Assembly (NCBI RefSeq): GCF_031769215.1
Contig: NW_026781986.1
Location: forward strand, 496,001-560,000
Source: Ylistrum balloti
Taxonomy: Eukaryota
DNA length: 64,000 nucleotides
Direction: 5' to 3'
Shown here: positions 1-64,000 of the stretch, in pieces
Layout of the letters: each line of letters opens with the position of its first letter
How positions within the stretch are numbered: position 1 is the stretch's first letter
Position numbers and translations under genes: made by a program
The notes under the pieces: generated by a model
Told to the model about the DNA's origin: nothing
Database searches by the model: none
Seen by the model: the letters and a program-made list of their open reading frames with translations, nothing else

Positions 1-163
1 CTTAAGCTATTTATCTAATACAGCTTGAAAACGCATCAAAACAGTCTTGATAAGTAGCAAAATTTGTGGACAGGAACCAATATTTGTGTGTCATTGGCTT
101 GATTTTATTGCGACCAGACTGATATTCTTCGTCTGTATTGAATATCATTATATGTACACTTAC

Positions 164-3100
164 TTGAATCTTTTTACTGTAATGGTCCTGAATTCAAATA
201 ATTTTTCACAATATTCTCGCAATTCATTTGGATCTGAAGTATAACAATAAAGAAACACATTACTAATATTTCGTTATTTCAATCTACATTGTAATTATTA
301 TCATTAATTTAACATTGTAGTACAAGTAATTGATGAACAGAATTTGAAATATGATTTTGATTCATTTGACTTTTAAATCAGCTATACATAGAAATATTTG
401 AAACTATGTATATGTCACACTTCAGTTTAAAAAAATATGCTGGCACTGGATCTTTCTTCATCTCATCAGTCATTTCAAAATTATCCAAACTTTACATTTA
501 ACAGCTCAAGAGCTTTTCTTGTACCATCGTTTGTATAAGAGCTCAGGAACAAAAACTTTTGTTGATGAGACAAAAAATCTTTGATAAAGCTATTTTAAGG
601 TTTTTTGCAGCCCTCTTTGATATATAAACTGTGTGTTCCTAACCTACAGTATTCTGTTTCTTTCTGTCTTCTGCGTACTCTATCTTGAAAGGTGGGGCTA
701 TCACTGTGTACCTTACCTACAGTATTCTGTTTCTTTCTGTCTTCTGCGTACTCTATTTTGAAAGGTGGGGCTATCACTGTCTACCTTACCTACAGTATTC
801 TGTTTCTGTCTTCTGTGTACTCTATCCTGATAGGTGGGGCTATCACTGTGTACCTTACCTACAGTATTCTGTTTCTTTCTGTCTTCTGCGTACTCTATCT
901 TGAAAGGTTGGGCTATTGATGTGTACCTTACCTACAGTATTCTGTTTCTTTCTGTCTTCTGAGTACTCTATCTTGATAGGTGGGGCTATCACTGTGCACC
1001 TTACCAACAATATTCTGTTTCTTTCTGTCTTCCATGGCTCTCACTGTGTACCTTACCTACAGTTTTCTGTTTCTTTCTGTCTTCTGTGTACTCTATCTTG
1101 AAAGGTGGGGCTATCACTGTCTACCTTACCTACAGTATTCTGTTTCTTTCTGTCTTCTGTGTACTCTATCCTGATAGGTGGGGCTATCACTGTGTACCTT
1201 ACCTACAGTATTCTGTTTCTTTCTGTCTTCTGCGTACTCTATCCTGATAGGTGGGGCTATCACTGCCCCATCTACAGTTGTTACTAATGGTGCCTCTTGT
1301 TCTCCAGTTGATGCTGAACCTGATGTTCGAAGAGAAATGCATAAGCTAATGGTTAATGTCACTTTTTAAATTGTTCTAGTAAAAACAATTAGCTGTTTGT
1401 GATAAGTCTTTAGTCCTCATAACACAACGTGACATTTTTTTCTTTGTCTTGACATTTTGAAAATAAAAGTGTGCTTGAAGAATTATTTTCTACATATTTT
1501 CGATTAGAACATAATAAAGCAGTTAAGGACATAGAATCAGTCAGGCACTTTCTTTGTATCTTCTGGACAGATTATAGTGGTACAAGTGAAATAATAGAGA
1601 GAATGAAAATTACTGAGGTGTAAACTACACACAGTAATACCTGTACCATTTGTTTCACCATTAGGTATTAGCTCTGTTTGTGGTGGTCCTGTTTGTAGTG
1701 GCCGTTCCGGTTGCAGTGACACTAGTTGAGGTGGCTGTCCTGGTTGTAGTGACTCTGATTGAGGAGGCTGTTCTGGTTGCGGTGACTCTGGTTGTGGTGG
1801 TAGTTCTGACTGTGGAGGTTCTGGTGGAGGTAGTGGTGGTAGCTCTGCTTCCACTGATTCTGTGGGTTTATCTGAATTCTCACCATTAAAGACAGTTTTG
1901 TCCTTCTGTTTCTGGAATTGCTGAGTATTGGAATTCTTCTCCTTCTCTAGCTCTTTTCTGTACTGCAGACAAGGAACAGCACTTACCGGAATGTCATGTT
2001 TCTGAAAAAAGATCAAGATTTAAACCTTAATATGAAGAAGCCTCAACAAATTTATACACATCTCATGAAACCAAAGAGAATTAAAAACTCTCAACAAATA
2101 GCAGAATTAGACTAAGAACAAACTACAAAATGACAAAGGGTCATAACTCTGTATATGAATGACATATTTCCAGCAGAAACAATTTCTGCATGTTACAGTC
2201 ATTCTAAGAAGTAATTTATTAAGATAATTGACATGTGTATGTGACAGCTTGTCCACATATTATTCTCTGTCAGTAAGAAGTTGGTAACAGTAAACATATG
2301 ACCTTAACCTAGAAAATGTTTGTAAGACACGGATGACCCACCCTAATTTATACTATTTGATGATAAATCTCTATAAAAAGTTACGATATCATTGAAATCC
2401 TAAAACACAACTACATCCAAAGTATTGTCTACACTTACCTACAAATTTATGTAAAGTTTTACCTAAATCCCTTCTGAAATAGAGTCACTAGTCAATATAG
2501 AGATGAAAACATAGATCTAGGATGACTACATATCCCATCCCGTAAGATGAAAGCAGCGTGAAAATAAAGCAATGACAAATAAAAGATACGAGGTGAAACT
2601 TTCAATGATCAAATGGGAAACTTAGGCTTTAAGCAGATACAGAAAATTAGAAAATAAGATAACCATTTGTTTTTAGCAAAATTTCAGAATGTTTATAAGG
2701 GACATGATGTTTATAAGCCAAATACAGGTAAATGTACATGTAAACTAATGGGAAAGAATATTTCATATGCCCTTGTTATCTTAAACAGCAAAACCGAAGA
2801 GAGCAAGACCTTATGTGACCAGAAAATCCAGGCAAACTTTTAAAGAATATATCATTATTTTTGAAGTCTGAAGTCAACCTGATGTAGCATGTTTTCATCA
2901 AACTGGAAAAAGGTTCAAAAACAAAGTTTGTTTAATAACTTACCTTACATAAATACCTATTGTTCCAAACTGTCAATATCTAAATATCTACAATATTGTT
3001 AAAGAAATGCTTATTCATAAGACAAAGTAATATCTCAACTCCAGTAATAAAGTTAGTTTGACCTCAATCCATTGTACGTTACCCTGACACTGCCTGGTCC

Positions 3101-4837
3101 GAGAAAATAGGGACGAGCTAGTGTGCACACTCGAGATGTTTTGTGGAGGTATACAGGCATGCCGCTGTTGTGGGTGATCACTACCCAGCCCTCAGGCAAC
3201 CACTCAAATGGGTTATTTCCCCTTTCTGGAAAGAGTAAAACATTACTGAACCTGTCATGTACTTATACTTAAATCATAATTACACCAACTTCACATACAG
3301 TTACTACGTCTTTTATACCAAACTTCAGAAATTGAAACATTGAACAGATATATTTTTCTGTATATAAGAGCACAACAAGTATAGAATATCTAGTCTATAC
3401 ACAATACAACAAGACTAGTACTGTTACCAGTTTGATACAGCAGTTATATTTGTTTGAACCAATTTTGCATCTATTAATAACAAATCTCTAGCAATTACAT
3501 ATTATTTCATGTCATATATTATAAACAATTTAGTTTTAAAAAACTGAGAAAAAAAATTAAAAGAGTATGTTTTCGTTTTAGATTTCCAAAAATTTACCTG
3601 TCAGGATAACTTTTTCTTTTTGTATAGGACAGTCTGCTGCAGTACGTCGTTCAAAGCCCTCATCAAGCCAGGCGTAAATTTCACTGTCTTCAAGATCATC
3701 ATCGCTGTAATATTCACCAGCATCGTTATCTCCTTCCACATCCCCCAGGTCATCAATAATCTCAAACTCTTGGGTTCCATCTGCAGGTTCCTTGGACACA
3801 TTCTCAACACTATCAGCACGAAGGAACTTGGCTGGCATTTCTTCTTCAGACTCCTCATCTTCCTTTTCCTCTACTTCAGTATGGGACCGTTTTGTAGATT
3901 TTCGTGTTTCAACTTCCTTCCTGTCAATTTCTTTGTCCTCAAGCACTGTTAAAATCACACTCTGTCAAATCATACTTAATTCAGCTCTTACATAGGATTT
4001 TGGAGTAAAATAGAAGTACAGAAGTGTACACTAGCCGAACGAGGATACAGATTTTTTTAATCAAGAGGATATACTTAAACAATGGCTGTCTAGAATTTTG
4101 TCCATTTCTGTATTGTATTACCTACTGAAGTACATATCTAGCCTAAAATATCAAATCCTTTTTCAGTAAATAATAAATTAATAAGGTGATGAATGATTTG
4201 ATCTTTCAGAGCAAAGGCGATATTTTCTTATACTGAAATCTTAATCAATAAATACTTGTTTTATTTTCCCAGTCAATACAGACACAGTTTAGCCTCTTTA
4301 AAATTAACATATATAATTTCAATTGTGTTCCCAGTCAGCCTTCAGCAACAGTTTACAAAGTAGAATTAAAATACCAGATTTTTAAAAATTCCAGCACAGA
4401 ATTGCTCTATGGAGGTTGATTCAAGCAGTCACTATTACTACGGATGAAACCATTGTTCCATTCTTTACATTACCTGAAGCACTGTCATCCGTCTCATTTA
4501 ACTCTGCCTCTGACACAATTTCACCATCCGACTCAAAATCCTCATCTTGACCGTTACTTGCTATTTCACCATCTGATTCAATGTCCTCTCCTGGGCCGTT
4601 ACTTGGTTCAGATGTTTTTTCTGTCTCTGTTAACTTTTCTAGATTTGGTTCTAATGCAGTTACAGCACCCTTAACACTATCCACTTCTGATTCTATCTCC
4701 CCTTCCTCCAGATCTCCATCCCACACCTCTGACGTCACTTTCCCACCATTATCATAGCCAAAGTCCAACCTGTCAGATATGTGATTGGACGTTTGCGTTG
4801 ACGATGGTGGTATTACAGGATTGAGCTCAGCATCCAT
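164..4837 (-). CDS. DGCR8: Microprocessor complex subunit DGCR8/pasha, 5' portion (6 coding exons; dsRBDs lie off the left edge)
   Basis: Coding exons 4837-4474, 3945-3598, 3225-3083, 2001-1641, 1319-1203 and 233-164, all GT-AG and phase-consistent. The translation contains the WW/RNA-binding heme domain ([60 protein letters not shown], with the heme-ligand PCL motif) and [23 protein letters not shown], both matching DGCR8/Pasha. Confidence 0.96.
636..1266 (-). repeat. ~73-bp minisatellite made from a DGCR8 exon 3' end plus its 5' splice site (about 9 donors)
   Basis: The CCTTACCTAC-type motif (reverse complement of GTAG|GTAAGG) recurs at 638 (variant), 711, 784, 853, 926, 999 (variant), 1051, 1124 and 1197. 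Spacings are 73,73,69,73,73,52,73,73. Confidence 0.95.
4743..4810 (-). ncRNA. pri-miRNA-like hairpin B in the first coding exon of DGCR8 (mir-1306-like)
   Basis: Minus strand CCACCAUCGUCAACGCAAACGUCCAAUC-ACAUAUCUGACA-GGUUGGACUUUGGCUAUGAUAAUGGUGG folds by hand into about 24 bp with a 12-nt loop. The position matches the vertebrate DGCR8 CDS hairpin. Confidence 0.7.
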
Positions 4838-5066
4838 TGGTCCCGAGTCGTACAACCACTATAGTGTGTATGTGTCACATATATAAAATTCTTTAAGTCT
4901 TCTTAATGAATGATCCACACAATGATAGAAACAAGTCAAAACACTTGTGCTGCATGTATTCTGATGTCATTACACATTTTACCAAACAAGAAAATTTTCC
5001 TTGTTTTATTTACACCTATTAAAGGGAGACAATTTCAATGGGTAAATAAATAGTTCTGGTGAAAGA

Positions 5067-5143
5067 TGCACACGGTCGGAGTACAAGCAAAGGTTAAGAT
5101 TTTAGGTAGACACTTCACCTTTACCAGTACACCCCACAATGCA
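5067..5143 (-). ncRNA. pri-miRNA-like hairpin A in the DGCR8 5' leader
   Basis: Minus strand UGCAUUGUGGGGUGUACUGGUAAAGGUGAAG-UGUCUACCUAAAAU-CUUAACCUUUGCUUGUACUCCGACCGUGUGCA gives about 27 pairs over a ~31-nt stem. The loop starts with UGU and CACC (CNNC) follows the 3' arm. The hairpin starts right after a pyrimidine tract and AG acceptor (5145-5144). Confidence 0.72.
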
Positions 5144-5530
5144 CTACAAAGTAAGAAGACTTATCAGAAGATGAGATCACAATACAACAGATTGAATGTT
5201 TTGGATTTACTTTGAAAAGATGAAATATTACAAACAACATGGACACATACTTGCATTTGAAATATGGTTGATCTTCTGCAACTTAAGCAAGATAAAATTT
5301 GATCTAGCTTCAGGGATCAAGATTATATTAGACCTACTATCCCCAAAGCTTCCACATGTAGCCTAGTCACGACAATCAATGATAAAATAAGATGGTATAA
5401 TTCAGACAAAATAGAAAGTGAAAGGTTTGTATAAATGCATTGACCAGATTTAGATAAGACTTTCAACCGCAAAATTATCGCCAGTTGTTTATATACGCAT
5501 GTACAAAGTTCATTGAATCTCGCAGCTCAC

Positions 5531-5659
5531 TGTCAAAGTGATGATAGTCGAGTCGGGCAGAATCGAAAGCAACAAACTGAGTAGGTCTATTCACTGTATT
5601 GAATGATATACCGAGCTATATTACATTAGTGGCTGTAGTCCCTGTTCAGATTTTGAGAC
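5531..5659. promoter_or_regulatory. Putative compact bidirectional promoter with non-coding first exons (DGCR8 and the plus-strand gene)
   Basis: Locally CpG-rich. Minus-strand donor GACA|GTGAGC (exon end 5531) and plus-strand donor GAC|GTAAGT (exon end 5659) point away from each other. Inr-like TCAGTT (minus, ~5580) and TTAGTG (plus, ~5626). Confidence 0.5.
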
Positions 5660-6017
5660 GTAAGTCGGAGATCATTCCAAAACGGAGAAAGCTGATGCGG
5701 TAAACGGGTTGGGCAGACATCACGGACTGCCTAGCACTAACATTGAAGCGCACCGCAAAATACTTGATGAGTTGGGTCTAAAATACGAAATCATCAAGAA
5801 AATGAAAATCCTATAAAGTAGTTTACGTTAAAAAGTGCTTGAATTTATCTAGTGAATTATGCATAAATAAAGTCTAAAGATATATTAAATTACCTGTTGT
5901 TGTATCGATGCAAATTAATGATAAAAATTAAGCTGACATTTAATTATCTTACGTTTCGTTCCGCTTATCAAAGTCACAATTGCAGCGACACCTATTATGT
6001 TTGTCGTACATTTATAA

Positions 6018-6031
6018 GCGCCACCTGGAAG
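6018..6031. promoter_or_regulatory. CTCF-like motif GCGCCACCTGGAAG
   Basis: The first 11 nt match the core CTCF consensus (GCGCC[A/C]CCTGGTGG); the last three positions diverge. It could equally be an E-box (CACCTG). Confidence 0.25.
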
Positions 6032-8173
6032 GGCTGCAGAAAAATTTAAGTAGAGATGAAACATCGCAGACAAATCATTAAAGCCTGAAAAGGTAAATTT
6101 TATGGACAGTGTCTATTCATTAAAGATATAGCTAATGCATATTCTGAAATGGCAAAACTTCGCAATTTTAACAAGTAATGTATCTCAATTCTTTTATGCA
6201 TATAATTGAATTCACAATAAAATGCAAAGTTAAAAGATATGAAAATGAAATATTTATATAGAATCTAACTCTGCATTATCTTTTGTTAATATGTTTAAGC
6301 TGTGCTTTTCTAAAGTTACTGAAAACACCTTTTTGAAAATGGTGATACATAATAAGATCATGTGATTAGGATTTTCACTCTGAAGATGTCTCCTATTTTC
6401 AGGCAAACTTTGAATTTCCTAAAACAAATTATTTTTACCCTCAACATAACGTCTTAAAATCTAAATAAGTACTGAAGAGAAATGCTCCTACATTGGAAGA
6501 AAAGACCCATAAATATGAAATGTTAAATTTTTAAAGTGCATTTTAAAGTAAAATATGTTAGATGTTAAATTAGTTAAAGGTATTCCATGAATGGATGTTT
6601 TATTCTGTTTACCCAAGAATCCTAAGATTTTGAATATTTGCAAGCACTGAACTTTGACAGTTCCAACATTTGGGAAATACTAAAAATGGGGAAAAAATAT
6701 TTAATAATATGAACTATGATGAATCTGTGTAATTCTCGTGTAAACATAGTTCATTATGCATCATAGGACTATGATACTATGAGACATATGGGATTTTAAA
6801 TGAGTTTTCATTTTATATAAGATTTTATGAAAGAATTCTTCAAAGTTTTGATTTTTTGAGCCTTAATTGTTGGTTCACTATTTGTGTCCATGTAATTTTA
6901 GGACTGGTCAGTTAAAAAAATTGCCAACAGGCAGCCATTTTGGATTTTGAAAGTTGAAGTTGAAGTTTGTTATTGCAATTTTTTTATAAGTGCTTGATGT
7001 GTATTTTCACTTTTGTTCCCAAGTTGTGCATATTCACTTCTGTGTATGCTAATAAAAAAGCTGACTAGAGACCATCTTGGATTTTGAAAGTTGAAGTTTG
7101 TTGTCACAATTTCTCAGAAAATTCTTTTAAGGTCTTTTGTTAGATTTCATATGTAGGATTCCCATGAATCAAATGATAGAGGGGAAAATGAGAAAAAAAT
7201 GAGAGAACGGGCCAGTCTTGCAGATAACTAAAAAAAACAATAAATGGGGGCATCAAGATCTCTGTGTGGTCATTTGTCTTGTTATACAATATTCCTGTAT
7301 TTTGTTTTGGTTTTTATAGCATTGACTTTCATATGTCATAAAAACAATTAGATAATACACTTAACCTGTATCTGCATATGTTTCAAAGAGATCATTATTA
7401 ATGTCATTGTCTATAAGGATTCAAACCGAGGACCCCTTGGCTTTACCAGTCTTTTGTTCAACTGATCAAGCTAAAGAAAGGATCTCTATATCCAAATGGT
7501 ATATTGTGGCTAACTGTTTACCTGGGTTACCTATATATGTACTTATTTCCTCACAACCTTTTGATTTCTGTTAATTTCTAGTGTAGTGGTTTATAGAGTA
7601 ATTTCAGATAAAATTGAATGATTTAATGACCTTAAAGTGGACAAAAATTTCTTTCAGTTTTTTCTGACCCTATCAAAATGTCAAAAGTCTGGTGTTGAAG
7701 TAGAGGTAAACAGGGTCATGCATACAACATAACCATGTTTTATTTATGGAGCAACTGTGATAGCCTCTATGGTTTCACTACATATTACTTATTTCAGATA
7801 ACAACAGGGAGATGGAGAACAGACTAAATGGTCATTTCATCCCAGCTATGAATCCTTCATATTGATTAGTCAGGCTTCCCTAATAGTGATTTGCCATCCA
7901 ACCACAGCTTTCCTTTCATACTACAAATCCTACATTTTGATTGGCCATTGCTTCCCTGATAAGTGATTGGCCATCCAACCACAGCTTCCCTTTTATATGC
8001 TTTGGTAAAACCAGGCATCAGGAAAAGTAAGGTGTCCAGCAAATATACTAACATTAGAAACTGTTCCCCTATGAAACAGTTGATGCTTATTCTGGAACTG
8101 TTACAGTAAGAATATCAAGAAATTAAAACCCAAAATGAGGGCTCAATAGATCTGAAAATAAGTGACAAATGTG

Positions 8174-11100
8174 ATGGAAGGAGGACAAGAATCATGGTCC
8201 AGAGACCAGCCCTATCTTCATGGCAAAGACTCTCACTCACAAAATAAGACACAGTCAGAACATACCAGGTGTTATGAAAATGTGACTGTATTAGAGAAAA
8301 CCTATTGTACTAAAAATAAGACTTTACTGGGACAGGTGAAATGTACTCCAGCAAAGCAAATGAAATGTTCCAGAAAGGTCACTCATGCCTTGAAGTTGAT
8401 GCCAGCCAAGCTTATTGAGAAAAAGTGTAGAAATCAAACTGTAACACCAACAAGGCAAGTTAAATGTTCAGAAATTATCAATCGAGCATTGCAAGCAAAA
8501 TGTACCAGAGATGAAATATTAAGGAAATTGTCAGTCAAGTGTAACGGGACTGTGAAACCGATGCAGAAAGTGGAATGTACTACACCAGCAACAAGCAAAG
8601 TCAACAGTAGCAGAACTGTTACTCTAATGAGGCGAGTCCCAGGAACTCAAGCTGTGACTAAAACTAGCGAAGTCAAAGATTCCAAAAGTAAGGCTAAAGT
8701 TTTTCTGGTTCCTCAAACTCAAATAATGACTAAAATTAGCAAAGTCAATGATTCTGAAAATAAGGCTAAAGTTTGTCTGGTTGCTGGAACTCAAGCTGTG
8801 ACTCAAACTGGAAAAGTCAATGGCACCAAAAGTAAGACTGAAAAAAGTCAGGTCTCTGAAACTAAAAATGTGACTAAAATTGGTGAAGTCAGTGATACAC
8901 AAAACAAGACTAGAGTAAACATGGTCCCTGGAGCTCAAACTGGGGAAATTCCTGGTACCAAAAATGTGACTAATTTTAAAGTTATGCTTGTCCCTGTCAT
9001 TCCTCAAAGTGTGACTAAAGCTGGTAAAGTCAATGCAACTGAAAATGCATGTAAAGCTGGCTTGGCTCCAAAAACTCAAACTGATTATAAAACTGACAAA
9101 GTTGAATGTACTGAAGATAAGATTAAAGTTAGCCCTGTCAGTGGTACTCAAGAGTTTACAAAAGCTAGTCAAATCAATGTTTCTCCGATTGAAAATAATT
9201 TTAAGAAAGTCAATGATTCTCAAAATGTTACTCGATTGGAACAAGCAACGCTAGTGCATCCCCACAGTTATGTCAAAGCTGATAACAGTACAGCACCAGT
9301 TTCAAGGACAATCACTGGTATACCAGAAAACCTGTTGGAACAAGTTACTCCGAGTGTAGCGAGGACAATCAGGCTAGCATCCCAATCCATCAAAATTCCA
9401 TCAAAGAGTCGAATGATATTGCTAAATTCTCCTGTCCAGTTGAACACAGATGCTTTGGTGAAGGCTAGTCTGAATGCAGTAAAGCTATCAGAAGGGGCTC
9501 AAAGATTAACCGGACATCAGGTAATGCTACAGGTACTAGTACCTGGTATAACCCTAGAGACTTTCCAGTCCATATTTCCATTTTCTTCCAATTTTACATG
9601 GAATGGCCCCATTTAATTCCTATACTGACTAAAATTTGATGAAAATGATCTTTTGCTTTCAGCTCCCAGGATTTTTGATGTTAGTAATTAATGGCCACAG
9701 TTTAGGTCAAATTGGGAAACTGCAATAGAATGTACATGCATGCAACACCTGTAGTAATACTTTGGTTAGATGGATTACAAAATATTTGTCAGCATTTGTA
9801 AAATTTAAATAATTGTTGGTTGTAACTTCCCTCCATACTGGACCAGAAAGTAGACCAAAAATTTCTGTCTCTGAGAGGATATCTTAATGTCAACATTCCC
9901 ATTTATTATGCTGTTATTGATATTTAAAATTTAATTGGCTATGCTCATTTTAGACTTTATGTAATATTTATTGATAAACAGAGCTGATGTGTTTGAGTTA
10001 TTTATATCATGTTTTATATACTTCCATGGAAAAAATATGTCCCATTTTGCTTTAAGCTTATGGTAAAACTTTATTAATTACAATTCTTTGGGAAATTAAC
10101 TGTTATATTTATCATTTAATTTCTCTTAACAGGAGGCCCCAGTGTATAATGTTAATATCCAGGAACCAAAACATGCTGTAGAGAAAACTAAAGATAATGT
10201 CATGGACAAGACAAACGCCGAAGTACTAAAACTGAAGGAGCATACATCTACTGTAGGACTTTCAGAAAAAAATGCCCACCACAGTGATTTGTTGCCTTCT
10301 AAGTCATTGAACTCGACACTTCTTGATTCATCATCAAAATTACAGGTCTCTGGTGTGTCGCCATCAATCCTACAAGTAGACTCAGGATCATCGTACAGCT
10401 CATCACCATCAAAACATCCAACCTCTTCCTCTACTCATTTACACTATTTAGGCCAGACGCCATCCAATTTTCATGAAAAGATCCTATCACCATTTGACTC
10501 GTCACTGTCCAAGACATATACACAGGCAATCCCACAATTTGACTCAAAGTCAGCAAAGCCACAAAATTCTGACTTGTCACAATCTAAGTGTCATGAAATT
10601 AGCTTATTAAAATCAGAGTCACCATGCATTAGTTCAGTTTCAACACTTACACCACAGACGGTAGAATCAAATCCTTGTAATACACTGTGCGAAAAATCTA
10701 CGTATTCATCAAATCTTAATGAATCTAAGCCTCTGACAGGTGTAGTTTCAAGAATCTTGCCAAAATCAGCGTTTACCTCAATGAACTCTTCAATCACAGC
10801 AATTGCAAGTGATATCACAAACAACCCATCGGAAAAAGATAGAAGCATGTGCACAAGTGACAGCTTGGAAACTCAAAAGAATGGGAGTCGGCATGGAAAA
10901 CATATGGTCACAAGGAGTCAGGCAAAAGATATTGAATCTATGCACTCTAAAGAGTGTCCAAGTAAGAGGACAAGGAATGGTTTGAACAAAGACAGGAGTT
11001 CAAATTCAAGGACTCCAGGGAAGCAGGAAAAAACTAGTATTAGTGTTGCAGAAAATCATATATCAGATTTGCCAGCCAGCAGACCAACAGAATCAGGAAA

Positions 11101-13330
11101 GGATTCTAGCATCCAGCTAAAACCAAAAGTATGTAATGGAAATCATATTGATGAGAAAACAACTCCTGTGTCAAATATTTCTGAACCAATTTCTTCGGTA
11201 TGTGAAGTGAATGGAAAGACTGAGTTGAAGCTTTCAAATGTTGGAGAAAACAATACAGTTATTCTGAGGAAAACTTCTTTCAGCAAACGCATTGAAAATT
11301 TAAAGAACCACATTCCACGGCAATGTGAATGTCATTCAGAAAATCAGAGGCATGTAATGGCTGACCAGGTTTTTATGAAGGAAGGGAGGGGCCTGGAAGT
11401 GGTGCACTTTCCAAACATTCGGATGTTGCTGATTCAGGATAAGGAGATGATTGGTATAATACAACAGGGTTTGTTGTATATTAGTGTTGCTGAAATCCAG
11501 CAAAAACTCCTCAGAACCATAGGTATAAAATGTCTCAAAGAATTTCTGAAAGAACATGATTCTGAACAACGATATCTAGCAAAGGAATTACGGCTTTTTC
11601 TGAATGACACAACCTTCCTTCTACAAACAGAATTCATGATAAGTGTTCACTATCTGAAGAAATTTCTGAATAAAATGTGTCAGTGTGGAGTTCCCGGTGT
11701 ACATCATTCCAATTTCTGGTCAGAGGCTCTACATGATGAAAATTTCTCAAGTGAGAATTTCTATGTCAAGATAAGTGGTCACATGTGGTGTATGTCGTGT
11801 CAGGGTCATGTGATACAGGAGAGAACTATTAATGTATACACTGACATTGAGTTAGTTAGTGTTAAAAAAGATCAGGAATGCGAGTCTGAACCATTATCAG
11901 AGTTCTTGAAGGACAAAGAACATAGTGCCAGCTCCAAAACAACTCGTAAGGAAGGTAAAGAAACCATAAAAGTTGGATATGTTAGAATTAGTCACTCAGC
12001 CTTTACAGCTTACAAAGTAAATGATGTTTGTTTTGTAAGTCTTCTGCAGTTACAATTGAAACGTGTGATTTCAATACACTGTATTGAATACAAGTTGCAA
12101 CGTCTCAATTCTTTTCCTCAGAAGCCGCCAGCAGTTGTAGAGAAACATTTCAAACGTAACAAAAGCCTCTTTGAAAACACAGAGTGGATTGATATGAACA
12201 TATTACGATGTGTATGTTGTATGGAAAAGTTACCCAAGGAATATCTTAATAAGAAATTAATAAAATGTATTGTCTCAAACAATATACAGGAAAATTTTAC
12301 TTGTACACTACATTCATTAGATGACTCCGCAACAGACCCGGCAACAGATCCAAGTTATATCTCTATAAGGGACATGGGTTTTGGTTCAAATGTTGAAGCC
12401 AACATTGTTTCAAGTGAGTATCCAATCCAAGACACAGAAGACCAAGACACAATGGGAAAAGGTAAAGCAGTGAGAGAAAGACTCGTGCTTATGTTTCTAA
12501 AAAGTTTAAACAGTTGTAATTCGTCTGAATCATCTGAGGCATCTGATTTGCAGGAAAACATAGTTTCAGACAATATATTTCTGAAAAGTAGAAGTGAATC
12601 TGATATTCAGTGTGACCAAACTTCAGAACAAAGTGATTTTAACTTGCCACGCTTGGAAAAATTAAGAACTGCAGAAAAAACAATACTGGGAAAACGGAAG
12701 AGAAAATTACTTTTACCAAAGACCAAAAAAAAAAGAAAATACAAAATGACTTCCAAGACTCATCACAGCTCAGAAAAATCAGCTTTGAAACATCAGAATC
12801 CATGTGTAGCTAGCTCTAGTTCTTCTGAGCCTGAAGAGGATTTAGACATGAAGGGTTTTTCTGTTCATCAGGTTTCTCCTCCTGAGCTTCAAAGCAGTCA
12901 AATTATGATAAAAAATGAACCCATGGAACTGGAAGATGGATTATCTGCCCCTGATATTCCTAGAGTTGTGATAGAACGGGAAACTGTTGAACATGAATAT
13001 CTACAAGAAGCTGCTACCTCTGCTGTAGGATTGTATCAGAATGTTGTTTTCCCTGGAGCTGAGGTAATGAGAGAAATGGAATGCTCCACAACAATTACTG
13101 ATAATCTGTGTGAAAAACCCAACTGTGATCAAAAGACACCGGAATATGTAATTCAGTATAACGATGGCGATCTCAGCAAGGAAATAAAGTCAGAAATAGA
13201 CAGGTTTAGAAAAGATAAGTTCTCAGATTGTGAAGATTCTGTGGTTGATTCTGGTCTGTATAAACATGATTTTGTGACACTTGGCATCAGCTCTGAAGCA
13301 GGATTCATCAAAGTTGAACTCCCAGACTAG
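8174..13330 (+). CDS. Uncharacterised ~1514-aa protein with N-terminal 24-aa repeats, two divergent Ski/Sno/Dac-like domains and a basic NLS
   Basis: Two long ORFs join in phase 0 (8174-9520, donor CAG|GTAATG; 10133-13330, acceptor TTCTCTTAACAG|GAG). NLS-like KRKRKLLLPKTKKKRKYK near 12690-12745; SUMO-type IKNE and IKSE motifs. An upstream coding exon cannot be excluded. Confidence 0.85.
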
Positions 13331-13505
13331 TGACCCTACCATTGGCAATAGCATCAATTGTGTTGTGTAGTGACTCCAACACACTTCAATATGTCTTACC
13401 ATGGGCAATAGCATCAAATGTGTTGTGTAGTGACTCCGACACTTTTTAACGTGTCTTACCACGGGTAAAAGCATCAAGTACATTTTGTAGTGACGCTGAC
13501 ACACT
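13328..13505 (+). repeat. ~59-60-bp tandem repeat x3 starting at the stop codon of the uncharacterised gene
   Basis: Unit similar to TAGTGACTCC..ACACTT..TGTCTTACCATGGGCAATAGCATCAAATGTGTTGTG, three copies. The TAG stop codon is part of the first TAGTGAC motif. Confidence 0.85.
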
Positions 13506-13659
13506 TTGGCCTATCTGAGAAATCCCTGAAGTTTTTGAGGCTGTAAAACAGTTAGTTGTACTTGGTATGTGTATGTAACTGATGAATGTATTTTACTTTT
13601 ATTGATGAAGAAAATTAAATTAAGATTTTACTTACATCATTGAAGATTGTAATTTCATC

Positions 13660-14298
13660 TCAGGTGACCGATTGCGATAGCCTTTTGTCAGGCGTCTGTT
13701 GTAAACAATTGACATTTTTTAACTTTTTACTAACCAAAAAGCCCAGAGAGCTGATATTGGACTTTTAGCATGCTAGGATGAAGGTCTACCAAGTTTGTTC
13801 AAATGAATGACCTTGACCAACTTTCAAGGTTACAGGAGTCAAATGTGTTGAAATCTTTGAAAAAACTTCTCAATAATCAAAAGGCCCAGAGTGCTAATAT
13901 TGAGTCTGTAGCATGCTTGGATGAAGTGCTACCTAGGTTGTCTATATTATTGACCTTGACCCACTTTCAAGGTCATTTGTATAAAATATATCAAACAACT
14001 TCTTCTCCATAAGCAAATGGCCCAGGATGCTGATATTGCTGCTGATATTCTGCTGACGATAAGGGGATATCATGTTTGTTCAAATGAATGGCCTTGATCT
14101 CAAATATGCTAAACTACATCAACAGAGAGTGTCATCACTTATGTTTGAAAATTAAACCTTTAAACATAGTAACAATAAAAACTTTGTAAGTATGCATATA
14201 TCGGTTCTGTTCTGTCTGCCCAAATGCTTGGACTGATGGTCAGTTTCTAAAACTCCTGAAGACCTCAGGTGACTTTTCAGGCCCATGGGCCTCTTGTT
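13660..14298 (+). mobile_element. Non-autonomous Helentron-associated (HINE-like) interspersed element, degenerate
   Basis: CTCAGGTGAC occurs at both ends (13660, ~14264), with internal TGACCTTGAC motifs. A terminal palindrome AGGCCCATGGGCCT (14279-14292) is followed by CTTGTTT, an architecture typical of bivalve HINE-type elements. Confidence 0.5.
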
Positions 14299-16454
14299 TC
14301 CGTTAACATTTTTTGGTGTTTTTCTGCCTTAAATCATTGGATCAAACTCAAGGAAAGCATCAAAGATAATCAACTGTTCCACTAAATGATTAAATGCAGT
14401 AAGATGGTGACCAGTCCATTCCAGTAATTTGCTCACAGGGACATGAAAGGAGTAGTGCTAGCATTCATGATATTTATAACAAGAAAGATTGCCCTGGTTT
14501 TCTGAAAGAGATTTTTGACTTAAAACAGATCTGGCTTTTGTGAACATAAAGGTCTTTTAAGAAATTCTACAGCACTCTATCCTCTCTACCTACTTGCAAA
14601 TCATTAGGACCTAAAGTACTCTTTAACTTTAGAAGAATCTGAAGTTTTTGACATATTTGATCCATGTGATCTTCAAAATAGGTCAAGATCATTTCCATGA
14701 GAACACTTACCAACACTCCATAGTAGGAACCTTTTGGCCAAAACGCAGTACCCTTGGCCTTGCGAAACTTTAAAAGATTCTCAAAAGTTTTTAAGTTAAT
14801 GATGTATGACCCCCTCTGGCCTTTAAATAGCTCAACGTCTTTCATAGCAGGAAACATTTAATAGGACTCTAAGTACCTACTGGTCAAAAATGAGGTTTCC
14901 TGGAAATTCTAGTGAAAATTTATTTGACCCTTGTGACCTGGAAAATAGGTCAAGATCATTAGTACTCTAATTTGAATATATGATGGTTTACATTTTTCAG
15001 AAAATTGAAACAGGCAAGTCTGTGCTGAGGTGGTTGTGTCCTTTGACACATCATCTTAATTGCTCTGGATGGCATGTCATGGGCCTGTAGCCTTCGCCTG
15101 TTGTAATTTGAAATTTGATAAGATTGTATACAATTTTGAACATATTTGACCCTTCTAACCGTGAAAGACCTGATGAACATTTTGATGGAAACTTTGTAGC
15201 ACTCCATCCCAGGTATTTGTTTGCAAAATATCAAAACTCTTGGTTATCTGGAGAAGATTCTTAAATGAATTTTCAATATTTTGACCCCTGTGACCTTGAA
15301 AAAAGATCATTGTCATTTATATCAGAAAGCAATCTATCTCAGGTACAAGGTACCTCCTAACCAAAACAAGAACAGATTTTTTGCATTCTGGAACTTGAGA
15401 AGGTATGTTTTTATACACTGAACCCTGTGACCTTAAAAAGTTCATTTAAGGAAGGACGCTTTTCATTCCATCCCAGGTACCAAATGGGCTCTAGGTCTTC
15501 TAGAACTTGAAAAGATTCATAAACGTTTTAATGATCTTTAGACCCTTGCCACCTGACAAGGACTTTCACTGGAGGAAACTTCATGAAATTCACCCCAGGT
15601 ACCTTCTAGCTAAATATCAGCTTGGTCTTCTTGAACTTCAGAATATAATTTTCATTCAACCTGGACTTAGATAAAGATAATGATATGACTCCAGTGACAT
15701 TGAATATAGGTTAAGGTTATTTATATGAGAAAACTTTCTTGCACTCTATCCTTGGTACCTGCTGGCCTAATTTCAGGACTTTGGATCATTTAAAACACAA
15801 GAAGATTGAAATATATTTTAAGAATATTTGAACCTGATATGACTTTGAAAATAGGTCAGGGTCATTGATATTTTGTAGCATTCCATCAAAGGAATCAAAC
15901 TTTCCAAATGTCGCTATCCTGGGCCCAGCTGCTTATTGACAGAGAACAGATTTTTAACAAAAAAATAGAGCCATATTCATGTACTAGATATCCTCTGGTG
16001 AAGATCTTAGGAGTGTAGTTTGATCCCTCGTCTACGTGGGAAATATAGGTCACAAAAGAATCCTGTACTGTTGCTTGATTTTACACCACAGAGCAAAAAG
16101 TTCCATCAAGAAATCAAACTATACCTCAGAAAATGTGAGCTACAAAAGATATCAAAAAAGTTAAAAAACACAATTCCTTACTACTTATAAGACCAAAAAA
16201 ATTGTAATAAAATATAAAGACACAAATAAATACAGAAAATGTGTTTTAATAGTGTTTAAAACTTTTGATAGTATCATGCATATCAAATGGACCTATATTT
16301 CTGATGTTTCAATATAGCCTGGTCCAGCTGTTCATTGTTTATGTAGTTGTTTAACATAAAATAAACAATTGTATATTTCCTGGAGTTCATATCTGGTCAA
16401 CCAGCTATAAATAGCATAATATTGTTCCAGCATAAGTTGTATTGACTTCTGTCA

Positions 16455-16830
16455 GTATTCAATCTCCACATCTGGACCAATCTAATAACCATTGGTCATT
16501 CTCCACATCTGTACCCATCTTTTTATCAGTGGTCATTCTCCACATCTGTACCCATCTTTTTATCAGTATTCAATCTCCACATCTGGACCAATCTAATAAT
16601 CAGTGTGGTCATTCTCCACATCTGTACCCATCTTTTTATCAGTGGTCATTCTCCACATCTGGACCAATCTAATCATCAGTGGTCATTCTCCACATCTGGA
16701 CCAATCTAATCATCAGTTGTCATTTTCCACATCTGGACCAATCTAATTATCAGTGGTCATTTTCCACATCTGGACCCATCCTTTTATTAGTGGTCATGTC
16801 TCCACATATGGAGTCATCCTTTTATCAGGG
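16455..16830. repeat. 37-bp minisatellite, about 10 units, two interleaved variants
   Basis: GTGGTCATTCTCCACATCTGGACCAATCTAATCATCA and GTGGTCATTCTCCACATCTGTACCCATCTTTTTATCA. Lies about 300-700 nt past the SMG9 stop codon. Confidence 0.9.
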
Positions 16831-17144
16831 CCAAGTTATGAGGTTGAGTCTCATTTGTAGTCTGATGGTCTTGCAATATCTTTGCCATCCAACTGTGCTC
16901 GTGTCCTGTACCAACAATTCAGACTCCAATTGGTGGTTAAGCTTTTCACCAACAGTCTAGCTTTTGATCAGCAGTCCAGCCTTGCACTGGTGGTAAAACA
17001 TTCCATCAGCAATCAACCTTTTTCTCAATGGTCAAGTTTTACATCAGTGGACAACCTGAACATCAATAGTCAGCTTCAGGAAAGGTTAAAGTTCAAGTTC
17101 TATGTAACCTTACAATGGATCTCTGGATGCTATCCCATCATTCC

Positions 17145-20100
17145 TCAGTGTAAAAGACGATTGTACTCTGCCATCAACTGAGATTTTTTAACAGCATCCC
17201 ATGTCCTGGCAGCATAGTGAAACCTGGAAACACATGACATTTTGTCATGAATCAGCATTTTAGAATATTTTTAAACAATAATCTCTCATTTTAACTGAGA
17301 TATTTAGCATTTTTTATGATTCTTTTTTTGTACATGTATATGCCAGATCTTTACAGAAATATTTATCTTTTAATAAAATCTATCTTAATTTATAAAAGAT
17401 TTAAAAGCATGCTTAAAAGATTTAAAGTCTAATCATTTATAAAACGAAATGTTGAAATCAATATTTTTCAAAAACTTTTGCATGTTCAAGTAGTATATGA
17501 CAGAAGTATTTTTACAGCTTTGATGAAATCTTGAGCACTTTTGATCCCAAAAAATTCCAAATTTGTCAGAAATTAGAAATAATTTCTTTAATAATGTAGC
17601 TATGAAGATAATTAATATTAGACTTGAAAGGAATCGCCATGAAGATTTAAAGATTTTGTACTGGATTGAAAAAGCCAATGAAAAAAAACAAATACGTTAC
17701 AGCATTTTCATGTCATCAAGAAATGGCTTACTGCAGGATAAATATTTCATCATGATGTAAAGTTGTATAACATAACTTTTGTCTACTGATAACATAACAA
17801 TAATCTAACCATTTTCCAATGTATAATCAATATCTTTGGCAATAAAATATGTATTCTGATTTGCCTCCATCACCTCCTAGGTTTCAAAATTTCGGCCTTT
17901 GACATCACTGACAAGAAGAAACCTTCAGTTTGTTTTATTTCCTACTTTTCTCTACTGTACCTAGTTCTAAATTTGTATTGAAAAGTGCTTTTCACTTGAG
18001 TGTCTTTTTTTGTAAAATCATCCTATTGGTTTTTACTCTGCTCAAGTTGATAATATACATACCAGTTTTTTTCCGAGAGTGTCGTGTGGGTAAGCTGTTC
18101 TCGTGGTAAAGCATAGATCTGCTGGCGAAGTCCATTGATGAGTGTAGTAAAGCTTGGATAACCTCTATACTCAGGCAACAGGGTCAGGATGGCTTCTACA
18201 GTGAAAGTAAATTCACAAATACATTATTATAACAAATGAAATAAATTATGAAACTGAGACTTTTTTAAAAATAAAAACCAAAATTCTGGAAGAGTTATTT
18301 AGATTTTACAAATAAATGTCTAACAAACTATTAAAGGCACAAATATCAATTTTTTCTATGGCATATCAAAAACTAGTAAATCTATTTCATTTAATAAATA
18401 AGATTGTAATAATTAAGGTAAGGTGGATACATTTCATATTTCATCTTATTGCCCAATATTTATACATGAACTGTACCATCAGTTACTCCTTGATCCTGAA
18501 AAGACCTCGTGACCTTGGTTGACTTTGTAATAGAAAACACTACTTTACCCTGATTTGATTTCCCAGCTGAGTCAATACAAGGAAGAGGATACAGATTGAT
18601 ATCTGACTTCACAGTTCTCCGGTTAAGACCTGGTAGCATTTTCCCATCAGCCACAGTCACTGAACCTAAAGATTCAAACATAATAGGACTACTTTTGACA
18701 AATTCAAAATAATTCACGACAGATACGTTACATTTTATCAATAAGGGTGGCAGTAAAATCTTTCTTGTAAAGTTGTATTTATAAATGATGAATTAATATT
18801 CCTCTGTTGCTTAGGACCAGATTTGCTTTAATAAACTTGAAAACTATTTTCATTTTGTATAATGGTGATACCAAAACTTACCAGAATATTTTGTCAGGAG
18901 CATATTAATGGATGAGGGTCACTTATAGGAGCATGGACGCTTACTGGGTCAAATACTCCAGTTACATAATTTCTCATTGGGAATACTGAACTCTTTAATT
19001 CTTGTATGTGGCACAGAGACATAAGTAAAAGTGACAATGTGTTTTTCAATGAGATTAGCAGCAAATGAATATAAACAGTACAACCCACTACGAGATATTG
19101 GCGAGAGAACCAAGAAGGAGCTTCGAGCCCACCCTCATATAATCTCTATTAGTTCTTAATCAGTTGGATCATATCTCTTCCATGTACATCCAGGAACAAA
19201 GTAGAAATTACATCAAGTACTTCTCAACAGCAATAAACTATATCTGTCAAAATCCAAGATGGTCACCTTCAAGCTAAAACACCTTAACTAATGAGGCCTA
19301 CTATGGACCAATGTGTATTTGTCTTATATTCATAATTTCAGAATCATCCATCCTGTACTTGCTAAGAAATAGTGATAAGACAATATATCTCTCAAAATCC
19401 AGTATTTCTGATCGACCTTCAAGGAACAAATTGGAATTTATCACTTTAGATTTGAAAATGATTTCCTTTCGAACTTAGAACTTCAAGAAATAGTGATAAC
19501 AACTATTATTTATGGACTGATTGGTGGTGCAGGAAGGAAGGGCAATTTGAACAGAGGTTGATAAAATATACCCAAATAAGAAGTCTTTTATGTATATGCA
19601 AATTAACAGAAGGTATACTGATATATCTATGGATTTTCTGTTTAAATAGAAACCTTTAAAACTGATCAATAGAGTCTACAGATTTCTGCATAGAGAAAAA
19701 AAAAAACTGATATGAAATGCTTGGAAATTTTTCAGTATTTGCTAGATCACCTCTATATTTCAGCTTGGAAGTTTCAAAGACTTTCATCAGTGTCTGCTGC
19801 ATAGAGTTGAATGTTTCTACACTGAAGTGATCCCACACTGCCTTGTTCTGTATAAACACTGAAAATAAAGTACACATATATCTGGTGAATCTAGTGACAT
19901 TATTGTACAGGTAAAGAAACCATTTCCCACTTTGGACTCATATCTAGTATAAAATTCTTTCATGGTGGAAGAGGAGCATGTGGTCCAATGGACCTGCATC
20001 GATCACCTTTTATGTATTCGAATTTTAAAAAAATAATTTACATCATCGACATTCAAAGTCTGGATAAATGAATAGAAGAAATTGACTGCCATGACCTTCA

Positions 20101-23100
20101 GTATGAGTCAAGGCTATTTCTTTTTTTAAATCTTTATCAGGCTTCATTCAAGAAACTACATATGCACCAGCAGAATAATAGGATTTGATACTTTGACCTA
20201 CTATATGTCTAAAGGTAATTTCTTTTCACAAAATCTGTTTGGTTTTATCCAAGGAACATTTCTGCAAAACATCATGATTCTAGCCTTTTGGACATTGAAA
20301 AGATGTCATTTGAAGCTTTTTACAATTTACCCATGACCTTAACTGAATAAGGGTCAATGCCATTTTTTTCCATAAACATTGTTAAGCTTCATACTGGGAG
20401 CTTTCCAGTCAAATTTCCTATATAAAACTTTTGAATATTGAGAAAAGTCATCTTAAAGTTTAATATATTTTATTCCATTGACCTTGAATATGGGTCAAGG
20501 TCATTTAATTTTACAAAAATTTTTCAGGCTTGATATCAGGAACTTTCCACTCAAATATCATATATTATGATTCTAGCATATATGAAACTTGAAAAGAAGA
20601 TGTCTGAAGGATGATCAAACTCAACCACTGTAAAACTCAGATTAGGACCACAGTCATTTCTTTTCACAAACATTGTTGGGCTTCATAAAGGGAACTTTCA
20701 AGTCAGATATCATATCATGATTCAAGGGATTTTGAATATTAAGAAGAAGTAAATTGTCTGAAGGTTTTAACAAATTTTACCTCTGTGAACTTGAATATGA
20801 ATCATTTCACAAATGTTGTCAGGCATTAGCCAAGGAACCTAATATCCAAATATCACAATACATATGGTTATTGAGAAGAAGATGTTTGAAGGGAAAAAAT
20901 TACACTCAATTGCTGATAGCCGATGGATGCCATACTCCAGGTATTCTTAAATCTACATGTGTATACCAATTGGCTAAAGGGAACTTCTTTTCTTTCACTT
21001 GATCAGTTGACATAAGACAAGTATAAGCCAGAGGTCCAATGTTCGAATCCTAGTCGATGCATTGACATACTGGGTAAATAATGCTTTATAGTCACATTAT
21101 AAATTAAAAATTAACAGATGATAGATTCTTCAAGTTAACATAACTAGTGACAAGTCAATTTAGCGATTATGTCGATGTAAGCTTATAATGAGCATCAAAA
21201 AGCAGGTACAACATAGATCATGTTGGAGGATTGATATCTCTTTGCAATTGATCAGACCAAACATCCCTTTTTTTCTTCTAATGAATATGCTTATACTGCA
21301 GATACCTAAATGAAGTGTTTTGGAATTATTGAAGGACAATGTTCAAACACATTAGCTGTTTGTAACTCTACAGAACCGTTACAGATATGGCTTGGAGGGC
21401 TTATTACAAGGCATAATGCTGTAAAAGGATATGTTACAAAGTTAATATTGATGTAACATGTTGTTTTTTTTCACCATTCTACATGTCTGCGATAACAAAA
21501 CTATGACATACATCAACTACACAAACATGCCCTACTAATGTCCTTAGCGGTTTAAAAGTATACCTTTTGTCTGGTTCCTTGGAAATCCTTAAGGCAATAA
21601 ATATGTTCAAATCAAAATCTGCTATGTGTAGTAGGTTATTGAAAATGTATCCTGTTGAAGAATGGGAATTTAACTCATTTTTGCATTTGGAAAATATATC
21701 ACAGTTTTATTTGATACGTTCAAATTACACTGACTAATATCCATGCTTCAAAGCAAATCCTATTAATTTAAATCCTATTTCAATCTATTTTTATTTTATT
21801 TCTAATTTATTTCACTATATGGCACAAACTTCATGGTAAACATCAATGCTTTTGACTATTTTTAATACAATATTTTTTTCATGTCTAAATATAAAATATC
21901 AAAAAGTATTGAATATTTTATATTTTCCTGACTTTACCGGTTGGAACCTTCTGAAAAGCTTCGCCTAAGTGGTTAAATAATGGATGATTGCAGTGTAAAT
22001 GATAGGATTGACATTTTGTGGTGCGCTTCCTAAAGTGTGAGTAACGTCCCCTTGCCTAATTATAATCTGACGTCATTTTTTCCAGTCGCCATATTTCCTC
22101 CGCTGGTCCGTTACCCGAGGTAAAAATACCACGTGTTTTGTATTTTTTTCTTCAAGAACGAATATTGTGTGACATCTAGGTAATATCACATGTTATAAAT
22201 TCGTGTTTTAACTCCATTACTTTCTGGTTGTACCGCGTGTCAGCATTCCCTTTGTGTAAAATATCGGGACGCCGGTTCGTCGACAATGATGAATTGAATG
22301 CAATGCATGTGAATTATTTCCAATTCTGTGCTGATATTATCACATTATAGTATTTCGGAATGCTGTACTCGATTATTTAGAACTAGAAGTATAAGCACAC
22401 TCTGCATTAATTTGTTTTAAGACTATTCTCAATAACGCGAAGGAGGGGGAGGGGTTGTTTCATACGATTTCTTTATATAAAATAAATGAGGAATGCATTG
22501 ACATGCAGTAAGTTATGTCCAAACCATTACAGTGGGAATAGGTTTGATAAGGATCGGGATTTGGGATTAAAAGTTAAAGCAAAAATATATGTTTGGTCAA
22601 GAGGTAAAAAAAAAGCACACGGCCGGTGTCTTAAAATATATGCTGTATTTTGGTGTCGGTGAAGAAAGACAAAAGTTGCTAGCCTCTGATGAGCCATTTT
22701 TGTCTTTCTGTCCCCAGCCAAAATACCGCTTACATTTTCAGACACTGACTATGTATTCTATTTATCCTGCAACATTGATGAAAACTCTTTTTGTTGTTCA
22801 ATCTGTGGAAACCTGATGTTGACATTACACTGAATTTTGCCTGATGATGAACACCAAAAGAATTGCTCTGCACAGAAAGTGATCTTATAAATGTTCATTA
22901 ACTTGTTCATTACAACATATTAAAATGCTTATTCCAACAATGTATATTTCTAATCATAATTTTATTCTTTCAAATTTCCGCCCATGCTAAAATACAGCTG
23001 TTTTTTTGTCACTGCCGAATACAGCTAAATTATATGTGGCAGTTGTTTTCTAACAATGGCAGTACCAGTTGCAGGATAAATCTTGTTAGAAAGTAGGCTA

Positions 23101-26100
23101 CCATTTTGTTATATCTGATAATTTTCTCAATTGTAATTCATTTGTTGTCTCTTTTCATTTTCCTCAGCCTGAGCGAAAGGATTGGTTTTAATTTTTTTTA
23201 CATATTTTTTTTTCTCCTCGCTGCTCACAATGATGAACTTGGTGTCCAGTCAAGACCAACATGTCGGAAAACCAGACCAATTTGATTATCAACTACCTGC
23301 CCCAAACCCTGACTGATGCCGAATTCCACTCTATGTTTGCCTCCATTGGTAATATAAAATCATGCAAGATTGTCCGTGACAAGGCTACTAACTACAGCTA
23401 TGGTTTTGGTTTTGTCGATTACCAGTCGCCCGAGGATGCTCAGCGTGCCATACAGTCCCTGAATGGCCTTCAGCTCCAAAATAAATACATCAAGGTAGCA
23501 TTAGCAAGACCCGGAGGTGACAGCATCAAGGGAGCTAACTTGTATGTCAGGAACATTCCACGAGATTTTACTGCCGGGGATCTTGAGAGTATTTTCAAAT
23601 GTTATGGTGAAATTATCCAATGTCGTGTTCTAACTGATCAAGATACTGGCAATTCTAAAGGTGTAGGTTTCATACTGTTTAGTCAAAAAGCTTCAGCAGA
23701 TACAGCATTAGCAGAAAAAAATGGTGTTCCACTTCGTGAGGGGGACTTGCCTTTAATGATCAAATATGCAGAGGACAATGCTCAGAAAGTTCGCCCACCA
23801 GTTCAACCAATGTATCCAGCTGGCCCAAGGGGCTTCCCAGGTGGCCCAATGCGCAACATGCAAAATCGTTCGCGTTACAATCCAATGACTGGAGGTGGCT
23901 ACGGAAGTCCAGGTAATGGAATGGAGCCTCATGAAGGATATGTTCTATTTGCGTATAACATAGGGCCGGAGACCAACGAAAAGAATCTATGGGCTCTTTT
24001 CTCGCGCTATGGTGTCGTACAGAAAGTAAATGTTATCTATGACCACCAAAAGGGACTGACAAAAAACTATGGTTTTGTCACCATGGCAAACTATAATGCA
24101 GCTCAGATGGCTGTTAACTGTTTAAATGGCTACAAGTATTACAAGGGGAAGCCACTTTCTGTTTCTTTCAAAAATTGATTCTTAAATCACTTTTTTTTTA
24201 CTTTTATTTTTTTTAATAATGTCTTCATTATTCCATCACATGATCCACATGCAATCCAGCAAATTACATCTCGCATCAGAGTGCTTATGCCTGGGATCTT
24301 TTTTTTCTCTCTCTGTTTTTTTTTTTTTTTCCTTTATTATTTGTCACATAAAATATATACATTAATGTAATGCAGTGACAAAGCCAGTGTGGTACATGTT
24401 AAAGTGTATTTACTTGATGCAACATTGTGAACTCGGTAAAATGTTTCATTCAAAAATGGGTCTAAACAAGGTCAAGAGGTAGAATTGTCTGCTCTTGCTG
24501 CTTTTGTTGCTTGGTGTTAAATGAAAAATTGTTACTAGATCAAGTACTATTTTAAGTTTCAATCATCATTTTGTTTAAAACATTTCTACAATGCGTTATG
24601 TTCATGATGTGTCAAAAGTGATTTTGATGAATAAATTTTAACCTCAAAATCTTTTCGATAATAATGGATTAGATTTTTTTTTTCTGGTTTTTTTGGTTTT
24701 ATACATTACATGTTTAAAAATAAGCAGGACAGGTATTTCAGGTACTAATGTTTTTGAGTATGGCCAGTACCTATGCATTTAGCAAGCCTTTTTGGATCAT
24801 CAACATCACTTTTCTCTGCATTGCTTCCCTTAGTCAGGGATAACTGGTCTGACAATGTGGTGGAAATAGGTTTGACAATTGACTTATATCAAGGGTTTGA
24901 AATAAGAGTTGTCAAAATTAATCAGATAAAGGCCATTCATGCTGAGAAATTCACTTGCACGTATGAATGTATAGAAGACATTATGATAAGGAAAGCAGCA
25001 ATTAATATTTATAAGAAATCACCACTGGAAAGATGCTTCATCATAATTGTTCAAATGCCTGAGCATTTTCAGACGTCCTATGCTGGTCAACAGTTTAGCA
25101 ATTTCCCCAGACAATAGTTGAAATCCTTAAATTATTATTGCACATGATACTGTAAAGATATAATTGTATAGATCTACATATGTAATATGAAAACAAGGAC
25201 AACAGGTTAACATGATTTTTGTTAAAAACATTGTAGATCTTTTCAATGCAGGAATATAGAAAATTGTAAATGGTGGACCACTGACAATAAAAGTGCTATT
25301 GAGTGATATGTACTGTAGATCATCTGTTTATCAGAACACTGAATAATTATGTGATGCTACAATGACCTTTAGGACAGCATAATCATGCGATGCTACAATG
25401 ACCTTTAGGACAGCATAATCATGTGATGCTATGAAAGACTTTATGACAACATAATCATATGATACTATGAATGACCTTTAGGTGTCTGAATCATGTGATG
25501 CTATAAATGACCCTTTAGGATAGCCTAATCATGTGATGCTATAAATGACCTTTAGGATAGCCTAATCATGTGATGCTATAAATGACCTTTAGGATAGCCT
25601 AATCATGTGATGCTATATATGACCTTTAGGTGTCCGAATCATGTGATGCTATAAATGACCTTTAGGATAGCCTAATCATGTGATGCTGTAAATGACCTTT
25701 AGGATACACAGCATTTCCTCAAGTCTTAGTGGAGCATGGGTAAAGGTATAAAACTGATTATAAGTACAACATTTGCAAATTATTCAACTATTCTTCACTT
25801 CCCACAAAAAAAAAAGTTCTCATAAAATAAACATTGGAATCAGCATTAAAGTGTAGTACATCCATGAGTTTAGAGTGATCTTTCCTACAGGTGGAGCTAT
25901 CAGGTTACATACTACAGCAGTACTGCTGCGTTCCCCTCAAGTAGCGATGTTTTTGTTGATCAAAGTTCTACATGGAAGGACATTTTTCATTAATGAAGTG
26001 TGGCCAGATGTATTCATTTGCATAGGGCAAAAGGTTAGGAGGTCATATTAAGGACCATCACATCATCTACAATGTGTTGTTTCATAGACATCTATTATCA

Positions 26101-29100
26101 TTGCCATCTGTCTTGTTTTCAAACAAAGATGATAAAAATATACATTTTTTGCATTGCGTACAACAGTATTGGACTGTTTTTTATATATGGCACTTATAAC
26201 GTCTAAATACTTTATATAACAAATAACTAAGTAAAATGTTACAGTGTAAAGATTGAGCAAGCACTCTGAACTTACTAAATTTTTTACACTGCTTTTATTT
26301 GACAAGTTTCTGATCAGTTGATCGAGAGACTTGAAAAATGATGAATCTGAAAGCTTGTGTTTGGATTTAAAATGGGCTTTCCAAAAAATCAGTAAATTCA
26401 GTCATGCTGTGAATAACAAAGACTATCTCATTGTTTGGTCTTGTGATAGTCAGATGATCACCTTTTGTCAGATTTAGCAACAAAATATACCATGAGAAGT
26501 CAAAAAAACTTTTGTAAGATATAAAAACTTACATCCTTTTAAATTGTAATACAGGCTAGGACATCAGTATTTTCATATTTATATTTGTTATCAATGTAAT
26601 GTGTATTTACATTATTTTCAAATTGTTTACAGCAAGGACAGTTTGATTGTATATGCTACAAACCTCTTACAGGAGCAAACACAGATACTTGTATTTCTGT
26701 TTATGGGAGCCATTTATAGGACTAGAACTTCCAATGAGAATATTTTTGTAGGCTTAATACAAGCAATAATTTAGAATTAAATAATCAAGATTTTCAAGTT
26801 TACGAAAATTAAACTTTCAATTTTTTTTACATAACATGTTAGAATCATTTTGTATTCAAAACCGTCTTTTTTCATTTTGTTGGTTTTTTTTGGGGTTTTC
26901 TTTCCTTTTTTTTCCTTTTTGTTTTTTGTCAAGCTTTTTGGGAAAAAAACTTTACTATTTTAAGACATTTGTTTTCTGTCAATATCTGAATTACAAGATA
27001 ATCCCAAGTTTCTTTCCACCATTAAAAAAATCTTTGTCCAAATCATATTCTGAATACATGTGTTGTCTTTTATCAATGTTTCATTTTTATGCTATTCCAC
27101 TGCAACCAATAGGTCAAACTTTTATCTTTAATTTTCTCACTAGTAAATTGCCAATCACACCAGTTCACTATATAAAAGTTGCGTGCTTGTAATTTACAGT
27201 TAGAGACAGTTTAAGATAACATTGTATGTTGAAGATTGTAACACTGTACATATACTGTGAATGTGAATACTGTAATGCTAGTAGTAGTATGCTGGTCAGA
27301 TCCTGCCAGCCCCAGACAGGGAATGCTGAACACAACCTGTCAGCTTCTGAGAGTGATGCTGGTAACATATCTTGCCAGCTTCAGACAGCGATAATAAGAA
27401 AATGTTTGTTGTTGACTTTGTATTTCTTGTAGAAGTTGAAGAATGTTAATAAAAATGATACAGAAAATCAAATGTGGTCTTTTTAGTTATTAAGTTAATT
27501 TTGTTAGTAAAAAGAAGAAACTTTTTGGTCAGTTGAAAGTCTTACAAGGTGATTTTGTGTCATGTTGATGACATTATATAGTTTTGTAATGCAAGACTGG
27601 CGTGAACTGCGGACCTTAGATTAACTAATATCCACTGTAGATCCACAGTGATTATACACAAATTGTGTAGTTTCAGCCCCAGGCACCTGGAAGTTTTATG
27701 TATGACCTTGAATTTTCATATAATCATGGATAATACCACTCCCTGGACATGCCTCATTTCCTAACCATATCTTATAAAAGCAAAGGGTCATTTCACAAAT
27801 AGATATGTTTAATGACCAGGTTACAATGGCAACCAAAATCTCTTCCTCCCCACCCCTCCCCCCAAAAAAACAACAAAAGAACAATCCAAAACAAACCTGC
27901 ATGTTCATATGGCCCATGATATTTCTGATAGTTTCAATGAGATTGGTTCCCATGTTGAAGTAGAACTGTGGACAAGATCCTTCTAACACATCATTGCAAC
28001 CAAATGGCATCAAATGTCACATGGTTTGGAAAACTGTGCCATTGTAATTACCATTCTTCATATCTTTTTCTAGCATAACTGGACAGTACAGAAATTTCAA
28101 CCAATCAGATGCCTCCATTAAGTTTCCATAGTAATTGTTTTGGAACTCCTTAGGTGTCAAATTAAAGGTTTTTATAAAGGTGTCAAAGTATAGGTTTCAA
28201 TAAGTTTTACTATTTGACAATTTTTTTAATTAAAATTCATTTAAAGACATGGGCTGTGGGATCATTTCATAAAATCCTGTTTCTGTTAACATAATAGCCA
28301 AAATTCATGCTGAAAAATCCACCTGCATAATACATGTGTTCACACATGGTTCCTAACATTCCTGTGTAGTTGCATTCACTAGTTCTTGAGTTCAGGAACT
28401 GTCTTTACGATTTTTTACAGACAGACATATGGACAAGCTGTGTGTTATGTGAGGGGATTGGCTCTACTTTGTGATTCTTGTCATCTATATCCTACTGCCT
28501 AGTTATTCTCATTCAATTGAAATCATCTTTTGATTCATTATTTCCTGACAATTTTTTACCAGTTAGGAAATAAACACTAATATTGACATCAGAGTCATGC
28601 ACTTACTTTTTAAATTTTAATCTTTGTGGTTAATAATGTCACAACACATTATTAACCAGTAAAAACATTTTGAAATCCAAAAGACTTTTCTCTTGGTTCA
28701 CTTCACCTACTTTAATACTTTGGATTTTCTTGTGATGACACTGAACTCATGCCATCAATTCTAGACATTGAAACCAATTGCAAGACTGATAGATAGTTCA
28801 ACTTTCTAAAAGAGCTACATACCATTTGGGATCAGACTGGATTCAAAGGGAGTTGCTCTAAGATTGAACCAGGTCCTACAAGCAGCTATCCTAAAAGATC
28901 TTGTCTGGTCCAAAAAAAAACTACTCTGAAATCCTGCCTGGTTCTAGGTTTTGAAGTTTTATCTATCATGATCTCTTTCTAGACTGGTTCTTAAAATGCT
29001 ACCATGAGATCAGGACTGGCTGATATTACCGTTATGCAACACTTTATGCTTCTAATAGTATTACTCAGTAGTTTAGAAATAATCACTCTATACAATCCTT

Positions 29101-32100
29101 ACCTAAGTTTGGAAAATAATCTGATGAGTCTTCACTGGGGTTGTCGTGGTTACTGGATGGTGATGATGGCTTCAGCATCTCTGCAGTCAGCAGAAATCTG
29201 TTGATTTATTACATGTAAGATATTAGAACATGCGGAATTCAGAAGAAAACCCCAAAAGTGCTCTTTGAAAAAAAAATTGTTGAAAAAATTACCTCTTTTC
29301 AAAGACTACCAAGGTGTGTGCCAGTTGCTGTATAGTTATGTAAATGATTTGGATGAAAAGATTATGATTAATTGATACAATCATGTCACGATCAAGTTTT
29401 CTATGGGTAAAACATTACCATCTTTGTTCATAATAGCTGCTATTCACATGTTTGTTTGGATTTTGCAATGCTGTGATGATCCCTTGTTTGATTCTTTTTC
29501 CCCGGACTTTTGGTTATCAATTATGTAATGCCCTCTGTGATATCCCAATCCCTCAGTCCTGACTTTTAGTTGGAGATATTGTGTTGCCACACTGTAATAT
29601 CCCCCACCCCTCAGGCCTGAATTTGAGTTAGACACAACCTGATGCCCCTCTGTAATATCCCAAACCTATTTCCCTGACTTTGAGTTGGAGATAATGTGTT
29701 GCCCCTCTGTAACATTCCAAACCCTAACTTCAAGTTGGATGTAATGTGTTGCCTCTCTGTAATATCCCAAAATCTTACTTTGAGTTGGAGATTATGTGTT
29801 GCCCCTCTGTAATATCCCTACCCATCACTTTGAGTTTGAGATTATGTGTTACCCCTCTGTAATATCCCAAAATCTGACTTTGAGTTGGAGATTATATATT
29901 TCCCCCTTCCTGGGCTTATTATAAAAATAAATATAAAGTTAAATATGTTTTGTTACCTAAGGAAGCTTGTATCAGTAAACCAATCCTGCACCACCAGAAC
30001 AACATGACACACATTCATCAAGAAGGCAGCTTGCTGCAAGGACTAAAACAAAATTGGAGATCTGATTAATGTCAGGAAAATATTTAAAACAAGATAATCA
30101 ACATCTGATTGTGTAGACTTCAGTTCTTGTTACAAAATCAAACTGCCATCAGAGAGGAGCTTAGATTCATTTGCAGGGTTTGTGCTTGGTATTAACAAAT
30201 GACCCCTTTTTGGATAAAATGGGGTCCTTTTATATTTTTTGAATGGATGTCTTCTAGATAAGTGTCTACAATCCTTTTCAACTTCAATAGGCTATAGGAA
30301 CAGCTTCACCACAAACTCTAAATCTTGGATTTTGGACAAGCACGCGTTGGAATTTTCCTATTTATTTCTACTGGTTCATTTCAGCAATGCAATCTCGAAA
30401 TGATAAAGAGAGGAATGAATTTTCTAAATGGAAAAAACTTCTAATATCTTTTTCAAAAATTCAGTTACAAATCGTATCAGAGGAAATTGCATTGCACATC
30501 ACCTACCTGTATTTCAATGCAGTTTTCTGCTGTACTGTACTCAGAACCAATTTTCTTATCGTGGCGGATCATCCGGTCCAATACCGATGAACTCATCACA
30601 GGCTGTCAAAAAAAAATTAAATAATGTTCAGGTTTTACTTTCAAAGCTGCATAAACACACCTGTATTAATCATGCACAGACTGTCAAACATTCAGTCTAT
30701 ATTCACAGGTCCTCAGCATAGCCCACCAGTCAATATTCAAAGACCCTCAACACAGCCCATCAAATTTTTAAATATATGGTCATTATTCAACTGCCCTCTG
30801 CTCAATACAGCTCATCAATATTAAATGATATAATAAAATTATTTATAATATGCATAAAAAATATTTTGTCAAAAATCTTTGGCTATCAATATGGTCAATC
30901 AAAATGTCAAAAATGTGGTTGTAAATTCTCTCATCACAGGGTTACACAAAACTTTATCAATACTAATGCTATCGCCACATGACAGACACTTGAAACGTAT
31001 TTCAAAATGTCAGACAAACCTGTGTATCAAGAAAGATGACTCGTTCACCAGACACAAACATGTCTACTCCACTGGTCTGGTGCTCACACAGTTCAATGGT
31101 GTCATGGGTCTGGGGTGGAAACAGGAACTGTCTACAAAAGTGTTTTTTTCTTTTTATGTTTTTGAATTTTAAATCAACAATAAAAGTTTCTGTGAACATG
31201 CCATATAGAAAAGAATGCTGAGTTTGAGGGCAATGACACACTCATAAATCTTGTCAAAAGTCACCAGATATTGTACAATTTGAGGATACACATAAGCAGA
31301 TACCTATCATAGATTCATAGATTTAGTAAGCATATGGCAGGATAACTCTTAATAGAGATTCGCATATTGGACAAGCATGTTTTAGAATTAACGTTTCTTG
31401 GAAATATATTGTCTTCTATGAGAATAAACAGAATTTGGATCAAACTTTGATAGATTTGTCCCCAAGAGTTGTTCATCATCAGTGTTTTAACTTACCTGTG
31501 ATTGTCTTCAGGAGAGTTACCGGCCAGCAGCGACAGAGCTGTAGACTTCCCACTGCCTTGAGGTCCAATAACCCCAACCACCAGGAAATCTGTCTGGTCC
31601 ACCAACATCTACAACGGATAAACGTACAATGGAATCTTCTTCTCTGGATAAAACGGAGACATGTACCCCCAGAAATAAAAGTATCAAAATCTGCTTTTCA
31701 AAGTCCTTAACGACATAGATACTGGAAATATTGTCCAGTCTCTTATCACTCTGTGAATCCTGGAAAAAGATCCGGATGCAAACATGCTTATTCTATCTCA
31801 GATTCAGGTGATGGGCTTATTACAGGACCATTAAATAGCAATTCCTTGTAATTTTACTGAATAGTAGTAGATTTGGATTGTATTACCAAGCATCAATTTT
31901 TTTGCTGGATAGATTCTGTATTGATTCAGCATTCATCAACAGGGAACATCTTACCGCACATTGTATCTATCTGGCAAAGATTCCATATCTGATAAAAAAT
32001 TCACTGATATCTACAGCTGTTCAGTAGCATATAGAAAAATACAGTTTCCAAACGGAATATAAAATCATGGGTTGTTCACCTGACTCTAAGTATGGGGTAA

Positions 32101-34393
32101 TATGTTACTTCATTGTGCTTATAGCCAGAAGTCTCACCTCCATTGCCGACTCTTGCCACATCTGAGATTCATCCACCAGTTTTGTACATCTAGTCATCTC
32201 TGGAGGCGGAGCCAGACGGTTCTGACTTGAACCTGTTAAGGGGAAATAACTTCCATACATGGTATTTCACAAGAACACAATTTCCTAGGTCCTTCAGGAT
32301 ATGAATGAAAAGAAGAGTGACATACATTCTAATACATCATACAATTTCCTTAGTTTTAAATGAATATATGAAATAATATCTTTTCAAGCTGCAGACCAAG
32401 ATTGATGAAATACTTCAATATTTTATACAAACGGAACAAGGATTGAAAAATTCACAATCAGAATCCCCCTCTCCCTCTTGAGTAATTTCATTTTTATCCA
32501 AATTATAAGAAAAATGACCACCCTTTCCTTATGATGATCTAGAAACTTAATTACCCCAACATAAAAAAAAAGTTATGGCAGTCCATAAACAGGTCAGCAA
32601 TATCAAAATTTTAAATTTTGATTTAAGTCTGTTTGTTTGTATACAGTGTTTGTAAACACTTTTGTATCCCTTCATATGTTCACTGCATTAAAATTTGAAT
32701 AAAGTGCCTAGCTACTTACTTTCAGATGAAAAGTGTTGGTTACGCTGCACAGTGTGAGTGGGCTGAGGAGGTGGGGTTTCACCTGAGGTCAAAGATGCTG
32801 GAATGCTAGTCAAGTTTCCAGTCGGAGCTGATGGGACATCATCACGATTTCTCAACATCACCATCTTCTCTGGAGTTTTACTTCCGAGTGCCGAGGGTGT
32901 GGCAGGTCCACTGACGCTTGGAGTCACTCCAGCTGTTGTGGAAGTGCTGCCCTTTTATAAAAATAATTCTCGTCATCAAACAAAATCTGCAACTCATTTT
33001 ATGATATAAAATGTAAATATTTTATATATGCTGTATTCAGTTTCCATATTAGGACCATAAACTTGTGCCATGCTCATAAAATTGTATAGAGTGGTAAAAA
33101 TTCTAGATCACTTTGGCCATGGAAACCAATATATGAAATCTTTTCCTTTAAATGTAAGTCAGAACCATGTTGCAACTAAAGTGTATCATAATCAATATGA
33201 TACCAAATTATACCTGTTCTTGAGATGGTTTGGCCAGGATGATGGGGCGTGGCTTCTCAGAAGTTTCATTTCCATACTCCTCCTAAGCCAAATAATGAAA
33301 CAAATGTTGTGATTAAACTTATAAACTTTATTTCTTTTACAACAATTGCAAAAAAAAGTTTTGTCAACTTATACTAGTCACTCTTGTTGGCCCGTTTGTA
33401 AGCGCGCGAGGGGTCTTACTTTGGGAGGAAACTGGAGTACCCGGGGAAAACCTACGTGGTCGGGCAGGTGACCCCTTACCTTTTCACGTCCTTCCAGGAA
33501 TCGAACCCCGGTCAGCTAGGTGAAAGGCGAGTGCGTTACCACTGCACCACCCGACCACCAAAATGTTGTGTTTAGGCCTAGTGTCTTTCAAAATCCAGAA
33601 ATAATAACTAAGTTACTTCAATCAGTTATTGTTCTAATTTGTCATTGACTTTTAATTACTTTTTCAGTGGTGTCACCCTTAAGCTTGAATTGTTTTGAAG
33701 AACAACTAAACAGTTGCTGGTATGAACATTTTTCCTCAGCCTTGGGGTAACCATACACCAATTTCTGAGTGCACAAGATTGCCATAAATGGTCAATAATG
33801 CATCTACATGTATATGCAACAGGACAGGTAAAAAAATAATCACGTTGAGTGCCTCAGCAGGAATTAAACGCAGGTCGTAATACACTGTAATTATATGTAC
33901 CTGTAAAAACTGAGTAAGGGGCAAGAATAACAATTTTATCACTATGAGTAAGTGACATTGGCTCACTCCTTTTACGTGTACAAGCCTTAACTGTATTTAA
34001 TGAAGTCAAATCAATTCATATAACTTTAGGTTTTTGTTACCCACTTCAGTTTTCTTTTTGTATTGTTCTTTTAATTATGAAGAATTAAGCCTTTTAATGT
34101 GTCTGAAATTGGGGGCTAAGATATGAAGTCTCGCTCCTTCATAGAAAACAATGGCAAGTATGTGACGATTTAGTGACTGTGGGAAAGCAATATCACGGAA
34201 AGTACGCAACAAGCTCTAAACCGATACTGAGAATCGAATCAAGGACTACAAAACCGGTGTCTGTGATTTTAAACACCGTTTGATCCACTTGACTGAAAAC
34301 AACCTTCCGTTGTCTTTCGGGTCCACCTCCTCTACCTCCCCTGCGTGGCCTCCGCCGCATCCCCCGACCATCCCTGTCGCTTTGAGAAGACAT
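17145..34393 (-). CDS. SMG9: Nonsense-mediated mRNA decay factor SMG9 (13 coding exons, about 474 aa)
   Basis: Exons 34393-34304, 33282-33214, 32951-32720, 32232-32138, 31608-31496, 31131-31020, 30602-30507, 30042-29957, 29197-29103, 19858-19751, 18665-18549, 18195-18063 and 17223-17145 are phase-consistent. P-loop LVVGVIGPQGSGKST, FLDTQP, AAFLMNVCHVVLVVQDWFTD and C-terminal LTHTTLSEKNWFHYAARTWDAVKKS..AEYNRLL all match SMG9. The exon-1 donor (AAG|GTTGTT) is weak and least certain. Confidence 0.96.
22061..22119 (+). promoter_or_regulatory. Putative promoter and non-coding first exon of the ELAV-family gene
   Basis: TATAAT (22061), CRE palindrome TGACGTCA (22068-22075), Inr-like CCAGTC and YY1-like CGCCATATTT, then donor GAG|GTAAAA (22119/22120). 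Matching acceptor CTTTTCATTTTCCTCAG at 23167. Confidence 0.55.
23261..24178 (+). CDS. elav: ELAV/Hu-Sxl family RNA-binding protein, three RRMs, intronless CDS, nested antisense in an SMG9 intron
   Basis: RRM1 TNLIINYLPQ..YSYGFGFVDY; linker ARPGGDSIKGANLYVRN; RRM2 KGVGFILF; hinge RYNPM; RRM3 LFAYNIG..LWALF..YGFVTM..SVSFKN. The exact paralogue (for example lophotrochozoan Elav2) cannot be fixed without a tree. Confidence 0.93.
   Translation: MSENQTNLIINYLPQTLTDAEFHSMFASIGNIKSCKIVRDKATNYSYGFGFVDYQSPEDAQRAIQSLNGLQLQNKYIKVALARPGGDSIKGANLYVRNIPRDFTAGDLESIFKCYGEIIQCRVLTDQDTGNSKGVGFILFSQKASADTALAEKNGVPLREGDLPLMIKYAEDNAQKVRPPVQPMYPAGPRGFPGGPMRNMQNRSRYNPMTGGGYGSPGNGMEPHEGYVLFAYNIGPETNEKNLWALFSRYGVVQKVNVIYDHQKGLTKNYGFVTMANYNAAQMAVNCLNGYKYYKGKPLSVSFKN
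25344..25706. repeat. 36-38-bp minisatellite, about 10 units
   Basis: Unit AATCATGTGATGCTATAAATGACCTTTAGGATAGCCT. Confidence 0.92.
29505..29898. repeat. ~50-bp minisatellite, about 7 units, in an SMG9 intron
   Basis: Unit TGCCCCTCTGTAATATCCCAAAATCTGACTTTGAGTTGGAGATTATGTGT. Confidence 0.88.
33365..33559 (-). mobile_element. tRNA-derived SINE with V-domain-like core, in SMG9 intron 1
   Basis: Head GGTCGGGTGGTGCAGTGGTAACGCACTCGCCTTTCACCTAGCTGACCGGGGTTCGATTCC carries A and B boxes and a Glu-like TTC anticodon loop. It is followed by GGTTTTCCCCGGGTACTCCAGTTTCCTCCCA, resembling the V-SINE central domain. There is no tRNA acceptor stem. Confidence 0.75.
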
Positions 34394-35378
34394 TTTTATC
34401 TGTCAATTTCTAGATCCTCACTACTGAGTGTGTTGTCGTTTGATGAAATTGAAGTTTTTACCTCCAAATTGGAGAACGCCTAAATCTAGAACATTTCAAA
34501 ATATTATTGTTTTCTTTTATGATAAATTAAGTTTATTTTATTAATAATCCTGTTTATATTATCAATAAATTTGTAATTAAAAATTAGTCAAACCTACAGA
34601 ACTGTTCTCTCTGATTTTGTATGTTTCTTATATAAAATATTGCACAATTAAACTTATGTTTTGAGATCACCCCAAAGTTCGAACTCTTTTATGAAGTGAG
34701 GCGAAGAAGTGATACGACGGTAAACACACTGACTGCTGATTAACATTTTTATTCGTACGATTCGTGTTTTTGTGCTTAAGATAACCAGCCAACACGCTCC
34801 AAGAGTAAATGCATATCCAGTACACGACCGAATGATATTTTAAAGGTTAAAATTTCCGTTCAAGGAGCATGTGAATGTTGCTCAGTGCAAGCCGGGTCTA
34901 GACGCTCTGGAGACACGATAAGTTGATGATGTCATGATCATGCCACGATTTTCGCATAAGGGTATACTTTTTAGTAAAATCTCGGCATTCTGATACAGAA
35001 ATTTTGATAGTTTAAAGCATTTGTTTCCAATTAATGCGATAACACTGGTGACTTTTTTATACAATATGCAAGTATTTTCATCTCAAATGAGATTTTTAAT
35101 TGAATTTTATTGATGTAAACGAAATTTGATAAATAAAAAACAAGTTATTTTCATTTCATGTTTAGACGACAGCGCAATTTGGAAGTATACCGGACAACGC
35201 CAGCTCTGGAGTGGAGAAATGATTTAGGCAGTCACAAAGATGAAAAGATCAAATTTCAGATAAATTTGCAGTTATTTGAAAAGCAAAGGATGCCTTTGTA
35301 ATGAAGCAAAAATAATTTTCAGAAAATTGTGAATGTGGTTTTAGAAATAACCCTGTAAGTGAGGAACATGGGACGACG

Positions 35379-38300
35379 ATGAGAATCAATGTACAGAATG
35401 TTAGTCACCAGGAGGTCGTGTCACTGCACCTGCCTCTTATCATTGGAGAGATTGAGTCGGCAACACCTCTCAGTCAGGCTCATGTGGAAGTTTGGAATGC
35501 TTCATGGCCCCAGTATACAAAATTGCAGTGGCCAGTTATAGACAGAACATTCAAAGCTCTTGTTAGACTGGGAATTGGAGAAAATGTCATACATTTGAAA
35601 TTTGAAAATGAATTATCAACGATACATCTCATCCGCGAGATGCCACATTTTGTCCATTTTGTCCGTCCAGTGTACATTGTATGTTCAGACAACGATGGCT
35701 ATTTTCAGGCCCCAGCAGATGAGGACTGTTCTCCAAACAGTGCTCAGGAAAGAATTAAACTGGCAGCCATGTTGATTCAGACATTCACAGCAGAAAAGAT
35801 GAGAGAACATGGGTTTGGGAGACAGAACTTTCAGTTGGAACTGGATGAGTGTGGGGAACCTATCTGTCACATTTTTCAGAGTAAACTAACGTTAGAGGAA
35901 GCTCACAGTAAAACAGGAAATGAACTGTGGACGTACTTTGCAAAAGAACTTGTGACCTCAGACTTGAGTAAGAAAGAAACATGCAAATGGTTTTGTTTTA
36001 TGTCTTTCACAAGGTATTTTCCACCAGAAGGCAAAATGCCAAAAACTCACGGCGAGGTTTTGAGCAATACACGTGGCCATACAGCATTAGGTAAGCTGAA
36101 AGGGATTTTATATAGATTTTGTTGCAGTAAGCTCATTATACAGTTCTAAACAAGACAAGATCTTTTTTGGTTATAAATGAAAAAAGCTGAACATATAAAG
36201 GAAAATAACAGATCTATGAAAATAGTAAAATACAGATTGTTTTCTTTTGGGTGATAGAAATATTGACATGTCATTCTTACCTTTAAAAAATTACTGATAA
36301 AGAAGATTAACTTTTTTCAAGTCCAGTTTGAAATGCGGCATAGATTTATATTAGAATTTGTAGAATTGAATATTTGATGTTTCTGTCTGTTGTGCTACTT
36401 CACCTTGGTTAGGGATTGAAAATATACATATAGTGAAAAAAATGTACAGGCCTGTTTATTTGTTATTATTTGTTTTATCTGTGCACATTTATATGTATGT
36501 TGTATACAAATATATACATTTCAATTGTCTTACTCATTCATTCTTTTTAGGAGGTGGTGGTCTTGCCCTTTTTGGAACAGGTAATCTCCACACCTGGGCT
36601 CCCTCGTTAGATCAGATGTATGCCTACTTCACAAACAACAAGAAGATTGATCGTAGGGAACTCATGGATGACAGTGCTTACAGGTAAAAAGGTTACAGGT
36701 GTATGAGTGTAGGAACAATCAGTTGATCATATAAATAGTTGATGGATTCTATAGGCAAGTTGTTTGAACAGGTAAAAGCATGTATAGAATTTTTGATGCA
36801 ACTGCTACACGTTATTTTGCAGTCTGTGAAGTTTTTTAGTTAAATTGTGGAGGTAAGACATTCTTTTGCAATTTTGAACCCTGATGATTAATTCAGCATA
36901 CAGCTGGTATCTCCTTAAAAAGTAATTTGTTACTTTGACTCATGTGGTCATATTTTCTTTTCCTATTTCTTCTAAAATTTAGTTTCTGATGAGAACAGCT
37001 ATGCAATGCCAATGTATTCTGATCTGTATTTGCTACATGTGCACATTTTGTCAGATTAGACAGATTTTTAAGCTCTGTGAAGGTGGAGTATATAGTCAGC
37101 GCTTTGTCCATCTGTCATAATTTTGTCGAGAGCATAACACAACAACTATTAGAGGTATCAACATGAAACTTCATAGGAAGATAGAACTCAACAAGGAGAA
37201 GTGCAGTGCACAAGAACCATTACTCTCTTTTGCATAATTTGGTTCTTATTGCCCTGTGCTATTTTTCATACTTAAATTTTGTCAGGAGCATTACACTAAA
37301 ACTATCACTCTCTTTTGCATAATTTAGGAGTTACTACCCTTTACTTTTTTCATACTAAAATTTTGTCCCATTCATGGATCATAGCCTTCTATGACAAACC
37401 TTGTTTTATAGAGATTTTGTATTGTCTGTAGAAGGGGATATGATAGCTCACTTGATAGAGCACTGGACTATACAACCACAGGTGAGGAAGCAGACATGAA
37501 TAAAAGTTTGATGGTCTTTTATGTATTTAAAGCTGAAATTACTGATGTATAGTTGTGTCTTTGGACAAGACACTATTGCTTTGGATGGTATACAATGGAC
37601 CTCCCCTATGTTGTTCATTGAGGTAATCACTAGTTCTTGAACATGACACTTTGCTGGATGTTTTAGTTGAATTTTCCCAGCTGTACAATGTTTTGGTTAC
37701 AAGTATTCCAGAACAAGGATTCAATTCATGCAGAACACACTGATAGGAGGTGAACCTACAGTGTCTTTAGCATGATAATCTACAGCTCTACCAACTTAGT
37801 GAAAGAATCATGTTCCATCAGCTAGGTGACAGAGACCATATTTATGATTTCTACAAGCCACACAGACCTGTTGCATTTACACTAGGATCTTAGAGGTAAT
37901 TTTGTGAGGAACAGTTGTTAAGTGGCTTGAAATATTTTGACTATTATCTTATTTCACTCATTTGTTCATTACAGAGAGTATTATTGGGCCAACTATGCAA
38001 CAGGGCTTGGCGCTTCTCTCCACGAACTTGGTCACACTTTTGACCTTGCACACACACCAACGGGTATAATGGCACGAGGATTTGATGACATCTATAAAGT
38101 CTTCACGATACGAAAATCAAGGAACCGGGACCGTAGCAAGACACGACACCACTACCGTAGTGGAAGTCGTGACAGCAACATATCCCGAACATCCTCCACA
38201 AGCAGTGTGGAGAGCGTGACAGGAAGTAGTAACCAATCAGCAGAAGAAAGTTCAGACCAAGGTCAAGGGTCAGGTCAGAGGTCAGGGAAAGATAAATCTT

Positions 38301-40691
38301 TAACTCAGGGTCAAATTCAGCAGCAAAGCCAAATACATCAACGACCAACTCAACTAAATAGAAATAAGGATGTATGTTTTGGAAGTCCACTCAGGAAGGT
38401 CAGTATATCATGATGTCTTCAGAAAGTTTTTGAATTTTATAAAAGAACTTTTTCAGTCTTGAAAGTGTACTTGTAATACAAACATATTATGAAATGTATG
38501 TTACTTCACTGACTAGTTTGTATGTAGAATTTTACATAGTGGCTGTCATTTGCCTTTGGGAAAATTTTAATTATTACAAATGTTATTTACCATCATATGA
38601 ACACTTAATAAATAGCAGCTTTGTCATGAACCACTGGGGACACAGATGTCACTTTTACACGTGAATTTCTTTGCTGGAAACCCAAACATGGTAATAAAAG
38701 AATGATATTTCCTTGACAAAAAGTATATATATCTTTGATTATTTAGGTGAAAATGCAATGGAAACAGACTAAGGTTTCATTGACATTTTTTATATTGTTT
38801 ACAGACTAACCACACCAACAACTATATAGCACCCCCACCGGTTGTTGTAAAAATGGAAAAGGGCTTTACTCCAGTCAAATCTCCCTCCACACTGACTTTT
38901 AGTGTCAAGAACTATGATGGAACACAGCAACACAAGGTTGTTGCCCATGACGATGGGATAGAGACAGTTACAGACATGTTACTAGGGACAGATGGCCGTC
39001 TGCTGGCCAAGTCCACCTCCAGAGGTAGGTGATCAAAATATTTAGCTTTTACAAGGAAGAGATGGTCTTCAGCTGGCTCTGTCCACCACCAGATGTATTA
39101 TCAAATTTATGAAATACGATAAGCTTAATATTTAGCTGTTCCTAGGGACACTACACAGGTAATGACACTATGACCCAGATAGCACTTAACCAGATTTGAT
39201 TTTAAGGCATCACTAACTTCAAGTCTCAAATACAGACAGCTGTATGTTTGTCATTTCAGAACGTACATCATCTTGTTCTTCTGTGAGTTCTACCTCTTCA
39301 CTTCACTCGCCTATTGGAACAACTCCATCCAACCTCCCTAACTCACCCGATGAGCCACTTGTCTTCCCAGAAGTCACCTTCAAAGATGGCGGTGCCCACT
39401 GGTACCGATCCTCTGCTGTGCTTCTCTTTTTCCACAAGTAGGTTTCAAGATCTTAGCTAGTAGGTCACACAATCTTAGTATTCAGAAGTTTGTCACTAGA
39501 TCTTAAAGACAGAAAGATATTGTCTTACTTTGGAAAAATGATTACCTGAATTTAAAAATGAAATTATATTGTTGTAAGAGCTATCAGAATTCATATCTTA
39601 ATTTTTCAAAACGGTAAATTGTTTCATCTTACTTGAACAAATAAATGAAGAACAAATCATTTCCTCAAGTTACTTTTGCGATATTTGCTGACCTCATTAT
39701 TGCAAGCAATACCCAGTAAATAATTTCTAATGTTTGGTAAATATAGTGCTGTCAGATAAAGCTTTGAAAAATCGACTTGCAACTATACTCAAAATATAAA
39801 GATGCACCTACAGAATATCATGACAAATTTACTTTATTGAATATATCATTGTCAGCAATTAAATTCTGTTTGAATATCTATAAGAAAATCATTTTGACTC
39901 CTGGTCAATTATACATTGAAATTTCTTTTATAAAAATCTACTTGGTTGTAGATGGTTCAACAAGGCCAACCCAAAAGATCCTAAAAAGCAGCCAATAATA
40001 TCAGGGTGAGAATTCAGACGATTCTGTTTCAATCTAAAGTTATGTTTCAGGATATGACCATCATACAATGTATTATGAATAAGAAGCAACAAGGTTTTGA
40101 AATTATCTCTTTTATTATTTGATCAAATTGAAATTGCATGGGTATAAGATTATCTTTTTTTTTATCAGCCAAAGAAAATTTTCAGTTTTAATATTTCAGT
40201 GGAATATTATATTTTCTGAAAATGAAATGTAAGAAATTTTGTTTCAAGGTCAAAGGTCAATGTTTTGCACTGTATGAGTTTTCATGAAACTTGCATGATA
40301 TTTCAGGAATAAGAATTAAGAAAACAGTGTGAAAATTATTTAATTCTTTGCAAAATAATATATTTGTCTTTTTATATTAGATCTCTTTATAGTTGGTTGT
40401 GTACTTAATATACTTCTGTGTATTTCTGGTTGATAATAAGTGTGTGTGTTGTACAGGTCAAAGGTCATGGCCATTGGAGGTATCCGCCTTGTGGAGTTAC
40501 GAAGTGACCCTGAGGGCATTGTATTTTTCCACTGGGAATTCCTTCGGGAGACTCCACCCACAAATTTTGTCCTCAAGCTGTCTGCAGTTCGGAACCTTCC
40601 CGCTGGGGCAGAAGTGGTCACAGTGCTAGTTGAAGACAGTTACGGGAATATCACTCGACGTAAAGTACGATTGGGTGATTTCCAGAAGTAA
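35379..40691 (+). CDS. Putative zinc metalloprotease of the YIL108W/Metallopep-like family (7 exons, about 642-651 aa)
   Basis: Exons 35379-36090, 36551-36683, 37975-38398 (or -38371), 38805-39024, 39260-39437, 39952-40005 and 40457-40691 are phase-consistent. Motifs AAMLIQTFTAEKM, GHTALGGGGLALFG..LHTWA and zinc site LHELGHTFDLAH with Met-turn GIMARGF. No signal peptide seen. Confidence 0.88.
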
Positions 40692-41192
40692 TTCAACTGA
40701 ATAAGACATTTAGATGCCAGATCGCTAGGAGTCACACCTCACTGTAGGATTTATGGTTTGATTTGATTTAGAATATAAATGTTGTATGTATATTAAGGAA
40801 ACAAAAACATTTCAACTGAAGTCACTTTCTGGTAGCATGAGGTAGGAATTTTGTCAATTTGTTTAAAAAAAGTTGTAACTGAAGTCAGTTGAATGTGACC
40901 TGATTTATTTATTTTTCTACAAATTAAATGTACCTGTCAAGATTCCAACAAAAATTTAGATTTTTTTTTTTTTTTTGCAAATTTGCTTCTTTTTGATAGT
41001 TGAAAGATCCATGAATTAAATAGCAGCAATTGTTAACACTTCAGAACTCATGCTACACCACATGAGACAAAGGACCAAAAATGAAAAACATATTTGTTTG
41101 CAATTTCTCTACCGACCTTAAGGTGAAAAACTTTGTTAACAGTCAAAGATCACCATTTCATAACGAGCAAATAAATGTAGAAAGTTCATGGG

Positions 41193-41270
41193 CAGACTGT
41201 TAATGGTCATAAGTTCATGGGCAGACTGTTAAAGGTCATAAGTTCATGACCAGACTGTTAAAGGTCATAC
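41193..41270. repeat. 29-bp tandem repeat x3
   Basis: AAGTTCATGGGCAGACTGTTAA[T/A]GGTCAT repeated about three times. Confidence 0.8.
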
Positions 41271-44200
41271 GGTTCAAGGCCATTGACAAAAGCCACCAGA
41301 TAATGACTTGAGATGTAATGTTATATACTGTTTTTAACAGAACTTCCTAGGTCATAAACATATGAATGGTGTTTTACAGAATATTATAGTTTTTACTCTA
41401 TAAATGAAAATTTAGAAATCATTTATTTTTAATATATCAAAGTGTTGTTTTTCAATGTGTCAGAGATTTTGTAACTGTATATACAATATTTTTGGTTTTG
41501 ACTATTTTTGGTACTGTGCAGATTGTCTATGAATACAGAGTCTATGCCTTATGGGTTTTTTTCCTACTCAGAAATATCATGCACCTACAAGAATCTGTCC
41601 TCAACCTAAATTTTTGTATAAATCCAATCAGGATCAAATTTTAGATAGCTCTTACACAGTCTTTACTGTAATTCTAAACTAAAATGATATCCCTAATTAT
41701 CATTATAGAAGTTACATTTATATTTTATGAATATTATATATATATTTTTTTTTTTGCTATAATCAGGACCAGAAAATATTATGCAAAGAAAAAAAAGCCA
41801 AGACACATTTGCTTGACATGTTTATAATGGAGAGTCAGTTAGAACTATTGGAATATGTGAAATTTAAACCCTGCTAATTTGATCCTACCTTTGGTCACAG
41901 AATTGGATAAAGAGTCTATGAATTCTACTCTGAATTCTTATAAATCTGTAAATTTGAATGAGCAGCAGGTTTGTTTATTTACACATTACGACAGTAGAAA
42001 GTTTGCTGTGTATCCAGGCTCCATTAGGCATCATTTCTTATAAATATTTTCATGTTTTATTGATTGAATGATTGTTAACTGTCAGTTCTGATTCAGTTTA
42101 TACTGTTTGACTAATCAAAACTGTTTGAATGGCTCTAATGTAAAATCTGCATATTCATTCCACTTTCAAAGAATACCCTAAAAACTCAAAAATAAGTGAA
42201 CCGCTAAAATCAGCCTTTCCTGAAAATAAGCTTGTAGTTTCTTACTAAACAAAAACCTACATTTGCTTCCTTTTAATGAAAGTAATCAGAATCTTGTTTT
42301 CAAGTTTTTAGGGTATGATAATACTATCTGTATTAATCCAGGATGTCACATAAGCTTGAAAATATCTTTTTCATTTTCATTAACAAAAATAGAGGCCAGT
42401 AAAAGGACGGTATAATACAAGGGTAATTGATTAATAAGCCATAGTTATTAATCTCTTTATTATTTATCTACCTCTACTTGGCCACAAAGCTACATGGGTG
42501 TGTTTTCCACTTTTGTGTTCAAATCAAGTACAATGTATTTAAGAATATCTGAATTCTTTAAAGAAACAACAATGAAAAAAAAAACATGTTCATATGTTTG
42601 AATAGATTTTTGAAAATGTTTCTGATATCACATTTGCTTTCATGAATGAACATAAAACATCTTTGAGGTACCTGTCTATAAGCAGTTTATCTGTAGAAGT
42701 ACCTACATTTTATACACCTGTTTATAATTTTGTGTTCCTCTAGAATGTGAATATCATATCTGTTTAAAGTGTAATGTGGTAGAGTTGTGGAATTCAGCTT
42801 GACACTTTAGTGACAGGAAATAATACATTGCTTTATAGTCCTGTAAATAATATATGATATATGCATTACTTCATAAAATTCATGTATTCAGAAGTCAGCT
42901 TACGTACATATTATATTTATATTATTATATAACCTGGGGTTTTTTTCCTTTAATTATTTATTGTTTTGACATACATATTTTTATTGTTATGTTATGTCTA
43001 TAATTTCATATCATTTTGTCAACATGATTTTTTTATATATATACATTGACTATTTTAGTTTATAATTTAATTGTTTTGTTTTTCTTTAACATTTATTTTC
43101 CATTTCACTTCTTGATATTTAACTTTAATTACACATGATAACATACCCTTCCTAAACAGAATATTATATATTACCGGGATACCTCTATGATATTTGTATT
43201 CTGTAATCCTCTGATCAGTTATATTACCCAATTTGATTCGACCCTGACCTGGAGGAGGCTGCAATAGCTGTCAGTTAGGGTGTTGTTCAATGTCAGGTGA
43301 AGATCTGAGGTGTGTTGTTTAATTCTCCTTTCCCATGCGGTATGGGCAAGTCACATTACCCAAATCAATCTAGAAGAAATGCAATAGGTCTTCAGTATGC
43401 AGTTTATTGAGATAGCCAATACCTTCTGCATAATGAGAGACCCAAACTCAAATTATCTTTGGCTGTTGAAAGGATGATAAACCCAGAAACAAACGAATCA
43501 TGACCTGGAAATTGATGTTTGTTTTTTTAATGTTCATTCACTTTGCAATCTTTCATTTCTTTTAGTTTTGCCAATATTGTTTTTGTTTTCTACCTGTGTA
43601 TATTGAATGTTACTTAAAGATTATTATGGGACAAGTCGCTTTAGTAATTACCAAAGTAGAACTACCATGATCTTTATTTGACCTTGGTATATGGTACTGA
43701 AAGGCATGTGTTTCAGATATGGTATGCAAGTACAAAGACTTCATGAGAAAGTGCTAAAAGCATAACAAAAAGGAGAATGACTTGACCTTTGACCTTGATC
43801 AATAAATAGTTCTGAAATGCTGAAAAAGTTTCTCAAGAGCATCTTAGCATCTGTCTTAGACTTGTGTGTAGGAATATTGTACTTAATGATGAATTGCTGT
43901 TTCATGTACCAAAATGGAATCTGTTTCAAAGTACAGGAATATTTCTTTCTAGGGCATATTTGTGTTAACAGCTATATAATCTTATGAAATTAAGGCTTAG
44001 TAAATATTGGGCACGTTTTAAAAAATTAATCATTATGAAATTGATTTGAACTTGAACCTTGACCTGAAATATTGAAATAAAAAAAATGTAAAATTTTTAG
44101 CTAGGTGCTGAAATTTTAGGCTTTGTGCTAAGTTACATAATGGGAGAATGTTTTCTCACTTACCAGAAGAGGGACACTGTAATATTGACCTTTGACCTTG

Positions 44201-47120
44201 ACCATAAGTACTGAGATATAGATTATTGGGGCTATAGGGAAACTTAAGTGTGAAGAAATAATTCTTGAGACTCTGTATGTGTCAACACTAATCAAACCTT
44301 TCTACTCTATGGCTAATGGCATTGAAGTTACCGTTTTAAGTCAGTTATAGTCATGTGATCTTTTTTTTGTCTCTGTGCAATTGTTATTTGATTGTGTGAT
44401 TCTTTTGTCTGTTTAGCTTCAGTCTGTATGGCTAGGGGCATACGAGTACCAATATCAAGTTTGCAGTAAAATGTTGTGTTATATTAATGTGATCTGTCTC
44501 CACATGATATTTCTTTGTTTATAAGTGGCTGTTTATCTTGTTATAGTCATTTGATCTTTTAGATGTGATGTGTCATTTGATATTATCATATAAATCTAAT
44601 TAGTAGATTTCATTCTTGTTTAAATATATATAATATGGATGACATTGGTAGCCTCCTTGTGGGTTTGCTGGGATTTGTTTTGCTAATGTATATGCTAAGG
44701 AACCATATTTCCAGTGGCTCATTTGTAGTGACATAATAAATAAATACAGTACAGTTAAAACAGTATCCAAACCTGACCATATTGTACACCAGTCTAAATA
44801 GATGGCGATGTAAACAAATTTTAAATCTCCTGGTAAAGAAAAAAACTACATAAAAATATTCTTTTACTTTGTAGTGTTAGCAAGAATTCAATTGTTTACA
44901 GTATCACGTAGGCTATCTCATCTGTTTGGTACATGTATTAGTTGAACACTTGTTCTGTCATTAACTTTGAACACAGTAATGAGTCGTTGGCTTTAATTTT
45001 CTCCTGTATACAAACAAGGACAGTTCATATAGCTCTCTTCTAGACTTCATCGATTCCAAATTAATTTATAGTTGCCATATTTTATTCAAATGAATTGTGT
45101 TGTGATATATATCTATTTTTTGCATGGTATTTGTTTATAGGTTTACATTTTACATTTTCCATGCAGTTTGAAATAATATGATATGAGCACTGCAAGTTTA
45201 GTCAGAACATTTAAAGCTTTCAAAGTGCTGCATGCTCTCAACAGTGTGGGATGATGTATATCGATATGGTGCAATTTTTACTTGTAGCAGAAAACTTAGC
45301 AGAATACTTAGCATAGATAGAAGACAAACTAGCATGATATATTTGTATTTATTTTCATAGCAGGTAAACAATCATAGATTACGAGTGGAAAAGTAGGCTG
45401 TGTCTTTGTGTTTTGGATGTAGCTGAATGAGAGAACATGGCTTGTACATAAGATAATTTAATTGATTGCTTAACATGCATTACATAATTTTACTCTCTGA
45501 TCCCAGATACATTTGCCCTCTAAAATTTTCATGAATTTTTCAAATGAAATTGATTTTTCTAATTATCATTTTTGTCAACCCTGTGTATATCTTCAACAAT
45601 TCAATTCCTAACCTATAATTATCTATTTTTCATTGTTATCATTAGATTACATATAGTTACATGCTACACAGTAATAGATAGATATATTGATTAATAAGTA
45701 AATAAATAGGTAAATATATAAATATGAAGTAAACTTTTCAAGACATTTGTTTTGTAAAATTTAGTTTACAATTTTCTCAAGCCCTCTAATTTGACCAGAA
45801 GCATTTTATGAAGAATTAACTATTTTTGTATCCCAATGCCCACCACTTCAAATATCAACTCTGAAGTAATGGTCCTGGATCCAATCAGCCTGTGATCTTG
45901 GACTTGTTGGTCTGATAACTCTTTAAGAAATTCAAAAAGTGAGAAATTGTTTCAAATTGAAAACATTTTTTTTTTGTAATTCAGTTAAGTCAAGCCTGTA
46001 TTCCATAGAGACCATGCAGGTTTTTGTATACTGACTGGTTACTTTTGTTATGCTAAATCCATTATCCATAATGAAATTCCGGCATTGGGAAAATTCTTAA
46101 TCTGTTTTATGACAAAGGTGGCCACATGACCTGTTTTTATTGTATCTATCAATTTGAAAAAAAAAAAAATCAAAGTTTTATCTTTTTATCTCTGCAAGGT
46201 AAAATTTACTGGATTTTATAAACTATGCTACTCTGCCTAATGAAACTTCTGTTGAATTTCCAATTAATTATTAAATTTACTACCTCTGTGTAACCCCAGA
46301 AGCCCTCTTCCTTTCATGCCCATCGAATTACCAAACCTCATGTCCCTACTTTGACGATGATGACCTTTCACATACAATGTAGTTTACCATACAGTGTATA
46401 TTCTTGCATGTTAATTGGCCTTTGTTAATTAACCACACTTACCTCTTCCCGTAAAGTCTAAAAGCCCTTTCTGTTCCTGATCCATCAAATACGCATGTCT
46501 GATTGACCATCACATGTATACATTCATTCTACTGAAATTTTATATTGATTTCAGTTAATTTGTGAAGTACTTAGTGGCACTGCCATGAAATGCCAGAACA
46601 CCACAAGAATGAAGGCCTATAAATAGCAAACATTCTTCATATTTATGTACCAACATAGGCGTAGCAGACTGTCGCATGGCAACAGTTCTGTAAATAATAA
46701 TGATTATGTGAGCAGAAAATGTGCTTCATATGGTGCTTGGTCCACACAGGAAAAATATCCAGTAGTTTATAATGTGTTAATTGTTTGGCAGCATTTTATA
46801 TCTTAGATATTTTAATCGGCATGTTGTTTGTGTATTGTCCTGATGTTCTGAAACTATATTTAATATTTTATATACCTGTGAAGCAGATAAGTGTGTGTAA
46901 TAATAGTATTTTTCTGAGTGATATGGAAATGTCTGTCACACAGATGCACCGTTAACATGATGCGAATGAGTCTTTGTGACACTGAAGTTTCATGCAAAGG
47001 AGTTTCCGTGACACAGACATATTTTGTGGTGAAGCAAGAGTCTTTGTGACACTGCTGTGTCAAAATTTGATTTATGTTGTTGTGTTGTTGTTTAGAATTA
47101 TATCATTTGATTGATATTAC

Positions 47121-47153
47121 CAGGGACGTATAATACAGTATTATACGTCCGTG
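47121..47153. mobile_element. 33-bp foldback flanked by a direct repeat; possible DNA-transposon (P-like) excision footprint
   Basis: atattac-CAGGGACGTATAATAC-AGTATTATACGTCCGTG-atattac: inverted arms with one mismatch, CA...TG ends and a 7-bp flanking duplication. Confidence 0.5.
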
Positions 47154-49450
47154 ATATTACAAACAAAAAATAACTTCAATTTAAGTGACATTTCCACATA
47201 TTTCTGGATATTTTATTTTGGAAAAAAAAAGGTGAATGTGTATCTCATATATTAAAAGGTGATTTTGATATTATATGAAACTGAATTCCTGGATAAATAA
47301 TACATTGTATCAATGATGAGAATCTGTGTTTGAAATCTTTGGTCACTAATGTGTGAATAAAATAAACCTGACTGAATGAAATTTTAAGTATGTTATGTGG
47401 AAATATCATTTAATAATATCTGTTAATAATTTATCTGCTCAAGTTATCTTTGTTATCACTTAGATATTATGATAAATTGTCTGTAGTTGTTTATTGGCAC
47501 ATCAGTCTGTTACTCAGCAAGTTTTCTGTCACCAGACATCTAATCGGTTCCATTTCCTCAAAACAACTATTAATCAGCAAAAGTAGAAAAGCAGTTTTAT
47601 TTTATTCACTCTGAAGGTAGTCTGAAGGTAGTCTGAAGAAAGACTGTGTATTCATAACTAACTTTAGAATGTTAATTATGAAATGTTTGTTTTTCATAAG
47701 GAGAATCCAATTGAATTTCGGTAATCAGAACGCCATTAAAAACGATTTTCTTTTAATTAAAAAAAAAACTCCATTAAAATAGATTTCTTAAATCAACTTA
47801 ATCAATAAAACTCCATTCAAACAGATTTTATCAATAAAAACAGATTTCTTTCTGAAATTACAAATTCCATTAAAACAAATATCTTTGATGAAAAATTATT
47901 TTAAAAAAATCTTTTAGACAGATTATTTGGTACAGGTTTGTTTAGTTAGACAGTCTGAGCAACTTCCAAGACAATAAACTGTTGTGATATTGTTGAAGTA
48001 GAATTTGTCAAGTGTTGTGATCAAAGGAGATATGCTACATTACACATTCCACCAGTAAGATTTGAAATATCTCCTTAAAATCTTTGTTTCTCATTGATAT
48101 TGATAAAAACAGTATAATTAATTTGTTGGGAGATCCACAGTAACGTAGCATTTATCCTTAAAACTGTAAATGATCTCAGAATTGTTTTATCTATTTTATC
48201 AAGATTGTTTTACCTACATTGTTAAAAAGTAGAATCAAGATATATTTTATTCTTTTTCAATTTGTTTTTAATACAAAAATAATGCACTTGTTTAATATGT
48301 TAGATTTGTTGCTTTATGTGAGACGTTTGATTGAAATCATGAGTGTAATTATCATAAATATTATAATTAGTTTTATTATCTGCAGTTATAAAAAAATAAT
48401 TCATCGCAAAACTTTTATACAACCTGAATGATGTATGTTTTGTTGTTAGATACTGACTTCCGTTTCTTTTTCAGCATGTTTCAATTATCAGAAATATTGT
48501 ACAAACTTGTAACTGATAATTTTCTTTGAAAAATGATAATTTTACCAATTTGATTTGATCCTTAGGATTTTTAACAAACCTAAATTCAAAGTACTCTTGA
48601 TATCATGATAGACTAAACTAGGCATACATCCTAAAATTTGATTAACATGTTTTGTATGTAATCCTAATAAAGTGCAACAATGTTAAGGTTACTGTGTAAT
48701 TGTTAATGTGTTAGAAAATGTTTGTCATAGTTAGTACTTTGGAGTTAAGCCATTTAAACAGATGTGTCTACACATAAAGAGGCAACATGGTGTTTGAATA
48801 CTTCATCATAATTAATTTGCAATATCACATTCTGCTTTGTAATATCCAAGAGTAACTCTTGCATAAACATTTGCTGATCTCTCCCATGTTAGGAGTTGTA
48901 GGTAGAATCTTACATTTAGTCAGTGTAAATGAAGATTGTATCACCGGTTTTATTGCCAATAAGGCTGTGTTTTGTAACATATCCACAGGTATCTTTATAG
49001 CTCTGTAGAATTAACAAAAAAAAAATTAAACCAATCACAGACTTTTGAATAACAGGTACCAGTACTATAAAAATAATTATTTTTTGTGGAAGACTTATTT
49101 TTGTTGATTTTGTTGGTGCTCTAAATACTCCACAGATTCATTTGTTCACAAACTGGTCATTAGTATGAATAGATTCAATCAAGCTTTATATAATCAAGAA
49201 ATTCATTGCCCATGAAATGTTTTTTTTTTTTTTTTAAACATGAAAATTTAGCTCCATTAAAAATATATGATTTTACAGTGTTGTGCTTGCCCTTGTTGCA
49301 GGATAAACACAAGTTAAAACTGTTAAATTAGTAAGGCCTGAAATATACCTGACAGTGTGTTCCCGCTCATCTGTCTGACCCTATTTTTTCAGTCTTCCTT
49401 AAATTTGTTTGCCATATTTTAATGAAGGTCAATTGCAGATCCAATTTCTA

Positions 49451-49694
49451 TACTGTATAGTTGTTAATATTTGCAAGGATTTTAATGTCGCTATTTTTTA
49501 GTAGTTAGGAAAGGTAACAATAAAAAAACTGCAATTAACATTTTCATATTGAATCCAAATCTCAGAAAATATTCATTATTCGTGTATAAATTTATACAAA
49601 TTGATAGACAAACGTGAAATTGAATACCTGTGAAGCAGTTTAAACCAGACAACAGTGTAATATATGCTCCACAAAATGAAACAACTATACAGTA
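49451..49694. mobile_element. MITE with perfect terminal inverted repeats and TA target duplication (Tc1/mariner type)
   Basis: TA-CTGTATAGTTGTT (49451-49465) ... AACAACTATACAG-TA (49680-49694); no ORF. Confidence 0.75.
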
Positions 49695-52600
49695 TTACAT
49701 TTTTTGTAAAAAAAAAATTTTTTTAATCCAGACCGAACTGCCCTATTTCATTCCCACATATTTGCAGAAACATGAGAATCAATTATCATTAGTTGGTTGG
49801 CATGGTAACTAACTGAAAATACTTTTGACAGTTGCTCAGTTTTTCAACATTTTGATGAAAATAAAATGAAAAAAACTGAAGTTGTGTCCTGAATGCAGTT
49901 AAAGAAGGATTTTAATTAGTTCAGAACTCAGTAGGTAGGTTAATTATAGATACAAGGGAGATAATCCAACATTCCACAAGGTAACAGTATTTACTTAAAG
50001 TCATGTTCTGGTGAACAGAATAGCCTGGTGTGCTATTTAATTCTTTGTTGTATAGATATTATGTAGTATTTATATCTTTATCATTCTATATGGTTGTTGG
50101 TTGTTTTCTGTGATCTATGTGAAATAGGAAAAATCATATATGATTGACACCCAGAGGTTTTCATTAAAAAATATAATAACATTTAAAAAAAAATTTGTAT
50201 TTGATTTGGCAGAAATGTTTCGGACTGTTTGGATCAGATCACAAAAATCACAGTGTTACTAACACAGCATTAGGTTTTGACAGCAGAAATCATTATGATA
50301 TTTACAAAATTATTCTGTAAATTAAAACCAGTAGTAATTGGGACATTATTTAATTTGTTCTGCGACATCATTTTCATCATGATATCAGAACTGTTTACTT
50401 GGCGTTCTTTTGACCATACTTTATTGTAGATTAAACATCCTTCATTGGAGGTTGAAATCCCTTAAAATAATCAATAATCTCCCTTTTTGGACACCAAAAT
50501 ATATGGAACGTATGTTTAGTACAAATCAAACAGAAATTGTTAAACTTAATTCAGAGGAAAAATTAAAAACTTGTTATGCAGTCCAAATTCCTTATTATAA
50601 AGTCTTTTAACTGGAAGACTGTGTAATTGAAGGTAATTATCTAGTCCTTCCCAAAGCTTCATCTATATAACACAAATACTGATTTAGCTTCAATGCTTTC
50701 CAAGTTTAAAATAAATTTTGATTGCATTAAATAACATAGCAATAACTACAATTGATCTGCTACACTTCAGTATGTACAAAACCTCTGGGTGTCAAAACTT
50801 TAGTCTTCTTTGAAAAATTGTTGAATTCATATACATATTGTTATATCAGTTAATTATAAATACACAATGGCAATGCTTTTCCCCCTTATATAATTTCAAG
50901 ATCCTTGTTTCATTTCTAATGTAAGGATTTAAAAAAAAAACAATGTGAAGTGACAAAATTGTATTTAAATCATTGAGGGTTTGTGAATGTTTGTAATATG
51001 TATTTCATCATGTAATTTGTCATTAAATGTCACGAGGGAATAAATATCAGGTATTATTGATTGTTTTCTTGTTTTGTTTAAAGGATATAAAAAAAAATAT
51101 AAAACAGATCAAAATTCTTCAAATCAATTTATTTATTTTATCCAGTCACCACTAATACATTTGTATCACTACCAAGTCATCAATAATCAGATTGTCCCAC
51201 TTCCCTATTACAACTTGAACCTATAACCGTGAAATGAATCCCAAGGTGGTATTACATATTGTATGTAATATATCAGTGACATAACCAACCTCAAGTCTGA
51301 ATCACAGGACATGGATTTCAATCTTAAATCAATATGGCCATTTGAAACGAATCAAAACGTTACATGCAACATGTCGAGTTTTGACGGGTAGCAGTCCTGA
51401 AAGAGTTCCATCCTAAAATCGGTATCCACATACTTCTAATTGTCTCGAATGAAAATATGTCAATATATACTATGTTGTCACAATCACAACATGACTCCAC
51501 TGAAGTGTTTTGTGGTAAACGTTGGCAAAAAATAAGCATGGCAGCAATACAATCAGGCAAGCAATAATATGATGTGAAATCAGTTAAGACATCTATGTGT
51601 CCAATGATCTCACAAGCTGGAGGTTAATCAAACATATTGCGTCGATTACATCAGAAGTGCCACGACGTTCAGATGGGACATATATTAAAAAAAACTAATT
51701 AAAGTCTTTATTAATCATTTGTATGTGTTTTACAATGTTGAAGAAACACTAATTTCTGGCGCAAACTTTATGCCACTCGATTAAAATGATTCACTGTGAC
51801 AGCTAACTGAAAACATTCAGGCTTAAAGTAATGTGGTTAATTACAAGTGGCAGAAGCATTGTCGAAGGGAAGATGGCACCGTATGACATGCATCTCTAAT
51901 GTATAATGACACCGTCATTGGTGTCGTCTCTTGTTGGGTATGTATGCAAACCACATTATTGTATACGTTTACATATATTTACAATTACTGCGAGTCATGT
52001 TAAAAATGTAGTCCATTTGATAAATCCATACACATTTTCATCTTTTCATTAAAATCAAAATAAAAAAGTATACAATAATGAACAAAAATGTAGACAGTAT
52101 GCTTATATTTTCAGTCGTAGGGAATGGTGGATCCTACTTCAGTCTGTCATGAATGCTGATATTTAAAAAGACATCTTACCTTTGTACCAGGCAAGTAAAT
52201 TCTTCAATCAACACAGGTGAGAGAATTTACAGAAATCGTTTATTTTTTCATCCCCTTTCATATTACAACTGTGAAAACGTCAGAGGGTTTCACGGGTCAA
52301 GTAGAACGTACGGCCGACATTTCGACAGCACTGCAATCTGAATCAAAAACTTTACAGTTCCTAAAAAACATGTTTGCAGATACAATACCTTGCCTCACGT
52401 TTGTCTTTTGATACTTTACGATATTTTATATATTTTATGTCTCTGACATTTTAGTATGCATTCTCATTCAAAGTACCCTACGACACAACGAGATCAACCA
52501 AGAAATGCGCATTTTTTTTTTTTTTTTTTTGTAATTTTGAAGCTAGTGTCATGAATGCTGATATTTAAAAAGACAGATATAATCTCTGATACCAGAGACA

Positions 52601-52961
52601 TAAGCTTATGAATACATGTCATATGGATTTTTGTTTCTCGTTTTCTGTTGTTTTTTTTTTTTTTTTTTTGTATTTTTGTTTTTCATATATAATGCCGAGT
52701 ACACATTGCACCTATATTACATCAGTACAGTAAACAATGCTATAAAAATCACTCATTTTAACATATAACATTTTCATCTACATGCATCTGATACGATATG
52801 TCAAAATATATTGCCCAGTCTGAAGAGACCTGTGGAAGACGAAAGCAGCTGGTTTTGAGTTTGTGGTAAAAGTTTTTCATTGCTTTATTTCCCCACTTCC
52901 TGCATGTAGTGGATCTACAATTAACAAAGAACTAAGAATAAAGGTGGGAGGGGACTAGGGG

Positions 52962-53060
52962 GTCGCTTTCAGAGGATATACCGAGTGGCCGCTTTCAGAG
53001 GATATTCAGAATGGCCGCTTTCAGAGGATATACAGAGTGGCCGCTTTCAGAGGATATACA
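52962..53060. repeat. ~26-bp tandem repeat x4
   Basis: GTGGCCGCTTTCAGAGGATATACAGA units. Confidence 0.85.
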
Positions 53061-53596
53061 TAGTGTGATGGTACGTTTTGATATTTTTTAGTTTGACTTG
53101 TATTTTAACCAAAGCATGTACACATGCACTTTTTCATATTCACTTTTACTTCCAGTAACCCTGATTGGAACGTCAATTCGATTCCCTCCCACGTTACTTC
53201 AAATTATAACATTTCACTGGAAGGACGTTACGGCCCGAATTTTCTTCTTTTTTTGTTTTGTTTTTGTTTTGTTTTGTTTGTTTTTAGTCGATTAAACAAG
53301 AAGACGCGACATTACTGTCATGTTTACTAGTAAAAAGTAAAATTGAAAATGAAAGTATATATCAATTCACCTATAACTGCAAATATCATTTACTTTAATG
53401 CGACAACACTTTGATCTATACGTAGCGACAAAACATTTCTGGGCTTGAGTAAAAAAAACTACGGGAATTCAGCCTGAGATATTCAGCCTGAGCTATTTGC
53501 AGGCATTGACACATAGATGAGTCAAATGTTTCGTGGTGTACATATTTTGGTTAAATTACAAGTTAAACAGGCTCAACAAAAGATATCAAGACTTAC

Positions 53597-53837
53597 CAAC
53601 ACACTCTACGCCATCCTCTGGAAAGAAATTTTCTCTTAGTAAAAAGCGATCCCCCACCGACAAGCCACCCGACTCGCAGTATTGACTATATCGTTCCGTT
53701 TATTGTATGGCTTTACGCTCAATGCAAATTCGATAAACCAGTTGTGATCATGCGCAAAGAGCGCGGAAGTCACTAATATAATTTAAATGTGTTGCATCGA
53801 GTGAAGTACACACCTCTTGTTGTGCATGCTGTTGCGG
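53597..53837. promoter_or_regulatory. Candidate divergent promoter with outward-facing splice donors
   Basis: CpG-rich island with octamer ATGCAAAT (53722), NRF1-like CATGCGCA (~53749) and ETS-like CGGAAGT (53764). Minus donor TTG|GTAAGT (exon end 53597) and plus donor CGG|GTAAGT (exon end 53837). Confidence 0.4.
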
Positions 53838-54981
53838 GTAAGTGAGTTTTGTAACAGACATGTATATCATAGCAGACTGCTAATTCTAAACTTGATTTAT
53901 TAGCGGGACGATAAATTGCAAAGCAGTACGCAAGATTGCTGTTGACACCATATATTTTGTTTTGACAATTACCTCCCTTGGTCGTTGTGTATAGTACACA
54001 ACATTCTCCTTTGACAGACGGTCCCGGGACTCGATACCACTCCATAGTGTGCATTCATTGTCTTTGATGCATTTTCAGTCATCCAAGTGTATATTCATTC
54101 ACAAAATATTTTCTATTTTGCACTTCAGACGGAGACACGCGTTTGATTTTTGTGATGTAGGCTCAGTGCCCGGTTGAAATAGAAAGCGCATGTCTTAGCC
54201 ATATTTTCGTCTGGCTCACAAAGTACTTGCAGACATTAAATATTTTCCCAGGGAAATGTGTAGTGTGGACAAGATCTGTCCGTGAAAATGTCTAACGTGT
54301 AGCCTGGTCTTGTTGGATGAAGGAAACTAACCACATGAGCATTATTGATATCGAGTCGGTGTAATCGGTTTTCATTAATATTTACTATGATGTAGGTAAT
54401 TATGCTCAATAGTCATTCATAATTAAAATGATAAAAGGAGGAAAACTGTCATTTTACTACCTAAAGTCTTTCAGCAGTCATACAATATTATATCACAAAA
54501 TGATTTTAACAGCAAGACAACATGTAATGTCAAACCAAATTATAGTTACTGTATCTGTTCTAGAACACTAAGAAGCTGGAAGCTTTCTCATTGGTATAAA
54601 TACTAAAGTTATGAAAACTTGGGTAGTTACATGAAACTATGATTACTTAAAATGCACATATATGTTGAAGGACACAAATCAGACCACTTTTCATAAAAAA
54701 AATGTGTTATTCAAAATTGTGTCCACAGCTGATATTATTTTTTATATCTTTTTTGTTGTGTTAAGTTTAAACTTAAGAATACATTCATAAAATTTATTTC
54801 CCTATCGGCAATTATTTTATGCATCCAATGACAGTTGATACCATTAACCTGTGCTGTTTTGGTTGTGTCATTGAAGCAGACAATTTACCATACTTGCTTT
54901 GGATATCATATATGCTTGCAGCAGGCTACTTGGGTCTTTTTCAGTGATGTAACAACCAGCTACTACAAGTGAAGAAGACAA

Positions 54982-55037
54982 CCCCGCCAGCCCTCCCCCT
55001 TCCCCTCCCCCCCCCCCCACCACCCCCCACCACCTCC
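54982..55037 (-). other. G-rich (minus strand) low-complexity tract with G-quadruplex potential
   Basis: More than four C-runs of 3 or more nt on the plus strand, including a C12 run. Confidence 0.6.
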
Positions 55038-55184
55038 TTAGTTTACTAGAGTCCTATTCATCAGAATCTGTTGGAATTGAAGTAAAACAAACATGTCAAT
55101 TGGATTGAAATATTTAAAACATTTGGTTTTGTCTGTATTGTCTTCTTGATTACCTGGTTACTTTAGACTAGCCCTCTAATAGTA

Positions 55185-56706
55185 TACCGAAAGGATAAAG
55201 AAACGTAGGGTAATATTTATTCCGATATTTGAAAACGCGTTTTCCAAATAAAGGAAAACTTTCTGGATTGAGTAATTAGGTCATATTACACCTTATCATG
55301 TATCGAAAATGTAGTCACGGTACAGTGCACAGCTCTGGTAAATGGAGGAAGGAAAAAACAAAAATCTCATGCACCATGTTGTTCTGGTCTCATGCAGCGT
55401 TGGTCAAGTCACTCTTCGTTAGTCTTTATACAGACCAACTGCTTCCCTAAAATTAATTGAGAATTTGATTTGTTTTAAGAATGGCACGACTTACAGAAGT
55501 TCAGAGCGGTCAGGCCATTCAGATGCTGATGCAAGGACAGCTGCAAAATCAGGTTGCTAGGCACTTTTGTTTCCGCCATAGAATGTCTTGTAAGATGTCT
55601 TCGGGAAACTGGGCGATTGGCCGATTGACCTAGGTCAGGACATCCGCACGTAACGTCACAACGTCAGGATTGCTATATCGTTGTCTCTCATGTGCGTAAT
55701 CGGCGCCTTACTGCCGTTGAGAGTGCACTTAATGTTCGTGGAAATAATGGGCGTCCTATAAGTTCAAAAACTGTAAGGAATCGATTACGAGAAGTTGGTG
55801 TAAGAGCACGTCGCCCCTACGTAGGTCCACACCTTACCCCTGCTCGACATCAGCGTCGTATGGCCTCGGTCACTGCACATGCTCCACGACGGTTTCCACT
55901 GAGGCAGTGGAGACAAGTTTTCTTCACAAACTAGTCTCGATTTTGTCTTTATTGATCTGACAGCCGTCAACGTGTCTACCGACGTCGTGGCGAATGTTTT
56001 ACAGACGCTTGCGTTGTAGAGAAGGATAGGTTTGGGGGCGGTTCAGTAATGGTGTAGGGAGGAATCTCACACAGGTTAAAATCACAATTGGTTGTTATTG
56101 ATGGCAATTTAACAGCAGCGAAGTATAGAGATGAAATCCTCCGACCCCATGTTATCCCTTTCTTACAGCAGCATAATCTAACCCTCCAGCAAGATGATGC
56201 TAGGCCCCACATAGCAAGGATTTACCAAGTCTTTCTGGCCAACAACAACATTCAACCACTAGATTGGCCACCATATAGCCCTGATTTGTCCCAGATCGAG
56301 CATCTTTTGGACCAATTGGATAGACAGGTTCGAAAGCGCCAGCCACCCCCTGCTACTCGAGAGCAGTTGACCAGAGCTCTGATTGAAGAGTGGGACAACA
56401 TCCCCATAAAACGGATTAACGCTCTCATGAACACTATGACCAGAAGAATAAGGACCGTGACCACAGCAAACGGTGGACACACAAGATATTGATGACTCAG
56501 TTCAATTTCAATTTCAAAATCCTATGGGTCCATTCAATGTAATCGTTAGTACCTCTAAACCAATTGTCAGATGCAAAATACAGACTTTGGAAATTGTTAA
56601 GCTTTAATTTATCTGTAAGTATACAAAATTTGGTTTTAAATGAAGCCTGATATCATACTTAATTTCTGGTTTAAAGTTCACCCTACGTTTCTTTATCCTT
56701 TTAGTA
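55185..56706 (+). mobile_element. Full-length but inactive Tc1-family (DD34E) transposon, about 1.52 kb
   Basis: 27-bp TIRs TACCGAAAGGATAAAGAAACGTAGGGT (55185-55211) and ACCCTACGTTTCTTTATCCTTTTAGTA (56680-56706), with 2 mismatches. TA duplications at 55183-84 and 56707-08; internal transposase remnant. Confidence 0.92.
55481..56492 (+). pseudogene. Tc1 transposase pseudogene
   Basis: MARLTEVQ..., one frameshift near 55570-55598, stops at 55626, 55932, 55953 and ~56055. Motifs D*PRSGHPHVT, FTN*SRF (degenerate FTDESRF), QQDDARPH and WPPYSPDLSQIEH; 34 residues lie between the second D and the E. Confidence 0.93.
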
Positions 56707-57739
56707 TATAACAGATTTGGGGGCATACTGGTTTGGGTCTGTCCGTTTTCTGTCTGTATTAAATATTCCATCGTATATGTTGAGATTTCCTTTTCTATCA
56801 GATTTCAACCAAATTTGGTCTATCACTTTATATCAATATCTTGAAGGAATCCAATATTTGTCAAAATCTGTCTACATTTGCCATAGTTACAGGACTTCAA
56901 AATCTTTAAATTGGATGATTTCTTCTTTTCTGTCAAACAACTTTGTTTGGCAGACTAAATTAAATGCTTAAGTTGCATTTTGTTTTTCCTTGATTTGTAC
57001 AATATGTCGAATACGCTCTATATCAATCAGTATTTTATACCCTTTTGGAAAATATTTTGTTATTTTGCTCATGTATTTCTAATGACCTTTATCTGGATTC
57101 CATATTTGTTTACCAACAACTTTGATCTGATGCAAAAATGCCTTTCAATGAAATATACCTCATGGGTATAGTGTTTATATTTACTCAAATACACCTTCTT
57201 TTCATTTCCTCCACTAAATGCAAACTTCTTAATATTTGACTGTTGCTCATGAGAAAAACTTGCCACTTTCAGACAAAGTGATGATCTATAGTATACTAGG
57301 TACACCATAGCAGTTTTGAGGGCTTTTTGAGGCTGATAATGGGTTCCATTCTCAATTTGAATAATTTCATATTTGAGCCAAATTTGCAATATACTCTATA
57401 GAATTTCCTTTGCAAATCACCAATATTCTTTCCAAAATTTAGCAAAAATGCTACATCCCAAACCAGCAGAAAAAAATCCTCTGTCCCTGTACTCTGTTAC
57501 ATAGTCATGGTTCAGTTCCATTTAAGGTTAATGATCAATCATCAGTATAAGGTAATTTTAAAAAGTTAATAGTTCCATTGTACTACTTAGTAGTATAGAA
57601 TAAGTATCACAGGATTTCAGGTTCTGTGCTTTTTTTAAGATAATTGACCTAATTAAGTGGCTAAATTAGTGTCACTGTGGCCAGGTGTTATGGAAAGATC
57701 TGTACATGGAAGGATAGAGTGTTTATAATGTTAACGCTA

Positions 57740-57915
57740 CAGGGTTTTCCATAAGAGCCGGTCGCCGGCCAATTTGACCGGCTACTTTGATCATTTGGCC
57801 GCCTACACCAATCCAGTTCCGTAATAATGTTTCGTACACGACTACACATACACGGCAGGCCAGCCTCCTACTTTCACTACACAGCCTTCTATTAACCAAA
57901 TTATGGAAAACTCTG
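57740..57915. mobile_element. 176-bp MITE with 15-bp TIRs and an internal GC-rich palindrome
   Basis: CAGGGTTTTCCATAA ... TTATGGAAAACTCTG (1 mismatch). Flanks ACGCTA and ACTCTA are an imperfect 6-bp match. Internal AGCCGGTC..GACCGGCT. Confidence 0.6.
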
Positions 57916-60049
57916 ACTCTAAGAAAAGACACTTATATTATCCAAAGTTATTTCACAAAAAATAGTCCTATAATTATTGCCTGTTCCCAGCTCGCAAAAT
58001 GTCCCCAGATAACATATTTATGACCTTTACAAGGAGAGAACTGGAGACATTGTTTTAGTACATTAGTACTGTTTCCTCTTATTTGAATTACTTTGTCAAG
58101 TTTGTTTTCATTTATATGTTTTATTGTTGGGAATACATATTTTCCTGAAAATATGATATAGTGAAGGGAAGTGAAAATAACTAGAAAAGGAACTAGCTCC
58201 CATTGCAGATTATACCATTTGATAAGTGGCCCTACCACATACTTATACCACTTGTTTATCAAGTTGATATATAAATACATCTGACATAAGGCTATTTTCA
58301 ATGTAAATGATGGTTTTCCTTTTCGGGAAAATTGGAAGAATCTCGAATTTTTTACTGGAGGACATTTTTTTTTTAATTTACATTTAAGATCCTTTGTTAA
58401 GCTTACATGTACAACTGACAAAACCTTAAATCAAGTTGTTTTCTTATTTTTTGGTGTTTCTGTCATCATGCTAGAGTAATGGTCAAACTTTGATGGTATT
58501 ATTCTTATATGGTTTTTGTGCAAGAAATATGAACATTTTCAGCTTGAAATGCAAGACTTCAAGTCCCCCAACAATCAAGAAAAATATGGTATTTAATATA
58601 AAATCAATTAAAACTCTTTCCGTGAATCTGCAATTTTGAATTGCGATGATTGAGAATTGTGGAGTAATTTTGGGAAGTATTCCCAATTGAAGATGAGGTT
58701 GTTTTCACAAAAATTCGGCTCAAATAAAGAAATATTGTTTGTTTTTGCAACAACAATTGACAGCAAAATTTACGCCCCACCTTAATAATTTTTGAGGAAT
58801 GATTGATTCCAATTTTGTAATATTGTGAAAGATAATTCCAGAATCTAAGGTCTTTACTCTGCAATCTAGCAACTTAGTGTTTTTTATTCTGATGTCCTAT
58901 AAATGCTGAATACTTACTCTCCACACTGCCAAAACATATGAATGTCTTTGAATTGTGCCAAACAAAATGCAAATTTCACAATGTCGTCTTTTTTCCACCC
59001 AATGAAAATAAAACATTATTCCTGCTTATTGACAAAAGTGCTCGAAACCAAGAATATTTTAAGGATGGCTTTAGAACATAAGTCAAGATGAAGTTGGTCA
59101 CATACGATGTACGATTTCATGTATTAAGAGTACATCACTCTAGTTATTAGTATTTATGGGAAGACATTAAAACCATTCTGTTTACTTGACCATTACTTTC
59201 ACATGAAATGGAATTTTACTAGTTCTGACTCCAGACATGAGACCTACTTTTTTGAAGACCAAGTATTCCGACTATGAACATTGTTTTCACTTACAGATGA
59301 TTCTTCAGGAATAATCCTATTGCTAATAGCTACGAACCATTTTTAGCAAACTTTAATATGATAAAAAAGAAAATGGAAAGTTTGAGGAATAATTTTCAGT
59401 TTTAAAGGCACCAGGTTGCTATAGATGCTTCAATATTATCCACGTGTTATGATCAGTAAAGATGAAGTAAACAAAATTTGAATATTTGGATTTATGGAAC
59501 ACTGTAAATTGACATAATGTGATTGATACATTCTGAAATTGTTTCAGACATGGGATGACTGAGCCAGCCTCTTCTTGACATTGGCTGCTGACTATCACAG
59601 AATGGCCATGGTGCAGCAATTCATCGGTCCTTGACTGGTACGACCACTGGCTCTGACCATCACTATCTGTGTAAGTGCATTAGCATTGTCATTATAATGT
59701 ATACATGTAATTAAGATGATTATGTTTTTGGTAGACGTGATATTTCCCCTGATGAGGATAAAAAAATCTCCTAATCTTATTTGCATATTTAATTCACTGA
59801 TCCCTCCCTATGAGAAACTGAATTGTCCCTTTGCAACTGTCATGACACTGATGCATCCCTCAGAGTGTTGAGACAGTGTCCCCACCCACATAAAAAAATT
59901 TGAATTGTTGATCAGGACTTGCCAGAAAAATCATTCAAAAATTACAGATTAAGATTCTGATCCCTTTCTTTGACAATATTGAGATAAGCACAGAACCCTC
60001 CCTTTGTAACTGTTGTGACACTTAAACCTTTATGTGTCACTGTTGAGAT

Positions 60050-62345
60050 TTAGACACTGACCCCTCTCCTGACACTGTTTAGACACTGATCCTTCTCCTG
60101 ACACTGTTTAGACACTGACCGCTCTCCTGACACTGTTTAGATACTGATCCCTCTCCTGACACTGTTTAGACACTGACCCCTCTACTGACACTGTTTAGAC
60201 ACTGACCCCTCTCCTGACACTGTTTAGACACTGACCACTCTCCTGACACTGTTTAGACACTGATCCTTCGCCTGACACTGTTTAGACACTGACTCTTCTC
60301 CTGACACTGTTTAGACACTGACCCCTCTCCTGACACTGTTTAGACACTGACCCCTCTCCTGACACTGTTTAGACACTGACCCTTCTCCTGACACTGTTTA
60401 GACACTGACCCTTCGCCTGACACTGTTTAGACACTGATCCTTCGCCCGACACTGTTTAGACACTGACCCTTCGCCTGACACTGTTTAGACACTGACCACT
60501 CTCCTGACACTGTTTAGACACTGACCACTCTCCTGACACTGTTTAGACACTGATCCTTCTTCTGACACTGTTTAGACACTGATCCTTCCCCTGACACTGC
60601 TTAGACACTGACCCCTCTCCTGACACTGTTTAGACACTGATCCTTCGCCTGACACTGTTTAGACACTGATCCCTCTCCTGACACTGTTTAGACACTGACT
60701 GCTCTCCTGACACTGTTTAGACACTGACCCCTCTCTCCTGACACTGTTTAGACACTGATCCCTCTCCTGACACTGTTTAGACACTGACCCCTCTCCTGAC
60801 ACTGTTTAGACACTGACCCCTCTCCTGACACTGTTTAGACTCTGACCCCTCTCTCCTGACACTGTTTAGACACTGACCGCTCTCTCCTGACACTGTTTAG
60901 CGCTGACCCCTCTCTCCTGACACTGTTTAGACACTGATCCCTCTCCTGACACTGTTAGACACTGATCCTAGACACTGTTTAGACACCCCTCTCCTGACAC
61001 TGTTTAGACACTGACCCCTCTCCTGACACTGTTTAGACACTGATCCTTCGCCTGACACTGTTTAGACACTGATCCTTCGCCTGACACTGTTTAGACACTG
61101 ACCCCTCTCCTGACACTGTTTAGACACTGATCCCTCTCCTGACACTGTTTAGACACTGACCCCTCTCCTGACACTGTTTAGACACTGACCCCTCTCCTGA
61201 CACTGTTTAGACACTGATCCCTCTCCTGACACTGTTTAGACACTGATCCCTCTCCTGACACTGTTTAGACACCGATCCTTCGCCTGACACTGTTTAGACA
61301 CTGATCCTTCTCCTGACACTGTTTAGACACTGATCCCTCTCCTGACACTATTTAGACACTAACCCCTCTCCTGACACTGTTTAGACACTGATCCCTCTCC
61401 TGACACTGTTTAGACACTGACCCTTTTCCTGACACTGTTTAGACACTGATCCTTCGCCTGACACTGTTTAGACACTGACCCCTCTCCTGACACTGTTTAG
61501 ACACTGATCCTTCTCCTGACACTGTTTAGACACTGACCGCTCTCCTGACACTGTTTAGACACTGACCGCTCTCCTGACACTGTTTAGACACTGACCACTC
61601 TCCTGACACTGTTTAGACACTGACCACTCTCCTGACACTGTTTAGACACTGACTGCTCTCCTGACACTGTTTAGACACTGATCCTTCTCCTGACACTGTT
61701 TAGACACTGACCCCTCTCCTGACACTGTTTAGACACTGATCCTTCTCCTGACACTGTTTAGACACTGACCGCTCTCCTGACACTGTTTAGACACTGATCC
61801 TTCGCCTGACACTGTTTAGACACTGACCCCTCTCCTGACACTGTTTAGACACTGATCCTTCGCCTGACACTGTTTAGACACTGACCGCTCTCCTGACACT
61901 GTTTAGACACTGACCCCTCTCCTGACACTGTTTAGACACTGATCCCTCTCCTGACACTGTTTAGACACTGACCCCTCTCTCCTGACACTGTTTAGACACT
62001 GACCCCTCTCCTGACACTGTTTAGACACTGATCCTTCGCCTGACACTGTTTAGACACTGATCCTTCTCCTGACACTGTTTAGACACTGACCGCTCTCCTG
62101 ACACTGTTTAGACACTGACCCCTCTCTCCTGACACTGTTTAGACACTGACCCCTCTCCTGACACTGTTTAGACACTGATCCTTCCCCTGACACTGTTTAG
62201 ACACTGATCCCTCTCCTGACACTGTTTAGACACTGACCCTTCTGACACTATTTAAACACTGACCCCTCTCCTGACACTGTTTAGACACCGATCCTTCTGC
62301 TGACACTGTTTAGACACTGACCTCTCCTCTGACACAGTTGAGACA
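60050..62345. repeat. 29-bp minisatellite, about 78 units, 2.3 kb
   Basis: Unit GACACTGTTTAGACACTGACCCCTCTCCT, with variation concentrated in one block (CCCCTCT, TCCTTCG, CCGCTCT, CCACTCT, TCCCTCT, TCCTTCT) and occasional +CT insertions. Confidence 0.97.
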
Positions 62346-63514
62346 TTAACTCCTCCTGTTGACACCTTTGACATGCCTGCCTTAACCTCATCATTGTTAG
62401 TCAAATTCCTGTGCGACTCTTGGCCCATTGTCTATCTTAACACTTATAAAGTAAAAACAAGGCACGATTTCCATGATTCTTATCAAAATATATCCCCTCC
62501 TTGCTACTAACACACACACTTCAGACTTTATGAAAACTGAAATTCCATATAGGTACTGAATATGGTTCCTGGGAGGAGACTCAGGGATATGATTATTTAT
62601 TAATACATTGTCCTACAGTATGTCTTGGACTGTTCTGAGCCCCTACTACCCTCATATATCCCTCAGCCCTTTGAACACAAGCTGTTATACTCCTTCTCTC
62701 AGATATTGACAGATTAAAGGTCTTTATCATTATCATTCAAGTTTAAATGTTGTACATGTATATGCCTGTAAAATAGTAAAAACGAAAGTGTATTAAGGAA
62801 TAACATGACTCTTGACTGTGTGCCAGCTGATGTATATAACAAAGTTACCCTCATTCGATCAGTGATCTGTTTAACTTTACTGACAGAACATTCAACTAGC
62901 TACAATAATTTGTTTTAATTTCATAACCGGTTTATATAGTCTGTAGATACAAGGTATTTAGGTCAGGCTTAACCCACAGACCAGGAAGACGTTCCTTTGT
63001 CAATATCTACTCTGATAGAAAATCATATTTCTACCTTTTGTTATTGTCTGTGCAGTATTGTTTGAATGGAATGTGACTTCAGAAGTACCCACACAAGCAC
63101 TTAAAGCTGGTTGGGATTATTTAATATTGGTGTTCGTGGTGTGACTTACACTGTAGGACATGTTTTGGATATTTACAAAAGGTGTATTTGGTATGTTTAC
63201 ATGATGTGTTTACTTGTAAAAGTTGTATCAGCAACTTTGTGGTGTCTCAGTTGATACATACATGTACTCATTCCTTACCTGTCAACAACCAACCAGGAAA
63301 ATTTTAGTATGCATGCGGAGTGGTTCATCCTTGTTACAGCAGGATAGTGTTATAACCATTTGTGTACATTTTACCATTGAAAATAGGGAAAACTTACCTG
63401 TTGTAACAGCCTGACAATGAAGATTTGGGAAATTTGATACAAGGAAGAGTTAGAGTTACATATTTTAGTTTGGTAAAACCAAAAACGTTATAAAATTGCT
63501 ATACCTACTTTCAT

Positions 63515-63930
63515 TTCCTAGGAAGTACCGTAAGCATTTATCTGAAATGTTAATTGGACTTATTTACGTTGACTTTTGTTCAGGAAATTATAGTACCAGT
63601 GACATATGTAGGAAGTACTGAGAACATTTGTAGGAAACGTTGATCAGACTGATTTACTTGAACTTTAGTTCGAGAAAACATCATACCATTGACATATATG
63701 TAGAAAGTTCTAAGAATGTTTATCAGAAACGTTGAATGGATGGATTTACCCAGACGCTTGTTTGAGAAAATATTGTACCAATGACATACAAAGAAAGTAC
63801 TGAGAACATTTATCAAAAATGTTGATTGGATGGTTTTTACCCAGATTCTAATTAAGGATAATATCGTTGCAGTAGTATTTATCAAATGGTTATACCTTTG
63901 ATGAACTTGGGACACTGATTTACCCACTTC
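63515..63930. repeat. Degenerate ~90-bp tandem repeat, 4-5 units
   Basis: GTACCA(G/A)TGACATA..AGAAAGTACTGAGAACATTT..AAACGTTGA..GGATTTAC recurs near 63520, 63594, 63683, 63776 and 63893. Confidence 0.6.
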
Positions 63931-64000
63931 TGTTGAGGGAAGACATACCAGAAATGTTTATCAAGCTGTTGTAGCAAGGAAAATAGAGAACATTACTGGT

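Follow-up and report, generated by a model that had tools for sequence, protein, structure and literature searches.

A mir-1306-like hairpin in coding exon 1 of scallop DGCR8 and its conservation across five animal phyla

Introduction

Regulation of the Microprocessor by hairpins located in the mRNA of its own subunit, DGCR8 or pasha, is known in both vertebrates and flies. The hairpins of fly and mammalian DGCR8 are alike in their layout, their identity not being conserved (10.1101/2025.09.09.675111), and the lack of conservation between vertebrate and fly hairpins had left open whether the feedback loop is ancestral or has arisen convergently. In mammals, Drosha cuts both of the DGCR8 hairpins lying on either side of the start codon, thereby limiting DGCR8 (10.1101/2025.09.23.678008, 10.1101/2025.09.09.675111). 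The hairpin within the coding sequence, mir-1306, is a poorer substrate which receives cluster assistance from the 5'UTR hairpin mir-3618, together with ERH and SAFB (10.1101/2025.09.23.678008, 10.1101/2025.09.09.675111), and a weak lower stem has been described for it (10.1101/2025.09.09.675111).

The question of ancestry is raised again by a locus of the scallop Ylistrum balloti. The stretch of DNA analysed here, referred to as the window, comprises 64,000 nt of contig NW_026781986.1 (positions 496,001 to 560,000), and an earlier examination of its letters, the sequence-only reading, had described a hairpin near the start of a DGCR8 coding sequence and proposed both that it is homologous to vertebrate mir-1306 and that, as a consequence, the feedback element would extend back to the bilaterian ancestor. 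Full-text searches of the literature turned up no mir-1306 or DGCR8 coding-exon hairpin outside vertebrates. MirGeneDB 2.1 added MIR-1306 as 'DGCR8 exon-encoded', its age being uncommented, and the curators of MirGeneDB may already list invertebrate copies. Below we consider whether the scallop hairpin is a relative of mir-1306, whether it is maintained as RNA or as peptide, and what it may do.

The Host Gene and the Hairpin

The host gene is identified from its sequence as DGCR8. It carries a WW-domain exon, and its exons in the window are 100% identical to a 778-aa protein which begins with the translation of exon 1 and is named by NCBI 'microprocessor complex subunit DGCR8-like isoform X2 [Ylistrum balloti]'. 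Coordinates of the gene features and of the hairpins are collected in Table 1. Outside the hairpin, exon 1 is acidic and poorly conserved.

Table 1. Features of the Ylistrum balloti DGCR8 locus, in positions of the window.
Feature	Position	Strand	Basis or remark
DGCR8 start codon	4835..4837	-	protein begins MDAELNPV...
DGCR8 first coding exon, 121 codons + 1 nt	4474..4837	-	GT donor 4473-4472
DGCR8 WW domain exon	3083..3225	-	gene identification and orthologue retrieval
mir-1306-like hairpin in DGCR8 coding sequence, 68 nt	4743..4810	-	RNAfold, Rfam RF01014, own models
Hairpin 5' arm	4783..4810	-	contains GCAAACGUCCA
12-nt terminal loop	4771..4782	-	fold
Hairpin 3' arm, encodes (R)LDFGYDNGG	4743..4770	-	fold, RF01014 consensus
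Long strong 5'-leader hairpin, ~230 nt upstream of ATG (genomic)	5064..5149	-	context fold

Read from 4810 to 4743 on the minus strand, the hairpin is closed by a base stem CCACCAU/AUGGUGG, above which lie the short stems GUCA/UGAU, then GC/GC and AA/UU, and an upper stem GUCCAAUC/GGUUGGAC, and it begins 27 nt past the A of the ATG. Its boundaries vary slightly with the method employed, the Rfam match extending over 4740-4814 and our own models over 4742-4810. RNAfold yields an energy of -26.5 kcal/mol for the 68 nt, as against -12.9 +/- 2.6 kcal/mol for dinucleotide shuffles (z -5.26), none of 200 shuffles being as stable, and when folded in a context of 501 nt the hairpin is unchanged in both the MFE and the centroid structures. 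A chance hairpin is ruled out by these shuffles together with the conservation described below. The structure is a stable single hairpin of pre-miRNA size; the conserved hairpin lacks the stem of about 35 bp, with a lower stem of about 11 bp, of a canonical pri-miRNA, and inclusion of 25-nt flanks revealed no consistent basal extension or lower stem. Thus the assignment of the gene to DGCR8 in the sequence-only reading was correct, and the 68-nt hairpin, the stems, the 12-nt loop and the distance from the ATG that it reported are all present in the sequence.

Relationship to Vertebrate mir-1306

A permissive cmscan of window positions 4300-5300 against all 4227 Rfam families gave mir-1306 (RF01014) as the best family, with the full model (1-72) aligning at 4814-4740 on the minus strand with a score of 30 bits (E 3.8e-4), compared with 20.5 bits on the antisense strand. 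RF01014 was built from vertebrate sequences and has a gathering score of 70 bits, which the 30 bits of the scallop hairpin do not reach, and we therefore refer to the latter as a distant orthologue and not as a curated member of the family.

The arms of the scallop hairpin and of RF01014 align gap-free and in frame. Codons for scallop P-P-S-S-T-Q-T-S-N and L-D-F-G-Y-D-N-G-G lie over those for vertebrate P-P-P-P-L-Q-T-S-S and M-D-V-G-S-G-G-D-G, such that the same codons and reading frame are used with PP..QTS and.D.G...G in register, and the exon and strand are also common to the two. The 11-mer GCAAACGUCCA at 4796-4786, in the 5' arm, is identical to the vertebrate consensus, while the 3' arm, with the common UGGAC.UUGGCU, agrees with that of the consensus at 19 of 25 positions; both similarities had been named in the sequence-only reading and both hold against the RF01014 consensus. 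By consensus alignment, the stretch equivalent to miR-1306-5p would lie at about 4807-4786.

At the protein level, the peptide PPPPLQTSS..MDVGSGGDG occurs near the DGCR8 N-termini of fish, frog and shark (frog, teleost, chimaera and ray), and the DGCR8 peptides of three hemichordates, for example PPLPQHQSSDNAGMDDSSGSDG, are intermediate between the protostome and vertebrate forms.

In its general properties vertebrate mir-1306 (RF01014; MirGeneDB MIR-1306) resembles the scallop hairpin: each has the size of a pre-miRNA, its loop is small, its lower stem is poor, and a second hairpin lies upstream in the leader. There are also differences. The scallop hairpin has 3 more nt in its loop, its base stem (CCACCAU/AUGGUGG) sits further outward than that of mir-1306, and the distance of 27 nt from the AUG compares with about 120 nt for human mir-1306 (10.1101/2025.09.23.678008). 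Moreover, vertebrate mir-1306 is an established Drosha substrate, and the scallop hairpin a candidate one.

Distribution of the Hairpin and Its Peptide Motif

DGCR8 loci were fetched from ten other animals: Lineus (L001), Priapulus (L002), Saccoglossus (L003), Branchiostoma (L004), Mytilus californianus (L005), Mizuhopecten (L006), Argonauta (L007), Limulus (L008), Haliotis asinina (L009) and Ixodes persulcatus (L010 and L011). In nine of the ten, which belong to the Mollusca, Nemertea, Priapulida, Chelicerata and Hemichordata, the codons of a peptide motif fold into the same hairpin, with energies of -19 to -36 kcal/mol. The motif has the form PP..Q(T/M/S)S(N/S), followed by five to seven variable residues and (R/G)LD(F/I)...GG. 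In all nine species its two conserved halves correspond to the arms and the variable residues to the loop, which differs among species in both sequence and length (12-15 nt, 4-5 variable residues). The distance between hairpin and AUG ranges from 15 to 183 nt among the species and from 15 to 27 nt in bivalves.

Protein searches showed the motif to be the sole conserved feature within the first ~180 residues of DGCR8, and it was recognisable in 58 of 320 collected proteins, mostly DGCR8 homologues. Among molluscs it is carried by bivalves (scallops, mussels and oysters), cephalopods and the gastropods Haliotis and Gigantopelta, and it is also present in two nemerteans, in Priapulus and in chelicerates, including horseshoe crabs, ticks, spiders and a sea spider. 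The peptide was not seen in the insect, crustacean, myriapod and nematode DGCR8 proteins examined, nor in those of heterobranch or caenogastropod snails or of amphioxus, and these absences at the protein level are provisional since annotated N-termini can be wrong. For amphioxus, neither our models R1 and R3 nor Rfam detected a copy within the 14-kb locus, and a guessed site at L004 1654-1728 does not fold. The absence of the hairpin from amphioxus, and the failure to see the motif in the other lineages, imply that the element is dispensable in many lineages.

The vertebrate model was of variable use outside the scallop. It scored 37 bits on Saccoglossus, at 1545-1616 of the locus. The Mytilus and Limulus copies went unmatched also when the search was confined to 600 nt, Lineus and Ixodes gave no match in a search of 54 kb, and for Priapulus the antisense strand alone was reported.

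Covariation and the Sense Strand

Covariation was evaluated on a plain MAFFT alignment, unfitted to structure, and the consensus was derived with RNAalifold. It comprises 21 pairs, in which 91.9% of the cells are paired and nine pairs show two-sided changes. Five measures were compared with shuffled alignments, and in none of them did any of 500 shuffles attain the observed value. When the partner was slid by one to three columns, pairing fell to 27-41%. These changes were counted per sequence and not per event; several of the two-sided ones map to single branches, and they probably represent single events on deep branches.

The structured element is on the sense strand of DGCR8. Alifold energies were -21.0 kcal/mol for the sense and -11.1 kcal/mol for the antisense strand, the alignment pairs include 20 G-U cells versus 5 A-C cells, and our own model R1 scored 85 bits on the sense strand versus 37 on the antisense strand. 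Together with the RF01014 result, these values rule out an antisense-strand element.

As a non-circular test, a further covariance model, R3, was constructed from five molluscs alone and used to search 122 kb of loci from other animals. The best sense-strand match coincided with the exact predicted site in the loci of Lineus (58 bits, E 5e-12), Ixodes, in both genome and transcript (39 bits, E 4.5e-7), Limulus (34 bits, E 7e-6) and Priapulus (32 bits, E 3e-5). Nothing was found by R3 in the Saccoglossus and amphioxus loci and, as Saccoglossus was missed, the link between protostomes and deuterostomes rests on the two Rfam matches together with position, frame and peptide. The evidence therefore forms a chain, in which vertebrates are joined to the hemichordate and the scallop by Rfam, and molluscs to the nemertean, the chelicerates and the priapulid by R3, with exon, frame and peptide register common throughout.

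Selection at the RNA Level

Given that the hairpin encodes a conserved peptide, the level at which selection operates was examined in three independent ways. In all ten species that carry the hairpin, Ylistrum included, the native codons folded more stably than 1000 recodings drawn at random from the codons synonymous for that peptide (z -1.9 to -4.3); the fraction of recodings at least as stable as the native sequence was 0-0.059, and did not exceed 0.028 in nine of the ten.

A second line of evidence derives from the two scallops, Ylistrum and Mizuhopecten. Among codons for identical residues, 0 of 21 differ within the hairpin compared with 20 of 53 elsewhere in exon 1 (Fisher p 4e-4), and nucleotide differences number 3 of 69 inside the hairpin versus 59 of 237 outside, with all three of the former falling in the loop and an internal loop.

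Thirdly, amino acids encoded in the lower stem change in pairs by which base pairing is preserved. At pair 10-62, molluscs have U-A, within Ser and Asp codons, and Lineus, Priapulus and Saccoglossus have C-G, within Pro and Gly codons, and both amino acids have therefore changed with pairing kept. In Priapulus, the Leu-Pro codons CUGCC pair with the Gly-Ser codons GGCAG. Selection acts on the RNA structure rather than the peptide. On the basis of the recoding, synonymous-site and paired amino-acid results, the peptide motif appears to follow from the RNA structure instead of giving rise to it.

The Leader Hairpin

Near the hairpin in the coding sequence (CDS hairpin) there is a second and stronger one in the leader, at -30.6 kcal/mol (z -4.1). 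Leader hairpins upstream of the ATG also occur in Mizuhopecten, Mytilus, Haliotis, Ixodes (and in its transcript L011), Priapulus, Lineus and Saccoglossus. Six of them, each chosen as the best upstream hairpin, align to a consensus of 26 pairs with 12 two-sided changes.

The leader-hairpin model R2 found its own training sequences alone and missed the Saccoglossus hairpin, a mollusc-only nhmmer profile did not find the tick and priapulid leader hairpins significantly, and mir-3618 (RF04152) gave no match at E<=10 within window positions 4300-5300. Consequently, beyond molluscs, we claim a common layout for the leader hairpin and not common ancestry. Similarly, vertebrate mir-3618 and the scallop leader hairpin are both stable and both upstream of the CDS hairpin, and are alike in layout alone. 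The sole mir-3618 match among the loci was to the Saccoglossus 5'UTR (47 bits, E 3e-9, at 1137-1229), and this true match sits at a place equivalent to that of the vertebrate 5'UTR hairpin. By analogy with mammals, the scallop leader hairpin may be a 'helper' to the CDS hairpin.

Proposed Function and Alternatives

The mechanism that we propose is modelled on the mammalian one. In the scallop hairpin the Microprocessor (Drosha-DGCR8) would have a substrate that is poor by design. When abundant, the complex would bind and cut the mRNA of its own subunit in the opening 100 nt of the ORF, and the cut would destroy the message and steady DGCR8 levels. The conserved part is of pre-miRNA size, with about 27 positions per arm and a loop of 12-15 nt, and a dependable lower stem is missing from it; for this reason efficient cleavage would probably need the leader hairpin, which may aid cleavage as mir-3618 aids that of mir-1306 in mammals. 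From homology and layout, we infer that Drosha cleavage and negative feedback, possibly with help from the leader, extend to invertebrates, and consider that a mir-1306-like Microprocessor feedback, taken as a whole, is a likely explanation of the scallop hairpin.

Alternatives to this explanation differ in what is thought to be conserved. If conservation were at the protein level, the sequence would encode a short linear motif, PP..Q.SN...LDF...GG, and the hairpin would be a by-product of its codons. That this motif alone is conserved near the N-terminus, and is recognisable in many of the collected proteins, fits such a view; yet synonymous recodings fold much worse in every species, synonymous sites are frozen within the hairpin and not outside it, lower-stem residues change pairwise with pairing kept (Ser/Asp to Pro/Gly, and Leu-Pro/Gly-Ser), and loop-encoded residues vary freely in sequence and number. 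Conservation of the peptide only is rejected on the recoding and synonymous-site results and is largely refuted, and we regard a protein-level origin of the pattern as hardly credible. An unlikely, though more plausible, reading is that a selected RNA structure performs some other task, in translation initiation or early elongation, as a site at which DGCR8 or some other dsRNA-binding protein is bound or titrated and no cutting follows, or as an editing or localisation signal. It draws on the facts that selection bears on the structure, with cleavage being deduced from homology, that a canonical lower stem is lacking and that the hairpin is close to the AUG in bivalves. On the other hand, the wide range of distances from the AUG among species argues against an initiation effect dependent on a fixed distance, Drosha is established as cutting the vertebrate homologue, whose lower stem is equally weak (10.1101/2025.09.23.678008, 10.1101/2025.09.09.675111), and many of the taxa examined have another strong hairpin just upstream, an arrangement seen also in the mammalian cleavage module.

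The remaining alternative concerns ancestry, namely that the hairpin of protostomes has an origin separate from that of vertebrate mir-1306, being a convergent feedback hairpin at a comparable place in DGCR8, as seems to be so for the Drosophila pasha 5'UTR hairpins. Its appeal lies in Rfam scores that are below gathering, with the Mytilus and Limulus copies unmatched, in the failure of R3 to detect Saccoglossus and in the absence of the element from amphioxus. Nevertheless, we judge convergence very improbable, in view of the shared exon, strand and codon register, the 11-nt identity in the 5' arm and the extensive agreement of the 3' arm with the vertebrate consensus, the graded series of peptides passing from vertebrates through the three hemichordates to protostomes, and the matching of Saccoglossus to both vertebrate models, mir-1306 and mir-3618.

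Origin of the Element

Homology to mir-1306, as proposed in the sequence-only reading, is thus supported by the RF01014 match, the identity of gene, exon, strand and frame, the Saccoglossus scores and the covariation across five phyla. Two checks that it had suggested also gave positive results, in that the structure is upheld by compensatory change in orthologues (9 of the 21 consensus pairs) and synonymous sites are suppressed within the hairpin. Its extrapolation to the bilaterian ancestor gains support from conservation in the Mollusca, Nemertea, Priapulida, Chelicerata and Hemichordata. An origin no later than the protostome-deuterostome ancestor is therefore supported, and the feedback element probably goes back to the first bilaterians.

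The Drosophila pasha 5'UTR hairpins, reportedly those described by Kadener in 2009 and Smibert in 2011 and said to appear as dme_422 and dme_474 in Mohammed et al., operate by the same logic, in that Drosha cuts hairpins carried by the transcript of its own partner and homeostatic feedback results. In contrast to the scallop arrangement, both belong to the 5'UTR, and they bear no sequence relationship to the CDS hairpin. On balance we favour a joint scenario in which mir-1306 is ancient and was lost separately in Pancrustacea, nematodes, some gastropods and amphioxus, with flies having rebuilt the loop using unrelated 5'UTR hairpins; as part of such an ancient mir-1306 history, spiders may have duplicated the CDS hairpin.

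Significance

Elements of the kind described here were already on record; the apparent novelty lies in their extension to at least five further phyla and in the demonstration that RNA pairing dictates the peptide. It provides a clean natural case in which an RNA structure constrains an overlapping amino-acid sequence. If the interpretation is true, mir-1306 would rank with the oldest miRNA-like hairpins to have been conserved, and no other is known to be retained within protein-coding sequence across phyla; RNA pairing, rather than protein function, would dictate the sole conserved peptide of the DGCR8 N-terminus. Catalogues of miRNAs should then date MIR-1306 far before vertebrates, if they do not already do so, and oyster, tick cell lines and Limulus become systems for studying an ancient cluster-assistance circuit. 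For the Microprocessor itself, the presence of a mir-1306 orthologue under RNA-level selection in five phyla argues that both the feedback loop and its hairpin are ancestral to bilaterians.

Ancestry of the two-hairpin module in deuterostomes

Both hairpins of vertebrate DGCR8, mir-3618 and mir-1306, are recognisable in the DGCR8 gene of Saccoglossus kowalevskii (locus L003; table), and the full two-hairpin module is therefore older than the vertebrates within the deuterostomes.

Features in and around DGCR8 genes of the scallop, Saccoglossus and amphioxus
Feature	Coordinates	Strand	Location	Remarks
Leader hairpin	window 5064-5149	-	DGCR8 5' leader	long, strong
Putative leader intron	window about 5017 to 4858	-	DGCR8 5' leader	small; donor-like AG|GUGUAA, acceptor-like CUAUAG|UGG
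Tandem repeat	window 595-1362		downstream part of DGCR8 gene region	
mir-3618 copy	L003:1137-1229		5' leader, S. kowalevskii DGCR8	47 bits, E 3e-9
mir-1306 copy	L003:1545-1616		CDS, S. kowalevskii DGCR8	37 bits
mir-4877 and mir-4879 hairpins	L004:2654-2740 and L004:3407-3481		first DGCR8 intron, Branchiostoma lanceolatum	Rfam, mir-4877 108.9 bits, mir-4879 105.2 bits

The scallop leader and downstream region

The scallop leader hairpin is clearly conserved in Mizuhopecten and can be aligned with its counterparts in Mytilus and Haliotis, and it yielded no match to mir-3618. Analogous leader hairpins are present in tick and priapulid DGCR8, and sequence provides no support for homology across phyla. 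A putative small intron was also observed in the scallop leader, and its splicing would place the leader hairpin and the mir-1306-like hairpin of the first coding exon (the CDS hairpin) about 95 nt apart in the mRNA. Separately, the tandem repeats downstream give rise, on both strands, to numerous short ORFs that are almost identical to one another.

Variation in spiders and amphioxus

In DGCR8 proteins of the spiders Argiope, Nephila, Larinioides and Uloborus (P0083, P0084, P0183 and P0104), the short N-terminal peptide motif encoded by the CDS hairpin occurs twice, and this doubling at the protein level suggests that the hairpin itself may be duplicated in these spiders. The CDS hairpin is seemingly absent from DGCR8 of the amphioxus Branchiostoma lanceolatum (locus L004), the first intron of which carries two miRNA hairpins, both scoring above the Rfam gathering thresholds. 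Given this apparent absence, intronic mir-4877 and mir-4879 may constitute an alternative coupling of Microprocessor (Drosha-DGCR8) activity to its own transcript.

Follow-up and report, generated by a model that had tools for sequence, protein, structure and literature searches.

An ELAV-type gene whose coding sequence is free of introns lies antisense within an intron of SMG9 in the scallop Ylistrum balloti. The question raised by this locus is how the gene came to be there, and to which branch of the family it belongs. The reading that we favour, with a probability of about 0.8, is that it is a functional gene of the Elav2 branch, an extra paralogue of scallops, derived from an Elav2 that already had no introns in its coding sequence when it was duplicated or moved into SMG9. 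The nested gene is real and conserved among scallops; yet it is an annotated extra copy of an old intron-free lineage, and mostly ordinary.

The nested gene and its host

In a search of the whole genome, the Pfam Smg8_Smg9 model (PF10220) detected one gene only, on contig C1135, presumably SMG8, and it had no match in the window (the entire stretch of 64,000 nucleotides analysed). SMG9 was therefore identified exon by exon against PDB chains; its exons, like those of the canonical ELAV gene on contig C69, were searched singly and not as joined spliced models. Minus-strand SMG9 exons were found on both sides of the ELAV reading frame. Human and C. elegans SMG9 chains were matched by the translations of three exons: the P-loop exon (31495-31608) with E 3e-9, exon 29101-29205 with E 9e-5, and exon 18026-18223, in the C-terminal region of human SMG9, with E 4e-12. 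No SMG9 match was found among PDB chains for the translation of exon 19659-19859, which is assigned to SMG9 on its position, reading frame and conservation.

The 12 SMG9 exons of the original prediction are matched by as many conserved islands or pieces of the size of an exon. The four 3' exons, at ~17114-17227 (stop near 17148), 18061-18230, 18537-18682 and 19749-19858, are conserved islands in comparison with Pecten and Mizuhopecten. The eight 5' exons are contained in 29103..34393. They lie at 29103-29202, 29951-30108, 30498-30611, 31014-31139, 31493-31623, 32132-32251 and 32714-32954, the eighth being the first coding exon, whose end is the ATG at 34393, and they were placed from conserved islands, pieces of open reading frame and the PDB matches of 31495-31608 and 29101-29205. 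Between the two groups lies the host intron (19859..29102, minus strand), a GT-AG intron whose splice sites could be read directly: on the donor side the exon ends in ...AACTTAG at 29103 and GTAAGG follows, and on the acceptor side ...TTTTCAG ends at 19859 (AG at 19860-19859), the next exon starting from 19858. At 9.2 kb, compared with approximately 0.3-1.2 kb for the remaining introns, it is the largest of SMG9, with the exact ends that had been proposed, and it contains the entire nested gene. An Rfam scan of this intron, at E values up to 0.1, gave no match.

The predicted 918-nt uninterrupted coding sequence on the opposite strand was confirmed at 23261..24178 (plus strand, stop included). 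It encodes a protein of 305 aa, in which Pfam RRM_1 matches three stretches: RRM1 (~aa 8-78), RRM2 (~aa 94-166), separated from it by the linker ARPGGDSIK, and RRM3 (~aa 224-303), preceded by a short hinge with RYNPM at aa 205-209. The protein scored 299.7 bits on the ELAV/Hu family model TIGR01661 (ELAV_HUD_SF), above the cut-off of 279.1. HuC/HuD align with RRM1-2 over its full length. The nearest RRM3 domains are those of Drosophila ELAV and human HuR, and, as the original prediction had it, both RRM3 and the R[YF]NPM hinge are ELAV-like. Against four orthologues, dN/dS was 0.025-0.047 at dS 0.57-2.5: the nested coding sequence is under strong purifying selection.

Pecten maximus (L024) and Mizuhopecten (L036) carry the same gene in the homologous SMG9 intron and in the same orientation. 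Their proteins (XP_033747209-12, four RefSeq accessions that share one protein sequence, and OWF55994) are also 305 aa long, and are 97% and 94% identical, respectively, to that of Ylistrum. The Pecten gene is already annotated in RefSeq, as "ELAV-like protein 2". In all three species the coding sequence and both conserved elements that flank it lie within the intron, the ends of the transcript being putative. The nesting is absent in chiton, limpet and octopus, as it is for the scallop paralogue. That the two loci have been joined by an error of assembly, or that the gene is a dead retropseudogene, has a negligible probability, given that three independent assemblies agree, that the SMG9 exon and intron are covered from 19700 to ~22845 by DNA contigs of run X1, and that the reading frame is intact with a dN/dS of ~0.03. 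Both possibilities were rejected.

The putative transcript

The host intron appears to accommodate every part of the nested gene: a conserved promoter-like region of its own, a single coding exon, a long 3'UTR and, probably, an intron in the 5'UTR. The transcript would therefore not run across any exon of SMG9. A conserved island at 22015-22287, with 77-79% identity, spans the stretch proposed as the core promoter and the first, non-coding exon (22039..22119, plus strand). Within the latter segment, a perfect TGACGTCA at 22069-22076 is invariant in three scallop genera and is followed by a GCCGCCATATT-like motif kept in the same number of genera. The donor of the putative 5'UTR intron (CGAG/GT, 22119/22120) reads CGAG-GTAAAA invariantly in three scallop genera. 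The intron would extend over 22120..23167 (plus strand), from this conserved GT to a polypyrimidine-AG acceptor situated 93 nt upstream of the ATG, and the acceptor tract ...TCTCTTTTCATTTTCCTCAG is conserved in five scallop-type sequences. An interspersed repeat, marked by very high contig depth, occupies ~22500-23100. The promoter proposed near 22060 and the 5'UTR intron at 22120-23167 are thus suggested by conservation across species only. Counting against this gene model, the junction of exons 1 and 2 was not found in the contigs of relatives, and contigs from three of them run straight across the proposed acceptor. The intron may be retained, or the transcript may start elsewhere.

Downstream of the coding sequence, Tandem Repeats Finder reported a 37-bp minisatellite of ~10 copies (25344..25706) within the probable 3'UTR. 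Further on, a U/GU-rich element (27369..27484, plus strand) ending in AATAAA (27448-27453) shows 82-93% identity with its counterparts in Pecten and Mizuhopecten, which lie at an equivalent point of the intron. It probably serves the nested gene as a distal poly(A) site, in which case the 3'UTR would be ~3.3 kb long.

The only public run containing this Ylistrum stretch, X1, is DNA, and its contigs leave the coding sequence uncovered, which says nothing about expression either way. An orthologue of the nested gene is carried by contig L033 of run SRR19746226, which must be RNA, since comparison of another of its contigs, L020, with the Argopecten genome shows splicing. The orthologue is thus transcribed.

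Elav2 ancestry and the origin of the nested copy

The best named matches of the 305-aa protein were mollusc and annelid Elav2. Both full-length trees placed the nested gene inside the mollusc Elav2 assemblage, and in trees of RRM1-2 it stood apart from the canonical ELAV/Hu clade (support of the canonical clade, 97/95). Lophotrochozoan Elav2 proteins (Capitella CapI-elav2, Malacoceros Mfu-Elav2, sipunculan Elav2 and Aplysia ELAV 2-like; discussed in PMC7489019) are 55-59% identical to it, and share with it the three RRMs, the ARPGG linker, the R[FY]NPM hinge and the intron-free coding sequence. The nested gene differs from them by a shorter hinge (305 versus 358 aa for the protein), a long stem branch, and a location in SMG9 rather than in the vicinity of LAP1_C.

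An uninterrupted coding sequence was seen in all Elav2-type genes inspected here, although it is not a published criterion of the group. Gene span equals coding length in Argopecten, Liolophura (a chiton), Octopus (two copies), Paralvinella (an annelid) and Ornithodoros (a tick); in the limpet Lottia the gene is nearly uninterrupted, its span exceeding the coding sequence by 45 nt. In the Ylistrum genome itself, contig C307 carries another Elav2 without coding introns, identical to XP_060071201, whereas the canonical ELAV, on C69, is multi-exon and distant from the nested gene. The C307 copy lies 49 kb from the sole LAP1_C gene, a linkage and not an adjacency; in chiton and limpet, LAP1_C neighbours Elav2. 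The copy in SMG9 is therefore probably the relocated duplicate.

As to how it was relocated, the original prediction, an independent retroposition into SMG9, found no support in that form. A processed ELAV-family mRNA inserted into the SMG9 intron, in parallel to Drosophila elav in arginase, is possible but doubtful. The coding sequence is indeed free of introns, and the nested gene is far from its paralogue, on another contig. Their leaders also differ: the paralogue has a 7.9-kb 5'UTR intron (L020 versus L019) with its acceptor 64 nt before the ATG, as against 93 nt in the nested gene, and similarity between the leaders is not visible, all of which would be compatible with a retrocopy to which a new 5' exon was added afterwards. 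However, the main hallmark of a retrogene, an intron-free copy of an intron-bearing parent, is uninformative here, since neither the closest paralogue nor the Elav2 relatives have introns in their coding sequence. Their absence from the nested gene is thus inherited and is no sign of fresh retroposition; by the same token, the mechanism of the move into SMG9 is unreadable from gene structure. Moreover, both copies appear to have the same layout, with a single coding exon separated by a 5'UTR intron from a non-coding exon upstream, and duplication at the DNA level would preserve it. Casual inspection revealed neither a poly(A) remnant nor target-site duplications, and such traces would be expected to have decayed at dS >0.6.

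The parallel with Drosophila had been correctly quoted: the coding sequence of elav is intron-free and lies on the opposite strand in intron 3 of arginase (Samson 2008, PMC2529313). In both cases a member of the family without coding introns sits antisense in an intron of an unrelated gene of housekeeping type. The scallop gene belongs to another branch, however, the dipteran elav being derived from the canonical fne/rbp9 type. The nesting in arginase is limited to Drosophila, whereas the intron-free state of the scallop gene is far older than its nesting.

On the reading that we prefer, an Elav2 with an intron-free coding sequence would have been duplicated or moved into the intron of SMG9 no later than the base of the scallops, and the nested copy would then have diverged fast before being held almost unchanged. 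The trees are consistent with such a course: the nested-gene clade has a stem branch of 0.58-0.73 and very short internal branches, which fits fast early divergence followed by constraint. An AU test marginally rejected a scallop-only duplication, in which the nested clade would be the sister group of the 358-aa scallop proteins (p = 0.031). Possibly the duplication goes further back, and copies were lost in other lineages; alternatively, the test may have been misled by the long branch.

By homology, the three-RRM protein most likely binds U-rich or AU-rich RNA and would regulate the processing, stability or translation of mRNAs. Published Elav2-type genes are not neuron-specific (PMC7489019), and one elav2-type gene is testis-specific (PMC2795745). 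The latter, Macrostomum melav2, is a spiralian three-RRM elav-like gene labelled Sxl by keyword or BLAST, as are the spiralian "Sxl-like" genes of bivalve gonad transcriptomes (PMC5608214). These genes suggest a function in the gonad more than in the nervous system, or at least may indicate the gonad as much as neurons. A second scallop Elav2, fast at first and then frozen, would be a candidate tissue-specific RNA regulator.

The layout itself might be regulatory, ELAV-type transcription interfering with SMG9 and so tuning nonsense-mediated decay. It has been kept in at least three scallop genera at dS ~0.6. We nevertheless consider this role very improbable: without overlap between exons, pairing of mature sense and antisense transcripts is impossible, the layout is absent from the chiton, limpet, octopus and scallop-paralogue loci described above, and nested pairs can persist merely because they are hard to separate. 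Intron-free nested genes are common, and this one is annotated in related scallops, so that the nesting alone carries little weight. The broader pattern is more useful: from chiton to tick, all the Elav2-type genes that were inspected have an uninterrupted coding sequence.

Relation to Sex-lethal

Membership of the Sex-lethal (Sxl) family was rejected. On the Sxl model, TIGR01659, the 305-aa protein scored 222.2 bits for a cut-off of 486.2, and it retains an ELAV-like RRM3 and the ELAV hinge, unlike Sxl with its two-RRM architecture. Sxl homologues confirmed outside the Diptera do not reach the cut-off either, scoring 255-346 bits, but they exceed their own score on the ELAV model; for the nested-gene protein the order is the opposite. 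The homology to Sxl (PDB 1B7F, 3SXL, 4QQB) lies in RRM1-2, at ~172 bits, and in the linker motif shared with the Drosophila protein. The predicted Sxl-like character of this region stood in so far as ARPGGDSIK is nearer to Drosophila Sxl than to Hu proteins, but it is common to the whole Elav2 lineage and not specific to this gene.

More generally, the Elav2-type lineage, nested gene included, could be the closest kin of pancrustacean Sxl, with Sxl as its two-RRM offshoot. We hold this tentatively and rate it as rather unlikely. In its favour, the linker segment (aa 60-120) gives 72 bits against Drosophila Sxl compared with 66 for HuR and 63 for HuD, and ARPGG[DE]SIK and YV.N[LI]PR are shared with the fly protein. 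In the RRM1-2 trees, confirmed Sxl homologues (from termite, bees, moths, crayfish and leafhoppers) grouped with Elav2-type and chelicerate proteins, away from canonical ELAV/Hu, with SH-aLRT 91 in a quick tree and UFBoot 96 / SH-aLRT 88 in a careful one. But this group includes an alveolate protein, from Vitrella, and support fell to 86/54 without it, a pattern suggestive of divergent sequences attracting one another. AU tests rejected neither a placement of Sxl with canonical ELAV (p = 0.12) nor one outside all three-RRM proteins (p = 0.19). The motifs also lose force, as non-dipteran Sxl has ARPSG and not ARPGG, and N-L-P is a general RRM state. Over the whole of RRM1-2, HuC/HuD (178 bits) at least equal Sxl (172), and canonical fish ELAV1, at 278 bits, exceeds the 305-aa protein on the Sxl model. 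Drosophila Sxl has introns in its coding sequence, which is hard to square with an intron-free ancestor.

Tick, horseshoe-crab and spider proteins group with the Elav2 type, and the one chelicerate gene structure inspected, that of the tick, is intron-free. Chelicerates thus carry this type, though the literature calls Elav2 lophotrochozoan-specific, and its intron-free state in molluscs, an annelid and a tick dates the intron loss near the protostome base. This pattern gives a concrete handle on where Sxl arose. The most far-reaching combination, an ancient retrogene-like ELAV branch that includes chelicerates, Sxl as its two-RRM offshoot and a neofunctionalised, possibly gonadal copy in SMG9, seems to us unlikely as a whole. 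Among ten of the initially unnamed representatives in the trees, identification yielded one alveolate and one acanthocephalan.

Nesting in SMG9

Within positions 19000-30000, the sole long open reading frame lies on the plus strand at 23261-24178 (918 nt with its stop) and encodes a 305-aa protein. The surrounding gene is on the minus strand, and its exons, searched one by one against PDB chains and never as a joined spliced protein, match SMG9, a nonsense-mediated decay factor. On human SMG9, the P-loop exon at 31495-31608 (-) aligns with residues 198-234 (E 5e-9; it also matches C. elegans smg-9), the exon at 29101-29205 (-) with residues 331-366, and the exon at 18026-18223 (-) with residues 453-498 (E 7.5e-12). 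The exon at 19659-19859 by itself had no PDB match, and the window went undetected by the Pfam Smg8_Smg9 model. SMG9 coding exons thus flank the ORF on both sides, and the original prediction of an uninterrupted, opposite-strand CDS of 918 nt inside the largest SMG9 intron is borne out. The predicted number of SMG9 exons, twelve, was recovered from ORF pieces and conserved islands. Likewise, the host intron has canonical ends exactly where it had been placed, at 19859-29102: read directly, the donor is G/GTAAGG, with GT at 29102-29101 (-), and the acceptor TTTTCAG/, with AG at 19860-19859 (-). It measures 9.2 kb, and the remaining SMG9 introns 0.3-1.2 kb. The intron beside the exon at 29103-29202 holds a tandem repeat array (29447-29952, -) of open pieces about 50 nt apart, with recurring 'GYYRGATH..LQLKVR' translations.

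The Pecten maximus orthologue (97% identical) sits within a minus-strand gene with a 476-aa product, and that of Mizuhopecten (94% identical) is likewise inside a minus-strand host gene. Blastn with window 13000-34000 recovered the SMG9 exons in order in both loci, with the ELAV-type gene in the same orientation between homologues of exons 19749-19864 and 29100-29202. Only one public run holds the stretch, and its DNA contigs cover 19700 to about 22845 in collinear order. Conservation of the nesting in other molluscs, the check originally proposed, therefore holds for Pecten and Mizuhopecten, and an assembly artefact was rejected on the basis of these two loci and the collinear contigs. Among the Elav2-type genes inspected in other species, none was nested in SMG9.

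Pairwise dN/dS among five orthologues was 0.025-0.047 (dS 0.57 to above 2), and the nested gene is under constraint. The Argopecten-like orthologue was assembled from eight runs, one being SRR19746226. This is an RNA run, since one of its own contigs (L020) proves spliced when compared with the Argopecten genome, and the orthologue is therefore transcribed there.

Conserved elements of the nested unit and neighbouring sequence

Besides the CDS, two islands of the intron are kept in all three genera, at 22015-22287 and 27369-27484 (both +). The first is promoter-like: an invariant GCCTAATTATAATCTGACGTCATT, which is a perfect CRE-like TGACGTCA, is followed by CCAG.CGCCATATT and then by GGTCCGTTA..CGAG/GTAAAAA, whose GT at 22120 is the 5'UTR intron donor of the original prediction. 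Just before the putative acceptor at 23167 stands TTGTCTCTTTTCATTTTCCTCAG, a tract that is nearly unchanged in Pecten, Mizuhopecten, an Argopecten-like species and one relative further removed. Some 46 nt further upstream the sequences can no longer be aligned, and contigs of three relatives continue through the putative acceptor into intron-like sequence. The second island, U/GU-rich and 82-93% identical, ends in AATAAA at 27448-27453, and can be read as a distal poly(A) site, with a predicted 3'UTR of about 3.3 kb. The putative promoter, 5'UTR intron and poly(A) site are all proposed from conservation only. With its ends so predicted, the nested unit overlaps no SMG9 exon.

A 37-bp minisatellite (25344-25706, about 10 copies, 87% match) lies within the probable 3'UTR. 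Interspersed repeats are found at 20300-20900, upstream of the promoter-like block, and at 22500-23100, inside the putative 5'UTR intron; summed contig depth there is about 1500 versus about 10 nearby, with many partial joints.

Just past the SMG9 3' end, a very long open exon (10142-13330, +) encodes 1062 aa; in the same place, the Pecten locus has a 1662-aa product with no Pfam match. Downstream of the SMG9 start, exons of another gene lie at 35379-36149 and 37937-38413 (+), and the HExxH-type motif in one of them (HELGHTFDLAH) points to a zinc metalloprotease-like product. At 60001-62000, composition jumps to a GC of 0.49, versus about 0.35 elsewhere, with a GC skew of -0.40.

The Elav2 lineage and the duplication

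The 305-aa protein has three RRM_1 domains (Pfam), and scores above the cut-off of the NCBIfam ELAV/HuD model (299.7 bits versus 279.1). RRM3 is nearest to that of Drosophila ELAV (71 bits), then to human HuR RRM3 (63-64 bits), and the hinge motif RYNPM has counterparts in every Elav2-type protein (RFSPM in fish ELAV1); both had rightly been called ELAV-like. Among named database proteins, the top matches (55-59% identity) are 'ELAV 2-like' of molluscs and Elav2 of annelids or sipunculans, chelicerate 'ELAV-like 1' proteins coming next. Elav2 has been described as a little-studied paralogue specific to lophotrochozoans, which in Capitella and Sepia is not restricted to neurons (PMC7489019). 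Clustered at 90% identity, the window protein falls together with 'ELAV-like protein 2' from Pecten maximus (XP_033747209-12) and Mizuhopecten yessoensis (OWF55994). The gene itself is already known in RefSeq; it is a scallop-level member of the Elav2 kind and of the known class of nested genes.

This genome has three ELAV-type loci: the nested gene, a multi-exon canonical ELAV (contig C69), and an uninterrupted ORF on contig C307 (366773-367834; 1471-2568 of locus L006). The latter is another Elav2-type gene lacking CDS introns, and its 358-aa product, starting MDEQ, is identical to Ylistrum balloti XP_060071201. In the canonical ELAV, the exon for aa 76-135 is present twice, adjacently (949991-950158 and 950285-950461), and the matched frame of one copy is interrupted by two TAG stops; this may be an alternative or a decayed duplicate exon.

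The span of the Elav2-type gene is the same as its CDS length in the chiton Liolophura (951 nt), in Argopecten (1077 nt), in both copies of Octopus bimaculoides (927 and 957 nt), in the annelid Paralvinella (1143 nt) and in the tick Ornithodoros (909 nt; L038 3001-3909); in Lottia span and CDS differ by 45 nt. The octopus genes form an inverted pair 6 kb apart (L026 10001-10927, +, and 16390-17346, -), and the second (318 aa) is highly divergent (branch length about 1), with ARPSG and SHLP replacing ARPGG and RNLP. From chiton to tick, the intron-free CDS therefore characterises the Elav2-type lineage as a whole; it predates molluscs and, judging by the tick, probably goes back to the protostome ancestor. 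Our literature search found no paper tying Elav2 to intron loss. Since relatives and the C307 copy share it, the intronless CDS cannot serve as evidence of fresh retroposition into SMG9, and that part of the original prediction loses its support. The precedent it invoked was correctly cited: the Drosophila elav CDS is intron-free, thought to be retro-derived, and transcribed antisense in arginase intron 3, a nesting found only in Drosophila (PMC2529313). The scallop gene likewise has an intron-free CDS antisense in a host intron, but its nesting is independent and in a different ELAV branch, and its intron-free state far predates the nesting.

In chiton and limpet, a LAP1_C gene is the upstream neighbour of the Elav2-type gene, and the 358-aa copy on C307 lies 49 kb from the sole LAP1_C match of this genome. 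The C307 gene is thus probably the positional orthologue of mollusc Elav2, and the SMG9 copy looks like a relocated duplicate. In the 358-type gene, a non-coding exon 1 is followed by a 7.9-kb 5'UTR intron and a single coding exon (L020 versus the Argopecten genome), which is the layout proposed for the nested copy; no leader similarity between the two types, which would decide between DNA duplication and retroposition, was seen. Both full-length trees recover the nested scallop clade with 100% support, on the longest internal branch (0.58-0.73) and with very short branches within; it falls inside mollusc Elav2, in an unresolved set of bivalve and gastropod lineages above cephalopods and the chiton. 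Constraining it as sister to the scallop 358-aa clade cost 12.5 log-likelihood units (AU p = 0.031), so that the duplication may be older than scallops, unless the test is misled by the fast stem. A search of 5.8 billion clusters contained no non-scallop sequence more than 63% identical, the nearest being cephalopod proteins.

Relation to Sex-lethal and function

Family membership in Sxl was rejected, the NCBIfam sex-lethal model giving 222.2 bits, far below its cut-off of 486.2. No protein of this genome is above that cut-off, the best matches being the two Elav2-type genes; on the same model, lophotrochozoan Elav2-type proteins reach 222-246 bits, two chelicerate proteins 226-265 and fish ELAV1 278. 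The predicted Sxl-like linker holds as a local likeness: residues 60-120 reach 72 bits with Drosophila Sxl, compared with 66 for HuR and 63 for HuD, with ARPGGDSIK.ANLYVRNIPR in the nested protein versus ARPGGESIKDTNLYVTNLPR in Sxl and ARPSS..I.DANLY.SGLP in Hu. However, several findings weaken the Sxl link, the higher fish ELAV1 score on the Sxl model among them. Mollusc Elav2 and chelicerate relatives share the motif, and RRM1-2 as a whole is as close to HuC/HuD (178 bits) as to Sxl (172). Non-dipteran Sxl carries ARPSG, and N-L-P, which an alveolate RRM protein has too, may be the general state.

Sxl was placed by exhaustive search with RRM1-2 and trees rooted on PABP-like domains; representatives were those for which the Sxl model beats the ELAV model by 50-108 bits, confirmed by source names (termite, bees, moths, crayfish, leafhoppers). 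Canonical ELAV/Hu formed a single clade (support 97/95), and Sxl grouped with Elav2-type, chelicerate and some further sequences (SH-aLRT 91 in the quick tree; UFBoot 96, SH-aLRT 88 in the careful tree). A Vitrella protein is also in this group, and without it support drops to 86/54. Sxl with canonical ELAV (AU p = 0.116) and Sxl outside all three-RRM proteins (p = 0.188) were not rejected. Given these values and the Vitrella effect, a tie of Sxl to the Elav2-type lineage is only a possibility, and long-branch attraction among the divergent sequences is a real alternative. Chelicerate 'ELAV-like 1' proteins (P0024, P0045, P0105) group with the Elav2-type and not with canonical ELAV, and the tick gene is intron-free, whereas the literature holds Elav2 to be lophotrochozoan-specific. 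A gene type uniformly intron-free, present in chelicerates and maybe tied to Sxl may merit separate study.

By homology, the nested protein should bind U-rich or AU-rich RNA via RRM1-2. Transcriptional interference with SMG9 would be possible in principle, though improbable. The neuronal transcription originally assumed is unsupported, since published relatives give mixed hints: flatworm melav2, first caught by the keyword 'sxl', is testis-specific and required for spermatid differentiation (PMC2795745), and blood-clam gonads show male-biased expression of a 'Sxl-like' transcript (PMC5608214). A squid member of the first octopus gene's cluster is deposited under 'sex lethal' (UZQ18773).
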